From contig JAEVZY010000357.1 in the NCBI GenBank assembly GCA_023392035.1, positions 1 to 62,305 on the forward strand: 62,305 bases of DNA, read 5' to 3'. Every line of letters starts with the position of its first letter. The first letter of the stretch is position 1. Positions 1 through 62,305 of the stretch are shown piece after piece. The translations under genes and the position numbers were made by a program. This DNA is from Pseudomonadota bacterium (GTDB lineage: Bacteria; Pseudomonadota; Gammaproteobacteria; Burkholderiales; Burkholderiaceae_D). The notes under the pieces are model-generated. The model did not search any database. It saw only the letters and a program-made list of their open reading frames with translations, and was not told the DNA's origin.

Positions 1-60
1 ACACTGGCTGGGGCGGCCTGATTGGTTGAATGACTGGGGCCGGGGCAACGCCCTGCCGCT

Positions 61-402
61 CTAGCTCCTCTGCCAGATCCGCGCCGCGCAAGGATCCCCG
101 CCTTGCGTGCTCAGGAAGAACTTCACACCCTCGCGCCAGTTCAGCTCCAGGGCATATTGAAACGGCGTGAGGTAGCCGGCTTCCCGCTTTTCGGGCGCAT
201 AGGAAAACAATGCGCCGGCCCGCAGCAGGCATTCGCAGGCGGCGAAGTCCTTAGCCTCCACCGCATGATGCAGCGGCGTGCGGCCTTCGGGAGATAACTC
301 ATTGGGCGCGGCGCCCTGCTGCAGCAATTCCTCGCAGGCCGACACATCGCCACGGCCGGCCGCCGCGTGCAGGGGATAGGTTCTGGTGTCCTGGTTCATC
401 AC
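61..402 (-). CDS. Short ankyrin-repeat protein
   Basis: Ankyrin motifs YPLHAAAGRGD, GRTPLHHAVEAKD and TPFQYAL. Only 113 aa, so possibly truncated. Confidence 0.8.
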   Translation of the reverse strand: MMNQDTRTYPLHAAAGRGDVSACEELLQQGAAPNELSPEGRTPLHHAVEAKDFAACECLLRAGALFSYAPEKREAGYLTPFQYALELNWREGVKFFLSTQGGDPCAARIWQRS

Positions 403-447
403 TTCTTCGATCCAATCGCGTGTCCGGAAAGTATACGCAAACCGCGC

Positions 448-1758
448 TCAATGCGACTCGAAGCGCGAGCCTTGGTGCAACTCCAGGCGCAATTTTTCGC
501 GCGCCTCCAGCGCATCGACCAACGCCGCATAGGTCGCCAGGCTGGTCTCGCTCAAGCCCCTGCGCACCACCAGCAATTGGCCAATGCTGATCTCGCCGGC
601 CGCATAGGCGCGCCCGGCGCGGTCGGCCGCGCTTTGGTCCAGCGCCAAGGCCGCTTGATGGGCGCGCGCGGCCTGGTCAAGTCCAGTCACCGTGCGCACC
701 AGCACATCGAACTCGGCGCCCACCGTCTGCTCCACCAGGGCACGGCGGCGCGCACTGGCCTGGGCGTCGGCCGCGGCCGCGGCGGCGGCGGAGCGGCGAT
801 GCACCGAGCCGAGCGGCATCGAGACCGACAGGCCGGCAATGCGCTCGGCGCCGCCGCGTTCAACGATCACGAAAGCGCCCACGGTCGGATCCGGCTTGCG
901 CTCCAGATCGCTGCGGCGCGCGCTGCGTTGGGCAATCGCCTCGTCCGCCAGCGCCAGTCGCAAGGCGTGATTGGCTTGCAGGAAGCGCGTGCGCGTGCTG
1001 CTGTCGACGCCATTGCCGGGCGCCGCCGGCAGGGCCAGCAAGGACTGCGCTTCGCCGGGAAGGCCCAGCGCCGGAAAGCGCGCCCGCAATTCGGCTTGGG
1101 CCGCGTCCTGCGCCGTGCGGGCGCCGGCCAGCGCGGCGCGCGCGCGGGCCTCTTCGGCCTGCGCGATTTCCAGGTCCATCGGGGCGGCATCGCCGGCGCG
1201 CACGCGCTTGCCGGTCAGGGCTACCAGTTCTCCCGCCAGGCTTGCGCTGCGCGCCACGGCGGCGCTGGCCTGGCGTGTGCGCAGCAGCTTGAACCACAGC
1301 GCCAGCATCTGGCGCGCGGTTTCATGCTCGGCGTCATCCAGGGCAATCTCGCTTTGATTCAGCGTGGCCTCGGCCAGGGCCGCATCGGCATCGGACTTGC
1401 CCCACAGGCGCAGCGGGCGTTCGATGGCAAGCTGGCCTTCCGCAAAATTATCGGAAGGCTCGCGCACAAAGCGGTTCTGGCGGATGGCACGCACGACGTA
1501 TTCGGCGCTGCCGGCGCGTATGCCCTCGGCGCGCGCCGTGGCGCTTTCACGCATGGCGCGCGCGGCTGCCACCGCGGGCGATGCATCCAGCGTGGCGCGC
1601 ACTGCTGCCGCGCTGGGCAGATAGTCTTGCTCCGATGGTGCGAGCTCCGACGGTGCGACCTTCGATGGCGCGACCTCGGATTGCGCCCAGGCCGCGGATG
1701 CGCAGCCCAGGACGCATGCCAGAAAGCCCAGGCGCAGTTTCATATCGATCTTGTTCAT
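448..1758 (-). CDS. TolC/CzcC-family outer membrane efflux protein
   Basis: Signal peptide, Ala-rich helical body, AYAAGEISIGQLL motif; start overlaps the RND permease stop. Confidence 0.88.
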   Translation of the reverse strand: MNKIDMKLRLGFLACVLGCASAAWAQSEVAPSKVAPSELAPSEQDYLPSAAAVRATLDASPAVAAARAMRESATARAEGIRAGSAEYVVRAIRQNRFVREPSDNFAEGQLAIERPLRLWGKSDADAALAEATLNQSEIALDDAEHETARQMLALWFKLLRTRQASAAVARSASLAGELVALTGKRVRAGDAAPMDLEIAQAEEARARAALAGARTAQDAAQAELRARFPALGLPGEAQSLLALPAAPGNGVDSSTRTRFLQANHALRLALADEAIAQRSARRSDLERKPDPTVGAFVIVERGGAERIAGLSVSMPLGSVHRRSAAAAAAADAQASARRRALVEQTVGAEFDVLVRTVTGLDQAARAHQAALALDQSAADRAGRAYAAGEISIGQLLVVRRGLSETSLATYAALVDALEAREKLRLELHQGSRFESH

Positions 1759-4700
1759 TGTCCCTGCCCTCCTGCTGCGATTTGCGTCTGCGCCTGCCTG
1801 GCTTGCTTTGAAATTCCGTAGCGTTCAAACAGCAGCGGCAGCAGCAGCAAGGTCAAGGCGGTGGAGCTCACCAGGCCGCCGGACACCACGATCGCCAGCG
1901 GGCGCTGTATTTCCGACCCGGGACCGCTGGCCAGCAGCAGCGGAATCATGCCCAGCGCCGTGATGCAGGCGGTCATCAGCACCGGACGCAGGCGGTCATG
2001 CACGCCGCGCCGCACCGCTTGCGCCAGGTCCAGTCCCTCGCTCAGCAAGGCGTTGAAGTGCGACACCAGCACCACGCCATTGAGCACCGCAATCCCCAGC
2101 AAGGCGATGAAGCCGACCGAAGCCGGCACCGACAGGTACTGCCCGGAGATGCGCAAGGCGGCGATCCCGCCCACCAGCGCAAAGGGAATGTTGCCGATCA
2201 CCAGCAGCGCCTGGCGCATCGAGCCGAAGGTCAGCATCAGCAACAGGAAAATGGCGCCCAGCGCCAGCGGCACCACCAGGCCCAAGCGGGCGGCGGCGCG
2301 CTGCTGGTTTTCGAACTGGCCGCCCCAGACCACGCGCAAGTCCTTGGGCAGGTTCGGCAACCTGGCCACCGCCGCCTGGGCGTCGGCGACAAAGCCGGTC
2401 AGGTCGCGCCCGTCCACATTCACCTGGACGATGGCAAAGCGCGCGCCGTTTTCATGGTTGATGCGCACCGGGCCATCCAGGCGCCGCACTTCGGCCAGCG
2501 AAGTCAGCGGCCAGCTCGTGCCGTCGGGCGCCGTCACCGTCAGGCTCAGGAAGCGCTCGGGCGTCTGGCGCAAGTCATCGCTGCCGCGCAGGATCAGCGG
2601 CGTGCGCACCACGCCCTCGGGTACGATGCCGACGCGTTCGCCTTCCACCTGCGCCCGCAGCAAGGCTTGCAAGGCGTCGCCCGAGAGCCCGGCCTTGCCG
2701 ACGGCGGCACGGTCCACCGCCAGCGTCAGGTATTGCACGCCTTCACTGGCCGCGGCAATCACCTCGGCCGCGCCCGGCACCTTGCGCATCTGCTCGGCAA
2801 TGTCGCTGGCCGCCTGGTTGATGGCGTGCAGATCGTTGCCGAAGACCTTGATCGCAACGTCGCCGCGGGTGCCGGTGGTCATCTCGGCAACCCGCATTTC
2901 GATGGGCTGCGTGAAGCTGTAGATCAGGCCGGGAAAACGCTCCATCACCTTGCGGATCGCGACCGCAATGTCTTCCTTCGATCCGCGCCATTCGGACTTG
3001 GGTTTCAGCACCAGGAAGACGTCGGTCTCGTTCAGGCCCATCGGGTCCAGGCCCAGTTCGTCGGAGCCGATGCGGGCCACGATGGAGCGGATCTCCGGCA
3101 CCTCCGCCAGCAGCGCGGCCTGCACCCGGCGGTTCATGTCCAGCGATGCGTTGAGCGAAATCGAAGGCGCGCTCTGCAACTGCACGATGAGGTCGCCCTC
3201 ATCCATGGTCGGCATGAAGGTCTTGCCGACCGAAGCGTAGAGCGCAACGGCCAGCAGCAATGCGGCGCCGGCCAGGCTGAACACCAGCTTGGCGCGGCGC
3301 TGGCTGAAAGCTTGCAGCCGCTCGAAGCGGGCGGCAATCCAGCGCATCAGCCACGGCGCTTCGTCACCATGCGCGCGCAGCAGCAAGGAAGACAAAGCCG
3401 GCACCACGGTGAAGGCGATCACCACCGAGGCGGCCAGGGCCAGCACGATGGTCAGCGCCACCGGCGCAAACAGCTTGCCTTCCAGTCCCTGCAGCGTCAG
3501 CAAGGGCAGGAACACGATGGCGATGATGGATACGCCGGCCAACATCGGCGCCGCCACATTGCCCACGGCCTGGCGAATGATGGCCGGTCGCAGGTCGGCG
3601 TGCGTCTGTTCAGCATGCGCGCGCGCCAGGGCCGATTCGACGTTTTCCACCACCACCACCGCCGCGTCCACCAGCATGCCCAGCGCAATGGCCAGGCCGC
3701 CCAGGCTCATCAGGTTGGCGGTGAGCCCGGCGTAGCGCATCATCAGGAAGGTGGCGAGGATGGACAGCGGCAAGGTCGCCGCCACCACCAATGCGGCGCG
3801 CAGTCCGCCCAAAAACAGGTACAGCGTCACGATCACCAGCAGGCTGGCTTCCACCAGCGCCTTGACCACGGTATTGGCGGCGCGCGTCACCAGCGCGCCA
3901 CGGTCGTAGAACACGCGGGTGCTCATGCCCTTGGGCAGGCGCGGCGCCAGTTCGTCCAGCTTGGCCTGCACTTGCTTGACCACTTGCGACGCATCGGCGC
4001 CGCGCAGCGCCAGCACCAGGCCCTGCACCGCCTCGCCCTTGCCGTCCATGGATACCGCGCCGTTGCGCGTGGTGGCGCCCAGGCGCACGCTGGCGACGTC
4101 GGCCACCGCCACCGGCGCGCGGCCCTTGTCGGAAACCACCACGATGCGGCGCAAATCGTCCAGCCCGCGCACGCCGCCTTCCACCCGCACCACCCAGGTT
4201 TCGTCATGCTGTTCGACGCGGCCGGCGCCATCGTTGCGGTTGTTGCTCTCCAGTGCCTGGCGCAACTGCTCCAGCGTCACGCCGCGCGCGCGCAGGCGCG
4301 CCGGATCGGGAATCACTTCATAGCTGCGCACTTCGCCGCCCAGCGCATTGACGTCGGCCACGCCGGGCACGGTGCGCAGCGCCGGCCGGATCACCCAGTC
4401 CAGCACTTGCCGGCGCTCAGCCAGCGTATGGGCGTCGCCATCGACGGTGAACATGAACATCTCGCCCAAAGGCGTGGTGATGGGGGCCAGGCCGCCCACT
4501 GCGTTGTCCGGCAGGTCGCGCATCAGGCCGGCCAGGCGCTCCGTCACCTGCTGCCGCGCCCAGTAGGGATCGACGCCTTCTTCGAAATCGAGGGTAACGT
4601 CGCTGATGCCGTATTTCGACACCGAGCGCACGATGGTCTTGTGCGGAATGCCCAGCAGTTCCTGTTCAACCGGCGTGGTGACCCGCTGCTCCACTTCTTC

Positions 4701-4877
4701 CGGCGTCATGCCAGGAATCTTGAGGATGACCTTGACCTGGGTCGGCGCGATATCGGGAAAAGCATCGATCGGAAGATGCATATAGGCCAGGGCGCCGGCC
4801 AGTGCCAGCGCCGCCGCCGCGATCAACACCAGCAAGCGCTGGCGCAGCGCGGCTTCAACAATGCGCCCCACCATCAT
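1755..4877 (-). CDS. CusA/CzcA-family heavy-metal RND permease (system 1)
   Basis: 1040 aa; LPIDAFPDI, NLMSLGGLAIALGMLVDAAVVVVEN, RLRPVLMT and GSEIQRPLA motifs. Confidence 0.95.
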   Translation of the reverse strand: MMVGRIVEAALRQRLLVLIAAAALALAGALAYMHLPIDAFPDIAPTQVKVILKIPGMTPEEVEQRVTTPVEQELLGIPHKTIVRSVSKYGISDVTLDFEEGVDPYWARQQVTERLAGLMRDLPDNAVGGLAPITTPLGEMFMFTVDGDAHTLAERRQVLDWVIRPALRTVPGVADVNALGGEVRSYEVIPDPARLRARGVTLEQLRQALESNNRNDGAGRVEQHDETWVVRVEGGVRGLDDLRRIVVVSDKGRAPVAVADVASVRLGATTRNGAVSMDGKGEAVQGLVLALRGADASQVVKQVQAKLDELAPRLPKGMSTRVFYDRGALVTRAANTVVKALVEASLLVIVTLYLFLGGLRAALVVAATLPLSILATFLMMRYAGLTANLMSLGGLAIALGMLVDAAVVVVENVESALARAHAEQTHADLRPAIIRQAVGNVAAPMLAGVSIIAIVFLPLLTLQGLEGKLFAPVALTIVLALAASVVIAFTVVPALSSLLLRAHGDEAPWLMRWIAARFERLQAFSQRRAKLVFSLAGAALLLAVALYASVGKTFMPTMDEGDLIVQLQSAPSISLNASLDMNRRVQAALLAEVPEIRSIVARIGSDELGLDPMGLNETDVFLVLKPKSEWRGSKEDIAVAIRKVMERFPGLIYSFTQPIEMRVAEMTTGTRGDVAIKVFGNDLHAINQAASDIAEQMRKVPGAAEVIAAASEGVQYLTLAVDRAAVGKAGLSGDALQALLRAQVEGERVGIVPEGVVRTPLILRGSDDLRQTPERFLSLTVTAPDGTSWPLTSLAEVRRLDGPVRINHENGARFAIVQVNVDGRDLTGFVADAQAAVARLPNLPKDLRVVWGGQFENQQRAAARLGLVVPLALGAIFLLLMLTFGSMRQALLVIGNIPFALVGGIAALRISGQYLSVPASVGFIALLGIAVLNGVVLVSHFNALLSEGLDLAQAVRRGVHDRLRPVLMTACITALGMIPLLLASGPGSEIQRPLAIVVSGGLVSSTALTLLLLPLLFERYGISKQARQAQTQIAAGGQGQ

Positions 4878-5944
4878 TGCGCTCCTGCCAGCAGGCCTTT
4901 GAGTGCACCCAGGCCGGCGACCGCCACTTTGGCATTGGCCGGCAAGGCGCCGCGCACGGTGGCATAGGCGTCATCGCTGGATTCGACCATGACCGCTTGC
5001 CAGGCCACGCCGCCCTGCACTTCGACAAACACGCCGGCCTTGCCTTGCACCCAGGCCAGCGCCGTCACCGGTACCCGCAGCCTTGGAATGGCCTCGCCAC
5101 CGGTGTCGGCGGCCAGATGGATGATGGCGGCTACGTTTTCGCCGGCCTGCAAACTGCCGCGTTGCGCCAGCGTGGCGCGCACGCGCAGCGCCCCGGTGCC
5201 GTCGCCGGCCGGCACCACGCCGACCACCTTGCCGCTGGCACCGCGCTGCCGCACCTCGACCCGTTCGCCGCCACGGATGGGCGGCAGATCGCGGCCGACC
5301 AGCAGGTCAAGCTCGAGCGCGCTCGGATCGACAATCTTGAACAAGGGTGCCGCAGCTTCCACCCGCGTGCCCGGTACAGCATGAATTTCGGAGACCAGGC
5401 CGTCGCGCCCGGCCACCATGCGCGCTTCGCCGTTGGCGTTCAGTACCAGGCCGGCGGAGGCCAGCTCAGCCTGGCGCGCATGCAGCATGGCCGCGGCTTC
5501 GCGCGCGTGCGCCTGTGTGCTTTCCCAGCGGCTGGCGGCGATGATGCCGTCCGCATGCAATTGTCGATCGCGTTTCAAGGCCAGTTGCGCCAGCTCCGCC
5601 TGCGAACGCGCTGCGCTCAGGGCGCGGCTGGATTCATACAGTTGCGCACTGGTAAAGCTGGCCAGGGCCTGGCCCTTCTTCACCGGCTGGCCGATGGCCA
5701 CCAGCACCTGCGACACCATGCCGGGATAAGGCGCGGCCACCACATATTGCGCATCGGGGCGCAATACCACGCGGGCGCTGACACCCGCTTCCAGCCTGGC
5801 GGCGTTTTCGGCGGCGGCAAAGCGCACGCCAAGCGCCTGCGCCTGGGTGGGGTTCAAGGCCAGCGTGCGTGCCTGGGCCGGGGTGAGACATGCGAGCGCG
5901 GACGCGGCGATTGCGACAAGCGCCAAACAACGACGGAAAAACAT
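4874..5944 (-). CDS. RND periplasmic adaptor (membrane fusion protein)
   Basis: Signal peptide, lipoyl-like half motifs (GQPVKKGQAL), coiled coil; 4-nt overlap with the permease. Confidence 0.9.
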   Translation of the reverse strand: MFFRRCLALVAIAASALACLTPAQARTLALNPTQAQALGVRFAAAENAARLEAGVSARVVLRPDAQYVVAAPYPGMVSQVLVAIGQPVKKGQALASFTSAQLYESSRALSAARSQAELAQLALKRDRQLHADGIIAASRWESTQAHAREAAAMLHARQAELASAGLVLNANGEARMVAGRDGLVSEIHAVPGTRVEAAAPLFKIVDPSALELDLLVGRDLPPIRGGERVEVRQRGASGKVVGVVPAGDGTGALRVRATLAQRGSLQAGENVAAIIHLAADTGGEAIPRLRVPVTALAWVQGKAGVFVEVQGGVAWQAVMVESSDDAYATVRGALPANAKVAVAGLGALKGLLAGAQ

Positions 5945-6029
5945 TCCTGACTCCAGTGAAATCGAATGAGGATCACGCGCCGGCTGGTGGCAAGCGCGCG
6001 AACGGACCGCATGGCTGCGGTCGGATCAG

Positions 6030-6449
6030 TCAGGAATAAAGCGGAGGGGCTTGCGCGGGCGGCGGCCGGTTGCCGCTGCGCCATTTTTGAAGCTGCGCGG
6101 TGAAGCCACGCGGCAAGGGCCATGACAGGCATGCGCCCAGCACCAGGAGCATTGCACACAAAGCCAGCCAGCTTTCGATCAAGGCCGGATCGATATCCAG
6201 CGCATGGCTGGCGCGCTTGACGCCTTTTTCGACTTCAACCGAAAACGGCTCGCCATGCGGTGCCGAGACTTCCTGTGCACCGGAAGCTTCGTCCTGCAGG
6301 ACCTTGGACAGTCCCATGACTGGCACGTCAAGATGGAAGCCGCCCTGCAGCGGCGTTCCCATATGGGCGTGCAACAGCGGACCCAGGCAATGGATCGCGA
6401 TCAGGACGGTCAGGAAACCGAGTTTGACGAAGTGTGCGAGGCGCCCCAT
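6030..6449 (-). CDS. DUF2946-like leader protein with C-terminal QAPP motif
   Basis: N-terminal hydrophobic segment ending HCLGPLLHAH, a second hydrophobic stretch, C-terminus RPPPAQAPPLYS. Start uncertain (6449, 6485 or 6491). Confidence 0.7.
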   Translation of the reverse strand: MGRLAHFVKLGFLTVLIAIHCLGPLLHAHMGTPLQGGFHLDVPVMGLSKVLQDEASGAQEVSAPHGEPFSVEVEKGVKRASHALDIDPALIESWLALCAMLLVLGACLSWPLPRGFTAQLQKWRSGNRPPPAQAPPLYS

Positions 6450-6586
6450 GAGTATCCGTGGCAGGCGTGGGACCGGGGAAAGCATGAACACGCGAATGCT
6501 AGCACGCGCCCATGCGGCTCCGCCACCCGCAGCACGGCTTCATCGTCCCTGGAAGCTCGCGCTCCTCGCTGGCCAAAGCTTGCTTG

Positions 6587-7684
6587 CTACTTGGCCACCA
6601 CGCTCACCGTCTGCCCCGGCAAGACATCGACCATCCAGATGCCGGCGGTTTTCCGGACCGGCAGTTGCGTGCCGCTGGCGTCGCGCACCACCACGCCGGA
6701 GATGCCGGAGGCCAGCGTTGGAATCTGCACCGTCAAGGGCTCGGTGCAGGCGGGGTCGAAGTTGCCGTTCAGGCTGAGCCGCACCTGGGAACTGGAACTG
6801 AAATCGACCTGCAGCGCCGCCTGCTTGCGGCAGACTTGATAGCGGGCGACGTTGACGAAGGTGTCGATCCAGAGATCGTCGCCGAAGCCCTGCGCGTAAT
6901 CCAGATGGTCGTTCAGGAATTGACTGCTGACCGGGCTCCAGCCGTCGCCGTCTATGCCATGGCCGGCCGCCACATACCAACCGCCCTGGTCCACCATGTC
7001 GGCCAATTGCTGGTTCACGGTCGCCATGGTGTCTTCGGGCGTGCCATGGTTCAGGTCGAAGAAAGCCAAGGTGAAGGGCAAGTCATCGGTCGGGGTGCGG
7101 ATGGCGATGTGGGTCTGCAAGGCCAGCGCGCGCGCCTGCGGTGTGGATGAATGCCAGGGGAAGGCGAAGACGAGCGGCTTGCTGCCCAGCTTGTCGGCCA
7201 GGAGCTTTTGCGACTGCACGATTTCCGTGTTGAGCTGATCCGGGGTCAGGTCCGGCATGCCCAAATCAATTGTATGGGTCATGGAGTGATTGCCGATCTC
7301 ATGTCCGCGCGCCAGCAGGTCCTGCCAGCTTGCCCATTGGTCATCCGCCACCGCGCCGGCAATGATGTAGAAGGATGCCCGCAAGCCGCGCGCCTCGAAC
7401 ATATCGGCAATCGCAAAGCTGGAGGGATAGCCATCGTCAAAGGTGTAGGACGCGGCCGCTTTTTTTCCGCCCTTGAAGCTGGATACCGAGGCCTGGTTCA
7501 GATCCAGGCATTGAGTCAGGATCCGGCAGTTGACCTTGAGCGGCAATATCTCCTGCTGGGTACTGTCGCTGCCCGACAAAAGCGTGGACTGGAGGCCCCC
7601 GTCGGTGGAGCCGCCGCCGCAACCGGCGGCAAACATCGCAAGTACGAATGCGGCAATGCGTAAGCCCTCTCGCCTCGGCAACAT
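6587..7684 (-). CDS. Polysaccharide deacetylase (CE4/NodB) family lipoprotein
   Basis: TFDDG and HEIGNHSMTH motifs; lipobox-like FAAGC followed by GGGS. Confidence 0.85.
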   Translation of the reverse strand: MLPRREGLRIAAFVLAMFAAGCGGGSTDGGLQSTLLSGSDSTQQEILPLKVNCRILTQCLDLNQASVSSFKGGKKAAASYTFDDGYPSSFAIADMFEARGLRASFYIIAGAVADDQWASWQDLLARGHEIGNHSMTHTIDLGMPDLTPDQLNTEIVQSQKLLADKLGSKPLVFAFPWHSSTPQARALALQTHIAIRTPTDDLPFTLAFFDLNHGTPEDTMATVNQQLADMVDQGGWYVAAGHGIDGDGWSPVSSQFLNDHLDYAQGFGDDLWIDTFVNVARYQVCRKQAALQVDFSSSSQVRLSLNGNFDPACTEPLTVQIPTLASGISGVVVRDASGTQLPVRKTAGIWMVDVLPGQTVSVVAK

Positions 7685-8049
7685 CGGTCTTCACTCCCAA
7701 ATAAAAGGTCGGAAGGCACATGTTGATGAAGTGGCAAAATTTCCGGGTGAGAATGCTCAATTCCTGCGGGCCGCCAGTTTGTGGAATCTGCAAGACTGTT
7801 GCATTCGAAGTGGCGATCTGCAAAAAGCGCGAGGAATCTTCCTGCCCCTTGGGAAACACTTCGCCGCTTAATTAAGCGTTCCTTGTTTCATCGCAACCGA
7901 TCAGCGAAAACATTGTCTATTTCCCGAGCTACACTCATTTGAAGTGCCTTTGGGCGCTGCCATCGACAACAGGACTCCAGCCTGCCCCCGCATGCCGGAA
8001 CATAAACAGCCAACCACACAATCATCCCAACTGGAACAAGGAGCTGCGC

Positions 8050-9318
8050 ATGAACAAGCCTCTCGAAGGGCTACGTATCATTGACTTCACCCACGTCCAA
8101 GCAGGCCCTGCCTGTACCCAGATGCTCGCGTGGTTCGGCGCCGACGTCATCAAAGTGGAAAGGCCGGGTGCGGGCGATGTCACCCGCAATCAGTTGCGGG
8201 ACATTCCGGATGCCGATGCCCTGTACTTCACCATGCTCAACAGTAACAAGCGTTCCCTCACGCTCGATACGAAAACGCCGGAAGGCAAGGAAGTGCTGGA
8301 GAAGCTGATCAAGGTATCGGATGGCATGGTGGAAAAGTTCGGCCCGGGCGCGCTGGACCGCATGGGATTTTCCTGGGAAAGAATCCAGCAGTTGAATCCG
8401 AAGATGATCCTGGCCTCGGTCAAGGGTTTTTCCGAGGGTCACCATTATGAGGATCTGAAGGTCTACGAGAACGTCGCCCAATGTGCCGGCGGCGCCGCCT
8501 CCACCACCGGCTGGTGGAAAGGAGAAAACTCCGAGCCCACCATTTCCGCCGCCGCGCTGGGCGATTCCAACACCGGCATGCACCTGGCGATAGGCATCCT
8601 GACCGCCTATATCGGCCGCATGCAGACCGGCAAGGGCCAGAAGGTGGCAGTGGCGATGCAGGACGCGGTCTTGAACCTGTGCCGCGTGAAAATGCGCGAC
8701 CAGCAGCGCCTGGAGCGCATGGGCTACCTGGAAGAGTACCCGCAGTATCCGCATGAAATGGAGTACTTCAAGGATGGCGCCGTGCCGCGCGGCGGCAATG
8801 CCGGTGGCGGCGGCCAACCGGGATGGATCCTGAAGTGCAAGGGCTGGGAAACCGATCCCAACTCCTACATCTATTTCACGGTGCAAGACCATGCCTGGGC
8901 GCCGATCTGCGATGCACTCGGCAAGCCCGAGTGGAAGACCGATCCCGCCTACACCACGCCCAAGGCGCGCCAGCCGCACATCACCGAAATCTTCGCCACC
9001 ATCGAAGACTTCATCAAGGACAAGACCAAGTTCGAGGCGGTCAACCTGTTCCGCGCCCACGATATTCCGTGCGCGCCGGTACTGTCCATGAAAGAGCTGC
9101 TGCGGGATGAATCGCTGCGCAAATCGGGCTCCATCGTGGAAGTGCAACACCCGGTGCGCGGCTCGTACTTCACTGTGGGCAGCCCGATCAAGTTCTCGGC
9201 GCTCAAACCGGAGATCACGTCCTCGCCGCTGTTGGGGCAACACACAGATGAAGTGTTGGCGGGTCTGGGCTATAGCGAGCAGCAGATCAAGGACTTGCAC
9301 GCGCGCAAAGCGGTGTAG
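8050..9318 (+). CDS. frc: Formyl-CoA transferase (CoA-transferase family III)
   Basis: DFTHVQAGP, catalytic ALGDSNTG and the [10 protein letters not shown] glycine loop; AAGGAG before ATG 8050. Confidence 0.92.
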
Positions 9319-9361
9319 TGGCCGATGTGGCGGCCGCTGTGGCGGCCGTTCCGCACCAGTC

Positions 9362-9391
9362 TGCCGGGTGCTGGTGAACCAGCGCCCGGCA
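9362..9391. terminator. GC-rich stem-loop between convergent genes
   Basis: TGCCGGGTGCTGGT-GA-ACCAGCGCCCGGCA, 14-nt arms with one G-U pair. No U-tract. Confidence 0.4.
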
Positions 9392-9408
9392 TCGGCACGC
9401 CAGAACTT

Positions 9409-9693
9409 CTAGGGCTGGTTCTCGGCCGGCAGCGAACGCCGGTCCAGCACGCGCGGGTCGCGCAAGCATTGCAAACGCTTGATGCGCACCACCAGCACTG
9501 CGCACAGCGCAAGCACTCCCAGGCAGATCAGCGCCAGCACGCGGTCTTCAAGGAAATAGCCGACGCATGCCGCAATCAGCAGCAGCACCAGGCACGCGTC
9601 CAGCGCCTGCTGGGAAGGCAAGGTGTCGCGGTGACAGTGCCAACAGGGCCGCTGGTCATTGGAAATCGCCGAGCCGCAAGCAAGACAGCGCAT
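9409..9693 (-). CDS. Small zinc-ribbon protein with two TM segments (94 aa)
   Basis: GGGGAGG before ATG 9693; CLAC-x10-CWHC, then two hydrophobic helices. Confidence 0.65.
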   Translation of the reverse strand: MRCLACGSAISNDQRPCWHCHRDTLPSQQALDACLVLLLIAACVGYFLEDRVLALICLGVLALCAVLVVRIKRLQCLRDPRVLDRRSLPAENQP

Positions 9694-9747
9694 GAGAGCC
9701 TCCCCGCGGAGCGAAGCTGTGCCAGCCTGCTCCCTGTCAACCCACCT

Positions 9748-9819
9748 ATCGAATCGAGCATTAAATTCGCGAGCATCAAATTCGCGACCATCGAATCCGC
9801 GACCATCGAATCCGCAACC
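9748..9819. repeat. Degenerate 15-bp tandem repeat (4 units plus a 12-bp partial)
   Basis: ATCGAATCGAGC ATTAAATTCGCGAGC ATCAAATTCGCGACC ATCGAATCCGCGACC ATCGAATCCGCAACC. Confidence 0.85.
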
Positions 9820-9824
9820 GAAGA

Positions 9825-11648
9825 TCAGCGACCTGCTTGTTTCAAACCGGCCAAGGGCCCGCAATGCGCGGCCGCATCGGACAGCGCTTGCCCATTCGCC
9901 AGGTCCGCGCCACGCCCCGCCGCGCTGACATATGCGGCCACCAGTTTGCGCGCCAGCCTCAGCAAGGCCGCGTCCTTGACGGCGCCATTGGCCTTGCTGC
10001 GCACTTGTCCCAGGCTCCACTTGCCGCCGAGCTCGCGCCGCAATTCGATGGTGGCCAGCCGCTTGCCACGCAGGCGCACGGAAAAAATCCGGCAGGTGCC
10101 GCTGGCGCAGGCGTCGGCATAGCTGCCCACGCAGTGCTTTTGCTCCAGGCCTTCCTGCAGCAGCCGCGCGCCGCTGTCCAGTTCCAGCACTTCATAGCCG
10201 CTGCACTGCCAGTTCGGCAGCAGCGCGGTCCAGTGCAGGTCGCGTTCGGGAGAAATCTGCGTCAGGGCTTCGCGGTGCCAGCGGTCCGAACGCCGGCACA
10301 GCGACTGCCAGCTTTGCCGGCCCGGCAGCGGCGCCAGTTGGTCATGGAGGAAATCGGAAACCTGTTGCGCCTCGTGCGTGAGATTGGCTTCCTGCTCGAC
10401 GCTCATCGCAGCGCGCATGATGCAGCGCAGGTAGATCCTGGCGTTCTCTTCGCGCACCGGGCCCGATCTGCGCGCGCCGCGCTCAAGGATGCGTTGCACG
10501 CCGCGCAAGGCCGGCTCGCAACGCTGCAGCGTCAGCGCCTCGCACTGCAAGGCGCTGGCCAGCAGGTTGATGAAGTAGCTGAATTCGCGCACCCGGTAAG
10601 CCGACAGGCGGAAGTGACCCAGCAGGCAGCGCAGCACCGGCGCGCTTTGCCGGATCAGGAAGCGCCAGCCCTGCTGGCTCAAGCCGGCCGCCACCATGCA
10701 GGCTTTCAGTTCATCGAAATAGGCGCGGCCCAGCGGCAATGCAAATCCGGATGAATGGCGCAGCCCCAGGTCGAGCAAGGGCAAGCCGCGGTCTTCGGGC
10801 GCAAACGGCAGTTCGGCCATGCGCCGCGCGATGCGCGCCGCTTCGGTGAGGGTGATCTCCGAGCCGTAGATGGCGCGGCCCAGGCCCAGCACCTCGGGCT
10901 GGATGACGCTGCGCAAAAAGGCGCCGCAGCGCGAATCGTCGGGCTTGAGCTCGCCCAGCAGGCCCACTTCCACTTCCAGTTCTTCGCGCCGCAACAAGAG
11001 CCGGATGCGGTTGTTGGCCGACCTGAATTGCGAAGTCCAGCAGCCCGGTCCGGGAAAAGTCTGCGAGAGCGCATTGGAGGTCGGCAGCACCGGGTCCAGT
11101 CCATCGGAATACGAATGGAAATGCAGCACCTCATTCAGGGCGGCCGCATCGCTTTCTGACAGCTTGCGCGCGCCGGCAATGGCAATTGCGCAGAACGGCG
11201 CCTGCGCCGCCATGTCGCGCCAGGCGAAGCGCGCATGGCGGTTGATGTAGATCTGCAGCTCGTCGGCGTCGAGGTTGATCAGGAAGCCCCAGGAAATATC
11301 GCCGCAGCTGTCGATGGCGGGATCGGGCAGGAAGGGAAAGCCGGCGTGCCAGGCTTCGAAATCGGACAGTACCGTGAAGACATCCGACCAGGTCAGCACC
11401 CGGCAGGATTCTCCGAGGTAATCTTCAAGGAAGGCTTCGCTCCAGGCGCGCACCGAGGGCGACAGGAAAGGTCCGTCGGACTCGGCCACCAGCATTGTGG
11501 TTTTCGCGTAGGCGCGCAGGCGCTCGCAGCGCACGAATCGCAGGTATTGCAGGAGTTCGGCCAGAATTTGCCCGCAGCCGCGTTCACCGTGAAGGCGAAT
11601 CAGCTTGGTAACGCCGTCAATGCGGAAACCCGCCAGCGCGCCATTCAT
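9825..11648 (-). CDS. PcfJ-like domain-containing protein
   Basis: C-terminal LLQEGLEQKHCVGSY...RIFSVR...LATIEL...QVRSKAN fits the PcfJ-like pattern; N-terminal ~450 aa unassigned. Confidence 0.75.
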   Translation of the reverse strand: MNGALAGFRIDGVTKLIRLHGERGCGQILAELLQYLRFVRCERLRAYAKTTMLVAESDGPFLSPSVRAWSEAFLEDYLGESCRVLTWSDVFTVLSDFEAWHAGFPFLPDPAIDSCGDISWGFLINLDADELQIYINRHARFAWRDMAAQAPFCAIAIAGARKLSESDAAALNEVLHFHSYSDGLDPVLPTSNALSQTFPGPGCWTSQFRSANNRIRLLLRREELEVEVGLLGELKPDDSRCGAFLRSVIQPEVLGLGRAIYGSEITLTEAARIARRMAELPFAPEDRGLPLLDLGLRHSSGFALPLGRAYFDELKACMVAAGLSQQGWRFLIRQSAPVLRCLLGHFRLSAYRVREFSYFINLLASALQCEALTLQRCEPALRGVQRILERGARRSGPVREENARIYLRCIMRAAMSVEQEANLTHEAQQVSDFLHDQLAPLPGRQSWQSLCRRSDRWHREALTQISPERDLHWTALLPNWQCSGYEVLELDSGARLLQEGLEQKHCVGSYADACASGTCRIFSVRLRGKRLATIELRRELGGKWSLGQVRSKANGAVKDAALLRLARKLVAAYVSAAGRGADLANGQALSDAAAHCGPLAGLKQAGR

Positions 11649-11734
11649 CGCAATCTGCCTGCTTCAAATGCGTGGGTAGGAAGACAGTAGCAGAACTTCA
11701 AGCGCGATGGCGAATACCCGTAGCAGCAAGCGTG

Positions 11735-12556
11735 TTATTGCGCAAACCGGCGGTAATCCATTTTCTTCGCTTCCAGGCGCGGGGCGCTGGCCAGCAACAT
11801 GCGCGTGTAGGGATGGGCGGGATGCTCAAACAGCGCGCTGCCCTGCGCCAGTTCGACAATCTGCCCTGTCTTCATCACCGCCACCCGGTCCGACACATGG
11901 CGCACCACGGCCAGGTCATGGCTGATGAACAGACAGGTCAGGGAAAGCTCGCGCCGCAGGTCCATCAGCAAATCCAGCACCTGGGCCTGGATCGACACAT
12001 CCAGCGCCGCCACCGATTCGTCGCACACCAGCAGCTCGGGTTGCAGGGCCAAGGCGCGGGCGATGCCCAGGCGCGCGCGCTGGCCGCCGGAAAACTGATG
12101 CGGATAGCGCTGCATCATGTCGGCCGACAGTCCCACCTGGCGCAGCAGTTGCGCCACCAGTTCCGGCTGCTCCTTGCGGGTGATGCGGCCGTGCACGCGC
12201 GGCGCTTCGCCCAGCAAGTCGATGACCTTCATGCGCGGATTGAGCGAGGCATACGGGTCCTGGAACACCATCTGCATCGCCAGTTGCCGGCGCCGCTTTT
12301 CCGGCGTGGGCAAGGCATCCAGGTCCTGGCCCTTCCACAGTCTCTGGCCCTCACTCATGGGCAGCAGGCCAACCGCCAGTCGCGCCAGCGTCGATTTGCC
12401 GCTACCGGATTCGCCTACCAGTCCCAGCACTTCGCCGCGCGCAATCGCAAGCGAGACATCGTTCACCGCCAGCAGCGCGTCCTCTCCGCGCGCGAACAGG
12501 CCGCGCGCGCCGAAGCGCTTGCTGACGCCGCGCAGTTCCAGCAAGAGCTCAGACAT
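11735..12556 (-). CDS. Dpp/Opp ABC transporter ATPase (DppF-like)
   Basis: GESGSGKS, FSGGQR and HPAHPYT motifs. Confidence 0.93.
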   Translation of the reverse strand: MSELLLELRGVSKRFGARGLFARGEDALLAVNDVSLAIARGEVLGLVGESGSGKSTLARLAVGLLPMSEGQRLWKGQDLDALPTPEKRRRQLAMQMVFQDPYASLNPRMKVIDLLGEAPRVHGRITRKEQPELVAQLLRQVGLSADMMQRYPHQFSGGQRARLGIARALALQPELLVCDESVAALDVSIQAQVLDLLMDLRRELSLTCLFISHDLAVVRHVSDRVAVMKTGQIVELAQGSALFEHPAHPYTRMLLASAPRLEAKKMDYRRFAQ

Positions 12557-13400
12557 GGCCGCCCTCCTCGCCCACCGGCGTGGAAAGACGCTCGCCCGGT
12601 CGATGGCGGGACGGCACCGCCCGCAGCAGTTGCCGGGTGTAGGGATGGCGCGGCGACTCCAGCACCGCCGCCACGCTGCCCTGCTCGACGATGGCGCCGC
12701 GCCGCATCACGCAGATCTCGTCCGCCAGGCCGGCCACCACCGCCAGGTCATGCGTGATCCACAGCAGGGCCGTGCCGGATTGGCTGCACAGGCTTTGCAT
12801 CTCGCCCAGGATTTGCGCCTGCGTGGTCACGTCCAGCGCCGTGGTCGGTTCGTCGCAGATGATGAGTTCAGGGCGATTCAGCATGGCGATGGCAATCGCC
12901 ACCCTTTGCCGCATGCCGCCGGAAAACTGGTGCGGATAATCGTGCAGGCGCTTGCCGGCATTGGCGATGCCGACCTTGTCCAGCGCCGCTTGCGCTTCAT
13001 CCAGCGCCGCCTTGCGCGCAACGCGCCGATGGGCATGAATCGATTCCGTCATTTGGGTGGCGATGGTGAGCACCGGATTCAAGCTCATCATCGGGTCCTG
13101 GAACACCATGGCGATGCGGTTGCCGCGCAGGCTGCGCATCTCTTCTTCCGGCAGCGCCAATAGATCGCGCTCCTTGAACAGGATGCGGCCGCCAGCGATT
13201 TTTCCCGGCGCATCCACCAGGCGCATGATGGCATTGGCCGTCATCGATTTGCCGGAGCCGGATTCGCCCACGAGACCAAGCACTGCGCCCGGCGCGATCG
13301 AGAAGGACACACCGTCCACCGCCTGCACCGGCCCGCCGCGGGTGTCGAATTGCACGCGCAAATCCTCAACTTGCAGCAGTGGCGACAGCGGCGCGCTCAT
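12549..13400 (-). CDS. Dpp/Opp ABC transporter ATPase (DppD-like)
   Basis: Start MSAPLSPLL overlaps the upstream stop; GESGSGKS, FSGGMRQR, DEPTTALD. Confidence 0.93.
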   Translation of the reverse strand: MSAPLSPLLQVEDLRVQFDTRGGPVQAVDGVSFSIAPGAVLGLVGESGSGKSMTANAIMRLVDAPGKIAGGRILFKERDLLALPEEEMRSLRGNRIAMVFQDPMMSLNPVLTIATQMTESIHAHRRVARKAALDEAQAALDKVGIANAGKRLHDYPHQFSGGMRQRVAIAIAMLNRPELIICDEPTTALDVTTQAQILGEMQSLCSQSGTALLWITHDLAVVAGLADEICVMRRGAIVEQGSVAAVLESPRHPYTRQLLRAVPSRHRPGERLSTPVGEEGGHV

Positions 13401-14311
13401 GCCAGCACTCCCGACAGACGCGGATTGAGCACATCGCGCAAGCGGTCCGCCACCAGGTTGATCGCCACCACCAGCAGCATCAGGGTCAAGCCGGGAAACA
13501 GGCTGATCCACAGCTTGCCCGACATCAGGTATTGAAAGCCATTGGCAATCAGAAGGCCCAGCGAAGGCTCGGTCACGGGCAGGCCCAGTCCGAGGAAAGA
13601 CAGGGTCGCTTCCAGCGAAATGGCCGAACCCACCTGCAGGGCTGCCACCACCACCAGCGGCGACAGGCAATTGGGCAAGAGATGGCGCAGCACGATGCGG
13701 GCCGGCGAAAGGCCCAGCATGACCGCCGCTTCCATGTATTCGCGATTGCGTTCCACCAGCGCCGCTCCGCGCGCGGTGCGGGCGTAGGTGGCCCACTGCA
13801 CCGTGACCAGCGCGATGATGATCTTGGAGATGCCCGGCCCCAGCAGCACCAGCAGCACCAATGCCACCAGGATCGCCGGGAAAGAAAGCTGGATATCGGC
13901 CAGGCGCATGATGAGGGCGTCGGTGCGGCCGCCCGCATAGCCGGCCAGCAAACCCAGCAGCAGGCCGATGGCCAAGGCAATTGCCGTGCTGGCCACGCCC
14001 ACCCAGATGGATATGCGCAAGCCATACAGGATGGCGGAGTACAGATCGCGGCCCTGCTCGTCGGTCCCGAGCAGATAGTGAATGTGGCCATCGCCGCTGA
14101 CGGAGCCGGGCGGCAGGCGCGAATCCAGCACATCCAGTTGCGCCAGGTCGTAGGGATTCTGCGGCGCCAGCCAGGGGGCCAGCAGCGCGGCCAGCACCAT
14201 CAGCAAGAGCAGCGCGGCGCCAGCCGCGGCCAGTTTGCTGGCGAAGAACTCGCGCATGAAAATCCGCCACGGCGCGGATGCAGCCACGGCGTTGAGCGGA
14301 AGCGAACTCAT
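13397..14311 (-). CDS. Dpp/Opp ABC permease (DppC-like)
   Basis: LLGTDEQGRD, EYMEAA and HLLPN motifs; start MSSLPL overlaps the upstream stop. Confidence 0.92.
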   Translation of the reverse strand: MSSLPLNAVAASAPWRIFMREFFASKLAAAGAALLLLMVLAALLAPWLAPQNPYDLAQLDVLDSRLPPGSVSGDGHIHYLLGTDEQGRDLYSAILYGLRISIWVGVASTAIALAIGLLLGLLAGYAGGRTDALIMRLADIQLSFPAILVALVLLVLLGPGISKIIIALVTVQWATYARTARGAALVERNREYMEAAVMLGLSPARIVLRHLLPNCLSPLVVVAALQVGSAISLEATLSFLGLGLPVTEPSLGLLIANGFQYLMSGKLWISLFPGLTLMLLVVAINLVADRLRDVLNPRLSGVLA

Positions 14312-15285
14312 GCACGCCCTCCCGCCAGCCGCACGCGCGGATCGAGCAGCGAATACAAGATGTCCACCAGCAGGTTCAACAGCACGAACAGCGCCAGCAC
14401 CAGCATCAGGTAAGCCACGATCACTGGCCGATCCAGCACGCGCATGGAATCGATGATGAGCTTGCCCATGCCGGGCCAGGCGAAGATGGATTCGGTGACG
14501 ATGGCAAAGGCCACCAGCGAGCCGAACTGCAAGGCCACCACGGTCACGATGGGAATCAGGATGTTCTTCAGCACATGCACGCCGACGATGCGGCGATTGG
14601 ACAAACCCTTCGCGCGCGCAAAGCGCACATAGTCCTGCAGCAGTGCCTCTTGCGTGCCGGCGCGCGTCAAGCGAATCACCAGCGCGATATTGAACAGGGC
14701 CAGGTTCAGCGAGGGCAGCAACAGATGCTTCAAGCCATCCCAGGTGAGAAAACTCACCGGCACGCCCAACAACTCCACCGTGGCGCCGCGCCCGGTGGAA
14801 GGCAGCCAGCCCAGCTGCACGGCAAACACCATGATCAGCAACAGTCCGACCCAGAAGGTGGGTAGCGAAAAACCGAACAGCGAAAGCGTCATCACCGCGC
14901 GGCTGGCAAAGCTTTTCGGCTTCAAGCCGGCCAGCAAGCCCAGCGGCAAGCCGAGCACGATGGCAATCAACATCGCGCACAGCGCCAGTTCCAGCGTGGC
15001 CGGCAGACGCTCCAGGATCAGGGCCAGTGCTGGCGTGGCAAAGACGTAGGAACGGCCGAGGTCGCCGTGCAGTGCATTGCCGATGAACAGCAGGTATTGC
15101 TTCCACAGCGGCTGATCGAGCCCGAAGGCGGCGACGATGCGCGCGCGTTCGGCCTGGTTGGCGTCCGGGCTGATCAGCACATCGATCGGATTACCCACGG
15201 CGTGGATGCCGGCAAACACCAAGAGCGACATGGCCAGCAGCACCAGCACGCTTTGCAGCAGGCGGCGCAGGATGAAGGCAGGCAA
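14308..15285 (-). CDS. Dpp/Opp ABC permease (DppB-like)
   Basis: GLDQPLWKQY, DYVRFARAKGL, FAWPGMG and LDPRVR motifs. Confidence 0.93.
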   Translation of the reverse strand: MPAFILRRLLQSVLVLLAMSLLVFAGIHAVGNPIDVLISPDANQAERARIVAAFGLDQPLWKQYLLFIGNALHGDLGRSYVFATPALALILERLPATLELALCAMLIAIVLGLPLGLLAGLKPKSFASRAVMTLSLFGFSLPTFWVGLLLIMVFAVQLGWLPSTGRGATVELLGVPVSFLTWDGLKHLLLPSLNLALFNIALVIRLTRAGTQEALLQDYVRFARAKGLSNRRIVGVHVLKNILIPIVTVVALQFGSLVAFAIVTESIFAWPGMGKLIIDSMRVLDRPVIVAYLMLVLALFVLLNLLVDILYSLLDPRVRLAGGRA

Positions 15286-15317
15286 GGGCTTATCCTTGAA
15301 TCGTCACGGCAGCCCTC

Positions 15318-16898
15318 TCACTCGGGAGAGAACTGCTGGGCGAAGGTGAATTCGTCGATGCGCGGCGTGTACTTCAAGCCGCGCCGCATGGCCCAGGTGG
15401 CGGTCTGGTGATGCAGGGGAATCACGGCACGGTCTTTCATGGCCGCGGCCATTGCCTGGCTGGCGAAATCGGTGCGCTTGGCCTGGTCCACCGAGCCAAG
15501 GGCGGAAGCCACCAATTCATCCACCGTCTTGTTGCTGTACTTGCCCCAGTTCCAGCTGCCCCAGCCGGTATCGGGGTTGGGCGTGCCGACCAGGGTGCGC
15601 AAGCCGAAATCGGCGGCCAGCGTGCCCCAGCCGAGCAGGGCCATGCTGAATTCGCCGCTGCGCGCGCGCGCGAAGTAAACCGACAGCGGCAAGGTTTCGA
15701 CCTTGGCTTGCACGCCGACGCGGGTGAAGAACTGGGCCACCGCCTGCACCACTTTTTCATCGTTGATGTAGCGGTTCTTGGGTCCGTGCAGGGTAATGGC
15801 AAAACCGTTGGGATAACCCGCCTGGGCCAGCAGCTTCTTTGCGCCTTCGACGTCATAGGCGTCCGGCTTGAGGCTGGCGTTGTAGCCGAGGATGCCGGGC
15901 GAAACGATATTCGAAGCCGGCACCGCCAGTCCTTCCATGATGCGATCCGTCAGCGCCTGGCGGTTGATGGCCTTGGACAGGGCCTCGCGCACGCGGGGGT
16001 CTTTCAGCGGATTGTTGGGCAGCGGCTTGCCGGACTTGTCGGTGATGTAGCGCGCGCTCTGGCTGGACTGGTCCATGTGCCAGAAGATGGTGCGCCAGGA
16101 GGTGCGCTGCGCCAGCGTGAACTTGCCTTGCGACTTCAGGCGCGACAGGTCGGCGGTGGGCACGTTCTCGATCGCATCGACGTCGCCCGCCAGCAAGGCC
16201 GCCAGGCGCGAGGCGTCATTGGTGATCATGCGGAAGGTGACTTTGTCGAAAGCCGGCTTCGGTCCCCAGTAGTTGTCATTGCGCGTGACTTCGATGCTGT
16301 CGCCCGGCTTGTAGCTGACGAACTTGAAGGGGCCGGTGCCGATCAGCGCTTTCCCGCTGTTGAAGTCTTCGGTGCTGGCCTTGGCCGCCGCCTTTTTGGA
16401 GACGATGAAGATGGTGGACAGGTCCAGCGGCAGCGGTCCGTAGGGCGTGGCGGTCTTCAGGCGCAGGGTGTGCGCGTCCACCACCTGCTTGCCGACGATC
16501 TGGCGGGTGTAGCTGGTGAAGGGGCCGGGACTGTTCTTCAACTGCGCCGGCCGGTCCAGCGAAAACACCGCGTCTTCCGCCGTGAATTCACTGCCGTCAT
16601 GAAACTTCACGCCGGAGCGCAGCTTCAGTTCCCAGGTGGTGGCATCGACCGGCTTCCATGAGGTGGCCAGGCCCGGCACCAGCTTGCCATCCTGATCCGT
16701 ATGCACCAGCGCATCGAACAGGTGACTGGAGAAGGCGACGTTGGGTGCGATGTTGAGATAGTGCGGATCGAGGGTCGAAACCTCGGCCGCCAAACCGATC
16801 TTCAGCGGCGCGGCCTGGGCCGTGCTGGCCAACAGGCCGCAGGCAAGACTGAAAACGACCAGCAACAGCTGGCCCAGTTTCTTGGGGACGAAGTTCAT
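15318..16898 (-). CDS. Family 5 ABC substrate-binding protein (DppA-like)
   Basis: Signal peptide; STLDPH, LRSGVKFHDG and GTGPFKF motifs. Confidence 0.93.
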   Translation of the reverse strand: MNFVPKKLGQLLLVVFSLACGLLASTAQAAPLKIGLAAEVSTLDPHYLNIAPNVAFSSHLFDALVHTDQDGKLVPGLATSWKPVDATTWELKLRSGVKFHDGSEFTAEDAVFSLDRPAQLKNSPGPFTSYTRQIVGKQVVDAHTLRLKTATPYGPLPLDLSTIFIVSKKAAAKASTEDFNSGKALIGTGPFKFVSYKPGDSIEVTRNDNYWGPKPAFDKVTFRMITNDASRLAALLAGDVDAIENVPTADLSRLKSQGKFTLAQRTSWRTIFWHMDQSSQSARYITDKSGKPLPNNPLKDPRVREALSKAINRQALTDRIMEGLAVPASNIVSPGILGYNASLKPDAYDVEGAKKLLAQAGYPNGFAITLHGPKNRYINDEKVVQAVAQFFTRVGVQAKVETLPLSVYFARARSGEFSMALLGWGTLAADFGLRTLVGTPNPDTGWGSWNWGKYSNKTVDELVASALGSVDQAKRTDFASQAMAAAMKDRAVIPLHHQTATWAMRRGLKYTPRIDEFTFAQQFSPE

Positions 16899-16978
16899 GT
16901 GGACGGGACGCAAAGGAAAGATGCGATTATTTCATGAGCTTCGCGCCGCCGTCTTGGCCGAACCTTAACGCATGGGAT

Positions 16979-17770
16979 TCAGAACGGCATGTTGCGCCCT
17001 TCCCCCGGAGGCGGACTTGGCGGCTGAGTCGGAGTGAGCAGCGCCGGCTCGTCGTCCGCCGGCGGTCGCCGGCTGTCGTACTCGGGACTGCCTTCAATCT
17101 CGGCGCGGGTGGCAGAGACGAGCACCGACTTTTCTTCCCAACTGACATCGGTGATGGCTTCGGGTGCGATCAAGACGTGGCGGCCCGGCAGCCAGTCGCG
17201 GGTGGCGACCACCACGCGGGCGATATGCCAGTCGTTCAGCCGGAACAGCAAATCCTCCACGTGGCCGATCGGACCATCCTGCGCTTCGATCTGGTAGCCC
17301 ACCACTTCATCCTTGGTGCGCAGATGTGGATCGCCCTCGGCCGGTTCTTCATCCACCGGCTGGCCGGCAAGCTGGTCGGTGCTGGGGTCCCAGGGAATCG
17401 GATCGACCAGGCTGGGAAAACCGGTATAGCCCCACAGGAAAGGTCCCTGCCAATAAAACGGCGTGCCGTAGTAACGCGAGAGCGCCATCTCGTGCTGGCG
17501 CGATACCGGCAAGGCGCTGTCCTGGCCCGGACTGTTTTGCACCTGCTCGCGGGTCAGGTTCACCCGCAGCAATTCCTCGTCCCAGTCGAGCCCGGCGACC
17601 ACGGCGGGCGACAGCAAGACCATACGCCCGGACAGCCAGCCGCCGGTATCGACCTCGAAATAACGCACGGTCCATTTCTGGTCGTCGAAATAAATATCGC
17701 GCACATGGCCCAGCTCGCCGTCGGTGGCGGCGATCTTGAATCCATCGAGTGCTTTCAGGCTGCGCAGCAT
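16979..17770 (-). CDS. PRC-barrel domain protein (two barrels)
   Basis: Repeated I.A.DG.(L/I)GHV.D..F....W pattern; GGAGGGA RBS. Confidence 0.85.
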   Translation of the reverse strand: MLRSLKALDGFKIAATDGELGHVRDIYFDDQKWTVRYFEVDTGGWLSGRMVLLSPAVVAGLDWDEELLRVNLTREQVQNSPGQDSALPVSRQHEMALSRYYGTPFYWQGPFLWGYTGFPSLVDPIPWDPSTDQLAGQPVDEEPAEGDPHLRTKDEVVGYQIEAQDGPIGHVEDLLFRLNDWHIARVVVATRDWLPGRHVLIAPEAITDVSWEEKSVLVSATRAEIEGSPEYDSRRPPADDEPALLTPTQPPSPPPGEGRNMPF

Positions 17771-17960
17771 CGTTCCCTCCTGGCGTGGTCACTCAATTTA
17801 AGACCTCTTTGAGAGGGGCAAAGTTGCCGTCCCAGCAGGCCTGCGCCCGTGTCAGGTTTTTGTCAACTTCGGTTTTTACGAATCTAGATTCCATCCAAAT
17901 TCGCTTTCATCGATGTTGCGCTGCGACTATGATGGGCGCTACTTCACTTCCGCAAAGCGA

Positions 17961-19286
17961 ATGCCAAGTTTCAAGCAAAGCTCGCTGCTCCGCCGTCCGC
18001 GGGCCGCGACCGCAGCCCTGATGCTGCTGGGTATGGTTGCCATTTCCCCGGTTCGGGCCGAAGCAGGCGCGGGCTTGTCCTCGGCTCCGGCCACGAATTC
18101 CGTCCAAACGCCGGTCCAGCATCTGGGCGGCGGCTTGTATACCCTGCCCCGGCTGATCGAACTGGCCCTGCAGCAGAACCGCGGACTGGCCGCTTCGCGC
18201 GCCCAGTTGGAACGCGCTCAAGCAGGTGTGCGCACGGCAGGTGCGCTGCACAATCCGGAAATCGAGTTCATGGCCGGTCCGCAACGCGCGCGCACTCCGA
18301 ACGGGGTGCCCGGCGACACCCAGAGCATCACGCTCACGCAGCGCCTGGACCTGCCGCCGCTGCGCCAGGCGCGCATCGGTGCGGCCCGTTCCGCGCTGGA
18401 TGCCGAACAAGCCCAAGTGCAGGCCGATGAGCGCGAGCTGATACGCAAGGTGAAGCTGCGCTACTACGAACTGGTACGGCGCCAGGCGGAGCTGGATGCG
18501 GCCGAGCAGGACATGGTCACCTCCAGCCAGATCCAGGAAAAAGTGGCGCTGCGGGTCGGCACCGGCGAGGCACCGCGCTATGAGCTGATCAAGGCGGATG
18601 CGGAATCGCTCAACGCGCAGAAGCTGGTGCAAGGTGCGCGCCTGCGTCTGCAACTGGCCGCCAATATCCTGCGCCAGGCAGTGGGCGCGGACTTGCCTTC
18701 TGCGCTGGAAGTTTTGCCGCCCACCGACACGCCGCCGGAACTGCCGCCGCTGGCGCAGCTGCAGCAACTGGCCTTGCAATCCAATCCCGAATTGCTGCGC
18801 GACCGCGCCCTCTCCCAGCGCGCGCGCTCGCAACTGTCGCTGGAAAAAAGCGCGCGCCTGCCCACCGTGGCGCTCAAAGCGGGGCTGGACCAGGACCCTG
18901 AAGTGCGCAGCCAGCGCGTGGGCGTGGTGCTTTCCATTCCGATACTGGACCGGCGCGTCGGTCCGGTCGGAGAAGCCGCCGCCGAATTGAAGCGCGCCCA
19001 ACTGCAAGCGCAAGAGCGTGAACTGAACCTGAAACTGGCGCTGGAAGCGGCCTACCGCCAGGTGGAGATCAGCCGCAACCAGGTCACCGCGCTCGAGTCG
19101 GGCATTTTGCGGCAGGCCGAAGCGGCACTGAGAGTGGCGGAAGCGGCCTATCGCTACGGCGAGCGCGGCATCCTGGACTACCTCGATGCCCAGCGGGTGT
19201 ATCGCGTTGCACGCAATGAATTGATCGCCGCCCGCTTTGACTTGCGCGCGGCCCTGATTGAGATCGAAAGACTGCAAAGCCCATGA
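17961..19286 (+). CDS. TolC/CzcC-family outer membrane protein (system 2)
   Basis: Signal-like N-terminus; AYRYGERGILDYLDAQR motif. Start uncertain. Confidence 0.88.
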   Translation: MPSFKQSSLLRRPRAATAALMLLGMVAISPVRAEAGAGLSSAPATNSVQTPVQHLGGGLYTLPRLIELALQQNRGLAASRAQLERAQAGVRTAGALHNPEIEFMAGPQRARTPNGVPGDTQSITLTQRLDLPPLRQARIGAARSALDAEQAQVQADERELIRKVKLRYYELVRRQAELDAAEQDMVTSSQIQEKVALRVGTGEAPRYELIKADAESLNAQKLVQGARLRLQLAANILRQAVGADLPSALEVLPPTDTPPELPPLAQLQQLALQSNPELLRDRALSQRARSQLSLEKSARLPTVALKAGLDQDPEVRSQRVGVVLSIPILDRRVGPVGEAAAELKRAQLQAQERELNLKLALEAAYRQVEISRNQVTALESGILRQAEAALRVAEAAYRYGERGILDYLDAQRVYRVARNELIAARFDLRAALIEIERLQSP

Positions 19287-20464
19287 CTGCCACTTCCCTC
19301 CTCCCTTGCGCTTCACGCCTGTTGCTGGCGGCCAGCCTTGCCTTGTCGCTTGGCGCCTGCAAACCCGGCGTGGAATCGGCCCAGGCCAGCGCCCCCGCCG
19401 GCACGCCGCCAGACCCCATGCTGGTGACCGCCGGCGAAGACATGCGCAAGCATCTGAAGATAGAGCCGGCAAGCATGGCGGAAGTGAGCAATGCCGAGCG
19501 CATTGCCGGCCGCATCGACTTTGACGAACAGCGGGTGGCCCGCATCGGCGCCGCCGTGACCGGCCGCGTGACCGAACTCAACGCCCATCTCGGCGAAACC
19601 GTAAAAGCCGGCGATCGCCTGGCGCAACTGCACAGCACGGAACTCGGCAACTCGCAGCTTGCCTGGCTGCGCACGCGGGCCCAGGTGGAACTGCATACCC
19701 GCAATGTGGAACGTGCCCGCCTGCTGTTGGCGGCAGACGTGATCGGCAGCGCGGAACTGCAAAAACGCGAAAGCGAACTGGCCATTGCGCAAGCCGAAAT
19801 GCGCGCCGCCGCGGACCAGTTGCGGGTGCAAGGCATGGGGCGGCGCGCGCTGGCAGCACTCGGTTCTTCCGGCGTCATCAACTCCACTTCACAAGTCATT
19901 GCCACTGCAGACGGCGTGGTGGTGGAACGCCGCGTGGCCCAGGGCCAGGTGGTGCAGCCGGCCGACGCCATGTTTACAGTGGCGGACCTGTCTCGCGTCT
20001 GGGCCGTGGCCCAGGTGCCCGAGCAGCAGATTGCCGGCATCAAGACCGGGCAATCGGTATCGGTGCAGGTACCGGCACTGCGCAATGCGAACTTCGAAGG
20101 CAAGCTGGTGTATGTGGGCGACACCGTCAACCCGGAAAACCGCACCGTCACCGTGCGTACCGAAGTGGACAACCGCGATCGTCATCTCAAGCCCGAGATG
20201 CTGGCCACCATGGTGATCCGCTCGCAGCCGGTGAAGCGCCTGGTGGTGCCAAGCGCCAGCGTGGTGCGCGAGAACGGCGAAGACCATGTGCTCAAGGAAG
20301 CCGGGGCCAACCAGTTCCGCCTGGTGAAAGTGAAACTGCTCGCCGAGCATGATGGTTTGCGGCCGGTGGAAGCCGGTCTCAAGGAAGGCGAGCGCATTGT
20401 CACCGAGGGATCCTTCCACCTGAACAACGAGCGCAAACGCGCGCTGGCGGGTGACGACAAGTGA
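19283..20464 (+). CDS. RND periplasmic adaptor (CzcB-like lipoprotein)
   Basis: Lipobox LGAC; VADLSRVW, NPENRTV and LKPEM motifs. Confidence 0.92.
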   Translation: MTATSLLPCASRLLLAASLALSLGACKPGVESAQASAPAGTPPDPMLVTAGEDMRKHLKIEPASMAEVSNAERIAGRIDFDEQRVARIGAAVTGRVTELNAHLGETVKAGDRLAQLHSTELGNSQLAWLRTRAQVELHTRNVERARLLLAADVIGSAELQKRESELAIAQAEMRAAADQLRVQGMGRRALAALGSSGVINSTSQVIATADGVVVERRVAQGQVVQPADAMFTVADLSRVWAVAQVPEQQIAGIKTGQSVSVQVPALRNANFEGKLVYVGDTVNPENRTVTVRTEVDNRDRHLKPEMLATMVIRSQPVKRLVVPSASVVRENGEDHVLKEAGANQFRLVKVKLLAEHDGLRPVEAGLKEGERIVTEGSFHLNNERKRALAGDDK

Positions 20465-23400
20465 TCGAATCCCTGGTACGCGCGGCGCTCAACCAGCGCC
20501 TGGTGGTGATTGTGCTGGCGGTGGTGGCGCTGGCCTTCGGCTTGCGCGCCACGCAAAAGCTTTCGGTGGACGCCTTTCCCGACGTGACCAATGTGCAGGT
20601 GCAGGTGGCCACCGAAGCGCCTGGCCGCTCCCCCGAAGAAGTGGAAAGACTGGTCACCGCGCCGATTGAAGTGGGCATGACCGGCCTGCCTGCCATGACG
20701 GAAATCCGCTCGCTCAACAAGGCGGGGCTGTCGCTGATCACGCTCGTCTTCACCGACCAGACCGATGTCTATTTCGCGCGTCAACTGGTGATGGAGCGGC
20801 TGATCGAGATCGGGCCGAAGCTGCCTTCCGGCGCGGTGCCGGTGCTGGGGCCGGTATCCACCGGCCTGGGCGAGGTGTATCAATACACGCTGGAGCGCAG
20901 CGACGATGGACAGCGCAAGCTCAGTGCCGATGAATTGACCCGCCGCCGCAATATCCAGGACTGGGTAGTCAGGCCGCTGTTGCGCTCGATTCCCGGCGTG
21001 GCCGAGATCAATTCGCAAGGCGGCTACGTGAAGCAGTACCAGGTGCTGGTGAACCCCGAGAGATTGCGTCACTACGGCCTGTCATTGCAGCAGGTGACGC
21101 GGGCGCTGGAACTGAACAATGCCAACTCCGGCGGCGGCGTGCTGCCCCAGCATGCCGAACAATACCTGATACGCGGCGTAGGCCTGATTCGCGATCTGGA
21201 AGACATCAACAGCATCGTATTGAAAGAAATCGATGCGGTACCGGTCACCATACGCGACGTCGCCGAAGTGACTCTGGGCCATGAAGTGCGCCAGGGCGCG
21301 GTGGTGAAGAACGGCGTCACCGAAGCCGTGGGCGGCATCGTCATGATGCTGCGCGGAGGCAATGCCAAGGAAGTGGTATCGCGCATCCAGACCCGGGTGG
21401 CGGAGATCAATGCGCGCGGCATGCTTCCCGAGGGCTTGAAGATCGTGCCGTATTACGACCGCTCGGAACTGGTGGACGAAGCGCTCAAAACCGTGGTCAA
21501 GGTGCTGATCGAGGGCGTGATCCTGGTGGTCATCGTGCTGTTCCTGTTCCTCGGAGACGTGCGCTCTTCCCTTGCGGTGGTGGCCACGCTGGTGTTGACC
21601 CCGCTGCTGACCTTCATGGTGATGAACCGTTACGGCTTGTCGGCCAACCTGATGTCTTTGGGCGGTCTTGCGATTGCCATTGGCCTGATGGTGGACGGAC
21701 CCGCCGTGGTGGTGGAAAACGCCTATGCGCATCTGGGCCGCAACAACCATGGCAAGAGCCGGTCACGCGTGATACTGGCTGCCGTGATGGAGGTGGCCAC
21801 GCCCGTGATTTTCGGTATCGGCATCATCATCCTGGTGTTTCTGCCGCTGATGACCTTGTCGGGCATGGAAGGCAAGATGTTTGCGCCGCTGGCTTACACA
21901 ATTGCCATTGCGCTGTTCATCTCGCTTCTGCTGGCGCTCACACTCACGCCCGTGCTTTCCTCGTGGTTGCTGAAAAGCCGCCCGCCCGCAGCAGAACATG
22001 ATGCCCACGCCGAGCATGAAACGCGGCTGATCGCGGCCATGAAAAAGCCGTACAAACCGGTGCTGATGCGGGCACTGGCGGCGCCGAAAAAGACTTTCCT
22101 CGCCGCCTTTGCCGCCTTCCTCGTTTCCCTGGCGCTGGTGCCCTTCCTCGGCACCGCCTTCATCCCGGAAATGCAGGAAGGCTCGATCGTCCCCGGCATC
22201 AACCGCGTGCCCAATATCTCGCTGGAAGAATCGATCCGCATGGAACAGGAAGCGATGCGTCTGGTGATGACCGTGCCAGGCGTGAAGTCGGCGGTGTCCG
22301 GCGTGGGCCGGGGCGAGTCGCCCGCCGACCCGCAGGGCCAGAATGAATCCACGCCCATCGTCAGCCTGAAGCCGCGCGACGAATGGCCGGACGGCTGGGA
22401 CCAGGAAACCATCGCCGGAGAAATCCGCAAAAAATTGATGGCCCTGCCCGGCGTGCAAGTCGTGATGGCACAACCGATTTCGGATCGCGTGGATGAAATG
22501 GTGACCGGCGTGCGCTCCGACGTGGCGGTGAAAGTCTTTGGCGACGATCTGGCCGTGCTGAAGAAAAAAGCCGAGGAGATCGAGCGCGTGGCACAGGGCG
22601 TGCAAGGCGCCTGGGACTTTCGCATCGAGCGCGTGTCGGGTCAGCAGTATCTTTCCATCGACATCGACCGCCAGGCGATTGCTCGCCTGGGATTGAACGT
22701 GGCCGATGTGCACGAGATGCTGGAGACCGCAGTCGGCGGGCGTGCCGCGACTGAAATCTACGAAGGCACGCGCCGTTACAACGCCGTGGTGCGCCTGCCC
22801 GAGAAATTCCGCAACAACATCGATGCGATTCACGACCTGCTGCTCACCACGCCGCGCGGCCTGCAAGTGCCTTTGTCGAGCGTGGCCCACATCACGGTGG
22901 AAGACGGCCCGGCGCAGATCTCGCGCGAATCGGCGCGGCGCCGCATCGTGGTGGGCATCAATGTGAAGAATCGCGACCTGGGCGGCTTCGTCGCCGAGCT
23001 GCGGCAGAAGGTTGAGCAGACGGTGAAGATGCCCGAGGGTTACAGCCTGGAATGGGGCGGCCAGTTCCAGAACATGGAACGCGCCCTCGGCCATCTGGCT
23101 CTGATCGTGCCGATCACCATCGGCGCCATCTTCTTCCTGCTGTTCCTGCTGTTCGGCTCGCTGCGCATGGCGATGTTGATCATCATGGTGCTGCCGATGG
23201 CCTCGATCGGCGGCGTGGTCGGCCTGTTCGTGGCGCGCGAGTACCTGTCGGTGCCGGCCTCGGTGGGCTTCATTGCGCTGTGGGGCATCGCGGTGCTCAA
23301 TGGCGTGGTGCTGGTGTCCACCATCCGCAAGCTGCGCCAGGAAGGCGTGGCGCTGGCCGAAGCCGCGCAGCTGGGTGCGCTGCTGCGTTTCCGGCCAGTG

Positions 23401-23640
23401 ATGATGACGGCCACCGTTGCCATGCTGGGCTTGATTCCTTTCCTGTTCTCCGATGGCCCGGGTTCGGAAGTGCAGCGTCCGCTGGCGGTGGTGGTGATCG
23501 GCGGCCTGATCACGTCCACGCTGTTGACCCTGGTGGTGCTGCCGGCGCTGTACCAATGGTTTGACGACCTCGGCCCGGCCAAGCCCGATGAGCGGGACGG
23601 CTATACTGCGCAGGTTCAAACCGAGAAGGAGCCTGCATGA
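20461..23640 (+). CDS. CusA/CzcA-family heavy-metal RND permease (system 2)
   Basis: 1059 aa; VDAFPDVTNVQV, NLMSLGGLAIAIG, RFRPVMMT and GSEVQRPLA motifs. Confidence 0.95.
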   Translation: MIESLVRAALNQRLVVIVLAVVALAFGLRATQKLSVDAFPDVTNVQVQVATEAPGRSPEEVERLVTAPIEVGMTGLPAMTEIRSLNKAGLSLITLVFTDQTDVYFARQLVMERLIEIGPKLPSGAVPVLGPVSTGLGEVYQYTLERSDDGQRKLSADELTRRRNIQDWVVRPLLRSIPGVAEINSQGGYVKQYQVLVNPERLRHYGLSLQQVTRALELNNANSGGGVLPQHAEQYLIRGVGLIRDLEDINSIVLKEIDAVPVTIRDVAEVTLGHEVRQGAVVKNGVTEAVGGIVMMLRGGNAKEVVSRIQTRVAEINARGMLPEGLKIVPYYDRSELVDEALKTVVKVLIEGVILVVIVLFLFLGDVRSSLAVVATLVLTPLLTFMVMNRYGLSANLMSLGGLAIAIGLMVDGPAVVVENAYAHLGRNNHGKSRSRVILAAVMEVATPVIFGIGIIILVFLPLMTLSGMEGKMFAPLAYTIAIALFISLLLALTLTPVLSSWLLKSRPPAAEHDAHAEHETRLIAAMKKPYKPVLMRALAAPKKTFLAAFAAFLVSLALVPFLGTAFIPEMQEGSIVPGINRVPNISLEESIRMEQEAMRLVMTVPGVKSAVSGVGRGESPADPQGQNESTPIVSLKPRDEWPDGWDQETIAGEIRKKLMALPGVQVVMAQPISDRVDEMVTGVRSDVAVKVFGDDLAVLKKKAEEIERVAQGVQGAWDFRIERVSGQQYLSIDIDRQAIARLGLNVADVHEMLETAVGGRAATEIYEGTRRYNAVVRLPEKFRNNIDAIHDLLLTTPRGLQVPLSSVAHITVEDGPAQISRESARRRIVVGINVKNRDLGGFVAELRQKVEQTVKMPEGYSLEWGGQFQNMERALGHLALIVPITIGAIFFLLFLLFGSLRMAMLIIMVLPMASIGGVVGLFVAREYLSVPASVGFIALWGIAVLNGVVLVSTIRKLRQEGVALAEAAQLGALLRFRPVMMTATVAMLGLIPFLFSDGPGSEVQRPLAVVVIGGLITSTLLTLVVLPALYQWFDDLGPAKPDERDGYTAQVQTEKEPA

Positions 23641-24239
23641 TTTACGAACTGAGCACCCTCACTTCCGCGCCGGCGCGCCTGAAGGAAGTGATCGATGCCG
23701 TCAATGCCGCTGCCGCCAAAGTCCCCGCCGAACTGGTGGCGGCCTGGGTGAGCGAAGTCGGCCAGATCAATGATGTGCTGGTGCTGCGCCGCTATCCCGA
23801 TGGCGGCCAGGCCAATGAAGTGAAACCGGGCGGCGGCAACTGGCTCGATGCGGTGCTGCCGCTGCTGGCGGGCTACAAGGTGGAAACCTATCGCCTGCTG
23901 CCGGGGATGCCGGCGCCGGCTGCCGGCGCGCATGGCGCCATCCACGAGATGCGCACCTATGTGTACCGCCCCGGCATGCTGGATGAATTGATCGCCACCT
24001 GGACGCCGCCCCTGTTGAAGCGGGTGGAAATATCGCCCGCGCCCCTGGTGATGTATTCGGTGGGTGGGCACGCCACCAAATTCATTCACCTGTGGGTGTA
24101 TCCCTCGTACGAGGAAAGGCTGCGCATCCGCGCCGGTGAAGTGGCCAAGGGCACTTGGCCGCCGCCCGGTGGCAGGAATCGCTGGCTGAGCCAGGAGAAC
24201 GCGCTGTTGGTGCCGCTGGCTTGCTCGCCGATGAAGTGA
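23637..24239 (+). CDS. NIPSNAP family protein
   Basis: Two NIPSNAP-like halves (MIYELST; IHEMRTY...HLWVYPSYEER); AAGGAG RBS; ATGA overlap. Confidence 0.85.
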   Translation: MIYELSTLTSAPARLKEVIDAVNAAAAKVPAELVAAWVSEVGQINDVLVLRRYPDGGQANEVKPGGGNWLDAVLPLLAGYKVETYRLLPGMPAPAAGAHGAIHEMRTYVYRPGMLDELIATWTPPLLKRVEISPAPLVMYSVGGHATKFIHLWVYPSYEERLRIRAGEVAKGTWPPPGGRNRWLSQENALLVPLACSPMK

Positions 24240-24251
24240 AGCTTCTGCGCG

Positions 24252-24273
24252 GGTCGGGCTGCAAAGCCCGACC
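24252..24273. repeat. Perfect 9-bp stem-loop (terminator- or REP-like)
   Basis: GGTCGGGCT-GCAA-AGCCCGACC, just after the NIPSNAP stop and between convergent genes. Confidence 0.5.
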
Positions 24274-24317
24274 TGATGCGCCCACATCAAATTCCCCAGG
24301 CGCTGTAGCGATTACTA

Positions 24318-25442
24318 CTATTTAAGGTACTCAATTGTCTTGAGCGCCGGATGGTTCAGTTGAGTCTGCTCGAGCGCCTGCTTGAGCGGTTCAAGCGGAA
24401 AGTCGCCCGTTATGCGGAGCCGCAAGAAAGCCAGCTTCGGCAGACTTGCAATCAGTGCGGGCAATCCTGAGAGATCAGTCGCGGCATCGGCACCGATGTA
24501 CAAAAGCAGGCTGTCCAGAGTCGACGCTTGGCTCATGTTGGAAAAAATATCTTTCAGCTCCAATCCCTGGGGGAACGACAGCGACAATGAGCGCAATCCC
24601 TCAGTAGAAAAAAGAGCTTTTCCCAGAGACGGCAAGGAATCATCGTCGATCCCCACGCCAACGGAGATCGTCCAACTGCTGACAACCGCCTGACTCTCTA
24701 CGACGCGGTCGAGCCATTCAAGTTTATCCTGGCCGTCGAGAAAAATAGTGAGCTTCATCTCGCCCTTGCCATAGGCTTTCAGATCTTTCGCCAGACCTGA
24801 AATATCGCAGTTGACGCCCCCAAACATGGTGATGGTTACGGGCGGGCGATTCAGACGGTCTGCATGGCGGCGCAAAAATCCGCTCAGCAAACCCAGGTTC
24901 TCCTCGTTGTATGGGAAAGCGCCGGAGAACCTCACCTCCAGCCGCATGAAGGAAAAGGTCTGGAATGTGCTCTCCAGGAACGCCTTTGCAAGCGTCCCGC
25001 CCAGCTCGCTCAGCTCGATCGTCACACTGTTTTGCACCAGGCGCTGAAGGGCAGCGGCAATTTTCTGGTCCGAATTTTCATCCGGCTTCGTATTGAGAAG
25101 CCGGCGCGCAGCTGCACTGACCTGGCTGTCATACGGGCGAAAGCGCCCCGACCATTCCAGAGAATGCATCATTGACTTCACCCAATTCAGGCACTGCCTG
25201 CTCACCAGACTGATGGTCTTGACATACCAGACCTGAGCTTTGCCCGTGGTGACGGCCGTTTCAGAGGCATTCGGAAGCGGGAGCGCGAGACTGATAATTG
25301 GCAGCAGCACATCGTCAGGCAAGCTGCGCTCTGAAACGATAGGGGCGCCTGGCACTGCGCTTGAATTGCTGCTCTGGTCTGGAGCTTGTCTGTGGCCACC
25401 GCTTTTCACGGTGGAGTTTTCGGTGGAATTCGACCCGTACAT
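24318..25442 (-). CDS. Hypothetical protein with degenerate leucine-rich repeats
   Basis: 374-aa ORF with less GC-biased codons; LRSLSLSF, LDSLLLYI and LAFLRLRI repeats; Ser/Asn-rich N-terminus. Confidence 0.6.
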   Translation of the reverse strand: MYGSNSTENSTVKSGGHRQAPDQSSNSSAVPGAPIVSERSLPDDVLLPIISLALPLPNASETAVTTGKAQVWYVKTISLVSRQCLNWVKSMMHSLEWSGRFRPYDSQVSAAARRLLNTKPDENSDQKIAAALQRLVQNSVTIELSELGGTLAKAFLESTFQTFSFMRLEVRFSGAFPYNEENLGLLSGFLRRHADRLNRPPVTITMFGGVNCDISGLAKDLKAYGKGEMKLTIFLDGQDKLEWLDRVVESQAVVSSWTISVGVGIDDDSLPSLGKALFSTEGLRSLSLSFPQGLELKDIFSNMSQASTLDSLLLYIGADAATDLSGLPALIASLPKLAFLRLRITGDFPLEPLKQALEQTQLNHPALKTIEYLK

Positions 25443-25543
25443 ACCTGGCCTCGGCGCGATGAATGAGAGGCCACTTAGTAACGAAATCAGAGTGCCCGTT
25501 CGGTGCGCAAGCTAGCTGAAGGGCCAAACCAATTTGAAGATCG

Positions 25544-25999
<456 letters not shown>

Positions 26000-26017
26000 G
26001 GAATCTCCCTGTATTTT

Positions 26018-27130
26018 TTACTCGCCCTGGCGAAAGCCCGGCAGGCTGGCAAAACGCGCGAGATGGTGATCGGTATCGCCCAGCGACAGTTCGATCATGG
26101 TCAGGCGCTTGAAGTAGTGTGACGCCGGCAGTTCATCGGTGACGCCCATGCCGCCGTGCAGTTGCACCGCCTGCTGGCCGATGAAGCGCGCGGCCTGGCC
26201 AATGCGCGCCTTGGCGGCGCTGGCGTAGCGCATGCGCCAGGTGGCATTGGCCGAATCGACATGCACCGCCACCAACGTTGCCATGGAACGCGCCTGCTCG
26301 GCATGGATCATCATGTCTGCCATGCGATGCTGCAGCGCCTGGAATTTACCGATTGGCACGCCGAATTGCTGGCGGGTCTTGAGGTACTCCAGCGTGGCGG
26401 CATTCAAGGCGTCCATCGCGCCTACCGCTTCGGCGCACAGCAGCGCGATGCCGTAGTCGACGCCGGCTTCGATCAGGTCCAGGCCGCGTCCGAGCAGATT
26501 GCCGGTATCGACTTCCACCTCGTGGAAGTCGATGTCGGCCGCGCGCTGGCCATCGATGGCCCGGTAGTCACGCACCAGTACGCCACGCGCGTCCGCCCTC
26601 ACCAGGAACAGCGCCGGCTCGTTATCGAGCAAGGCCGATACCAGCAGCATTTCGGCCTGGCCGCCATGCACCACCACTGACTTTGCGCCGTTGAGGATAT
26701 AGCAGCTGGGACCTTTCACGGCTGTGGTCTTGATGTCGGCAAGGTCGTAGCGTGACTGCACTTCATACAGCGCCGAAGCCAGCTTGAGTTCGCCGGCCGC
26801 CACCTTCTCCAGCAGGGTTTCGCGGCCGCCCGCCAGGCGCAGGAAGCGCGCGCCCATTACGGTGGCGAAATACGGTTCCACCAGCAGCGCGCGACCCATC
26901 TCCTGCATCACCACCATCATGTCCACCGCGCTGCCGGAGAAGCCGCCCTGGGCTTCCGGCACCGGCAAGGCGGTCACGCCCAGCTCCACCAGCTTTTCCC
27001 ACACTTCGCTTGAAGTGCCGGTGTTGGAGTGGATGATCTTGTTGCGGGCCTCGAAGGCATAATCCTTTTCCGCCCAGCGCCGCAAGGAGTCGGCAAACTG
27101 CTTTTGCTCTTGGCTCAGGTTGAAGTCCAT
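26018..27130 (-). CDS. Acyl-CoA dehydrogenase, small subunit-type
   Basis: RQQFGVPIGKFQALQHR and QLHGGMG motifs. Confidence 0.92.
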   Translation of the reverse strand: MDFNLSQEQKQFADSLRRWAEKDYAFEARNKIIHSNTGTSSEVWEKLVELGVTALPVPEAQGGFSGSAVDMMVVMQEMGRALLVEPYFATVMGARFLRLAGGRETLLEKVAAGELKLASALYEVQSRYDLADIKTTAVKGPSCYILNGAKSVVVHGGQAEMLLVSALLDNEPALFLVRADARGVLVRDYRAIDGQRAADIDFHEVEVDTGNLLGRGLDLIEAGVDYGIALLCAEAVGAMDALNAATLEYLKTRQQFGVPIGKFQALQHRMADMMIHAEQARSMATLVAVHVDSANATWRMRYASAAKARIGQAARFIGQQAVQLHGGMGVTDELPASHYFKRLTMIELSLGDTDHHLARFASLPGFRQGE

Positions 27131-27137
27131 GTTCGGC

Positions 27138-28334
27138 TCACAGTCCCAGGATCATCTGGCTGATGATGTTTTTCTGGATTTCGTTGGACCCGCCATAGAT
27201 GGAGGTCTTGCGGAAATTGAAGTAGTAACCGGCCACCGGCGCGGCATCGTCGTCGCCGGTGATGGCATGCTCGGTTTTGCCTTCCAGGTAGTTGCGATCG
27301 AAAGGCAAAGCCATCGGGCCGACCGCCTCCACCATCAATTCGGTCAGGCCTTGCTGGATTTCGGTGCCCTTGATCTTGAGCATGGAAGCTTCCGGCCCCG
27401 GGCCGCGGCGCGTGCCTTCGGCCGACACCACCTTCAACACCGTGATTTCCAGCGCCATCAATTCGATTTCCAGCGAAGCCACCTTGGCCGCGAAAACCGG
27501 ATCCTCAATGATGGGCCGGCCATGCTTCATGTGGGTATTGGCCAGGCGCTTCAGAAACTGCAGTTCGCGGCGCGAGCGGCCGACGGCGGCGATGCCGGTG
27601 CGTTCATGGCCGAGCAGGTATTTGGCGTAGGTCCAGCCCTTGTTCTCTTCGCCGATCAGGTTCTCGACCGGCACCTTGACGTTATCGAAGAACACTTCGT
27701 TCACTTCGTGTTCTTCATCCAGCATGATGATCGGGCGCACGGTGATGCCGGGCGACTTCATGTCGATCAGCAGGAAGGAAATGCCTTCCTGCTTGCGCAC
27801 ATTGGGGTCGGTGCGCACCAGGCAAAAGATCATGTCGGCATATTGGCCGAGCGTGGTCCAGGTCTTCTGGCCGTTGACGATGTAGTGGTCGCCCTGGCGC
27901 TCGGCGCGGGTCTTGAGCGAGGCCAGGTCGGAACCCGAGCCCGGTTCGGAGTAACCCTGGCACCACCAGTCGTCACAGGCCAGGATGCGCGGCAGGTAAT
28001 GGCGCTTTTGCGCCTCATTGCCGAAGGCCATGATGACCGGCGCCACCATGTTGACGCCGAAGGGCAGGATGGGAGGCGTACCGGCGCGCGCGCATTCGTC
28101 ATCCCAGATATGGCGCTGCACGGCATTCCAGCCGGTGCCGCCGTATTCCACCGGCCAGTTGGCGCCGACCCAGCCCTGCTGGTTGACGATCTTGTGCCAG
28201 CGCACGTAATCGTCCTTGGAGAGGCGTTTGTGATTGAGGACCTTGTGCTTCAGGTCAGGCGGCAGATTGGCATTGATGAATGCCCGCGCCTGATCGCGGA
28301 AAGCCAGGTCTTCTGCGCTGTATTCGAGATCCAT
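27138..28334 (-). CDS. Acyl-CoA dehydrogenase, large subunit-type (PimC-like)
   Basis: WCQGYSEPGSGSDLASL and SIYGGSNEIQKNII motifs; tandem pair typical of heteromeric ACADs. Confidence 0.93.
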   Translation of the reverse strand: MDLEYSAEDLAFRDQARAFINANLPPDLKHKVLNHKRLSKDDYVRWHKIVNQQGWVGANWPVEYGGTGWNAVQRHIWDDECARAGTPPILPFGVNMVAPVIMAFGNEAQKRHYLPRILACDDWWCQGYSEPGSGSDLASLKTRAERQGDHYIVNGQKTWTTLGQYADMIFCLVRTDPNVRKQEGISFLLIDMKSPGITVRPIIMLDEEHEVNEVFFDNVKVPVENLIGEENKGWTYAKYLLGHERTGIAAVGRSRRELQFLKRLANTHMKHGRPIIEDPVFAAKVASLEIELMALEITVLKVVSAEGTRRGPGPEASMLKIKGTEIQQGLTELMVEAVGPMALPFDRNYLEGKTEHAITGDDDAAPVAGYYFNFRKTSIYGGSNEIQKNIISQMILGL

Positions 28335-28463
28335 TCGTCCCCTCTCGCTTGTGGAATAGCACGACCGTTCGTCGGGCGATTATACAGCGCTCGCGCGGCG
28401 GCGCGGAGGCGGGGCGCAGGCGGCGCCGCGCCCTTTTCTTGCGGCGGGGCGATTCGGCTGGAT

Positions 28464-29006
28464 TCAGTTGGCCTGTTTCAGGCGCTGCGGCGTGAGGTGA
28501 ACCACCTTCTCGCCATTGCCGACCCACAGCTCGCCTTCCTGCACCGTCACCTGCAGTTGCATGCTGCGTTCGGCCAATGCGGCGAGCGCGGCGCTTTCTT
28601 CGGCGGGGATCTTCCAGACCTCCAGGTTGCGGGCCCGGGTCAGTTTGTTTTCCAGGCCCTTCCACCAGATGTCGCAGCTGTTGCTGTAGGCATAGACCAC
28701 CACCTGCGCAGCGCGGCCGCTGGCCTTGAGCAGGCGCCGTTCGTCCGGCTGGCCGACTTCTATCCACTGCTCGATGGCGCCGGTGAGATCGCGCCGCCAG
28801 ATGTCGGGCTCGTCCTCATCCGACAATCCACGGCCGAAGGCCAGGTTTTCCGCGGCCTGGCAGGCGAAGGCGAGGACGCGGATCATCATCCTTTCGTCGG
28901 TTTCAGAAGGATGGCGGGCGATGGTGAGGGAATGGTCGGCGTAGTAGCCGCGGTCCATGTCGGCGATTTGCAGATTGGCTTTGTAGATGGTGGATTTGAG
29001 CGCCAT
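28464..29006 (-). CDS. yaeQ: YaeQ family protein
   Basis: MALKSTIYKA...ARHPSETDERMM...WIEVGQPDE. Confidence 0.93.
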   Translation of the reverse strand: MALKSTIYKANLQIADMDRGYYADHSLTIARHPSETDERMMIRVLAFACQAAENLAFGRGLSDEDEPDIWRRDLTGAIEQWIEVGQPDERRLLKASGRAAQVVVYAYSNSCDIWWKGLENKLTRARNLEVWKIPAEESAALAALAERSMQLQVTVQEGELWVGNGEKVVHLTPQRLKQAN

Positions 29007-29134
29007 GGCGGTGCGAAGCGTTGCGGGTGAGACCGGAAAAGGCAGCAGTGTGCCACGGCGCAATGCGTTGCGCGCGGGACTTGAACTCCAGAGGGAGTTT
29101 TGTCGATCTGGACCCCGTCTGGCACAGGGCCGCA

Positions 29135-29150
29135 TGATAGAATCGCGCCC
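29135..29150 (+). promoter_or_regulatory. Extended -10 promoter with GC-rich discriminator, likely for tRNA-Leu
   Basis: TG-A-TAGAAT followed by CGCGCCC, as in stable-RNA promoters. Confidence 0.6.
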
Positions 29151-29182
29151 TTGCTTGCCGGGCGGAATTCAGCTCCGTCCAC

Positions 29183-29345
29183 AGGAGCCTGCGCGGCAGA
29201 AGGCGGCGAAGCGAAACCGGCGAAAAACGAGGGCAGTTTGTCGGTCCCGACAAGCTCAGGGGGGCCCCCTGAGCGCCGGAGGGAGCGGCAAAATGGACCG
29301 TTTTCTCGCCGGTTGCAGCCGCCGCCTTCTGCCGCGCAGGCTCCT
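29183..29345 (+). repeat. Long imperfect inverted repeat / candidate structured RNA
   Basis: 29183-29208 is the exact reverse complement of 29320-29345; further inner pairing and an apical hairpin. Confidence 0.85.
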
Positions 29346-29347
29346 AT

Positions 29348-29440
29348 GCCCGAGTGGTGAAATTGGTAGACACAGCGGACTTAAAATCCGCCGCTTACCC
29401 GAGAGGGGGCGTACCGGTTCGATTCCGGTCTCGGGCACCA
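29348..29440 (+). tRNA. tRNA-Leu (anticodon TAA), long variable arm, encoded CCA
   Basis: GCCCGAG/CTCGGGC acceptor stem, GCGGA-CT-TAA-AA-TCCGC anticodon arm, GGTTCGATTCC T-arm, ACCA end. Confidence 0.96.
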
Positions 29441-29538
29441 GAAGGGCGCTGAAGTCCGATATCCTGCTCAAGCGCAACGAGCGCTTCCGGAACGGTATTT
29501 ACCATACGGTTCTACCAGCCCACTCCCGGACGCATGCC

Positions 29539-30372
29539 ATGAATCCCGTCATCATCGCCGTCGCCATTACCGGTTCAGTTCCGCGCAAGAAAGACAATCC
29601 CGCTGTTCCGGTCACCGTATCCGAGCAAATCGAGTCCACGCATGAAGCTTATGAAGCGGGGGCGACGCTGGTGCATATCCATGTGCGCAATCCGGACGAG
29701 AGCTCGTCCTCCGATCCTGCGCTGTTCGCGGCCGTGCAGGAAGGCGTACGCAAGCACTGCCCTGGCATGATCGTGCAATTTTCCACGGGCGGGCGCGGGC
29801 GCGACCAGAATGCGCGCGGCGCTCCGCTGCATCACAAGCCGGACATGGCGTCACTGGCGACAGGCAGCGTGAATTTCCCGAGCATCATTTATGAGAATGC
29901 GCCGACGCTGGTGGATCAGCTTGCGGCCACCATGAAAGAAAACGGCATCCTGCCCGAGATCGAAATCTTCGACCTTTCGCATCTCTACGGCATGAAGCGC
30001 CTGATCGATGAAGGCTTGATCAACGAGCGGCCCCACGTGCAATTCGTCATGGGCATCAAGAATGCGCTACCGGTCGAGGAGCATCTGCTGGATCTTCTGC
30101 TGGGAGAACTCCGGCGGCTTGCGCCCAAAGCCACCTGGACCGCGGCCGGCATTGGCCGGCACCAGCGCGAGGTCATCGAATGGGTACTGCAGCGCAAGGG
30201 TGACGCCGTACGCACCGGGCTGGAAGACAACATCCGCGTCAGCCGTGACAAGCTCGCATCGGGCAATGCGGAACTGGTGAGAATCGCCGCCGAAATGTGC
30301 GCGCAACATGGCGCCCGCCCTGCCACCCCTGCCGAAGCCCGGGCGAAGCTCGGGCTGCCGGGTCGATTCTGA
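29539..30372 (+). CDS. Beta-keto acid cleavage enzyme (BKACE/DUF849)
   Basis: AITGSVP, VHIHVR, STGG and RTGLEDN motifs. Confidence 0.92.
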   Translation: MNPVIIAVAITGSVPRKKDNPAVPVTVSEQIESTHEAYEAGATLVHIHVRNPDESSSSDPALFAAVQEGVRKHCPGMIVQFSTGGRGRDQNARGAPLHHKPDMASLATGSVNFPSIIYENAPTLVDQLAATMKENGILPEIEIFDLSHLYGMKRLIDEGLINERPHVQFVMGIKNALPVEEHLLDLLLGELRRLAPKATWTAAGIGRHQREVIEWVLQRKGDAVRTGLEDNIRVSRDKLASGNAELVRIAAEMCAQHGARPATPAEARAKLGLPGRF

Positions 30373-30442
30373 TCTCGGGGTGGCATTCCGAGTAGCGGCC
30401 AATGTTCTATTAATGGAGATTCGGGCGATGTAAGATCGCGGG

Positions 30443-30988
30443 ATGAAACACATCCCGCTTGCCATCGCACTTCTGATCTGCACAGCTCCGGTATTCGCTC
30501 ACAAGATCATCGGCATCGCCGACGGCGACACGCTTACCCTGCTGGTTGACCGCCAGCCCCTGAAAATCCGGCTGGCCAATATTGACGCGCCCGAAAAAGC
30601 GCAGGCATTCGGCCAGCGCGCAAAACAGTCGCTATCCGACCTGTGCTGGGGCAAGGATGCGACCTACAAGGCGCAGACAGTCGATAGATATGGCCGGACA
30701 GTGGCAGTCGTGACCTGTGCCGGCGTCGAGGCGAACCGTGCTCAGGTCGAGCGGGGAATGGTCTGGGTGTACGACCGATATAACCAGGACTCGACATTGC
30801 CCGCGTTGCAGCTCGCGGCGAAAAGTGCGCGACGCGGGCTGTGGGCCGACAAGGCGCCGATTCCGCCCTGGGAGTTCCGGCACAGCAGTACCGAGCACGC
30901 CGATGGCCAGCCTGATTCAACCTGCCTCACTGGTCCGCGCGGCGGTCACTATCAAATAGTGAATGGGAAGAAGCGATACGGCTGTTGA
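30443..30988 (+). CDS. Secreted thermonuclease (SNase family)
   Basis: Signal peptide; DGDT, IRLANIDAPE, DRYGRT and RGLW motifs; basic tail TGPRGG..NGKKRY. Confidence 0.92.
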   Translation: MKHIPLAIALLICTAPVFAHKIIGIADGDTLTLLVDRQPLKIRLANIDAPEKAQAFGQRAKQSLSDLCWGKDATYKAQTVDRYGRTVAVVTCAGVEANRAQVERGMVWVYDRYNQDSTLPALQLAAKSARRGLWADKAPIPPWEFRHSSTEHADGQPDSTCLTGPRGGHYQIVNGKKRYGC

Positions 30989-30998
30989 GCGGCGGCAG

Positions 30999-31472
30999 TC
31001 AAAGCGGCAAATGCGTAAACGCCTCCAGCACCCGCGTATCCAACTCCACCACCCGCTCCAGCAGCGCCCACTGCCCTGACGCCTGGCGCGTCAGCCGGTC
31101 CTTGTACCGCCCCACCGCATACAGGGAAGACTCACCCGTGGTCAGGGTCCGGTATATGGCAAACGCAGAGTCGGCCGTGGCAGTGTCGCCCGCGATGCCG
31201 GCGACATCCGCGGAAACGACGTGCAGCCTGCGCGCCGGATCGCGCACATGCTCGCGCACCTCGGCCAGCAGCTTGGCAAGCGCCGGCATATCGGTCTTCC
31301 ACCAGCTCAGCGTCTTGCGCATCTCGGTGCTGTAGGCCGTGATTTCGTACACGGCGCTGGAATCGAACAGGCTCTGCCAGCCCGCCAGGTCTTCAGCGTC
31401 CAGCAAACGCGCCGACCGCAATATCAACGCCTGGATCTGCAACTGATCCTTCAATGCAATGTCCTGGCTCAC
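30999..31472 (-). CDS. Ring-hydroxylating oxygenase beta subunit
   Basis: SnoaL-like size; LLDAED, YAVGRYKD and VELDTR motifs; overlaps the alpha subunit stop. Confidence 0.85.
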   Translation of the reverse strand: MSQDIALKDQLQIQALILRSARLLDAEDLAGWQSLFDSSAVYEITAYSTEMRKTLSWWKTDMPALAKLLAEVREHVRDPARRLHVVSADVAGIAGDTATADSAFAIYRTLTTGESSLYAVGRYKDRLTRQASGQWALLERVVELDTRVLEAFTHLPL

Positions 31473-32671
31473 GAGGCTGCCTCCTCATTGGTCCGGCCAT
31501 AGGGAAAGGCGGGATCGCGTCCCATCAGCCGGCCCCATTCGGCGTAGTAGGCGCGCAAGTTGGCGTCGTCGGTCGGGTTGAGGTCTTCTTCGCGCGCCAG
31601 GATGCTGTAGCGGACTACGTCAGAACGCATGGCGCGGTATTGGGATTCCACCGCGATCAAATCTTCCGGCAAGTTACGGCCGGCCGGGCCCCAGAACATA
31701 TTGTGGTGACGCATGCGTATCTCGCGCAGCTCCGGCGTATCGCCCACCACGCCAAGGCCGCGCCATTCAATCAGCGTGTGCCCCGCATCCAGCGGCACCA
31801 TGCGGTCCAGCCGCACGACGTTGGAGCGGATGTTGATCATCAGGTCTGGGAACAGGTTCATCACCCGCATCTCGTTGTCCTGCAAGCCGGGCAAGGTGCC
31901 GCCGGTGATCTGGTCATAGCCGCCGCGCTCGTAGGCCACGGTGGCATCGCCATCGGACCAGTAGCCGCTGTGGCCGCGCGGATGGATGCGCAGCTTCATC
32001 GGGCTGGTGCGGCCCAAGACCCAGGGCTGGGTCTTGCGATTGATGGCGTGCAGCATGCTGTGATAGCGCTCGCTGTTATTGTCCTGCCACAGCTTCCAGT
32101 TGCAGGCCACCACGGTCTTGTTGAAGTTGATCAGCTCGAGCGGAACGGTGGACAGCGGCTTCAGAAAACCATGCACGATCTCGCCCAGGAAATCCGCCAG
32201 CGCTTCGCAATCCTCATCCAGGTTCATGAAGACCAGACCGGCGAAGACTTCGGTGCGCACCGGCACCAGTCCCAGCGTGGATTTGTCCAGCCCGACCCGC
32301 TCGTAGCCGGCCGGTTTGGAAACCGCCTTCAGGCTGCCATCCAGGCCATAGTTCCAATGATGGTAGAAGCAGGTGAAGGAACTGGCGCAGCCCGATTCTT
32401 CGCGCACCACTTCCGCGCCGCGATGGCGGCAGGCGTTGTAGAAGCCGCGCACCTGATTGTCTTCCCCGCGCACCACGATCACCGGCTTGGCGGCGATGCT
32501 GGTGCAGCGAAAGCTGCCGGGCGCCGGCACTTCGCTTTCATGGCACACGAACTGCCAGCTCTTGCCCAGGATGCGGGCCTGCTCTTCGGCGAAGATCTGC
32601 TCGTCGGTGAAGATGCGGTTGTCCAGGAAATGGGTGGACGGCAGTGATGGGGGAAGATGGCCTTTGTGCAT
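31469..32671 (-). CDS. Rieske oxygenase alpha subunit (MsmA-like)
   Basis: CRH-x17-CFYH Rieske motif; NWKLW..NSE.YH...H mononuclear iron motif; start MHKGHL after GAGGA. Confidence 0.9.
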   Translation of the reverse strand: MHKGHLPPSLPSTHFLDNRIFTDEQIFAEEQARILGKSWQFVCHESEVPAPGSFRCTSIAAKPVIVVRGEDNQVRGFYNACRHRGAEVVREESGCASSFTCFYHHWNYGLDGSLKAVSKPAGYERVGLDKSTLGLVPVRTEVFAGLVFMNLDEDCEALADFLGEIVHGFLKPLSTVPLELINFNKTVVACNWKLWQDNNSERYHSMLHAINRKTQPWVLGRTSPMKLRIHPRGHSGYWSDGDATVAYERGGYDQITGGTLPGLQDNEMRVMNLFPDLMINIRSNVVRLDRMVPLDAGHTLIEWRGLGVVGDTPELREIRMRHHNMFWGPAGRNLPEDLIAVESQYRAMRSDVVRYSILAREEDLNPTDDANLRAYYAEWGRLMGRDPAFPYGRTNEEAAS

Positions 32672-32711
32672 CGCGCTTCCTCGCTTGCTTCGTTGCTTGC
32701 TGCGTTGCGGC

Positions 32712-33695
32712 TCAGTCGAGCCGGATGTTGGCTTGGCGGGCCACGTTTTCCCAGGTGTCGATCTCGCCGCGAATGAACTTGGCAAACGCGGCCGGTGTGC
32801 TGGCCTCGACTTCAAAATCCGCCGCTTCCACCTTGCTGCGCACATCGGGCGAACGCAGGATGCGCACGATCTCCTGGTTGTATTTGTCGACGATCGCGGC
32901 GGGCGTGCTGGCAGGCGCAAGAAAACCGATCCAGATCGTGGCGTCGAACTTCGGATAGCCCGCCTCCGACATGGCCGGCACATTGGGCAGCGAGCGCAGG
33001 CGCTTGCTGCCCGTGACCGCCAGCGCCTTCAAGCGGCCGGCCTTGACGTAGTTGATCACATTGGCGGCGGCGAAGAAGCCGGCGTCCACCGTGCCACCCA
33101 GCAGGTCTGTCATCGCCGGCGCGGCGCCCTTGTAGGGAATGTGCTTCAACTCGATGCCGGCCCGGGTCTTGAACAATTCCATCGTCAGGTGCGAAGCGCT
33201 GCCGGCGGAAATGGAGGCGTAGTTGAGCCCGCCTTGCCGGCTTTTGGCCAGCGCCACAAACTCCTGCAGATTGGCCACCGGCAAATCGGCGCGCACCGCC
33301 AGCACCTGCGGCGAAGAGACGGCCAGCGTGATCGGCGTCAACTCCGACAAGTCATACGGCAGGTTCTTCACCAGGAAGGAGCTGATGACCAGCGGGTTGT
33401 AGCCGGCCAGTATCGTATAGCCGTCGCCGGGTGCCTTGGCCACCGCCGCCGCGGCGATATTGCCGGATGCGCCGGCCTTGGTCTCCACCACGACCGGCTG
33501 TTTCCACGCCTCGCTGAGCTTGGGCGCGACATAGCGCGCAATCAGGTCGACCGTGCCGCCGGAAGTGGGCACGACCATGTGTATCGGCTTGGAGGGAAAT
33601 GCCGCCTCGTCGGCGGCGAGCGCGCCGGCACAGGATGCGCAAAGAATGGCCGCAACCGAAAGAAGTCGTACCAGGCAATGCCATGTGGAACGCAT
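32712..33695 (-). CDS. Bug/TctC tripartite tricarboxylate substrate-binding protein
   Basis: FPSKPIHMVVP, GASGNIA and HIPYKGAAPA motifs; GAAGGAG RBS. Confidence 0.92.
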   Translation of the reverse strand: MRSTWHCLVRLLSVAAILCASCAGALAADEAAFPSKPIHMVVPTSGGTVDLIARYVAPKLSEAWKQPVVVETKAGASGNIAAAAVAKAPGDGYTILAGYNPLVISSFLVKNLPYDLSELTPITLAVSSPQVLAVRADLPVANLQEFVALAKSRQGGLNYASISAGSASHLTMELFKTRAGIELKHIPYKGAAPAMTDLLGGTVDAGFFAAANVINYVKAGRLKALAVTGSKRLRSLPNVPAMSEAGYPKFDATIWIGFLAPASTPAAIVDKYNQEIVRILRSPDVRSKVEAADFEVEASTPAAFAKFIRGEIDTWENVARQANIRLD

Positions 33696-33761
33696 GTGTC
33701 TCCTTCCTCTCCCTGCCCTGACAGAGCGGCGAAATTCTGCCGGCCCGATCATTCAGGTTTT

Positions 33762-33798
33762 TGTAAGTGTACTTACATTCTTGAGGCTTACGTTAAGC
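33762..33798. promoter_or_regulatory. Two palindromes, candidate MarR operators
   Basis: TGTAAGT-GT-ACTTACA (33762-33777) and GCTTA-CGT-TAAGC (33786-33798) in the divergent bug/marR gap. Confidence 0.6.
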
Positions 33799-33841
33799 TA
33801 GAAGCTTTTGAGTGTCAAGCAAGCTGGGCGGAGGATTGAGG

Positions 33842-34360
33842 ATGAAGCAAGCAGCGAAATCGAAGCAGGTGGAAGACAGCAAGGGAATCGGCGCCCTGCA
33901 TGAGCGACCCGGCGTGTTGTTTCGCCGCGCGCACCAGATTGCGGTCAGCCTGTTCGTGGAAGCCTGCGCCCCGCTCGGCCTGACGCCGCCGCAGCACTCG
34001 ATCCTGTTCGCCGCCAACGCCCGCCCCAACGCCAGTCATGCCGAACTGGCGCGCAGCCTGGGCTTCGACCGGGTGACCGTGGGCAAGGTGGTCCAGAGTC
34101 TGGTCGAACGCGGCTTGTTGAGCAGCGAGCAGATGCCTGACAATCGGCGCGATCGCGCCCTGCGCGTCACGCCCGAGGGAAAACGGCTGCTGCGCAGCGC
34201 AGAAAAGCCGGTGCATGACATGTCGCAACGGCTGCTGTCACCCTTGACGCCCAAGGAACAGGCGCAGTTGATGAAACTGATGCTCAAGCTGACGACGGGA
34301 TTGAATGAGGCCTCGCGCACGCCGGTCGCCGTCGCGCGCGAGGAGAATGCAGCGCAATAG
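33842..34360 (+). CDS. MarR-family regulator
   Basis: RRAHQ, LTPPQ, ELARSLGFDRVT and DNRRDR motifs; GAGG RBS. Confidence 0.92.
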   Translation: MKQAAKSKQVEDSKGIGALHERPGVLFRRAHQIAVSLFVEACAPLGLTPPQHSILFAANARPNASHAELARSLGFDRVTVGKVVQSLVERGLLSSEQMPDNRRDRALRVTPEGKRLLRSAEKPVHDMSQRLLSPLTPKEQAQLMKLMLKLTTGLNEASRTPVAVAREENAAQ

Positions 34361-34412
34361 CCCATGGCCCGGACCGCAGCCGCTTCGCGGCCGCATTTTC
34401 ACGGCCGCGCTT

Positions 34413-37127
34413 TCACGACTCCATAATCGTCTTCACTTTCGAAAACAGTTCCTCCAGCGCCTCTATCGTCACCGGCTTGGTGAGGTGAAAATCGAAGCCG
34501 GCATTGCGTGAGCGTTCCCTGTCCTCGGCCGCGCCCCATCCGGTCAGTGCCGCCAGCACCACGCTGGACAGCTCGCTGCGTTGGCGGATCGCCTGCGCCA
34601 CTTCAAAGCCGGTCATCTCCGGCATGCCCAGATCGAGCAGCGCCAGATCGGGCTTTCTGCGCAGCGCCAGCTCCAGCGCTTCGCGGCCGTCGTGGGCAAC
34701 TTCCACTTCATTGCCGCTCGCCTGCAAAAGCGCCTGCAGCACGTAGGAAGTATCGCGGTTGTCTTCCGCCAGCAGAATGCGCAAGCCGCTTTGTTGCGCG
34801 CGCGCCTCCGCCGCTTCGACCGGTGCCGCATCCTCTGGCACACGCGGCCCGACCACCGGCAGGCGCACCGTAAATGTGCTGCCGCGCCCGACGCCGGCAC
34901 TCTCCGCCAACAGGCTGCCGCCATGCTTTTCCGTCAGCCTTTTGGCCAGGTTCAGGCCGATGCCCAATCCCCCCTGCGACTTTGCAAGGCCACGCCCGGA
35001 CTGCGAGAACATTTCAAACAGCCGCGCATGGTCTTCCGGGGCGATGCCGATGCCGTTGTCGCTCACGGCGATGAGCGCCATGGTGTTCTCCTGCCGCAAG
35101 CGCAATTCGATGCGGCCGCGCTCGGGGGTGTACTTGGAAGCGTTGATCAGCAGGTTGCTCAGGATCTGGGCCACGCGGTTGCGGTCGGCGAATACCCAGA
35201 TCGGCTTGGTCTCCACATCGATCACCAGGGCATGCCGCCTTTCCTGCAACGCCGGACGGCTGGCATCGATCGCTTGCTTGATGATGTCCTGGAGGTGTTC
35301 ATGCGCGCATTTGAGTTCGATCTTTCCGCTGTTGATGCGCGCCACATCCAGCAGCTCGTCCACCAGATGCACCAGATGATCCAGCTGCCGGCGCATGATC
35401 GTGTGCACCTCGCGGATGCGTTCGGCCGGCAGCGTGCCGAGATCGATCAGTTCCAGTCCGCTGCGAATCGGCGCCAGCGGATTGCACAGTTCGTGCGCCA
35501 GCACGGCCAGGAATTCGCCCTGCCTGCGGTTGGCCACGGCCAGGTCGGAAGCCATACGCGCCAGCTCTTCTTCCTTGTGCTTGGATTCGGTAATGTCGCT
35601 GAAAAGCAGCGCCACTTGCCGGCTGCCGGCGCCACCGATGCGCGTCACGGAGATGTCGTACCAGCGGCCCAGTCCCGCCGAGTAGTCCATGAAGCGGGTG
35701 GAGCGGCCGGTGCTGGCCACCTGGTCATAGATCTTGAGCCAGGACAGCGTGGGCTCGGAAAATACTTCGCGCACGGTCTTGCCGACCACGTCATGCAAGC
35801 CGTTCAGCCGGCCCGCCGCCGGATTGGCTTCGATGAACCGGAAGTCCGTCACGGCGCCGCCCTTGTCGTAGATCAGCTCGATGATGTAGAAGCCCTCTTC
35901 GATGGTGTCGAACAACGCCTTGTAGCGCGCTTCGCGCTGGCCGAGCTGCTCTTCCATCAGGCGCTGCGCCGTCACATCCAACGCCACGCCCTGCATGGAA
36001 AGCGGGGTTCCATCCTCGGCAAATTCCACCGCCCCGCGCAGGTGCAGGAAGCGCCAGCCGCCATCGGCGGCGCGCACCCGATAAATTTCCTGGTAGGGCT
36101 CACCCTTGCCGATGGCATTGGCCACCCGCTCGCGGGCCGGCGGCACATCGTCCGGATGGAGCTTGCCGAAATACGCTTCGGCGTCCACCCCTGCCGGGTT
36201 TTCCGGAACGCCGAACAGGCGCGTCGCATTGGCATCGCCATGGACCAGGTTGGTGGAGAGGTCGTACACCCAGGTGCCGATGTCGGCGGAATTCAGAATG
36301 CCCTGCACCCGCCGGCGCGCCTCACGCAGCGCGAGTTCGGTTTCCTTCTGCTCGGTGATGTCGGTGTGGGTGCCTATCCATTCCCGCACCGAACCGTCTT
36401 CGTGCCGCACCGGCACTGCGCGTACGCTGATCCAGCGGTAGTGTCCGTCGACGTGCCGGATGCGCAGTTCGTTCTCGTAGTAGCTTCCCTCAAGGCAGGC
36501 GCGGCGCCAGCCTTCAACCGCGCGCTGCCGGTCGTCCGGATGGAGCAGCTTGACCCAGTCGGCATTGCGCCCTTCCTCTTCGCTGAGCCCGGTCACGGCG
36601 CGCGAGGACAGCGAGTCGGGCAGGACGCAGCCGTCCGCATCCGCGTACCAGACCGCCTGCGACGTCGCATGCACCAGGGAGCGAAAACGCTGCTCGCTTT
36701 CCTGCAGCCTGGCGTGGGCCGTCTTTTGTTCGTGGATGTCGGTATTGGTGCCCATCCAGCGGCTGATCCGGCCTTCGGCATCCAGCACCGGCGCGCCTTT
36801 GCCGAGCACCCAGCGATACTGCCCGCTGTGATGGCGAAAGCGGAATTCGATCGACAGCGGCGTGCCCTGTTCCAGGCAACGGGTCCAGATCTGAAGCACG
36901 CGCTCGCGGTCCTGCGGATCGACCAGCTCGGCCCATGCGCTTCCAGCCAAGTCTTCATGGCGCTTGCCGGTAAAAGCCAGCATTTGCGCATTGAAATAAT
37001 CGCCCCGCCCTTCGGCCGTGGAAGACCACACCATGTGAGGCGTCGCCTCCACCATGGCCCTGAGCTTGGCTTCACTCTCCTGAAGCCGGGTCGACTGTTC
37101 GACGCTCGCGCTTTCCAAGCGGCCCAT
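34413..37127 (-). CDS. Multi-PAS hybrid histidine kinase with receiver domain
   Basis: About four PAS/PAC units; H-box AHELCNPL; NLLINASKY, DNGIG and GLGIGL; receiver LLDLGMP, LTKP. Start uncertain. Confidence 0.93.
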   Translation of the reverse strand: MGRLESASVEQSTRLQESEAKLRAMVEATPHMVWSSTAEGRGDYFNAQMLAFTGKRHEDLAGSAWAELVDPQDRERVLQIWTRCLEQGTPLSIEFRFRHHSGQYRWVLGKGAPVLDAEGRISRWMGTNTDIHEQKTAHARLQESEQRFRSLVHATSQAVWYADADGCVLPDSLSSRAVTGLSEEEGRNADWVKLLHPDDRQRAVEGWRRACLEGSYYENELRIRHVDGHYRWISVRAVPVRHEDGSVREWIGTHTDITEQKETELALREARRRVQGILNSADIGTWVYDLSTNLVHGDANATRLFGVPENPAGVDAEAYFGKLHPDDVPPARERVANAIGKGEPYQEIYRVRAADGGWRFLHLRGAVEFAEDGTPLSMQGVALDVTAQRLMEEQLGQREARYKALFDTIEEGFYIIELIYDKGGAVTDFRFIEANPAAGRLNGLHDVVGKTVREVFSEPTLSWLKIYDQVASTGRSTRFMDYSAGLGRWYDISVTRIGGAGSRQVALLFSDITESKHKEEELARMASDLAVANRRQGEFLAVLAHELCNPLAPIRSGLELIDLGTLPAERIREVHTIMRRQLDHLVHLVDELLDVARINSGKIELKCAHEHLQDIIKQAIDASRPALQERRHALVIDVETKPIWVFADRNRVAQILSNLLINASKYTPERGRIELRLRQENTMALIAVSDNGIGIAPEDHARLFEMFSQSGRGLAKSQGGLGIGLNLAKRLTEKHGGSLLAESAGVGRGSTFTVRLPVVGPRVPEDAAPVEAAEARAQQSGLRILLAEDNRDTSYVLQALLQASGNEVEVAHDGREALELALRRKPDLALLDLGMPEMTGFEVAQAIRQRSELSSVVLAALTGWGAAEDRERSRNAGFDFHLTKPVTIEALEELFSKVKTIMES

Positions 37128-37332
37128 TGGCTTTCCTGGGTGATAGAAGATGCGGAAGTGAGCTACCCGATTGCACTGAAGAAAGCAGGTATCACGCCCG
37201 CTGGTTCAGCTTCGACCATGAAGCCAGGGAATGCGCTCCCGGCACTTTGGCAAGACGCGGCGTTGGCCTCAAGAAAACTGTTCGACAGTGTTCCAGCGCA
37301 AACGGCCCTGCCAGGATGCGGGCCGCGTTTTC

Positions 37333-38235
37333 TCAGGCCTGCTTGCTGGCCTGGCGCCGCCTTTCCATCAACAGGCTGAACAGGTTGCCGCTCAAGATCA
37401 GGCTGGCGCCAATGGCCAGCGACAAGCTCAGGCTTTCACCGTACAGGATGGCGCCCACCACGGCAATCAGGGGCAGGCGCAGCAGGTCGATCGGCACCAC
37501 CACCGAAGCGTCGGCCAGCTTCAGGGCGCGCGTGAAGCAGTAATGGGACGACAGGCCGGTGAGCCCGATCACGGCCAGCGCCGGCAGCATGGCCAGGGTC
37601 GGCGCGGTCCAATGGGTGAGCGATGGCAGCAGGCCCAGCGGCAACTGGATCAGCATCATGTAGAACAGGATGGTGAGCGGCGCGTCGGTGGCAGCCAGCT
37701 TCTTGGTCGTCATGTGGGCAATGCTATAGCCCATGGCACCCAGCAGCACGGCCAGCGCCGCCGGATGCATGATGTCGCTGCCTGGCTTGACGATGATCAG
37801 CACGCCCGCCATGCCCAGTACCACCGCCACCCGGCGCGGCCAGGTCAGCTTCTCGCCCAGGAAAAACACGGCCAGCAATGAAGTCCATACCGGCGCCGTG
37901 AATTCGATGGCAAAGACTTCCGCCAGCGGGATGAAGCCGATGCCGTAGAACCAGCCGAACTGGCCGCCGAAATTGGCCACATTGCGCAGCAGGTGCAAGC
38001 CGAAGCGCTGCGTGCCCAGCTTGTGCCAGCCATAACGCGCCAACAGCAGGCTGACCACCACCAGGCCGCACAGGCTGCGCCAGAACAGGATCTGGAAGGT
38101 GGACATCTGGCCCGACAACTGCCGGCCAGCGACCGCCATGGCCGCGAAGGAAAGCAAGGCGCCGCCCATCCAGAGGGCGGCCAAAGTGATGTGGTGGTTC
38201 CTGGAAGGCGCGATGGCCGATTCGACGGTCTGCAC
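37333..38235 (-). CDS. DMT/EamA family transporter
   Basis: About 10 hydrophobic segments; FLGEK and LYGE motifs. Confidence 0.9.
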   Translation of the reverse strand: MQTVESAIAPSRNHHITLAALWMGGALLSFAAMAVAGRQLSGQMSTFQILFWRSLCGLVVVSLLLARYGWHKLGTQRFGLHLLRNVANFGGQFGWFYGIGFIPLAEVFAIEFTAPVWTSLLAVFFLGEKLTWPRRVAVVLGMAGVLIIVKPGSDIMHPAALAVLLGAMGYSIAHMTTKKLAATDAPLTILFYMMLIQLPLGLLPSLTHWTAPTLAMLPALAVIGLTGLSSHYCFTRALKLADASVVVPIDLLRLPLIAVVGAILYGESLSLSLAIGASLILSGNLFSLLMERRRQASKQA

Positions 38236-38367
38236 GAGTGGTCTTGGGCTCTGGAAAACGTGCAGTGTATGTCAGCTGCGGCCGGCGCGCAGAAGGTGGC
38301 TCGGCAGGCGCCATGGAGGATGCCGCCTGCCGCGCGTTTGCACGCTTCACGTGCTGCGGCCGTGGCC

Positions 38368-40662
38368 TCAGGCCTGCGCGCGCCGCAGCGACGTCGCCGC
38401 GGCCACCATGTTGCGCAAGGCGGGAATTACTTCCGGCCACTGGCGTGTTTTCAGGCCGCAGTCCGGATTGATCCACAGGCGCTCGGCTGGAATGCGCAGC
38501 GCCGCCTTGCGCATCAGGGCCACGATCGCGGCCTCCGTGGGAATGTTGGGCGAATGGATGTCGTACACCCCGGGGCCGATCTGGTTCGGGTATTGGAAAT
38601 GCTTGAAGGCGTCCAGCAATTCCATGTCCGACCTGGCGGTTTCGATGGTGATGACGTCGGCATCCATCTGCGCAATGGCCGCCATGATGTCCTTGAACTC
38701 CGAATAGCACATGTGGGTGTGGATCTGGGTTTCATCCCGCACGCCGTTGGCGGCCAGGCGAAAGGCTTGCACCGCCCAATCGAGGTAGTGTTTCCACTCG
38801 GAGCGGCGCAGCGGCAAGCCTTCGCGCAGCGCGGCTTCGTCGATCTGGATGATCGCCAATCCGGCGCGCTCCAGGTCCAGCACTTCCTGCCGGATCGCCA
38901 GCGCCAGTTGGCGGCAGGTTTGCGCGCGCGGCTGATCGTCGCGAACGAAGGACCAGTTGAGCATGGTGACCGGCCCCGTCAGCATGCCCTTCACCGGCTT
39001 TGCGCTCAGCGATTGGGCATAGGCCGCCCACTGCACCGTCATTGCCTGCGGCCGGCTGATATCCCCGTACAGCAGCGGCGGTTTGACGCAGCGCGAACCG
39101 TAGGACTGCACCCAGCCGTATTCGGTGAAAGCGTAGCCTTCCAGTTGCTGGCCAAAGTACTCCACCATGTCATTGCGTTCGGCTTCGCCGTGGACCAGCA
39201 CGTCCAGTCCAAGTTGTTCCTGCTCGCGCACGCTGCGCGCGATTTCGGCGCGCATGGCCTGGCGATATCGGTCTTCATCCAGCAGGCCGGCCTTGAACTG
39301 GCTGCGGGCGCGGCGAATTTCTTCCGTCTGCGGAAAAGAGCCGATGGTGGTGGTTGGATACAGCGGCAATTGCAGCAGCGTCGCCTGCAGCGCGCTGCGC
39401 TGCTCGAACTGGCTCTGGCGCTGGCCCAGGCTGGCATCGATGCCGGCCATGGCGGCCCTGACGGCGGGATTCATCACACGCGGCGAAGCGCGGCGCGCGG
39501 CGACGGCACGCGCATTGGCCGCCAGTTCCGCCGCAACCTCCGGCCGCCCATGCCGCAGCGCGCGCGCCACGATCTTCAGCTCATCCAGCTTTTGCACGGC
39601 GAAAGCCAGCCAGGCGCGGATGTCCGCATCCAGCTTCTGTTCGCTGTTCAAGTCCACCGGCACGTGCAATAGCGAGCAGGAAGGCGCCAGCCACAGGCGA
39701 TCCCCCAGCTGCTGCGCGATCGGCTCCAGCCAGTTCAGCAGCGCTTGCAAGTCGGTCTTCCACACATTGCGGCCGTCGATCACGCCCAGCGACAGCACTT
39801 TATGGGTCGGCATCAGGTTCAGCAGTTGCTGCGCTTCGTCGCGGCCGTTGACGGCATCGATATGCAAACCCGCCACCGGAAGATTGGCCGCCAGATAGCT
39901 GTTCTCCTGCAGCCTGCCGAAGTAAGTGGCGAGCAGGATCTTGAGTGAGCTGCCCTTGAGCTGGTGATAGGCCTCGCTGAAGGCGTGCTGCCAGGCGGCG
40001 TCCAGCTCGGTCACCAGCAGCGGCTCGTCGATCTGTATCCATTGCACGCCTTCGGCGGCGAGCAGGTCCAGCAATTGCGCATAGACCGGCAGCAGCCTGG
40101 GCAGCAGCGCCAGCTTGTCGCTGTCGTCCTTGGTCCGCGCCAGCGCAAGATAAGTGACCGGCCCAATGATGACCGGCTTGGCCTTGACGCCCTGGGCGCG
40201 CGCCTCCCGAACCTGCTCAAGCAGGCGCGAGGCATCAAGCTTGAAAACGCTTGCGGCATCGAGTTCCGGGACGATGTAGTGGTAGTTGGTGTCGAACCAC
40301 TTGGTCATGGCGCCGGCCGCCACGGCGCCGCAGCAGTCGGCATGCTCGCCGGCCGATTGCGCGGAGCGGCCGCGCGCCAGGCGGAAGTAATTGTCCAGGG
40401 TATCGCCATGGTAGCCGCGCAGGCGTGCCGGCAGATTGCCCAGGGTGAAGCTCATGTCCAGCACCTGGTCGTAAAAGCTGAAATCGCCGACCGGCACCCA
40501 GTCGAGTCCGGATTGGTCTTGCCAGTGCCGGCGGCGCAATTGGGCGCCCACCGCTTGCAGCGCGGCGCGCGAGGTCTCGCCCTTCCAATACGCTTCGAGG
40601 GCGGTTTTCAGTTCGCGCCGGGCGCCGATGCGGGGAAAGCCGAGATTGTGGGTGGTGATCAT
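38368..40662 (-). CDS. metE: Cobalamin-independent methionine synthase
   Basis: [24 protein letters not shown] and NPDCGLKTR motifs. Confidence 0.97.
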
Positions 40663-40745
40663 GAGCAGGTCGGGTATCGAAGAGAGAGGCGCTCATGCTA
40701 GGCCGCCCAGACCATGACGTAAAATGGTCTTTTCTCACCGATCAA

Positions 40746-40758
40746 TGAATTTCACTCA
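40746..40758. promoter_or_regulatory. Candidate MetR box
   Basis: TGAATTTCACTCA resembles TGAA-N5-TTCA; lies between metE and metR. Confidence 0.6.
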
Positions 40759-40764
40759 TCCATC

Positions 40765-41646
40765 ATGCTGGAGCGCATTCATCTGGAGATCATCCAGGAA
40801 GTCGAGAACCAGGGCTCGCTGACCGCGGCGGCCGACGTGCTGTGCCTGACGCAATCGGCCCTGAGCCACACCATGCGCAAGCTGGAACAGCAACTGGGCA
40901 GCGCGGTCTGGCTGCGCGAGGGACGCAGCCTGCGCCTGACCCAGGCCGGCGCGTATCTGCTGGCCCTGGCCGGCCGCGTGCTGCCGCAGCTCAAGCTGGC
41001 GGAGGAACGCATGCTGCAGTTCGCGCGCGGCCAGCGCGGCACGCTGCGCATCGGCATGGAGTGCCATCCCTGCTATCAATGGCTGTTGCGGGTGGTCTCG
41101 CCTTACCTGGCGGCCTGGCCGGATGTGGATGTGGACGTCAAGCAGAAATTCCAGTTCGGCGGCATCGGCGCCCTGTTTGCCCATGAGATCGATCTGCTGG
41201 TGACGCCCGATCCGCTGTTCAGGTCCGGCCTGCATTTCGAGCCGGTCTTCGACTATGAGCAAGTGCTGGTGGTGGCAAGCGGCCATGCGCTGGCCGGCAA
41301 GAAATTCATCAAGCCGCAGGAGCTGGCGCAGGAGACCTTGATCACTTATCCGGTGGACATTGACCGGCTGGATATCTTCACGCAATTCCTGTTGCCAGCG
41401 GGCGTGCGGCCGATGCGCCACAAGACCATAGAAACGACCGACATCATGCTGCAGATGGTGGCTGGCGGCCGCGGCGTGGCGGCGCTGCCGCGCTGGCTGG
41501 CGCAAGACTACGCGAACAAAATGGATCTGGTGCCGGTACAGCTTGGAAGCAAGGGCATCGCCAAGCAGATCTTTTTAGGGGCGCGCGTGTCCGACATCGA
41601 TACCGACTATGTGCGGGGATTCGTCGAACTGGCGCGCAAGTCCTAG
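40765..41646 (+). CDS. metR: LysR-family regulator MetR
   Basis: LTQSALSH HTH and ECHPCYQWL motif; divergent from metE. Confidence 0.93.
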   Translation: MLERIHLEIIQEVENQGSLTAAADVLCLTQSALSHTMRKLEQQLGSAVWLREGRSLRLTQAGAYLLALAGRVLPQLKLAEERMLQFARGQRGTLRIGMECHPCYQWLLRVVSPYLAAWPDVDVDVKQKFQFGGIGALFAHEIDLLVTPDPLFRSGLHFEPVFDYEQVLVVASGHALAGKKFIKPQELAQETLITYPVDIDRLDIFTQFLLPAGVRPMRHKTIETTDIMLQMVAGGRGVAALPRWLAQDYANKMDLVPVQLGSKGIAKQIFLGARVSDIDTDYVRGFVELARKS

Positions 41647-41744
41647 CCGGACCTTATACCCCCGAACCACCGCCGTCTGCCCGCCGCGCAGTGCTGCCGC
41701 GCGGCACTTTCCATAGGTTTTCCACACACGCGCCGCCAATTTCA

Positions 41745-41770
41745 ACAGGATTTTTACAGCCGTTTTTCTA
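41745..41770 (+). promoter_or_regulatory. Candidate KdpE-binding T-rich repeat
   Basis: TTTTTACA followed by TTTTTCTA at 12-bp spacing upstream of kdp; resembles the E. coli KdpE site. Confidence 0.45.
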
Positions 41771-41804
41771 CCATGGCATCCAGTCATTTCGCTGGAGAAC
41801 ACAC

Positions 41805-41900
41805 ATGGACTTCCTGTATGCCGCCGCCTTCGCCGGCATGTTTGCCCTGGCGCTCGGGCTGGCCTGGGGCTGCGCCCGCCTGATGGGGGGCGCGCAATGA
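41805..41900 (+). CDS. 31-aa single-TM peptide upstream of kdpF
   Basis: [39 protein letters not shown]; stop overlaps the kdpF ATG (ATGA). Confidence 0.7.
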
Positions 41901-41989
41901 TCGGCCTCTATTTCATCAGCGCCCTGGCGGCGCTGGGCCTCCTGGTCTACCTGATCGCAGCGCTGCTCAAGCCGGAGAACTTCTCATGA
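41897..41989 (+). CDS. kdpF: K+-transporting ATPase subunit F (not in the ORF track)
   Basis: [30 protein letters not shown], matching YL..ALL.PE.F; ATGA overlap with kdpA. Confidence 0.9.
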
Positions 41990-43770
41990 ATGCGCACGCC
42001 TGGATTCTTCTGTTGATTTACCTGGTGCTGCTCCTGCTGGCGGCCAGGCCTCTGGGGCGCTACATCGCCAATGTGATGGAAGGCCGGCCCGGCCTGGCGC
42101 TGCGTATCGGCGCGCCGCTTGAATCGCTGGTCTATCGCGCGGCCGGCGTAAAACGCGAAGACGAAATGAACTGGCTGCACTACGCCATCGCCATTCTCTT
42201 CTTCAATCTTCTCGGTTTCGTGGCCGTGTATGCGCTGCAGCGCCTGCAGGCTTTCCTGCCGCTGAATCCGGCCGCCATGGGCGCGGTCACGCCGGACTCA
42301 TCCTTCAATACCGCGGTCAGCTTTGTCTCCAATACCAACTGGCAGGGGTACAGCGGCGAGTCCACCATGTCCTACCTGACCCAGATGCTGGGGCTGGCGG
42401 TGCAGAACTTCCTCTCCGCCGCCACCGGCATCGCGGTCGTGATCGCGCTGATCCGCGGCTTTGCCCGGCACACGGCAAATACCATAGGCAACGCCTGGGT
42501 CGACCTCACCCGCATCACGCTCTATGTCCTGCTGCCGATTTCGCTGGTGTACGCATGCTTCCTGATGAGCCAGGGCGTGATCCAGAACTTCGACGCCTAC
42601 AAGGATGTGAGCACGCTGCAAGCCACCCACTACGACCAGCCCAGGCTCGATCAGGCCGGACAGCCGCTCAAGGATGAGAAAGGCAATGCAGTCACGCAAG
42701 CCGCCAGCACGCAAACCCAGACCCTGCCCATGGGCCCGGTGGCATCGCAGGAAGCGATCAAGCAGCTGGGCACCAATGGCGGCGGCTTCTTCAATGCCAA
42801 CGCGGCACATCCCTTCGAAAACCCGACTGCGCTGTCCAACCTGGCGCACATGCTGGCGATCTTCCTGATTCCGGCGGCGCTGTGCCTGAGCTTCGGACGC
42901 ATGGTCGGGGATGAGCGGCAGGGATGGGCGGTGCTGGCGACCATGACGATCCTCTTCATTGTGATGGTGGTGGTTGCCACCCACTTCGAATCTCAAGCCA
43001 ATCCCCTAATCGACAAGCTCGGCGTGCTCAACAGCAGCAACATGGAAGGCAAGGAAACCCGCTTCGGGATCACCGACTCCAGCCTGTTCGCGGTCATCAC
43101 CACGCTGGCTTCCTGCGGCGCCGTGAATGCCATGCACGACTCCTTCATGCCCATGGGCGGCTTCGTGCCGCTGTGGAACATGATGCTGGGCGAAGTGGTG
43201 TTCGGGGGCGTCGGTTCCGGCCTGTACGGCATGCTGGTATTTGCCATCATGGCGGTATTCATCGCCGGCCTGATGATCGGCCGCACGCCCGAATACATCG
43301 GCAAGAAGATCGAAGCGTTCGACATGAAGATGGTGTCCATCGCCATCCTGGTGACTCCCCTGCTGGTATTGGGCGGCACTGCCATTGCCGTCAGCGTGGC
43401 ACCGGGCGTGGCTGGCGTAGCCAACCCCGGCACCCACGGCTTTTCCGAAATCCTGTACGCCTTCACTTCGGCCGCCAACAACAATGGCAGCGCCTTCGCC
43501 GGGCTGTCGGCCAACACGCCTTTCTACAACTTCATGCTGGCCATCGCCATGTGGTTCGGCCGCTTCGGCGTAATCGTGCCGGTGCTGGCACTGGCCGGCT
43601 CGCTGGCCGCCAAAAAGCGCATTGCCACCAGCGCCGGAACCATGCCCACGCATGGCCCGCTGTTCGTGGTGCTGTTGATCGGTACCGTGTTGCTGGTGGG
43701 CGCCCTGAACTATGTCCCCGCGCTGGCCCTGGGTCCGGTGGTGGAGCACTTGACGCTGATGCCGCGCTGA
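41986..43770 (+). CDS. kdpA: K+-transporting ATPase subunit A
   Basis: NTNWQGY, LGTNGGG, GGVGSG and ANNNGSAF filter motifs. Confidence 0.97.
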
Positions 43771-43786
43771 GCCGGGAGAAAAAATC

Positions 43787-45964
43787 ATGTCTCGAAAAAA
43801 ATTGACCATGTTCGACCCGGTGCTGGTGAAGCCCGCGATCATCGACTCCTTCAAAAAATTGACCCCGGCCGTGCAATGGCGCAATCCGGTGATGTTCGTA
43901 GTGTATGTCGGCAGCATCCTCACCACCCTGCTCTGGATCCAGGCCCTGGGCGGAAACGGCGAAGCGCCGGCCGCTTTCATCCTCGCCATTGCGCTCTGGC
44001 TGTGGTTCACCGTCCTGTTTGCCAACTTCGCGGAAGCCCTGGCCGAAGGGCGCAGCAAGGCGCAGGCGGCCTCCCTGCGCACCCTGAAGCGCGATACCTT
44101 TGCCATGAAACTCGATGCGCCGCACTATGACGCCAAGCGGCTGCCGGTGCCCTCCACCGATCTGCGCCGCGGAATGTTCGTGATCGTCAATGCCGGCGAG
44201 ATCATTCCGGCCGATGGCGAGGTGGTGGACGGCGTCGCTTCGGTCGACGAGTCCGCCATAACGGGCGAATCGGCGCCGGTCATCCGCGAATCCGGCGGCG
44301 ACTTCTCGGCCGTGACCGGCGGCACCCGCGTGCTTTCCGACTGGCTGGTGATCCGGGTCACGGTCAACCCCGGCGAAACCTTCGTCGACCGCATGATAGC
44401 GATGGTGGAAAGCGCCAAGCGCCAGAAGACCCCGAACGAAATTGCATTGACCATTCTGCTGGTGGCCCTGACCATCGTCTTCCTCGGCGTGACGGTGACC
44501 ATGCTGCCGTTCTCGATGTTCTCGGTTGCGGTCACCCGATCCGGCGCGCCGGTCAGCGTGACGGTGCTGATTGCGCTCCTGGTGTGCCTGATTCCCACCA
44601 CCATTGCCGGCTTGCTGTCGGCCATCGGCGTGGCCGGCATGAGCCGCATGATGCAGGCCAATGTCATCGCCACCTCCGGCCGCGCGGTGGAAGCGGCGGG
44701 CGACGTCGACATCCTGCTGATGGACAAGACCGGCACCATCACCCTGGGCAACCGCCAGGCGGCGGCCTTCATTCCGGCCGAGGGCGTGAACGAACGCGAG
44801 CTGGCCAACGCCGCGCAACTGGCGTCGCTGGCCGATGAAACGCCCGAAGGCCGCAGCGTGGTGGTGCTGGCCAAGCAGAAATTCAACCTGCGCGAACGCG
44901 ACATTCATTCGCTGGAGGCGCACTTCCAGCATTTCTCGGCCCAGACCCGCATGAGCGGGGTCGATCTGCATCGCGGCGCCATGCCGGGCGCAGCGCAGGA
45001 AAGTTCGCCGGCGCAAAGCCATGGCAGTGCCGCCCAGCAGGCAGAACTGGCCATCGCCGGCGCCCGCCTCGGCACGCTGGACATGGTACGCATCCGCAAG
45101 GGTGCGGCGGACGCCATCCGCAAGCATGTGGAAAGCTGCGGCGGCACGTTCCCCGCTTCGGTCCAGGCCACGGTTGACACGGTTGCCCGCAAAGGCAGCA
45201 CGCCGCTGGTGGTGGCGCAGGACGATCGGGTGCTGGGTGTGGTGGAACTCAAGGATGTCGTCAAGGGCGGCATCAAGGAACGCTTTGCCGAATTGCGCCG
45301 CATGGGCATCCGCACCATCATGATCACCGGCGACAATCGCCTGACGGCAGCGGCAATTGCCGCCGAAGCCGGGGTCGACGATTTCCTGGCCGAAGCCACG
45401 CCCGAAGCCAAGCTGGCCCTGATCCGCCAGCACCAGGCCGAAGGCCGGCTGGTGGCGATGACCGGCGACGGCACCAACGACGCCCCTGCCCTGGCCCAGG
45501 CCGACGTAGCGGTGGCCATGAATACCGGCACCCAGGCCGCCAAGGAAGCCGGCAACATGGTCGACCTCGATTCCAATCCGACCAAGCTGATCGAGGTGGT
45601 GGAAACCGGCAAGCAGATGCTGATGACGCGCGGCTCGCTCACCACCTTTTCGATTGCCAACGACGTCGCCAAGTATTTCGCCATCATTCCGGCGGCCTTC
45701 GTCACCACCTATCCGCAGCTGGGCGCGCTGAACGTGATGGGGCTGGCCACGCCGAACTCGGCCATCCTGTCGGCGGTGATCTTCAACGCCCTGATCATCA
45801 TGTTCCTCATCCCGCTGGCCTTGAAGGGCGTGCGGTACCGGGCGCTGGGCGCGGCCATGCTGTTGCGGCGCAATCTGCTGGTCTACGGCCTGGGCGGCCT
45901 GATCGCGCCCTTCGTCGGCATCAAGCTGATCGACACGCTGCTGGTCCTGTTCCACCTGGCCTGA
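43787..45964 (+). CDS. kdpB: K+-transporting ATPase subunit B
   Basis: TGES, CLIPTTI, DKTGT and GDGTND motifs. Confidence 0.97.
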
Positions 45965-45975
45965 AAGGAGTTGCC

Positions 45976-46545
45976 ATGAACCTGATTCGTCCCTCCATCA
46001 CCGTATTCGTCGCGCTGTCGCTGGCAAGCGGCGTGGTGTATCCGCTGCTGACAACCGGCATAGGGAAGTTGGCCTTCCCCGAGCAGGCGGCCGGCAGCTT
46101 GATCATCAAGGATGGCAAGGCTGTCGGCTCCAGCCTGATCGGCCAGAACTTTGCCGAACCCAAATACTTCTGGGGCCGCCCTTCGGCCACCTCGCCGCAG
46201 CCGTACAACGCCAGCGCCTCCTCCGGCTCCAACCAGGGACCGTCAAATCCGGCGCTGATGGATGCGGTCAAGGCGCGCGTGGCGGCCTTGCATGACGCCG
46301 ATCCGGGGAACAGCAAGCCGGTGCCGGTCGATCTCGTCACGGCCTCGGCCAGCGGGCTGGACCCGCACATCAGTCCCGCCGCTGCCCAATACCAGCTCGA
46401 GCGCGTGGCCCGCGTGCGCCAACTGCCGCCGGAGACGGTGCGGCAACTGGTGGAACGCAACACGCAAGGACGGCAACTGGGATTGTTCGGCGAAGCGCGA
46501 GTCAACGTGCTGAAGCTGAACCTGGACCTGGACGCCGCGCGCTGA
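45976..46545 (+). CDS. kdpC: K+-transporting ATPase subunit C
   Basis: GSSLIGQ, YFWGRPS and [10 protein letters not shown] motifs. Confidence 0.96.
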
Positions 46546-46670
46546 TGCGGCGCCGGTGAACCACGCGGCACGGGTTCGAAGCACGCTCAATACAAGCTCA
46601 AGGAACCGAGAGTAAAACAGGCAATGAAAATCCCGGCACATCTTGCGGCACTCTTGCACAAGGACGCATC

Positions 46671-49382
46671 ATGACCAACGAGCGGCCCAGTCCGGAACAG
46701 CTGCTGGACATGATCAATGCCGAGCAGGCCCGCGCCGCGCGCGGCCGGCTCAAGATTTTTTTCGGCGCGTCTGCCGGCGTCGGCAAGACCTACGCCATGC
46801 TGAATGCGGCGCGGGCCCAGGCCGCCCAGGGCATCGAGGTGCTGGTCGGCATCGTCGAGACCCATGGCCGCAAGGAAACCGAAGCCTTGCTGGAGGGGCT
46901 GCCAGCGCTGCCCCTGAAGGAAATCTCGTATCGGGACAAACAGCTCAGGGAGTTTGATCTCGACGGCGCGCTGGCACGCAAGCCGCAGTTGATCCTGGTG
47001 GACGAGTTGGCGCACTCCAATGTGCCGGGCTCACGCCACCCGAAACGCTGGCAGGACATCGAGGAATTGCTGGCGGCCGGCATCGATGTCTACACCACGG
47101 TCAATGTCCAGCATCTGGAAACGCTGAACGACATCATCAGCGGCATCACCGGCATCAAGGTGTGGGAGACCTTGCCCGACCGCGTGTTCGACATGGCCGA
47201 TGAAGTGGTGATCGTCGACCTGCCGCCCGATGAACTGCTGCAGCGCCTGAAGGAAGGCAAGGTCTATCTCGGCAACCAGGCCGAGCGCGCGATCCAGAAC
47301 TTTTTCCGCAAGGGCAACCTGATCGCCCTGCGCGAACTGGCCTTGCGCCGCACCGCCGACCGGGTCGATACCCAAGTGCGCCAATACCGGCGCGAACAGT
47401 CGGTGGCGCCGGTCTGGCAAACCCGGCAAGCGCTGCTGGCTTGCGTGGGCCCCGGCGAGCGCGGCGCGCGGGTGGCGCGCAATGCCGCGCGCATGGCTTC
47501 GCAAATGAATGCCGACTGGCATGCGGTCTACGTGGAAACGCCGGAACTGGAACACCTGCCCGCCGGCGCTCGCCGCGAGGTGATGGAAAACCTGAAGCTG
47601 GCCTCCAAGCTCGGCGCCGAAACGGCGGTCTTGTCCGGCAACGACGCCGCCGCCGAAGCCGCCATCTATGCCCGCAAGCACAATCTCACCAAGCTGATCG
47701 TCGGCCGGCCGCAGCGCAAGCGCTGGGCCTGGCAGCGTTCCTTCGCCCAGGAACTGGCGGTCAAGGCGCCGGACATCGACTTGATCCAGGCTTCGCAAGA
47801 AAACGCGGCCGGCCCGGCACGGCCAACGGTGGTGGAACAGTTCCAGTCCCTCGAGCATCGCGCCTCATGGCAGGCCTATGCCAAGAGCGCCCTGATCAGC
47901 GCCATTGCCGCCTTGCTGGCCGCGCCCTTGCACACCTTCTTCGACCTGACCAACATCGCCATGGTGTTCCTGCTGGCGGTGGTGATCGTCGCCTCGCGTT
48001 ATGGATTCGGCCCTTCGGTGATGGCGACTTTCCTGAATGTGGCCGCGTTCGACTTTTTCTACGTGCCGCCGCGCTACACCTTCGCCGTCAGCGATGCGCA
48101 ATACATCCTCACCTTTGGCGTCATGCTGGGCGTGGGCCTGCTGACGGCGCACCTGACCACCGGCCTCAAATACCAGGCCAATGTGGCCAGCAGTCGCGAG
48201 AACCGGGTGCGCGCCCTGTATGAAATGTCGCGCGAACTGTCGGCCGCGCTGATGCTTGAGCAAATTGCCGAGATCAGCCAGCGCTTTGCCATGACCGAGT
48301 TCAAGGCGCGCGCCAGCATCTTCATTGCCGACGATGCCGACCAGTTGCAGGAAGTGACCGGCAATCCGGAATTCCATTGCACGGCCGACCCCAATATCGC
48401 CCATTGGGCCTTCGAGCACGCCAGCGAGGCCGGCTGGGGCACCGACACCCTGCCCGGCAGCGCTGTCCTGTATCTTCCGCTCAAGGCGCCGATGCGCGCG
48501 CGCGGCGTGCTGGCGCTGCAACCCGAGCTGGCGGCCAGGACCATGTCGCCCGAGCAAAGCCGCTTGCTGGATACCTTCGCCCGCCTGATCGCCATTTCGA
48601 TCGAGCGCGTCCACTACGTCGAGGTGGCGCAATCCACGACAGTGCAGATGGAATCGGAACGGCTGCGCAATTCGCTGCTGTCGGCCATTTCGCATGACCT
48701 GCGCACGCCGCTGGCGGCGGTCGCCGGCCTGGCCGAATCTTTCCGCTATACCGAGCCGCCGCCGACCCGCCAGCAAACCGAGATCGCCGCTTTGCTGAAG
48801 GACGAGGCCATGCGCCTGAACTCGCTGGTCAACAATTTGCTGGACATGGCGCGGCTGCAATCCGGCACCGTGAAATTGAACCGGCAATGGCAACCGGTGG
48901 AGGAAGTGATCGGTTGCGCCATCAAGGCTTGCGCGGCGCAACTGGGCGGGCATGCGGTGAACGTCACGCTGCCGCCGGACTTGCCCCTGCTCGAATTCGA
49001 CCAGGCGCTGATTGAACGGGTGCTGTGCAACCTGCTCGAAAACGCGGCCAAGTATGCCGGCACAGCGAGCCGGATAGAAATCCGGGCGCGGGCCAAGGAC
49101 ACCGAAGTCAAGATCTGGGTGCAGGACAATGGCCCCGGCCTGCCGGCCGGCATGGAAGAGGCCATCTTCGAGAAATTCGCGCGCGGCCAGACGGAGAGCG
49201 CCACGCCCGGAGTCGGCCTCGGCCTGGCGATCTGCCGCTCGATCATGCAGGCGCATGGCGGCGCTATCAAGGCAGAGAACCGGCCCGAAGGCGGCGCGCG
49301 CTTCACCCTGTTGCTGCCCCTTGGCCAGCCCCCTGCGCTGGCGGCCGAAGACCCAAGCATTGATGCGGAGGCAAACAAGTGA
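46671..49382 (+). CDS. kdpD: Sensor kinase KdpD
   Basis: GVGKTYAML, VDELAHSN, Usp, TM and GAF regions, SHDLRTPL. Confidence 0.96.
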   Translation: MTNERPSPEQLLDMINAEQARAARGRLKIFFGASAGVGKTYAMLNAARAQAAQGIEVLVGIVETHGRKETEALLEGLPALPLKEISYRDKQLREFDLDGALARKPQLILVDELAHSNVPGSRHPKRWQDIEELLAAGIDVYTTVNVQHLETLNDIISGITGIKVWETLPDRVFDMADEVVIVDLPPDELLQRLKEGKVYLGNQAERAIQNFFRKGNLIALRELALRRTADRVDTQVRQYRREQSVAPVWQTRQALLACVGPGERGARVARNAARMASQMNADWHAVYVETPELEHLPAGARREVMENLKLASKLGAETAVLSGNDAAAEAAIYARKHNLTKLIVGRPQRKRWAWQRSFAQELAVKAPDIDLIQASQENAAGPARPTVVEQFQSLEHRASWQAYAKSALISAIAALLAAPLHTFFDLTNIAMVFLLAVVIVASRYGFGPSVMATFLNVAAFDFFYVPPRYTFAVSDAQYILTFGVMLGVGLLTAHLTTGLKYQANVASSRENRVRALYEMSRELSAALMLEQIAEISQRFAMTEFKARASIFIADDADQLQEVTGNPEFHCTADPNIAHWAFEHASEAGWGTDTLPGSAVLYLPLKAPMRARGVLALQPELAARTMSPEQSRLLDTFARLIAISIERVHYVEVAQSTTVQMESERLRNSLLSAISHDLRTPLAAVAGLAESFRYTEPPPTRQQTEIAALLKDEAMRLNSLVNNLLDMARLQSGTVKLNRQWQPVEEVIGCAIKACAAQLGGHAVNVTLPPDLPLLEFDQALIERVLCNLLENAAKYAGTASRIEIRARAKDTEVKIWVQDNGPGLPAGMEEAIFEKFARGQTESATPGVGLGLAICRSIMQAHGGAIKAENRPEGGARFTLLLPLGQPPALAAEDPSIDAEANK

Positions 49383-50068
49383 GCAACCCCTCGCCCAGAA
49401 TCCTGGTGGTGGAGGACGAACCCCAGATCCGCCGTTTTGTCCGCATGTCGCTTGAAGCGCAAGGCTACGAAGTGCACGAGGCCGAGACCTTGCGCCGCGC
49501 GCTCGGGGAAGCCCACAGCCGGGTGCCCGATGTGATCGTGCTCGATCTCGGTCTGCCGGATGGCAACGGCACCGACTTCATCCGCGATTTGCGCAGCTGG
49601 TCCGAGGTGCCGGTGATTGTGCTGTCGGCCCGGACGGCGGAGCAGGACAAGGTACAGGCCCTGGACATGGGCGCCGACGATTACCTGACCAAGCCTTTCG
49701 GCGCTGACGAATTGTTGGCCCGAGTGAGAGCGCAGATTCGCCGTCGCCTGCGGGGATCGGGCGGGGAACACATCATCAGGTTCGGTACCGTCACCCTCGA
49801 TCTGGAGCGCCGCATCGTCGAGCGCGATGGCAAGGCGGTGCACCTGACGCCGATTGAATATCGCCTGCTGGCTTTCCTGGCCAGCAATCCGGATCGGGTC
49901 TTGACCAACCAGCAGTTGCTCAAGACCGTATGGGGCAGCGCCCACGCGGAAGACAGCCACTACGTGCGCTCCTACGTGGCATTCATCCGGAAGAAGATCG
50001 AGCAAGACCCGGCGCAACCGCGCCACATCCTGACCGAAACCGGCGTGGGCTATCGCTTTACGGCTTGA
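49379..50068 (+). CDS. kdpE: Response regulator KdpE
   Basis: LDLGLPD, GADDYLTKPF and TETGVGYR motifs. Confidence 0.95.
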   Translation: MSNPSPRILVVEDEPQIRRFVRMSLEAQGYEVHEAETLRRALGEAHSRVPDVIVLDLGLPDGNGTDFIRDLRSWSEVPVIVLSARTAEQDKVQALDMGADDYLTKPFGADELLARVRAQIRRRLRGSGGEHIIRFGTVTLDLERRIVERDGKAVHLTPIEYRLLAFLASNPDRVLTNQQLLKTVWGSAHAEDSHYVRSYVAFIRKKIEQDPAQPRHILTETGVGYRFTA

Positions 50069-50102
50069 GCGCTTCGGCTCAGCCCACGCATCGCAACGCG
50101 CC

Positions 50103-52475
50103 TCACATATCGAACTTCAGCTCCGCAAAATAGCTGCGCTGCGGATAGGGATGGAAGTTCCAGTACTGGTAGTTGTTCAGGTTGTCGATGCCGAAGGAGG
50201 CGGTCCACTGGCGCGCCACCTTGTATTGCAGGCGCAAGTCCATCACGAAGAACCGGCTGACGCCCATGTAGGTATAGCCGTTGACATCGCTGTTGTTCAA
50301 GGTCCGGTATTGGGTGCCGCTGTAGCGCGCGCCGAGCGAGCCGGTCCAGTGCTCATCGAAGCGATAGCTGGCCAGGGCGCTGGCGCGCCACTTGGGGATA
50401 TTCGGCTGCTGCTTGCCGATGGTATCGCCCGGCACCGCCACAAAGCCGGCATTGTCCTTGATGACTGAATCGGTGTAGGTGATGCTGCCCGAAAGATCCA
50501 GCCCGCGCTTGAATACATCGTAGCCGTTCCAAGCGGTCTCCAGGCCATTGGTCTGGATGCGGCCGACGTTCTGCACGCGGGTGATGTTCTTGTTGGCCAG
50601 CGGATCGAACAGCGTCTGCGAATACAGGGAATCGTGGGTGTTCTCGGAAAAGAAGGTCAGGCGCAACACGCTCTTGCTGAATGTCTTCTCCGCCGTCAGT
50701 TCCGAAGTCCATGAGGTTTCCGGCCTCAGGTTGGGATCGTTGATGAACTGCGAGTTGGTGGTGGAGGTGGCGCCATACAGCTCGGCCACCGTCGGCATGC
50801 GCACGGCGCGCCCGAGCGAGGCCTTCAACACGGTGTCCTGGCGCCATTGCCAGGACAGCGCGGCCTTGGGCGAGATGAAGTTCTCTTCACGCTTCGGATA
50901 GGCGGCATTGGCCGGATTGCCGACGCCGAAACTGGTGAAGCCATTGCTCGCGGTCCAGTTTTCGAAACGCGCGCCGAGCACGGTTTTCCAGCGCGGATGG
51001 AAAGTCCAGCTGTCTTGCGCATACAGGCTGCGCAGCATGGTGTCGCCGCCGACTTGATTGGCCAGGCTGCCGCCGCCATCGCTGATCCAGTTGCCGGCGA
51101 TGTTGGAGGTCAGGTAGTTCAGGGTGTAGCGGTCCTGCTGCACGCCGAAATCGACGATGTGCGGGCCGCTTATGCCGGTTGGGCGCCAGATGCCTTTCAA
51201 GGCCAGCGTGTTCCAGCCGGTGCCGCTGCCATCGGCAATCGTGCCCGGGCCGCCCGCCAAGGCGGTCGGCAAGCTGTTGCTGGCAGCGTTCTGGCGCTTG
51301 CTGTCCTTCTTGTATTGGTACAGGCTGGCGGCGGCTTCCCAGTCCCACACGCCCTTGGTGTGGCTCTTGACGGAGAAGCCGTGCATGGTGTGCGTCAGGC
51401 TTTCATTGGTGAGCGGGAAATCGGCGCCGCTCAAGGCCTGGCTGCCGGTGAAGGCGCTGCCGTTGATGTTGATCGGCCCGCTGTACACCGGCTGCCCGGC
51501 GGCGTCGCGCAGGTAAGACACCGGCCTGCCTTCGGACTGGTTCTGCCAGATGCCGAACAGGTAGGTGGCGCGCACGGTGGAGGTCAGGTCATAGGCCACT
51601 TTGACTTTGGCGTGATCCTGGATCGTGTGGTACTGGGTGCCGGTGCCCAGCACATAGATCGGGGCATTGTTCGGATTGCGGTCCAGCACCGCACCCGTCA
51701 CGGGCGTGCCGCCGGCACCGGCCACGCCATTGCTCAAGAGGCGGGTCGGAAAAGTCAGGGGCTGGCCCTGGCTGTCGGTGTGGTTGACGTTGACGAACCA
51801 GGACCAGTCGCCATTCCTGTTGCCCAGGGAAGCGCTGCTCTGCCAGGAATTGAAAGTGGTATTGGTGTTGTACAGGCTGAAGGGCTGCGACACGTAGCCG
51901 GCCTTGGCATGCCCTTCGAATTTGGTCGGCATGCGCGTGACGTAATCCACCACCGCGCCCACCGAATTGCCGGGATAGGCGGCCGAGAACGGGCCGTACA
52001 TGACATCCACCCGTTCAATCTCTTCCGGCGTCACCATGCCCCAGCGCGGCGGAAAGCTCAGTCCGCCGACGCCGTTTCCCAGGAAGTTGGACAGCAGGAT
52101 GCCATCGGCATACACGGCAGAGCGCGCACTGTTGCCGGTGCCCGAGGCGCGGCTGGAGAGGATGGCGTGGTTGTAATCGCCGATATAGCGCTTGCGCACC
52201 AGCAGGCTGGGGAGATATTTCAGGGCGTCGCCGCTGTCGGTGGCATTGATGCGGGTAGCCACCTCTTCCCCGCTCACCCCTTCCATGGTGGTGGGAATTT
52301 CCGAGGGCAAGGAGGACGGCGGTCCGGAATTGACGGTGACTGTGCCCAGGGTTTTGATAGGGCCATCGCTGGCTTCCTGTGCATTGGTTTGCTGCGCATT
52401 GGCAGCCTGACAGAAGGCGCCCATGTATATGGCGGCCAGCAGGGATGCCGTAATCGGCTTGAGTGCGGATTTCAT
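50103..52475 (-). CDS. TonB-dependent receptor
   Basis: Signal peptide from MKSALK; TonB-box-like TVTV; plug IERVDVMYGP; C-terminal DNLNN...ELKFDM. Confidence 0.93.
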   Translation of the reverse strand: MKSALKPITASLLAAIYMGAFCQAANAQQTNAQEASDGPIKTLGTVTVNSGPPSSLPSEIPTTMEGVSGEEVATRINATDSGDALKYLPSLLVRKRYIGDYNHAILSSRASGTGNSARSAVYADGILLSNFLGNGVGGLSFPPRWGMVTPEEIERVDVMYGPFSAAYPGNSVGAVVDYVTRMPTKFEGHAKAGYVSQPFSLYNTNTTFNSWQSSASLGNRNGDWSWFVNVNHTDSQGQPLTFPTRLLSNGVAGAGGTPVTGAVLDRNPNNAPIYVLGTGTQYHTIQDHAKVKVAYDLTSTVRATYLFGIWQNQSEGRPVSYLRDAAGQPVYSGPININGSAFTGSQALSGADFPLTNESLTHTMHGFSVKSHTKGVWDWEAAASLYQYKKDSKRQNAASNSLPTALAGGPGTIADGSGTGWNTLALKGIWRPTGISGPHIVDFGVQQDRYTLNYLTSNIAGNWISDGGGSLANQVGGDTMLRSLYAQDSWTFHPRWKTVLGARFENWTASNGFTSFGVGNPANAAYPKREENFISPKAALSWQWRQDTVLKASLGRAVRMPTVAELYGATSTTNSQFINDPNLRPETSWTSELTAEKTFSKSVLRLTFFSENTHDSLYSQTLFDPLANKNITRVQNVGRIQTNGLETAWNGYDVFKRGLDLSGSITYTDSVIKDNAGFVAVPGDTIGKQQPNIPKWRASALASYRFDEHWTGSLGARYSGTQYRTLNNSDVNGYTYMGVSRFFVMDLRLQYKVARQWTASFGIDNLNNYQYWNFHPYPQRSYFAELKFDM

Positions 52476-52573
52476 TTTCTTGTCGTCGGATTTCTGGACG
52501 CAAGGCGAGCGGCGTTGGCCAAGGCCTTGCATTGCTTTGCATTGCATGCGCCGCTGGCGGCGCCAGTCAGCAA

Positions 52574-52972
52574 TCAGACGACAAAGGGCGGCGCGCGCGA
52601 ATGCGCGCTGGACCACACAAACAGCCGATGCGGTGCCTGGTAGTACAGGAAGGGAAAGCCCGAAGACATTTCGGGGACGGGAAGACCAAAGCCCGCGCTG
52701 GGCGCCATGGCCGGCATCACACCATGGCCGGCGCAGAAGGGGCAGTGTTCCAGATGCGAAGTGGGCGCGGATTTCGAAGCGGAGGCCGGATCGGCGCCAT
52801 CAGGCGCCTTCTCATGGGCCACGCCCATGACCGAGCAGATTTCCATCTGCGCCGCGTTTGCGCTTTGCGCAAGGGTCCAGGCATGGGAAACGGAAGGCGC
52901 AAAAGCGGCCAGGAGGATCGCCAGACAAGCGATCCATGCGGCAAATCTTTGCGTTGTTTTCCCGAGGCCCAT
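52574..52972 (-). CDS. DUF2946 (CruR-like) leader protein
   Basis: N-terminal hydrophobic helix (AWIACLAILLAAFAP), EICS, HCPFC and C-terminal SRAPPFVV. Confidence 0.88.
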   Translation of the reverse strand: MGLGKTTQRFAAWIACLAILLAAFAPSVSHAWTLAQSANAAQMEICSVMGVAHEKAPDGADPASASKSAPTSHLEHCPFCAGHGVMPAMAPSAGFGLPVPEMSSGFPFLYYQAPHRLFVWSSAHSRAPPFVV

Positions 52973-53087
52973 GGGGCGCCATACTAGCAGCAGACACAAC
53001 ACATGTCTCCCGGTAAAACGCACTTCCCGCGCGAAGCATAATCCAGATTAAGAAAACCGGATTCAACACTTCGCGGCAAACGCCAGG

Positions 53088-54191
53088 CTAGGGCGTAATC
53101 GCCACCTTCAACACGCCATCGCGCTGGTTGCCGAACAGCTCATAGGCCTTTTCAATTTCATCCAGCTTGAAGCGATGCGTCACCATCGGCTTCAAGTCCA
53201 GGCGCTCGGAGCCGACGATATTCAGCAAGCGACGCATGCGCTCCTTGCCGCCGGGGCACAGCGTGGTCACGATCTTGTGGTCGCCCAGGCCGGCGGCGAA
53301 GGCGTCCGCCGGCAAGGCCAGCTTGCCGGCATACACGCCCAGGCTCGACAGCGTTCCCGCCGGCTTCAATACCCGCAGGCAGGACTCGAAGGTGCCCTGC
53401 GTGCCCAGCGCTTCGATCGCCACGTCCACGCCGCGGCCATCGGTCAGGCGCATGATTTCCTGCACCGGATCGGTCTGGCGGAAATTGATCACCTCGTCCG
53501 CGCCCAGGCGCTTGGCCATTTGCAGGCGCTCCGGCACGCCGTCCACGGCGATGATCTTGCTGGCGCCCTTCAGGCGCGCGCCGGCCGTTGCGCACAAGCC
53601 GATCGGTCCCTGCGCGAACACCACCACGCTGTCGCCGATCTTGATGTTGGCGCTTTCCGCGCCACTGAAACCGGTGCTCATGATGTCTGGACACATCAGC
53701 ACTTCTTCATCCGACAAATGCGCCGGCACCGGGGTGAGGTTGGCCATGGCAAACGGCACGCGCAGGTATTCGGCCTGGCAACCGTCGATGGTATTGCCGA
53801 AGCGCCAGCCGCCCATGGCGTGGCCGGTGCATTGCGACCAGTGTCCATCCAGACAGGTTTCGCATTGGCCGCAGGGCGTGATGGCGCCGATGATGACGCG
53901 TTGCCCGACTTCATAGCCGGTCACGCCCGGTCCGAGCGCGGCAATCACGCCCACCGGCTCATGGCCGATGATGGTGCCCGGCTTCACCACATGCTCGCCT
54001 TTGAGGATGTGAATATCGGTGCCGCAGATGGTGGTGGTGGTGATCTTGACCAGGGCATCGCCTGGTCCGATGGTGGGAATGGGTTTCTCGTCCAGGATGA
54101 TCTTTCCGGGCTGGACAAAAACCGCCGCTTTCATGGTCTTCTTGCCCGGCTCCATGCCTGAAGCAGTCGAGCGCGATCCACTGGCTTCCAT
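53088..54191 (-). CDS. Zn-dependent alcohol dehydrogenase (MDR)
   Basis: ICGTD, GHE, CGQCETC...C and QGPIGL motifs; GGAGG before ATG 54191 (alternative start 54134). Confidence 0.93.
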   Translation of the reverse strand: MEASGSRSTASGMEPGKKTMKAAVFVQPGKIILDEKPIPTIGPGDALVKITTTTICGTDIHILKGEHVVKPGTIIGHEPVGVIAALGPGVTGYEVGQRVIIGAITPCGQCETCLDGHWSQCTGHAMGGWRFGNTIDGCQAEYLRVPFAMANLTPVPAHLSDEEVLMCPDIMSTGFSGAESANIKIGDSVVVFAQGPIGLCATAGARLKGASKIIAVDGVPERLQMAKRLGADEVINFRQTDPVQEIMRLTDGRGVDVAIEALGTQGTFESCLRVLKPAGTLSSLGVYAGKLALPADAFAAGLGDHKIVTTLCPGGKERMRRLLNIVGSERLDLKPMVTHRFKLDEIEKAYELFGNQRDGVLKVAITP

Positions 54192-54338
54192 GCTTTGCCT
54201 CCAAGTCCAGAATGCCTGACCACTCATTCTGCGGCATCGCAAAGCGCTCAACCACCCGCGATACGGACGACACTGATCTGTCTCAGGCTTGATTTGATTG
54301 GCGCGCTCTTGCCGCGAACCGGCGCATGGATTTCGGCA

Positions 54339-55100
54339 TTAGTTCTTGTCGGCGCGCATGGGCCGGGAAGACCGTCGCGCTTTCTTTCCCGCGCCCAGTT
54401 GATAGCGCATCAATGCCGCTTCGAAGTCGGCGAAGTTGGCGGCTTTGCCACCGCTTTTGCGCCAGACGGCTTGCAACTGCTCCAGCACCTGGGCCGGGTT
54501 GGCGCGCCCGCTGTCGATATAGCCCAGGCTGCGCGCGGCCAGCACCACTTTCTGGCTGGGCAAGGGTTGCGCGTGGGGCCATATGCCACGCAGTTCGCGC
54601 AGAAATATCGAGGCGGTCACCGGGCCGATGCCGCTGGCCAGTTGGCACAGCGCGCCTTCCAGTGCCTCTTCACTGTCGGCGCCGTCGCGCAGCTTGCGCA
54701 GGTCGCCGCCATAGTGCTGCTGCAGCGCCGCGCTGGCTGCATGCAGTTTGTCGGCGGTCTTGAAGTCGTAGCGCGCATAACCGCCGCGGTCGAGCAGGTT
54801 CACCACCCGGTCACGGTCGGCTTCGAGGATGGCGCGCGCTGAGTTCAAGCCGGCCTCGGTCAAGGTCTGCCAGGTCTGCAGCGCCAGGCGTTCGGAAATG
54901 CGCGCGCCCAAAAGAAGCGCCGCCAGAAACCACTTGAACAATTCCTGCGGCCGCTCGCTGTCGAGCTTGATGCCCAGTTGCAGCGACCAGCGGCCGCCCA
55001 GGCTGCGCACCAGTTCGCGCGGCGTCGGGGCTTGTGCCTTGTCGCCGGCTGGCGCGACCTTGCGCGCGCGTGTGGAGTGGGACTGTGTGGCGCGTACCAT
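54339..55100 (-). CDS. HhH-GPD/endonuclease III-like protein
   Basis: FKWFLAALLLGARI, GGYARYD and HhH-like GIGPVTASIFLREL. Start uncertain. Confidence 0.7.
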   Translation of the reverse strand: MVRATQSHSTRARKVAPAGDKAQAPTPRELVRSLGGRWSLQLGIKLDSERPQELFKWFLAALLLGARISERLALQTWQTLTEAGLNSARAILEADRDRVVNLLDRGGYARYDFKTADKLHAASAALQQHYGGDLRKLRDGADSEEALEGALCQLASGIGPVTASIFLRELRGIWPHAQPLPSQKVVLAARSLGYIDSGRANPAQVLEQLQAVWRKSGGKAANFADFEAALMRYQLGAGKKARRSSRPMRADKN

Positions 55101-55169
55101 GCCTGCATCGTATTGATGCGCCGGCGCCGCTGGCTTGAGCCGCCTCAAGGATGGACGCCCTACTCGCCC

Positions 55170-55364
55170 TCAGGCATCCCGCTTGACGATCCTGACCCAG
55201 TAGCCGGTTCCGGCCGACGTCTCGGCGATGCCGAACAAGGCCCGCACGCGGGATTCGGTTCGAACCTGCGAATGAATTTCTTCCGCAAGACAGCGGTCAT
55301 TGGCATACACGACATAGTCGTCGAACACCCAGCGTTTGCGATCGATTGCAAATTGCGGTTCCAT
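55170..55364 (-). CDS. Hypothetical 64-aa protein
   Basis: Strong GGAGGTGA RBS before the ATG; co-oriented with flanking genes. Confidence 0.6.
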   Translation of the reverse strand: MEPQFAIDRKRWVFDDYVVYANDRCLAEEIHSQVRTESRVRALFGIAETSAGTGYWVRIVKRDA

Positions 55365-55464
55365 GACTCACCTCCCCCACCTGCCGATGAATGAAGGATG
55401 AACGGTCATCCTGACGTTGGGCTGTCGATTCGTGCATCGAAATGTATCCACGGCCTGCGCGCTC

Positions 55465-56364
55465 TCAGTGGTTCAGCCGGCCGCCGGCGCCGCGGATTTC
55501 GCCGGTGCCGCCGGGACGATACAAGGCGCCGTCCGGATCGCGCGGCGCTTCATCGTATTGCTGACGATTGGCCAGCCTGGCTTCCATTCTTTCGGCCAGG
55601 CCGGGCAACAGATTGTGCATTGCCGTATCGAGCTTGCTGCGCATGCCGACCTTGACCTCGCGCGTCGGTTTGGTGGCGGCATCCAGGATCGCTTCAGCCA
55701 CCTGGCGCGGATCGAGCTGCGGGGCCGGCAGCTTCGGTTCGTGCGTCATGTAGTTCTTGGCGTGCTGCGGAAAAGGCGTGTCCACCGCGCCCGGCTCGAT
55801 CAAGGTGATGGAAACCGGCGCGTGGTCGATCTGTTCCACTTCCACCCGCAAGGCATCGGTGAAGCCCTTCACCGCATGCTTGGAGGCGGAGTACATGCCT
55901 TGCAGCGGGACCACCGCTTGCGACACTTCGCTGCCGACATTGATCAGCGCGCCGCCCTGCTTCTTCAGATGGGGCAAGGCCACCAGCGAGCCGTTCACCA
56001 CGCCCCAGAAATTGGTGTCGAACAGGCGCCGGCTGTCGTCTTCGCTGACCTGGTCCAGCCGGCCGTAGATGGAGCCGCCGGCATCGTTGACCCAGGTGTC
56101 GATGCGTCCGAAGCGCTGGATCGCGGCATTTGCGATCTGCTGCACCTGCCAACGGTTGCCGACATCGGCCACGACATAAATCGCTTCCACACCCGCCACT
56201 TCCAGTTCCAGCACCAGCGAGGCCAGGGTCGCTTCGCTGCGCGCGGCCAGCACCAGTTTGGCCTTCTGCTGCGCCGCCGCATGCACCGTTGCAAGACCGA
56301 TGCCGCTGGAAGCGCCGGTAATCACCATCACTTGCTGGTCCAGGGGTTTCAAAGTGAGAGACAT
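55465..56364 (-). CDS. SDR-family oxidoreductase
   Basis: TGASSGIG, VNDAG and YSASK motifs. Confidence 0.93.
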   Translation of the reverse strand: MSLTLKPLDQQVMVITGASSGIGLATVHAAAQQKAKLVLAARSEATLASLVLELEVAGVEAIYVVADVGNRWQVQQIANAAIQRFGRIDTWVNDAGGSIYGRLDQVSEDDSRRLFDTNFWGVVNGSLVALPHLKKQGGALINVGSEVSQAVVPLQGMYSASKHAVKGFTDALRVEVEQIDHAPVSITLIEPGAVDTPFPQHAKNYMTHEPKLPAPQLDPRQVAEAILDAATKPTREVKVGMRSKLDTAMHNLLPGLAERMEARLANRQQYDEAPRDPDGALYRPGGTGEIRGAGGRLNH

Positions 56365-56658
56365 GCGACACCTTTGTGCAGTGCAAACCGGTCCCGCCGA
56401 GTAGCCGAGATTTCGCTTCGAGGGCGCAGGTGATAACAAGTTTCAGGTCAGACTCCGGTCCGCTGCTCATCCAGGCGGATTTTCCGCATGACTTCCATTC
56501 CATGCATGCATGGCAGGCAGACGAGTTGGATTTTGAAGCGCCGAGGCAATTCAAGCGTGAAGTCGAACGGATTCCGGGGCGACAAGTCATACATCGTCCT
56601 CAACAAGGCGCACATCATCGATCACTGCGCTATCCGGAATGGAAGACCAGCTTGAATC

Positions 56659-57732
56659 ATGAATGCAACGCTCGACAGGCGTCGTCGCCTTCTACTGCTG
56701 AGCACAGCCGCCGGCTTGGCCACCACTCGCCTGAGCTTGGCGGCTGAGCCGGCCGTCCTGCCTCCGCCCTTGCGCCGCATTGCCATGCCCGCAGGCGATG
56801 GGCTACCGTCCTTCAATGGCGCGCTTGGCTGGATCAATAGCCCGCCGCTGGATGCCGCAGCGCTGCGCGGCAAGCCAGTGTTGGTCAACTTCTGCACCTA
56901 CACCTGCATCAACTGGTTGCGCACCCTGCCGTGGGTCAAGGCCTGGGCCGCCAAATACCAGGAGCAAGGTTTGCTGACCGTGGGCGTGCACACGCCCGAG
57001 TTCAGTTTCGAAAGAGACCCGGTCAACGTGCGGCCGGCGCTGTCACGCTTGGGCATCGACTATGCGGTGGCGATCGACAGCGAACACGCCATCTGGCGCG
57101 CGTTCAACAACCAATACTGGCCGGCGCTGTATCTGGCCGATGCGCAGGGCCGCATTCGCTATCGACAGTTCGGCGAAGGCGACTATGCGCAAACCGAGAG
57201 AATGATCCAAAAGGTGCTGGGCAAGGGCGAGAGCGCGCTGGTGCGCCCCGAAGCGCAGGGCATCTCGCTGCCCGCTGACTGGAAGCAGCTGCGCTCGCCG
57301 GAAAATTATCTGGGATCGGCACGCACCGAGAATTTCGCTTCACCCGGCGGCAAAGGCAGTCGTCGTGGGTACGAGCTGCCCGCCTCACTGCAATTGAACC
57401 AATGGGCCCTGGCTGGCGATTGGACCATGGGTGAAGAAGCCAGCGTCTCCAACCGGCCTCGCGCCCGCCTGGCCTGCCGCTTTCATGCGCGCGACCTGCA
57501 TCTGGTGATGTCGCCATCGTCCAGCGACAAACCGCTGCGCTTTCAGATCAAGCTGAACGGTCAGCCGCCCGGCATGCATCACGGCCTGGATATCGATGAA
57601 CAAGGCATGGGCAGCCTGCACGCGCCGGGCCTGTACCAGTTGATCCGGCAAAAGCAGGCGATTGCGGATCAGGCGTTTGAGATTGAATTTCTCGAACCCG
57701 GCGCGCAGATCTACGCCTTCACTTTTGGCTGA
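56659..57732 (+). CDS. DipZ-like thioredoxin-domain protein with putative Tat signal
   Basis: RRRRLL signal; WINSPPL, TYTCINW, GVHTPEF, YWPALY and C-terminal YAFTFG. Confidence 0.88.
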   Translation: MNATLDRRRRLLLLSTAAGLATTRLSLAAEPAVLPPPLRRIAMPAGDGLPSFNGALGWINSPPLDAAALRGKPVLVNFCTYTCINWLRTLPWVKAWAAKYQEQGLLTVGVHTPEFSFERDPVNVRPALSRLGIDYAVAIDSEHAIWRAFNNQYWPALYLADAQGRIRYRQFGEGDYAQTERMIQKVLGKGESALVRPEAQGISLPADWKQLRSPENYLGSARTENFASPGGKGSRRGYELPASLQLNQWALAGDWTMGEEASVSNRPRARLACRFHARDLHLVMSPSSSDKPLRFQIKLNGQPPGMHHGLDIDEQGMGSLHAPGLYQLIRQKQAIADQAFEIEFLEPGAQIYAFTFG

Positions 57733-57759
57733 ACCGGCTCTTGTTCTTGGCGGTTGAAC

Positions 57760-58572
57760 TTACAGGGGACGCTTTTGCCGAAATGCCTGTGACGATGCAT
57801 GCGTCTCATCATGCGCCGCATGGTTGAAGGGCTGGCGCTCCATCATCACACGCCACAGCTTGCGCCATGTGGCCCAGTTATGGCCACCGGGAAGCACTGC
57901 CACCCGCTCGGGCGGAAGTACCTGGCCAAGCAAGGCATTGCCGGGGGCGAAACGATCGTCGCCGCCATAGCCCAGCCAGAGTTGCGTGCCGCGTGAAGCC
58001 AGCACCGCCTGGTTGCGCAGCCACAGCCAGGTGCGGCGGGAAATATCATGCGGGCCGCTCGGTTGTGCATGCCAGCGCATCAGGCCGCCGGCGGCTTGAA
58101 TCTCGCGCACGACCTGTGCTTCGCCGGGGTAAGGCGCCAGCATTATCAGGCCGGCCAGGCGGCCCGGATGATGGGCGGCAAAGGCGGCTGCACCCAGGCC
58201 GCCCATCGAGATGCCGGCCAGCCAGAGTTCGGTATAGCCGGCGGCATTGGCGGCAACCAGCACGTCTTCAGTCAGACGGTCAAACAGGGCGTGCGTGTGG
58301 TAATAGCCGTAGTGGGCATCGACTGCCACCGCGTGGACTTCCGGCTGCAAGCGCTGCAATTCGTGGATGAAGCCATGGCGTTCGAAGTCTTCGGCCAGGT
58401 CGCCGATGCCTGGCAGCAGGATCAGCAAAGTGCGGCTGAGCGGCGCGCCCGGATATTCCATGCGCAGCAGTGGACCCTTGGCGCCGAGCAAGGACATGCC
58501 GGCCGGACCGAGCAGCGAAAGCCGGGCCCGGAATATGCGCTCCAGTCTGCGCAGGCGCCAACCCCAATCCAT
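57760..58572 (-). CDS. Alpha/beta hydrolase
   Basis: LPGIGD, GISMG nucleophile elbow, GGH. Start uncertain. Confidence 0.85.
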   Translation of the reverse strand: MDWGWRLRRLERIFRARLSLLGPAGMSLLGAKGPLLRMEYPGAPLSRTLLILLPGIGDLAEDFERHGFIHELQRLQPEVHAVAVDAHYGYYHTHALFDRLTEDVLVAANAAGYTELWLAGISMGGLGAAAFAAHHPGRLAGLIMLAPYPGEAQVVREIQAAGGLMRWHAQPSGPHDISRRTWLWLRNQAVLASRGTQLWLGYGGDDRFAPGNALLGQVLPPERVAVLPGGHNWATWRKLWRVMMERQPFNHAAHDETHASSQAFRQKRPL

Positions 58573-58728
58573 GCGTTTGTCTGCCCTCTTTTGTTTATCC
58601 GTTTTATTCGGTCGATCTGGCCGCAGTCTGTGCCGCCCGCATGCACATGCCTTTGCGCCGCCGCAAGCAGCCGAAAACGGAAAGCGACTGTAGTGGAAAG
58701 TTCCTTTATTCATGCTTACATGGAGAGC

Positions 58729-59505
58729 ATGGAAGCTTCTGTTTCGCCGGACGTGGCCGAGCGCCCGACTCTGGGTCAGCGCTTGGCGGGCTGCGGCCTG
58801 TGGGTGATGCTGGCGCTGGCGCTGCTGGTATTGGTGCCAGGTTCAGGCATGGGCTTTCGCACGCCGTGGGCGCGGCCGCTGGCGCGCGGCTTGGTTCGCG
58901 CTTTGCTGCGGCTGGCCGGGTTTTCAGTCAAGGTGCTGGGGCTGGAGCACTTGCCGACGGGACCGCATGTGCTGCTCATCAATCATTCAAGTTTCTTCGA
59001 TCCCATCGCTTTGGTGGCGCTGCTGCCGGCCCTACCTGGCTATGCCTTTGTCACCCGCCAGCAATATCGTCGGCAAGTCGTGCTGTGGCCCCTGGTGCGC
59101 AGCCTGGGCGTGGTGCTGCTGGAGCGCCCTGCCGGGTCATATACCGCTAACGTGAGCCTATTGCGCGAACGCCTTGCCGCCGGTGAACGTCTGGCGGTAT
59201 TCCCCGAAGGGCGCTTTCGACGCGAACCGGGCTTGCAGGCTTTTCATTCGGGGATTTTTCAGGCGGCAGCGGCGGCGGGCGTGCCGGTGGTACCGGCGGG
59301 ATTGCGGGGCACGCGAGAAGTTTTGCCCTTGGGGAGTTGGTTGCCCCGGCGGGCGGCGATCACCTTGGAAATTGGAGAGCCAGTGCTGCCGGCACGGCAT
59401 CATCCGCAGGCAGCGGACGCCTTGCGACAGGCGGCGCGGGGGGAGATGTTGGGATTGAGTGGGGAGGTGGATGCTTGTGGGTTTGTGGATAGGGAGAGGT
59501 GTTGA
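58729..59505 (+). CDS. Lysophospholipid acyltransferase (PlsC family)
   Basis: NHSSFFD and FPEG motifs; GGAG RBS. Confidence 0.88.
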   Translation: MEASVSPDVAERPTLGQRLAGCGLWVMLALALLVLVPGSGMGFRTPWARPLARGLVRALLRLAGFSVKVLGLEHLPTGPHVLLINHSSFFDPIALVALLPALPGYAFVTRQQYRRQVVLWPLVRSLGVVLLERPAGSYTANVSLLRERLAAGERLAVFPEGRFRREPGLQAFHSGIFQAAAAAGVPVVPAGLRGTREVLPLGSWLPRRAAITLEIGEPVLPARHHPQAADALRQAARGEMLGLSGEVDACGFVDRERC

Positions 59506-59684
59506 AAAGCCGGGTGGCCTGGCGAATCGACCGGGCTGCGAGTGCCGGCGCCTGGGCACAGTAGCCATGGCTTGAACGAAACGCCCATGATAATCTGCAT
59601 CGAAGCGAACATTCCGTGAGCCGCCCTCGCCATGAACAAGCCGCTGCGCGAAGGGCGACTGCTCCATAGCCAAGGAATGAAATC

Positions 59685-59891
59685 ATGGCTGCAGAACTGA
59701 AGATCGATGAGTATCCCCAGCTCGCCCTGCTTGCCTGGAATCGTGCCGTCCGAGAAATCGACGAAGACGAGGCGTTCGCGCTTTATGAGCGCAATTGGCG
59801 CTTCGTTGAAGTGGACCGCTTGACGCCTCACGAAGCAGATCTGATTGCGCGCTTGACGCAGCAATATGGGAATGGAGTGCTGAATGTTTAA
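59685..59891 (+). CDS. 68-aa protein, putative partner of AbiEii
   Basis: AAGGA RBS; YPQL..LAW and ALYERNWRFV; overlaps the AbiEii start by 8 nt. Confidence 0.75.
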   Translation: MAAELKIDEYPQLALLAWNRAVREIDEDEAFALYERNWRFVEVDRLTPHEADLIARLTQQYGNGVLNV

Positions 59892-60558
59892 GCGTGAACA
59901 TCACAGGAAGGTTCTGGGCATTCTTGAGAAAATGAACCGAAGCTTCCTGGAAGATGCGAAATGCTACTTTGGCGGAGGAACAGCCATTGCGCTTCTTCAT
60001 GACGAATTCCGCGAGTCTCTCGACATCGATTTTCTTTGCGCGGACCAGGACGGCTATCGGAAGCTGAGAAGCTCCGTGTTCGACAAGGGACTGGGCGACA
60101 TTTTCTCCGGGCCGATCGAACTGCTGCGGGACGTGCGTGCTGACCGCGATGGCATTCGCACGGTGCTTTCCGCTGGCGGAACGCCCATCAAATTCGAAAT
60201 CGTCAGGGAAGCCAGGATCGAGTTGAGTGCAATGACCGTTCCCGACTTGCCTGTGCCCTGCCTCTCAATCACCGATCTCTTTGCCGAGAAATTATTGGCA
60301 AACGCCGATCGGTATGCCGACAAAAGCGCCTTGAGCCGAGACATCATTGACTTGATGATGATGGAATCGAAATCCGGAGGCATCCCGAGAGCTGCATGGG
60401 ACAAGGCCTCGAGCGCGTACGGGGATTCGGTACGTGGCGCGTATGAGAAGGCAAAGGATTTGCTTCGCTCTGATCCGGCTTATCTGCGCAGCTGTCTGAT
60501 GAAGATGGGTATCGGCGAGGAAGTGAGCAGCAGGTTGGAGGAAGCTTTGAGTCTTTGA
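59884..60558 (+). CDS. AbiEii/AbiGii-family nucleotidyltransferase
   Basis: FGGGTAIAL...R.S.DIDF, EKLLA and RDIID motifs. Confidence 0.88.
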   Translation: MFKREHHRKVLGILEKMNRSFLEDAKCYFGGGTAIALLHDEFRESLDIDFLCADQDGYRKLRSSVFDKGLGDIFSGPIELLRDVRADRDGIRTVLSAGGTPIKFEIVREARIELSAMTVPDLPVPCLSITDLFAEKLLANADRYADKSALSRDIIDLMMMESKSGGIPRAAWDKASSAYGDSVRGAYEKAKDLLRSDPAYLRSCLMKMGIGEEVSSRLEEALSL

Positions 60559-60592
60559 AGGAGACCATCAGTACACCGGGCTCTTCCAAGAC

Positions 60593-61276
60593 CTAGCGGT
60601 CTAAACGAACTCCACTACAGACCGGAAAGGCACTGCATCCCCAAAATTCCTCGCCGGCCTTGCTGCCTGTTTTTATAGTCCTGCGCACCATGGCCGCTGC
60701 GCATTTTGGGCACTTTAGCTCAGGCGTCTTGACCGCCACGCTTGAGTCGATGGATAAACTGGTGGGAGGCGTGCCCTGCACTTGCATTGCGCTCATCAGG
60801 CAGTTGCGAACATCGGCAACGACGTAAGCAGCACTTGCTGGAAACGTGACGAGAGCTAGACCGATGTCACTGCAAACTTGACTGAGAAAAGTGTCGCGTG
60901 CCTGGGTCTTCTTTCGTTTATGCGATTTGTCATTCAACTCGATCACACAAAGAACTGAGAGTCGCGCCGCATCACAGATCACGAAATCGAAATGCTTAGC
61001 GCTGATACGATTAAACGCGCGCAGATGGTGGGCACGATTGGACGTCGACTTAACTGTAACAACGTCCGCCACCCGGACTTTGCCGAAGACTCGATACTCG
61101 GAGCCGAGCGCTTGTTCAAGCACTCCATGGAAAGAGCGCTCGGCCGGTGTGAAAAGCGCTTGCGCCTTTTCGTAAAGACTCCGATTTCCCTGAGCGCCAG
61201 CCTTCAGTACTCGCAACAGCGCAATGGCCACTACTGCGGCCAGCATCAGGACTAATAGCAGGATGTGAGGTTTCAT
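60593..61276 (-). CDS. DUF2726-type nuclease-fold protein with N-terminal TM and C-terminal zinc ribbon
   Basis: LFTPAE, KVRVADV, HFDFV..IELNDKSH; CPKC...FWGCSAFPVC. Confidence 0.85.
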   Translation of the reverse strand: MKPHILLLVLMLAAVVAIALLRVLKAGAQGNRSLYEKAQALFTPAERSFHGVLEQALGSEYRVFGKVRVADVVTVKSTSNRAHHLRAFNRISAKHFDFVICDAARLSVLCVIELNDKSHKRKKTQARDTFLSQVCSDIGLALVTFPASAAYVVADVRNCLMSAMQVQGTPPTSLSIDSSVAVKTPELKCPKCAAAMVRRTIKTGSKAGEEFWGCSAFPVCSGVRLDR

Positions 61277-62172
61277 TTAAGTCGCGCTCGGTAGGCAATC
61301 GGCTCAAGCTTGATGGCTTCGGTTGAGAGACCGGGTAACAGGAAGACTCTCGGATCGCTGCGGAACGAGTACACGCGATAGAGATAAAAATTGCTACCGG
61401 ACGACTCAGAAAACTTTCTTTCGTTTTCGGTGATGAAGAAAGGAGTCAATGCCCCGGCATTGGTGGTCTTGACTTCAATATGTCGCGGCTGCCCGGTCAA
61501 TTCCCAAGATAAGACATCGTATCCAGCACCGTCGCCGTCCTCTTTTGCTACCCACCGAACTTTGTCGGCGAGGTCTTGGCGCTTGGCGGCCTGAAGGCGC
61601 AGTCTCTCAAGCTGAACAACGAAGAATTCGCCTTGTTCTCCCAGACTTTTGTTGATGGCGTCCCGCTGAGCGATTGATGCCGGATTCAGTTTCCTCGGAA
61701 AGAAGTCGTTCGCCATTCGATCGTCAAACGATCTGCCCTCAGGAGGCGCCGGATCTATAAACGAGAGACTAATCTGTGGAGGGGTGGTCGCAGGCGGGGG
61801 GCTCTCGACTAGAGCGCGCAGCAACTCCTCGCAGATCAACGGGTTCGCAGTCAAATACTTACCGACCAGCTCATAAAGCAGAGCCTGATAGTTGCCCCGC
61901 GGTTTATAGCCAGGGATGTACCTCAATCCTCGCCGATTGAGCACCGCGCTGATGTTCGCGTGCTTCAGTTCCACTGCGGCCTTGGAGCGGCCCGCTAGCT
62001 TCGCTCGCAAGCGGTCGTTGTGTGCCGACTTGTTGTACGGGATGCCGTTTAACTCATCCGACAGCATAGAGAAATAGTCAGCCACCGTTGCTTCTACTTC
62101 ATCCGCCGTCCAGGGGAGTCCAACTCCACCCGCTCTCGCGGGAATGCCTTCTACTGCCAGATCTGCGCTCAC
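61273..62172 (-). CDS. DUF3883-type PD-(D/E)xK endonuclease-like protein
   Basis: WTADEVEATVADY N-terminal domain; GEQGE, DGAGYDVLS, IEVKTT and FFITENE motifs. Confidence 0.85.
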   Translation of the reverse strand: MSADLAVEGIPARAGGVGLPWTADEVEATVADYFSMLSDELNGIPYNKSAHNDRLRAKLAGRSKAAVELKHANISAVLNRRGLRYIPGYKPRGNYQALLYELVGKYLTANPLICEELLRALVESPPPATTPPQISLSFIDPAPPEGRSFDDRMANDFFPRKLNPASIAQRDAINKSLGEQGEFFVVQLERLRLQAAKRQDLADKVRWVAKEDGDGAGYDVLSWELTGQPRHIEVKTTNAGALTPFFITENERKFSESSGSNFYLYRVYSFRSDPRVFLLPGLSTEAIKLEPIAYRARLK

Positions 62173-62305
62173 GATAGTCGGCCCTCAATGGTCGATTATC
62201 GCAAGTATCATTCAATATGTTTAAGTTGGGCAATAAACTGCTACATTGGGCTGTCGAAGCGGTAGGCCTCACCTCTTAATCATCCTCCCCAACACCCCCC
62301 AATAC

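Follow-up and report, generated by a model that had tools for sequence, protein, structure and literature searches.

How is the level of a heavy-metal efflux pump set when no transcription factor adjoins its operon? The question is raised by a pump operon in a 62,305-nt stretch of burkholderialean DNA (contig JAEVZY010000357.1; "the window" below). A first-pass annotation had proposed that the small ORF at the head of the operon encodes a metal-sensing arrest peptide. We examined this proposal by computational analysis of the locus, its homologues, and the published data on the corresponding operon of Cupriavidus metallidurans CH34.

A small ORF heads an operon for a NimBAC-type pump

All four genes of the operon lie on the minus strand. 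The leader ORF (6030..6449) is followed by genes for a periplasmic adaptor (MFP; 4874..5944), a CusA/CzcA-family RND pump (1755..4877), and an outer-membrane factor (448..1758). The adaptor shares 53% identity with NimB of C. metallidurans CH34. The RND protein scored 965 bits against TIGR00914 and is 78% identical over 684 residues to the N-terminal piece of CH34 NimA, with which it shares the TM4 stretch LGGLAIALGMLVDAAVVVVEN unchanged; its closest solved structure is ZneA (650 bits, versus 569 for CusA). Compared with the DFG...DGA...VEN form, its TM4 motif is missing the first Asp.

The CH34 locus was recognised as nim through the published coordinates of Rmet_5682. The adaptor-RND-OMP order of the window is that of nimB-A-C, and on sequence grounds the window pump is a NimBAC orthologue. 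In C. metallidurans, nimBAC is an HME3b RND system (PMC7019866, PMC6266692, PMC9045368); passages on the operon in these papers write it as nimBAC and describe Rmet_5683, the leader-family member that likewise heads it, as a "putative uncharacterized protein" with no role assigned. Unlike the window RND gene, nimA of CH34 is interrupted by an insertion element; in strains NA1, NA4, and H1130 nimBAC is reported to be unbroken (PMC7019866). As stated at first pass, no regulator gene is adjacent to the window operon: polysaccharide deacetylase and CoA-transferase genes lie upstream of the leader, and downstream of the outer-membrane factor gene an ankyrin-repeat ORF precedes the contig end.

The leader ORF runs from an ATG to a TGA (6032-6030), encodes 139 aa, and matches no Pfam or NCBIfam family. 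A GTG at 6491 offers an alternative start, and we took the ATG instead because the close homologues all begin MGR or MQR. Homologues that are 59 to 83% identical, more distant ones (133 to 155 aa) that carry both of the motifs described below, and a coding-like GC pattern by codon position (69/46/71) argue that the ORF is more than a chance frame. It lacks both a Shine-Dalgarno-like motif and the −10 box that most relatives have, and a search of 5850-6750 for a sigma-70 promoter found none.

The protein begins MGRLAHFVKLGFLTVLIAIHCLGPLLHAH. A positively charged n-region (R3, K9) precedes a 17-residue hydrophobic segment (residues 10 to 26; 6372..6422) that falls within an AlphaFold2 helix (residues 2 to 30) and is a signal peptide or else a membrane anchor, with a possible cleavage site between L-H-A and H. 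Directly after it comes the histidine motif H27-A-H29...G37-x-H39 (6333..6371), which lies at the segment's periplasmic end and is presumably the metal-binding sensor; the protein has seven His in total (H6, H20, H27, H29, H39, H66, and H83). A second hydrophobic segment was placed at about residues 91 to 110 (6120..6179) by a hydropathy scan and at residues 88 to 108 by AlphaFold2. It ends about 26 residues ahead of P136 and is followed by a positively charged tail. The C terminus is RPPPAQAPPLYS, with a tail reading PPPAQAPPLYS, in which the proline motif P129-P-P-A-Q-A-P135-P136 (6042..6065) is the presumed pause site. None of the three cysteines (C21, C98, and C107), all situated within the hydrophobic segments, is conserved, and there is no CxxC or CxxxC. 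The AlphaFold2 model, built from 40 sequences, was of low confidence (pLDDT 67.8, pTM 0.29), with two long helices and a disordered loop. The export-like hydrophobic N terminus, the histidines, and the QAPP-containing C terminus reported earlier are thus all present, and the ORF does end 85 nt ahead of the adaptor gene (spacer 5945-6029; adaptor start at 5944).

The leader family keeps three histidines, a terminal APP, and its place before the adaptor gene

The leader family comprises 89 clusters, has no Pfam model, and has members in 41 of 401 sampled genomes of one order. A phmmer search of a representative library gave 13 matches, five of which (1856 to 3554 aa, matched over short stretches) were left out. 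Scans of genome and metagenome contigs with the leader as a single protein found no relative, and a single-protein search in 40 relatives found nothing beyond the window's own genome; one match there with E = 0.009 had stop codons inside and was judged spurious. Scanning with alignment A1 yielded one metagenome locus and three Cupriavidus loci. The matching sequencing runs listed included no RNA run, and each shared at most 15% of the words.

An adaptor homologue is the next gene in 29 of 30 family loci, and the 30th locus ends too early to tell. The upstream genes are unrelated between loci, and among 84 ORFs scanned a regulator-type domain occurred in the upstream flank of only 3 of 32 loci. 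Across 40 aligned members, which are 17 to 83% identical to the window protein, only P24, H27, H29, H39, P135, and P136 are invariant, with P130 and A134 at least 90% conserved. APP stands 3 residues from the stop in 25 of 44 members and 4 residues from it in 14 (39 of 44 together), and its spacing from HxH is 95 to 128 residues, with one outlier. The residue preceding APP is Q in 17 members, H in 11, L in 10, R in 2, and another residue in 4. A strong second hydrophobic segment was found in 27 of the 44, ending 24 to 31 residues before the second proline in 21 of these 27; in 17 of the 44, loop and second segment are missing or degenerate. A semi-conserved mid-protein acidic-Pro motif, (D/E)xP(A/E)(I/V)x(V/M), occurs in the loop in parts of the family only. 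Since this motif and the second transmembrane segment are conserved in parts of the family, the mature protein could have a job of its own.

The check proposed at first pass, whether HxH, APP, and the spacing between APP and the stop are conserved, therefore had a positive outcome in the 40 members aligned and the 44 scanned. The wider architecture that had been described, with a hydrophobic N terminus, a His motif, a proline motif near the stop, an exporter downstream, and no adjacent regulator, likewise holds family-wide. Judged from the alignment, the residues that are kept are those expected of a sensor and a stall site.

Membership in DUF2946 (PF11162) was considered and ruled out. A PF11162 search returned no match for the window protein (E ≤ 1), for 12 members (E ≤ 10), or for P0022, P0023, and P0013 (E ≤ 10); the window's true DUF2946 ORF, the positive control, scored 70.3 bits. 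An hhalign comparison of 33 family members with 20 DUF2946 sequences aligned only 20 N-terminal columns (E = 0.013, probability 3%), and the window protein also lacks CXXC and CXXXC. NCBI names the close relative XQM38844.1 a "DUF2946 domain-containing protein," which counts against the exclusion. The nearest ESM Atlas clusters are unnamed; one for DUF2946 comes in only at 0.91 (102 shared features), and we treat it as a lead and not as evidence. The genuine DUF2946 ORF elsewhere in the window (52574-53023) ends SRAPPFVV and lies ahead of a TonB-dependent receptor. The genuine DUF2946 proteins that we extracted obey the same short motif-to-stop distance rule.

A predicted long-range stem links the end of the leader to the adaptor RBS

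The earlier annotation had pointed to a hairpin just after the leader stop. This hairpin, P2 (GACCGCA-GCCA-UGCGGUC; 6022-6005, minus strand), is present and starts 7 nt past the stop, but its sequence is not conserved, only its place inside a longer stem. P2 was rejected as an intrinsic terminator because no U tract follows it; a search for an intrinsic terminator after the leader ORF found none on the coding strand, the sole match lying within the ORF on the other strand.

The most informative RNA feature is instead the long-range stem itself, P1, which had been overlooked. Its 11 predicted pairs join UAUUCCUGACU (6038-6028), that is, codons Y138 and S139, the stop, and 2 further nucleotides (UAU UCC UGA CU), to AGUCAGGAAUG (5952-5942), which runs from the end of the Shine-Dalgarno sequence through the adaptor start codon (GGAG at 5954-5951, AUG at 5944-5942). 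P1 encloses P2 and a second predicted local hairpin, P3 (5975..5999), whose equivalent in Cupriavidus loci has a compensatory pair. P1 was found in both the MFE and the centroid fold (z = −2.43; 4 of 200 shuffles folded as well). With P135 in the P site, it starts 9 nt downstream of the P135 codon. RNAalifold recovered P1 in 6 of 6 close loci, whose leader proteins are only 24 to 57% identical to the window's, with UUCCUGAC and GGAGUCAGGAAUG kept, and at a C. metallidurans plasmid locus it is rebuilt from other sequence (GCUGUUC:GAACAGC). Covariation within the close subfamily is almost nil, with 7 of 10 pairs invariant, and at one Cupriavidus locus (L034) a P1 pair is broken and uncompensated.

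Across the family, duplexes between an ORF end and its cognate RBS were stronger than noncognate ones (−14.6 versus −12.6 kcal/mol; permutation p = 1e-4, n = 31), also after de-duplication (−13.98 versus −12.34, p = 0.0016, n = 22), a signal inflated by the inherent complementarity of Pro codons (CCN) to Shine-Dalgarno sequences. The ORF-end window accounts for 70% of the pairing probability of the RBS, where its length would predict 36%. We discarded the reading that the RBS is unusually paired, as its mean pairing probability was 0.60 versus 0.59 in shuffles; what stands out is solely the partner with which it pairs. At about one-quarter to one-third of the de-duplicated loci, cognate pairing is no better than random, and 6 of 22 rank 15th or beyond in the A-side test, including L010, L015, L017, and the CH34 locus, L061. 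An RNA structure that shields the adaptor RBS and can be reached by a ribosome at the proline motif is predicted in this family, though not at every locus.

Published data on the C. metallidurans homologue

Rmet_5683 lies directly upstream of nimB in the same operon, and its mRNA was reported at 80 NPKM versus 33 for nimB (PMC9045368). It is transcribed as a leaderless mRNA, with a strong transcription start site at distance 0 from the ATG (PMC9045368). The protein was seen in 0 of 6 proteome conditions, in which NimB stood at 283 to 1412 copies per cell (PMC11647595); its absence from shotgun proteomics is weak evidence, the protein being small and hydrophobic. After exposure to a metal mix, nimB, nimA2, and nimC are listed as up-regulated (PMC11647585); Rmet_5683 does not appear in the supplement of that paper. 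NimB was present at about 900 to 1400 copies without added metal, and its level in the wild type changed significantly only with EDTA (0.3-fold; PMC11647595). Because NimB is this abundant in CH34 without added metal, any switch there would be leaky.

A proposed mechanism and its rivals

We propose that the 139-aa ORF most likely encodes a cis-acting metal-sensing leader peptide of the functional class of CutF and CruR, which would set the level of a NimBAC-type pump without a transcription factor; we put the probability of this reading at roughly 0.55. The first hydrophobic segment would target the nascent chain to the membrane, and the HxH...H motif would become exposed on the periplasmic side. 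About 105 residues further on, the ribosome would reach PPPAQAPP and may undergo an EF-P-type polyproline pause rather than a RAPP arrest. As long as the mRNA is free, codons 138 and 139, the stop, and the next 2 nt are predicted, in a conserved fold, to pair with the Shine-Dalgarno end and the adaptor AUG. A ribosome on P135/P136 or on the stop codon should, from the geometry, cover the 5' strand of P1 and so free the adaptor RBS. Following the CutF precedent, metal bound to the nascent-chain histidines may lengthen the pause and raise pump translation. More speculatively, the second segment, about 26 to 30 residues before the pause site, might on membrane insertion provide a pulling force that ends the pause. 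In its most elaborate form, the leader would be a cysteine-free, histidine-based nascent-chain sensor signalling across the membrane to its own ribosome through a plain polyproline pause, with a transmembrane segment 24 to 31 residues from the peptidyl-transferase centre as force generator and its insertion gated by periplasmic metal; we consider this combination doubtful.

The motif had at first been read as (R/Q)APP, a RAPP-type arrest motif. An intrinsic, EF-P-refractory arrest like those of ApdA, ApdP, SecM, and CruR, with Q in place of R, would fit the distance from APP to the stop, which equals that from RAPP to the stop in CruR and in the window's own DUF2946 protein, and it would fit the 2 of 44 members that have a true RAPP. 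That reading did not survive comparison with saturation mutagenesis, in which all 19 substitutions of the Arg in RAP abolished arrest in ApcA, ApdA, and ApdP, the same being cited for SecM (PMC12992588): Q, H, or L occupies the position in 38 of 44 members. With Arg so rare, this is not a canonical RAPP arrest motif, and an arrest of that type is very improbable here; QAPP, HAPP, and LAPP lack the indispensable Arg, so any pause would be of the weaker polyproline kind that EF-P normally resolves. Such a pause could act on transcription instead, as in CruR, either alone or alongside RBS unmasking: a ribosome paused at APP would shield a rut site formed by the C-rich 3' end of the ORF and the spacer, so that RNA polymerase could continue into the pump genes, and release of the pause would lead to Rho termination. 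Between about 6110 and 5955 the coding strand does carry more C than G (C 42 to 44%, G 24 to 28% in 78-nt windows), resembling the C>G bubble described for cruR (PMC9426467), and the coding strand has no intrinsic terminator. The leaderless mRNA of most branches would place the first ribosome close behind the polymerase, and in CH34 the leader mRNA is 2.4 times the nimB mRNA (PMC9045368) and the nimB, nimA2, and nimC transcripts rise after the metal mix (PMC11647585). The C-richness, however, stems for the most part from Pro and Ala codons, the spacer has a highly structured predicted fold, with two hairpins within P1, whereas rut sites are unstructured, and its 85 nt compare with 162 nt in cruR (PMC9426467). 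We consider attenuation quite unlikely.

A stronger contender, if still an unlikely one, is that the product is just a small accessory or metal-binding protein of the pump, located in the inner membrane and acting in trans. Such a protein would possess two membrane segments and a His-bearing periplasmic loop, its proline tail would be a cytoplasmic structural or interaction motif, metal would have no effect on translation, and coupling to the adaptor gene would arise merely from the terminating ribosome melting P1, since the geometry is such that a ribosome at the stop codon would by itself open the stem. The AlphaFold2 helices, the strong second segment in 27 of 44 members, the semi-conserved loop motif, and the positive tail past segment 2, which suits the cytoplasmic side, are all consistent with such a protein, as is the presence of NimB in CH34 at roughly 1000 copies per cell without metal stress (PMC11647595). 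CzcI of C. metallidurans, a CutF-like protein without a proline motif, has been suggested to be a metal-sensing regulator (PMC9973294). Against it, nothing is invariant besides H27/H29/H39 and APP, 17 of 44 members have lost the loop and second segment or keep them in degenerate form, and the fixed 3- to 4-residue gap between APP and the stop (39 of 44) is not readily explained for a mature protein. The AlphaFold2 loop is also poor (block pLDDT 53 to 56), and a weaker point is the absence of Rmet_5683 from all six proteome conditions even though its mRNA exceeds that of nimB.

Relation to known leader peptides

If the doubtful, most elaborate form were correct, then together with the leaderless mRNA of most branches and the stop/RBS stem it would let NimBAC-type pumps regulate themselves in response to a divalent metal (Ni, Co, or Zn) without any transcription factor, and the metal response of the regulator-less nim determinant would be explained. 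More generally, the leader family would offer a concrete, testable explanation for a well-known operon of C. metallidurans, a model metal-resistant bacterium, whose first gene is annotated merely as uncharacterized yet is strongly transcribed from a leaderless start. The small motif set (three His, APP, and an 11-bp stem), together with a second segment at a defined distance, would also offer a compact system for extracytoplasmic effects on ribosome pausing. To our knowledge, the metal-sensing leader peptides demonstrated at the bench so far, CruR and CutF, involve copper and cysteine motifs alone; with the present family, the principle would come to cover His ligands and tripartite efflux pumps and, probably, divalent metals.

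The RAPP/RGPP arrest peptides ApdA and ApdP, and SecM, are likewise small membrane or secreted proteins with xxPP near the C terminus, encoded upstream of a regulated gene (PMC7897499, PMC10951233, PMC12992588). They arrest with the third codon of the motif in the P site, where the peptide ends in Arg-Ala/Gly-Pro, and the fourth, for Pro, in the A site (PMC12992588), a placement that the window leader would share. They depend, however, on the Arg that the window leader lacks, and they monitor Sec or YidC activity, not metals. CruR (Bp2923) of Bordetella pertussis is closer: it too is an upstream ORF with an exported N terminus at the head of a metal-related operon, with xAPP three residues before the stop and a C-rich 3' region (PMC9426467). 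CruR has CXXC and RAPP at a conserved 45-residue spacing, whereas the window leader has neither the CXXC nor the Arg, and in CruR copper relieves the arrest and so leads to Rho termination of an importer gene, whereas the target in the window is an exporter (PMC9426467).

The nearest parallel is CutF of Rhodobacter capsulatus (cutFOG), in which copper-induced, EF-P-dependent stalling at PPP melts a stem-loop over the cutO RBS (PMC9973294; bioRxiv 10.1101/2025.02.05.636593). Metal-induced expression by such a leader is therefore not a new idea. CutF-like genes ahead of CusB/CzcB-type adaptor genes have already been catalogued (PMC9973294; bioRxiv 10.1101/2025.02.05.636593), and the downstream neighbours include adaptor (HlyD_D23), RND, and OEP genes (PMC9973294). 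With the mechanism class published and pump-linked CutF-like genes on record, the present proposal is an extension and not a new principle. At 139 aa, with PPP and APP at residues 129 to 136 and an 85-nt spacer, the window leader falls within the length and position filters used for CutF-like proteins (PMC9973294). Both CutF and the window leader are shorter than 150 aa and are encoded by the first gene of a metal-homeostasis operon. Both have an N-terminal export or membrane signal and a periplasm-facing metal motif, putative ones in the window leader, and both have PPP or PP within the last 15 residues, followed by a short spacer. In both, an RNA stem, in the window a predicted one, shields the RBS of the next gene within reach of a ribosome at the prolines, and the logic, in the window by analogy, is one in which metal should turn detoxification on.

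The two differ in sensor, topology, RNA, and target. CutF has CxxxC, whereas the window leader has a cysteine-free HxH-x9-H straight after the first hydrophobic segment; the only His-only CutF-like clusters described in PMC9973294 neighbour HupE/UreJ genes, not pumps. Unlike CutF, many members of the window family have a second hydrophobic segment 24 to 31 residues before the prolines. The stem-loop of CutF is replaced by a predicted long-range pairing of stop region and RBS around two hairpins, and the target is a NimBAC (HME3b) pump. Bearing no detectable sequence relationship to DUF2946, the leader family seems to be a new branch, built on histidine, of the metal-sensing leader peptides known from CutF and CruR.

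A candidate leader ORF at the head of a NimBAC-type operon

The candidate leader ORF (139 aa; 6449-6030, minus strand) is the first of four consecutive genes on that strand. It is followed after 85 nt by an RND adaptor (5944-4874, minus strand), a CusA/CzcA-family RND pump (4877-1755, minus strand; TIGR00914, 965 bits) and, last, an outer-membrane factor (1758-448, minus strand). Its product reads MGRLAHFVKLGFLTVLIAIHCLGPLLHAHMGTPLQGGFHLD ... IESWLALCAMLLVLGACLSW ... RPPPAQAPPLYS*, and the GC content per codon position (69/46/71) is compatible with a coding frame. The first-pass annotation had proposed that this ORF encodes a metal-sensing arrest peptide ahead of a heavy-metal efflux operon. 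On re-examination of the sequence, every detail of its description proved correct, including a hairpin at 6022-6005, and the observation as a whole was confirmed. No regulator adjoins the operon: its neighbors encode a polysaccharide deacetylase and a CoA-transferase, along with an ankyrin-repeat ORF beyond which the contig ends. Elsewhere in the window, an ORF of 607 aa (9825-11648, minus strand) that contains a PcfJ-like domain (E = 3e-11) adjoins an oligopeptide-type ABC transporter operon, and 46671-50068 (plus strand) holds a 903-aa sensor kinase ORF and then a 229-aa response-regulator-like ORF, KdpD/KdpE-like by eye.

The closest solved structure to the RND protein is ZneA (650 bits; CusA, 569). 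Searching plasmid and chromid records with the leader by tblastn gave matches in four Cupriavidus metallidurans records. In strain CH34, the homologue (NC_007974.2, 2441584-2442033, minus strand) is followed by an adaptor gene, an RND gene that an insertion element interrupts, and an OMP gene. By published coordinates the CH34 adaptor is nimB (Rmet_5682, 2440395-2441496), and the small gene is Rmet_5683, labelled "putative uncharacterized protein" (PMC6266692; PMC9045368). The window RND protein is 78% identical to the N-terminal piece of NimA and the adaptor is 53% identical to NimB. By these sequence comparisons the pump is assigned to NimBAC, which has been described as putatively Ni/Co-related and placed in the HME3b group (PMC7019866).

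Extent and gene neighborhood of the leader family

Neither Pfam nor NCBIfam matched the window's small protein, and no relevant Pfam model matched any of 12 family members, even at E <= 10. Close homologues were 59-83% identical and distant ones about 30%. A profile search returned 89 clusters at E <= 1e-5, with "hypothetical protein" as the only name wherever one was given and none (0/89) carrying a precomputed Pfam domain. Family members were present in 41 of 401 sampled genomes of the window's order and in 7 of 401 from a phylum-wide sample, these being the window's own genome and six others, all from the same order.

The gene following the leader was a homologue of the window's adaptor in 29 of 30 loci, the 30th locus stopping 207 nt past the ORF. 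The intervening spacers were mostly 48-180 nt (308 nt in one locus, L003), lengths that depend on our choice of start codons. The genes 5' of the leader varied by locus (transposases, transaldolase, UDG, MFS, ribosomal protein L9 and others); upstream of the leader, L016 and L019 carry a CDF-family cation-efflux gene and L013 a CopD-like gene. A regulator-type domain was found in the upstream flanks of only 3 of 32 loci, in a scan of 84 of 87 candidate ORFs that omitted three window ORFs already annotated. The leader-pump unit seems to travel on mobile DNA, since transposase genes (IS66 Orf2-like and DDE_Tnp_1) lie just 5' of the leader in L003 (G163:C1) and L004 (G178:C1), and two C. metallidurans copies (L062 and L063) sit on plasmids typed as conjugative or mobilizable.

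Conserved histidines and a proline tail

Across an alignment of 40 members, sharing 17-83% of residues with the window protein, P24, H27, H29, H39, P135 and P136 were invariant, and L26, P130 and A134 were conserved in at least 90%. The conservation expected of HxH and (R/Q)APP therefore held for H27 and H29 and, among the 44 sequences used for motif counts, for the position of APP, which lay 3 or 4 residues from the stop in 39 (3 in 25, 4 in 14, 5 in 2 and 1-2 in 2). It did not hold for the preceding residue, which was Q in 17, H in 11, L in 10, R in 2 and another in 4. One outlier, L028 (G065:C52), has the tail TPPAQAP and then TAG, the stop replacing the usual second proline; this member may have decayed, or it may be a variant that pauses at termination itself. 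The spacing from HxH to APP had a median of 105 (quartiles, 100-111; 44 sequences). A second segment was strongly hydrophobic in 27 of the 44, ending 24-31 residues before the second proline in 21 of those 27, and AlphaFold2 run on the family alignment gave helices at 2-30 and 88-108 with a low-confidence loop (pLDDT 67.8).

RAPP-type arrest, which the first-pass annotation had made the working part, was rejected. Arg precedes APP in only 2 of 44 sequences, and this residue is irreplaceable in the RAPP peptides tested, all 19 Arg substitutions in ApcA, ApdA and ApdP having raised reporter read-through, with the same cited for SecM (PMC12992588). With Q, H or L at the Arg position, a polyproline-type pause is the only kind left for the leader. 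Both APP and PPP are motifs that depend strongly on EF-P.

A predicted stem joins the ORF end to the adaptor RBS

In both the MFE and the centroid folds of 6075-5925, UAUUCCUGACU, made up of Y138, S139, the stop codon and 2 nt, pairs with AGUCAGGAAUG, which spans the end of the adaptor SD GGAG through the AUG. This long-range stem, P1, encloses two hairpins (fold, -55.4 kcal/mol; z = -2.43). The local hairpin at 6022-6005 was the wrong choice of working part. RNAalifold recovered P1 in six loci whose leader proteins are just 24-57% identical to the window's. This alignment says little either way on P1, because 7 of its 10 pairs never vary; compensatory pairs were present in one enclosed hairpin. 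The UCC codon for the terminal Ser and the adjoining UGA-C were retained, and the residues before them varied (LYS, QFS, LAS and HFS). One plasmid locus of C. metallidurans has UCA for this Ser and re-forms the stem one step upstream (GCUGUUC:GAACAGC). Distant members have an equivalent pairing by different sequence, for instance CCUCUAGA:UCUAGAGG in L006 and AUUCCCUC:GAGGGAAU in L027. Within the close subfamily, UGA is followed by C in the window (6029-6032) and in L004, L005, L032-L035, L062 and L063. UGA-C is a weak termination context in E. coli; since the same bases belong to P1, the context itself may or may not be under selection.

Pro codons are intrinsically complementary to an SD, and we therefore used the partners from other loci as the pairing control. 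Cognate duplexes between ORF end and RBS averaged -14.6 kcal/mol versus -12.6 for noncognate ones (permutation p = 1e-4, n = 31), and -13.98 versus -12.34 with look-alikes removed (p = 0.0016, n = 22). Overall RBS pairing was not above that of shuffles (0.60 versus 0.59); 70% of the RBS pairing probability fell on the ORF end, versus 36% expected from length. At about one-quarter to one-third of loci, CH34's among them, cognate pairing was no better than random.

The third and fourth motif codons of RAPP peptides sit in the P and A sites (PMC12992588). By this geometry, the P135 codon (6047-6045) would occupy the P site in the leader ORF, and the 5' strand of P1 begins at 6038, 9 nt downstream. 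Since a ribosome protects roughly 12-15 nt past the P-site codon, one with P135 in the P site would reach about 7 of the stem's 11 nucleotides, and one at the leader stop codon would cover all 11.

Apparently leaderless transcripts and the CH34 homologue

In 23 of the 34 family loci, the leader start codon is preceded at a distance of 5-9 nt by a TANNNT box that matches TATAAT at 4 or more of 6 positions, versus 0 of 31 adaptor start codons and 1.9% of random positions. Only 2 of the 34 leaders have an SD-like motif ahead of them. The window ORF and its three closest Cupriavidus relatives have no TANNNT box before the start codon. Judging from L003-L031, L061 and L063, leaderless mRNAs appear to be the rule for translation of this family, holding for most of its members.

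The published CH34 start site map places a transcription start (1025 +/- 113 reads) at 2442033 (minus strand), "0 bp upstream of Rmet_5683", with GCTACAATCC at -15 (PMC9045368). Converted to our coordinates, this start falls on the A of the Rmet_5683 ATG, making the mRNA leaderless. Small hydrophobic proteins are easily missed by proteomics. The Rmet_5683 protein is entered as "NF" (not found) in six proteome conditions (PMC11647595), and the gene is reported to form one operon with nimB (80 versus 33 NPKM; PMC9045368). The CH34 wild type contained 873 NimB copies per cell in the control condition; following metal shock the number was 1203 (D = 0.8), and under EDTA it was 283 (0.3-fold, D = 1.9). 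The corresponding values in strain AE104 were 1412, 1320 and 1034 (PMC11647595). With a metal mix, nimB, nimA2 and nimC are listed as up-regulated (PMC11647585). These data fit a leader that is transcribed without protein accumulation and downstream genes that respond to metal, by whatever route.

Alternatives and comparison with known systems

The results leave room for CruR-like Rho attenuation between leader and pump, for which a C>G region at 6110-5955 counts, and for an accessory protein that acts in mature form and is simply coupled in translation to the adaptor, for which the second hydrophobic segment and a semiconserved loop motif count. Neither excludes the leader model. The outline of the first-pass annotation, a candidate metal-sensing leader that would switch the exporter on, appears right.

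The window also holds a genuine DUF2946 ORF (52574-53023, minus strand; PF11162, 70.3 bits), which contains HCPFC and ends SRAPPFVV, with a TonB-dependent receptor gene (50103-52616, minus strand) directly downstream. Judged by gene content, this is the CruR arrangement and a predicted second, canonical metal-sensing leader of the window. The Pfam search used this ORF as its positive control. Among 61 genomes of the order, the Pfam DUF2946 model found genes in 17 and no matches at new-family loci; NCBI names one family member "DUF2946 domain-containing protein", an assignment that our Pfam search did not reproduce. A profile-profile comparison of 33 family members with 20 DUF2946 proteins aligned only the N-terminal laP..HA (E = 0.013, probability 3%). 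In both, the first hydrophobic segment ends similarly and the tail follows the rule of xPP, about 3 residues and a stop, whereas the new family lacks the CXXC motif and the Arg of DUF2946. We therefore file it beside DUF2946, as a putative functional counterpart and not as an established member.

The relevant precedent for the leader is CutF, whose PPP motif stalls upon Cu binding on the periplasmic side and whose regulation requires EF-P; the ribosome stalled there opens a stem-loop that covers the cutO RBS (bioRxiv 10.1101/2025.02.05.636593; PMC9973294). The principle has already been shown with CutF, and CutF-like genes linked to pumps have been catalogued, which makes the leader less novel than the first-pass annotation held. 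The new features are the histidine-only family itself, which lacks both a Pfam model and the Arg and is specific to NimBAC-type pumps; a predicted, conserved stem between stop codon and RBS; an mRNA that is often leaderless; and the placing of a second membrane segment at a defined spacing from the presumed pause site.
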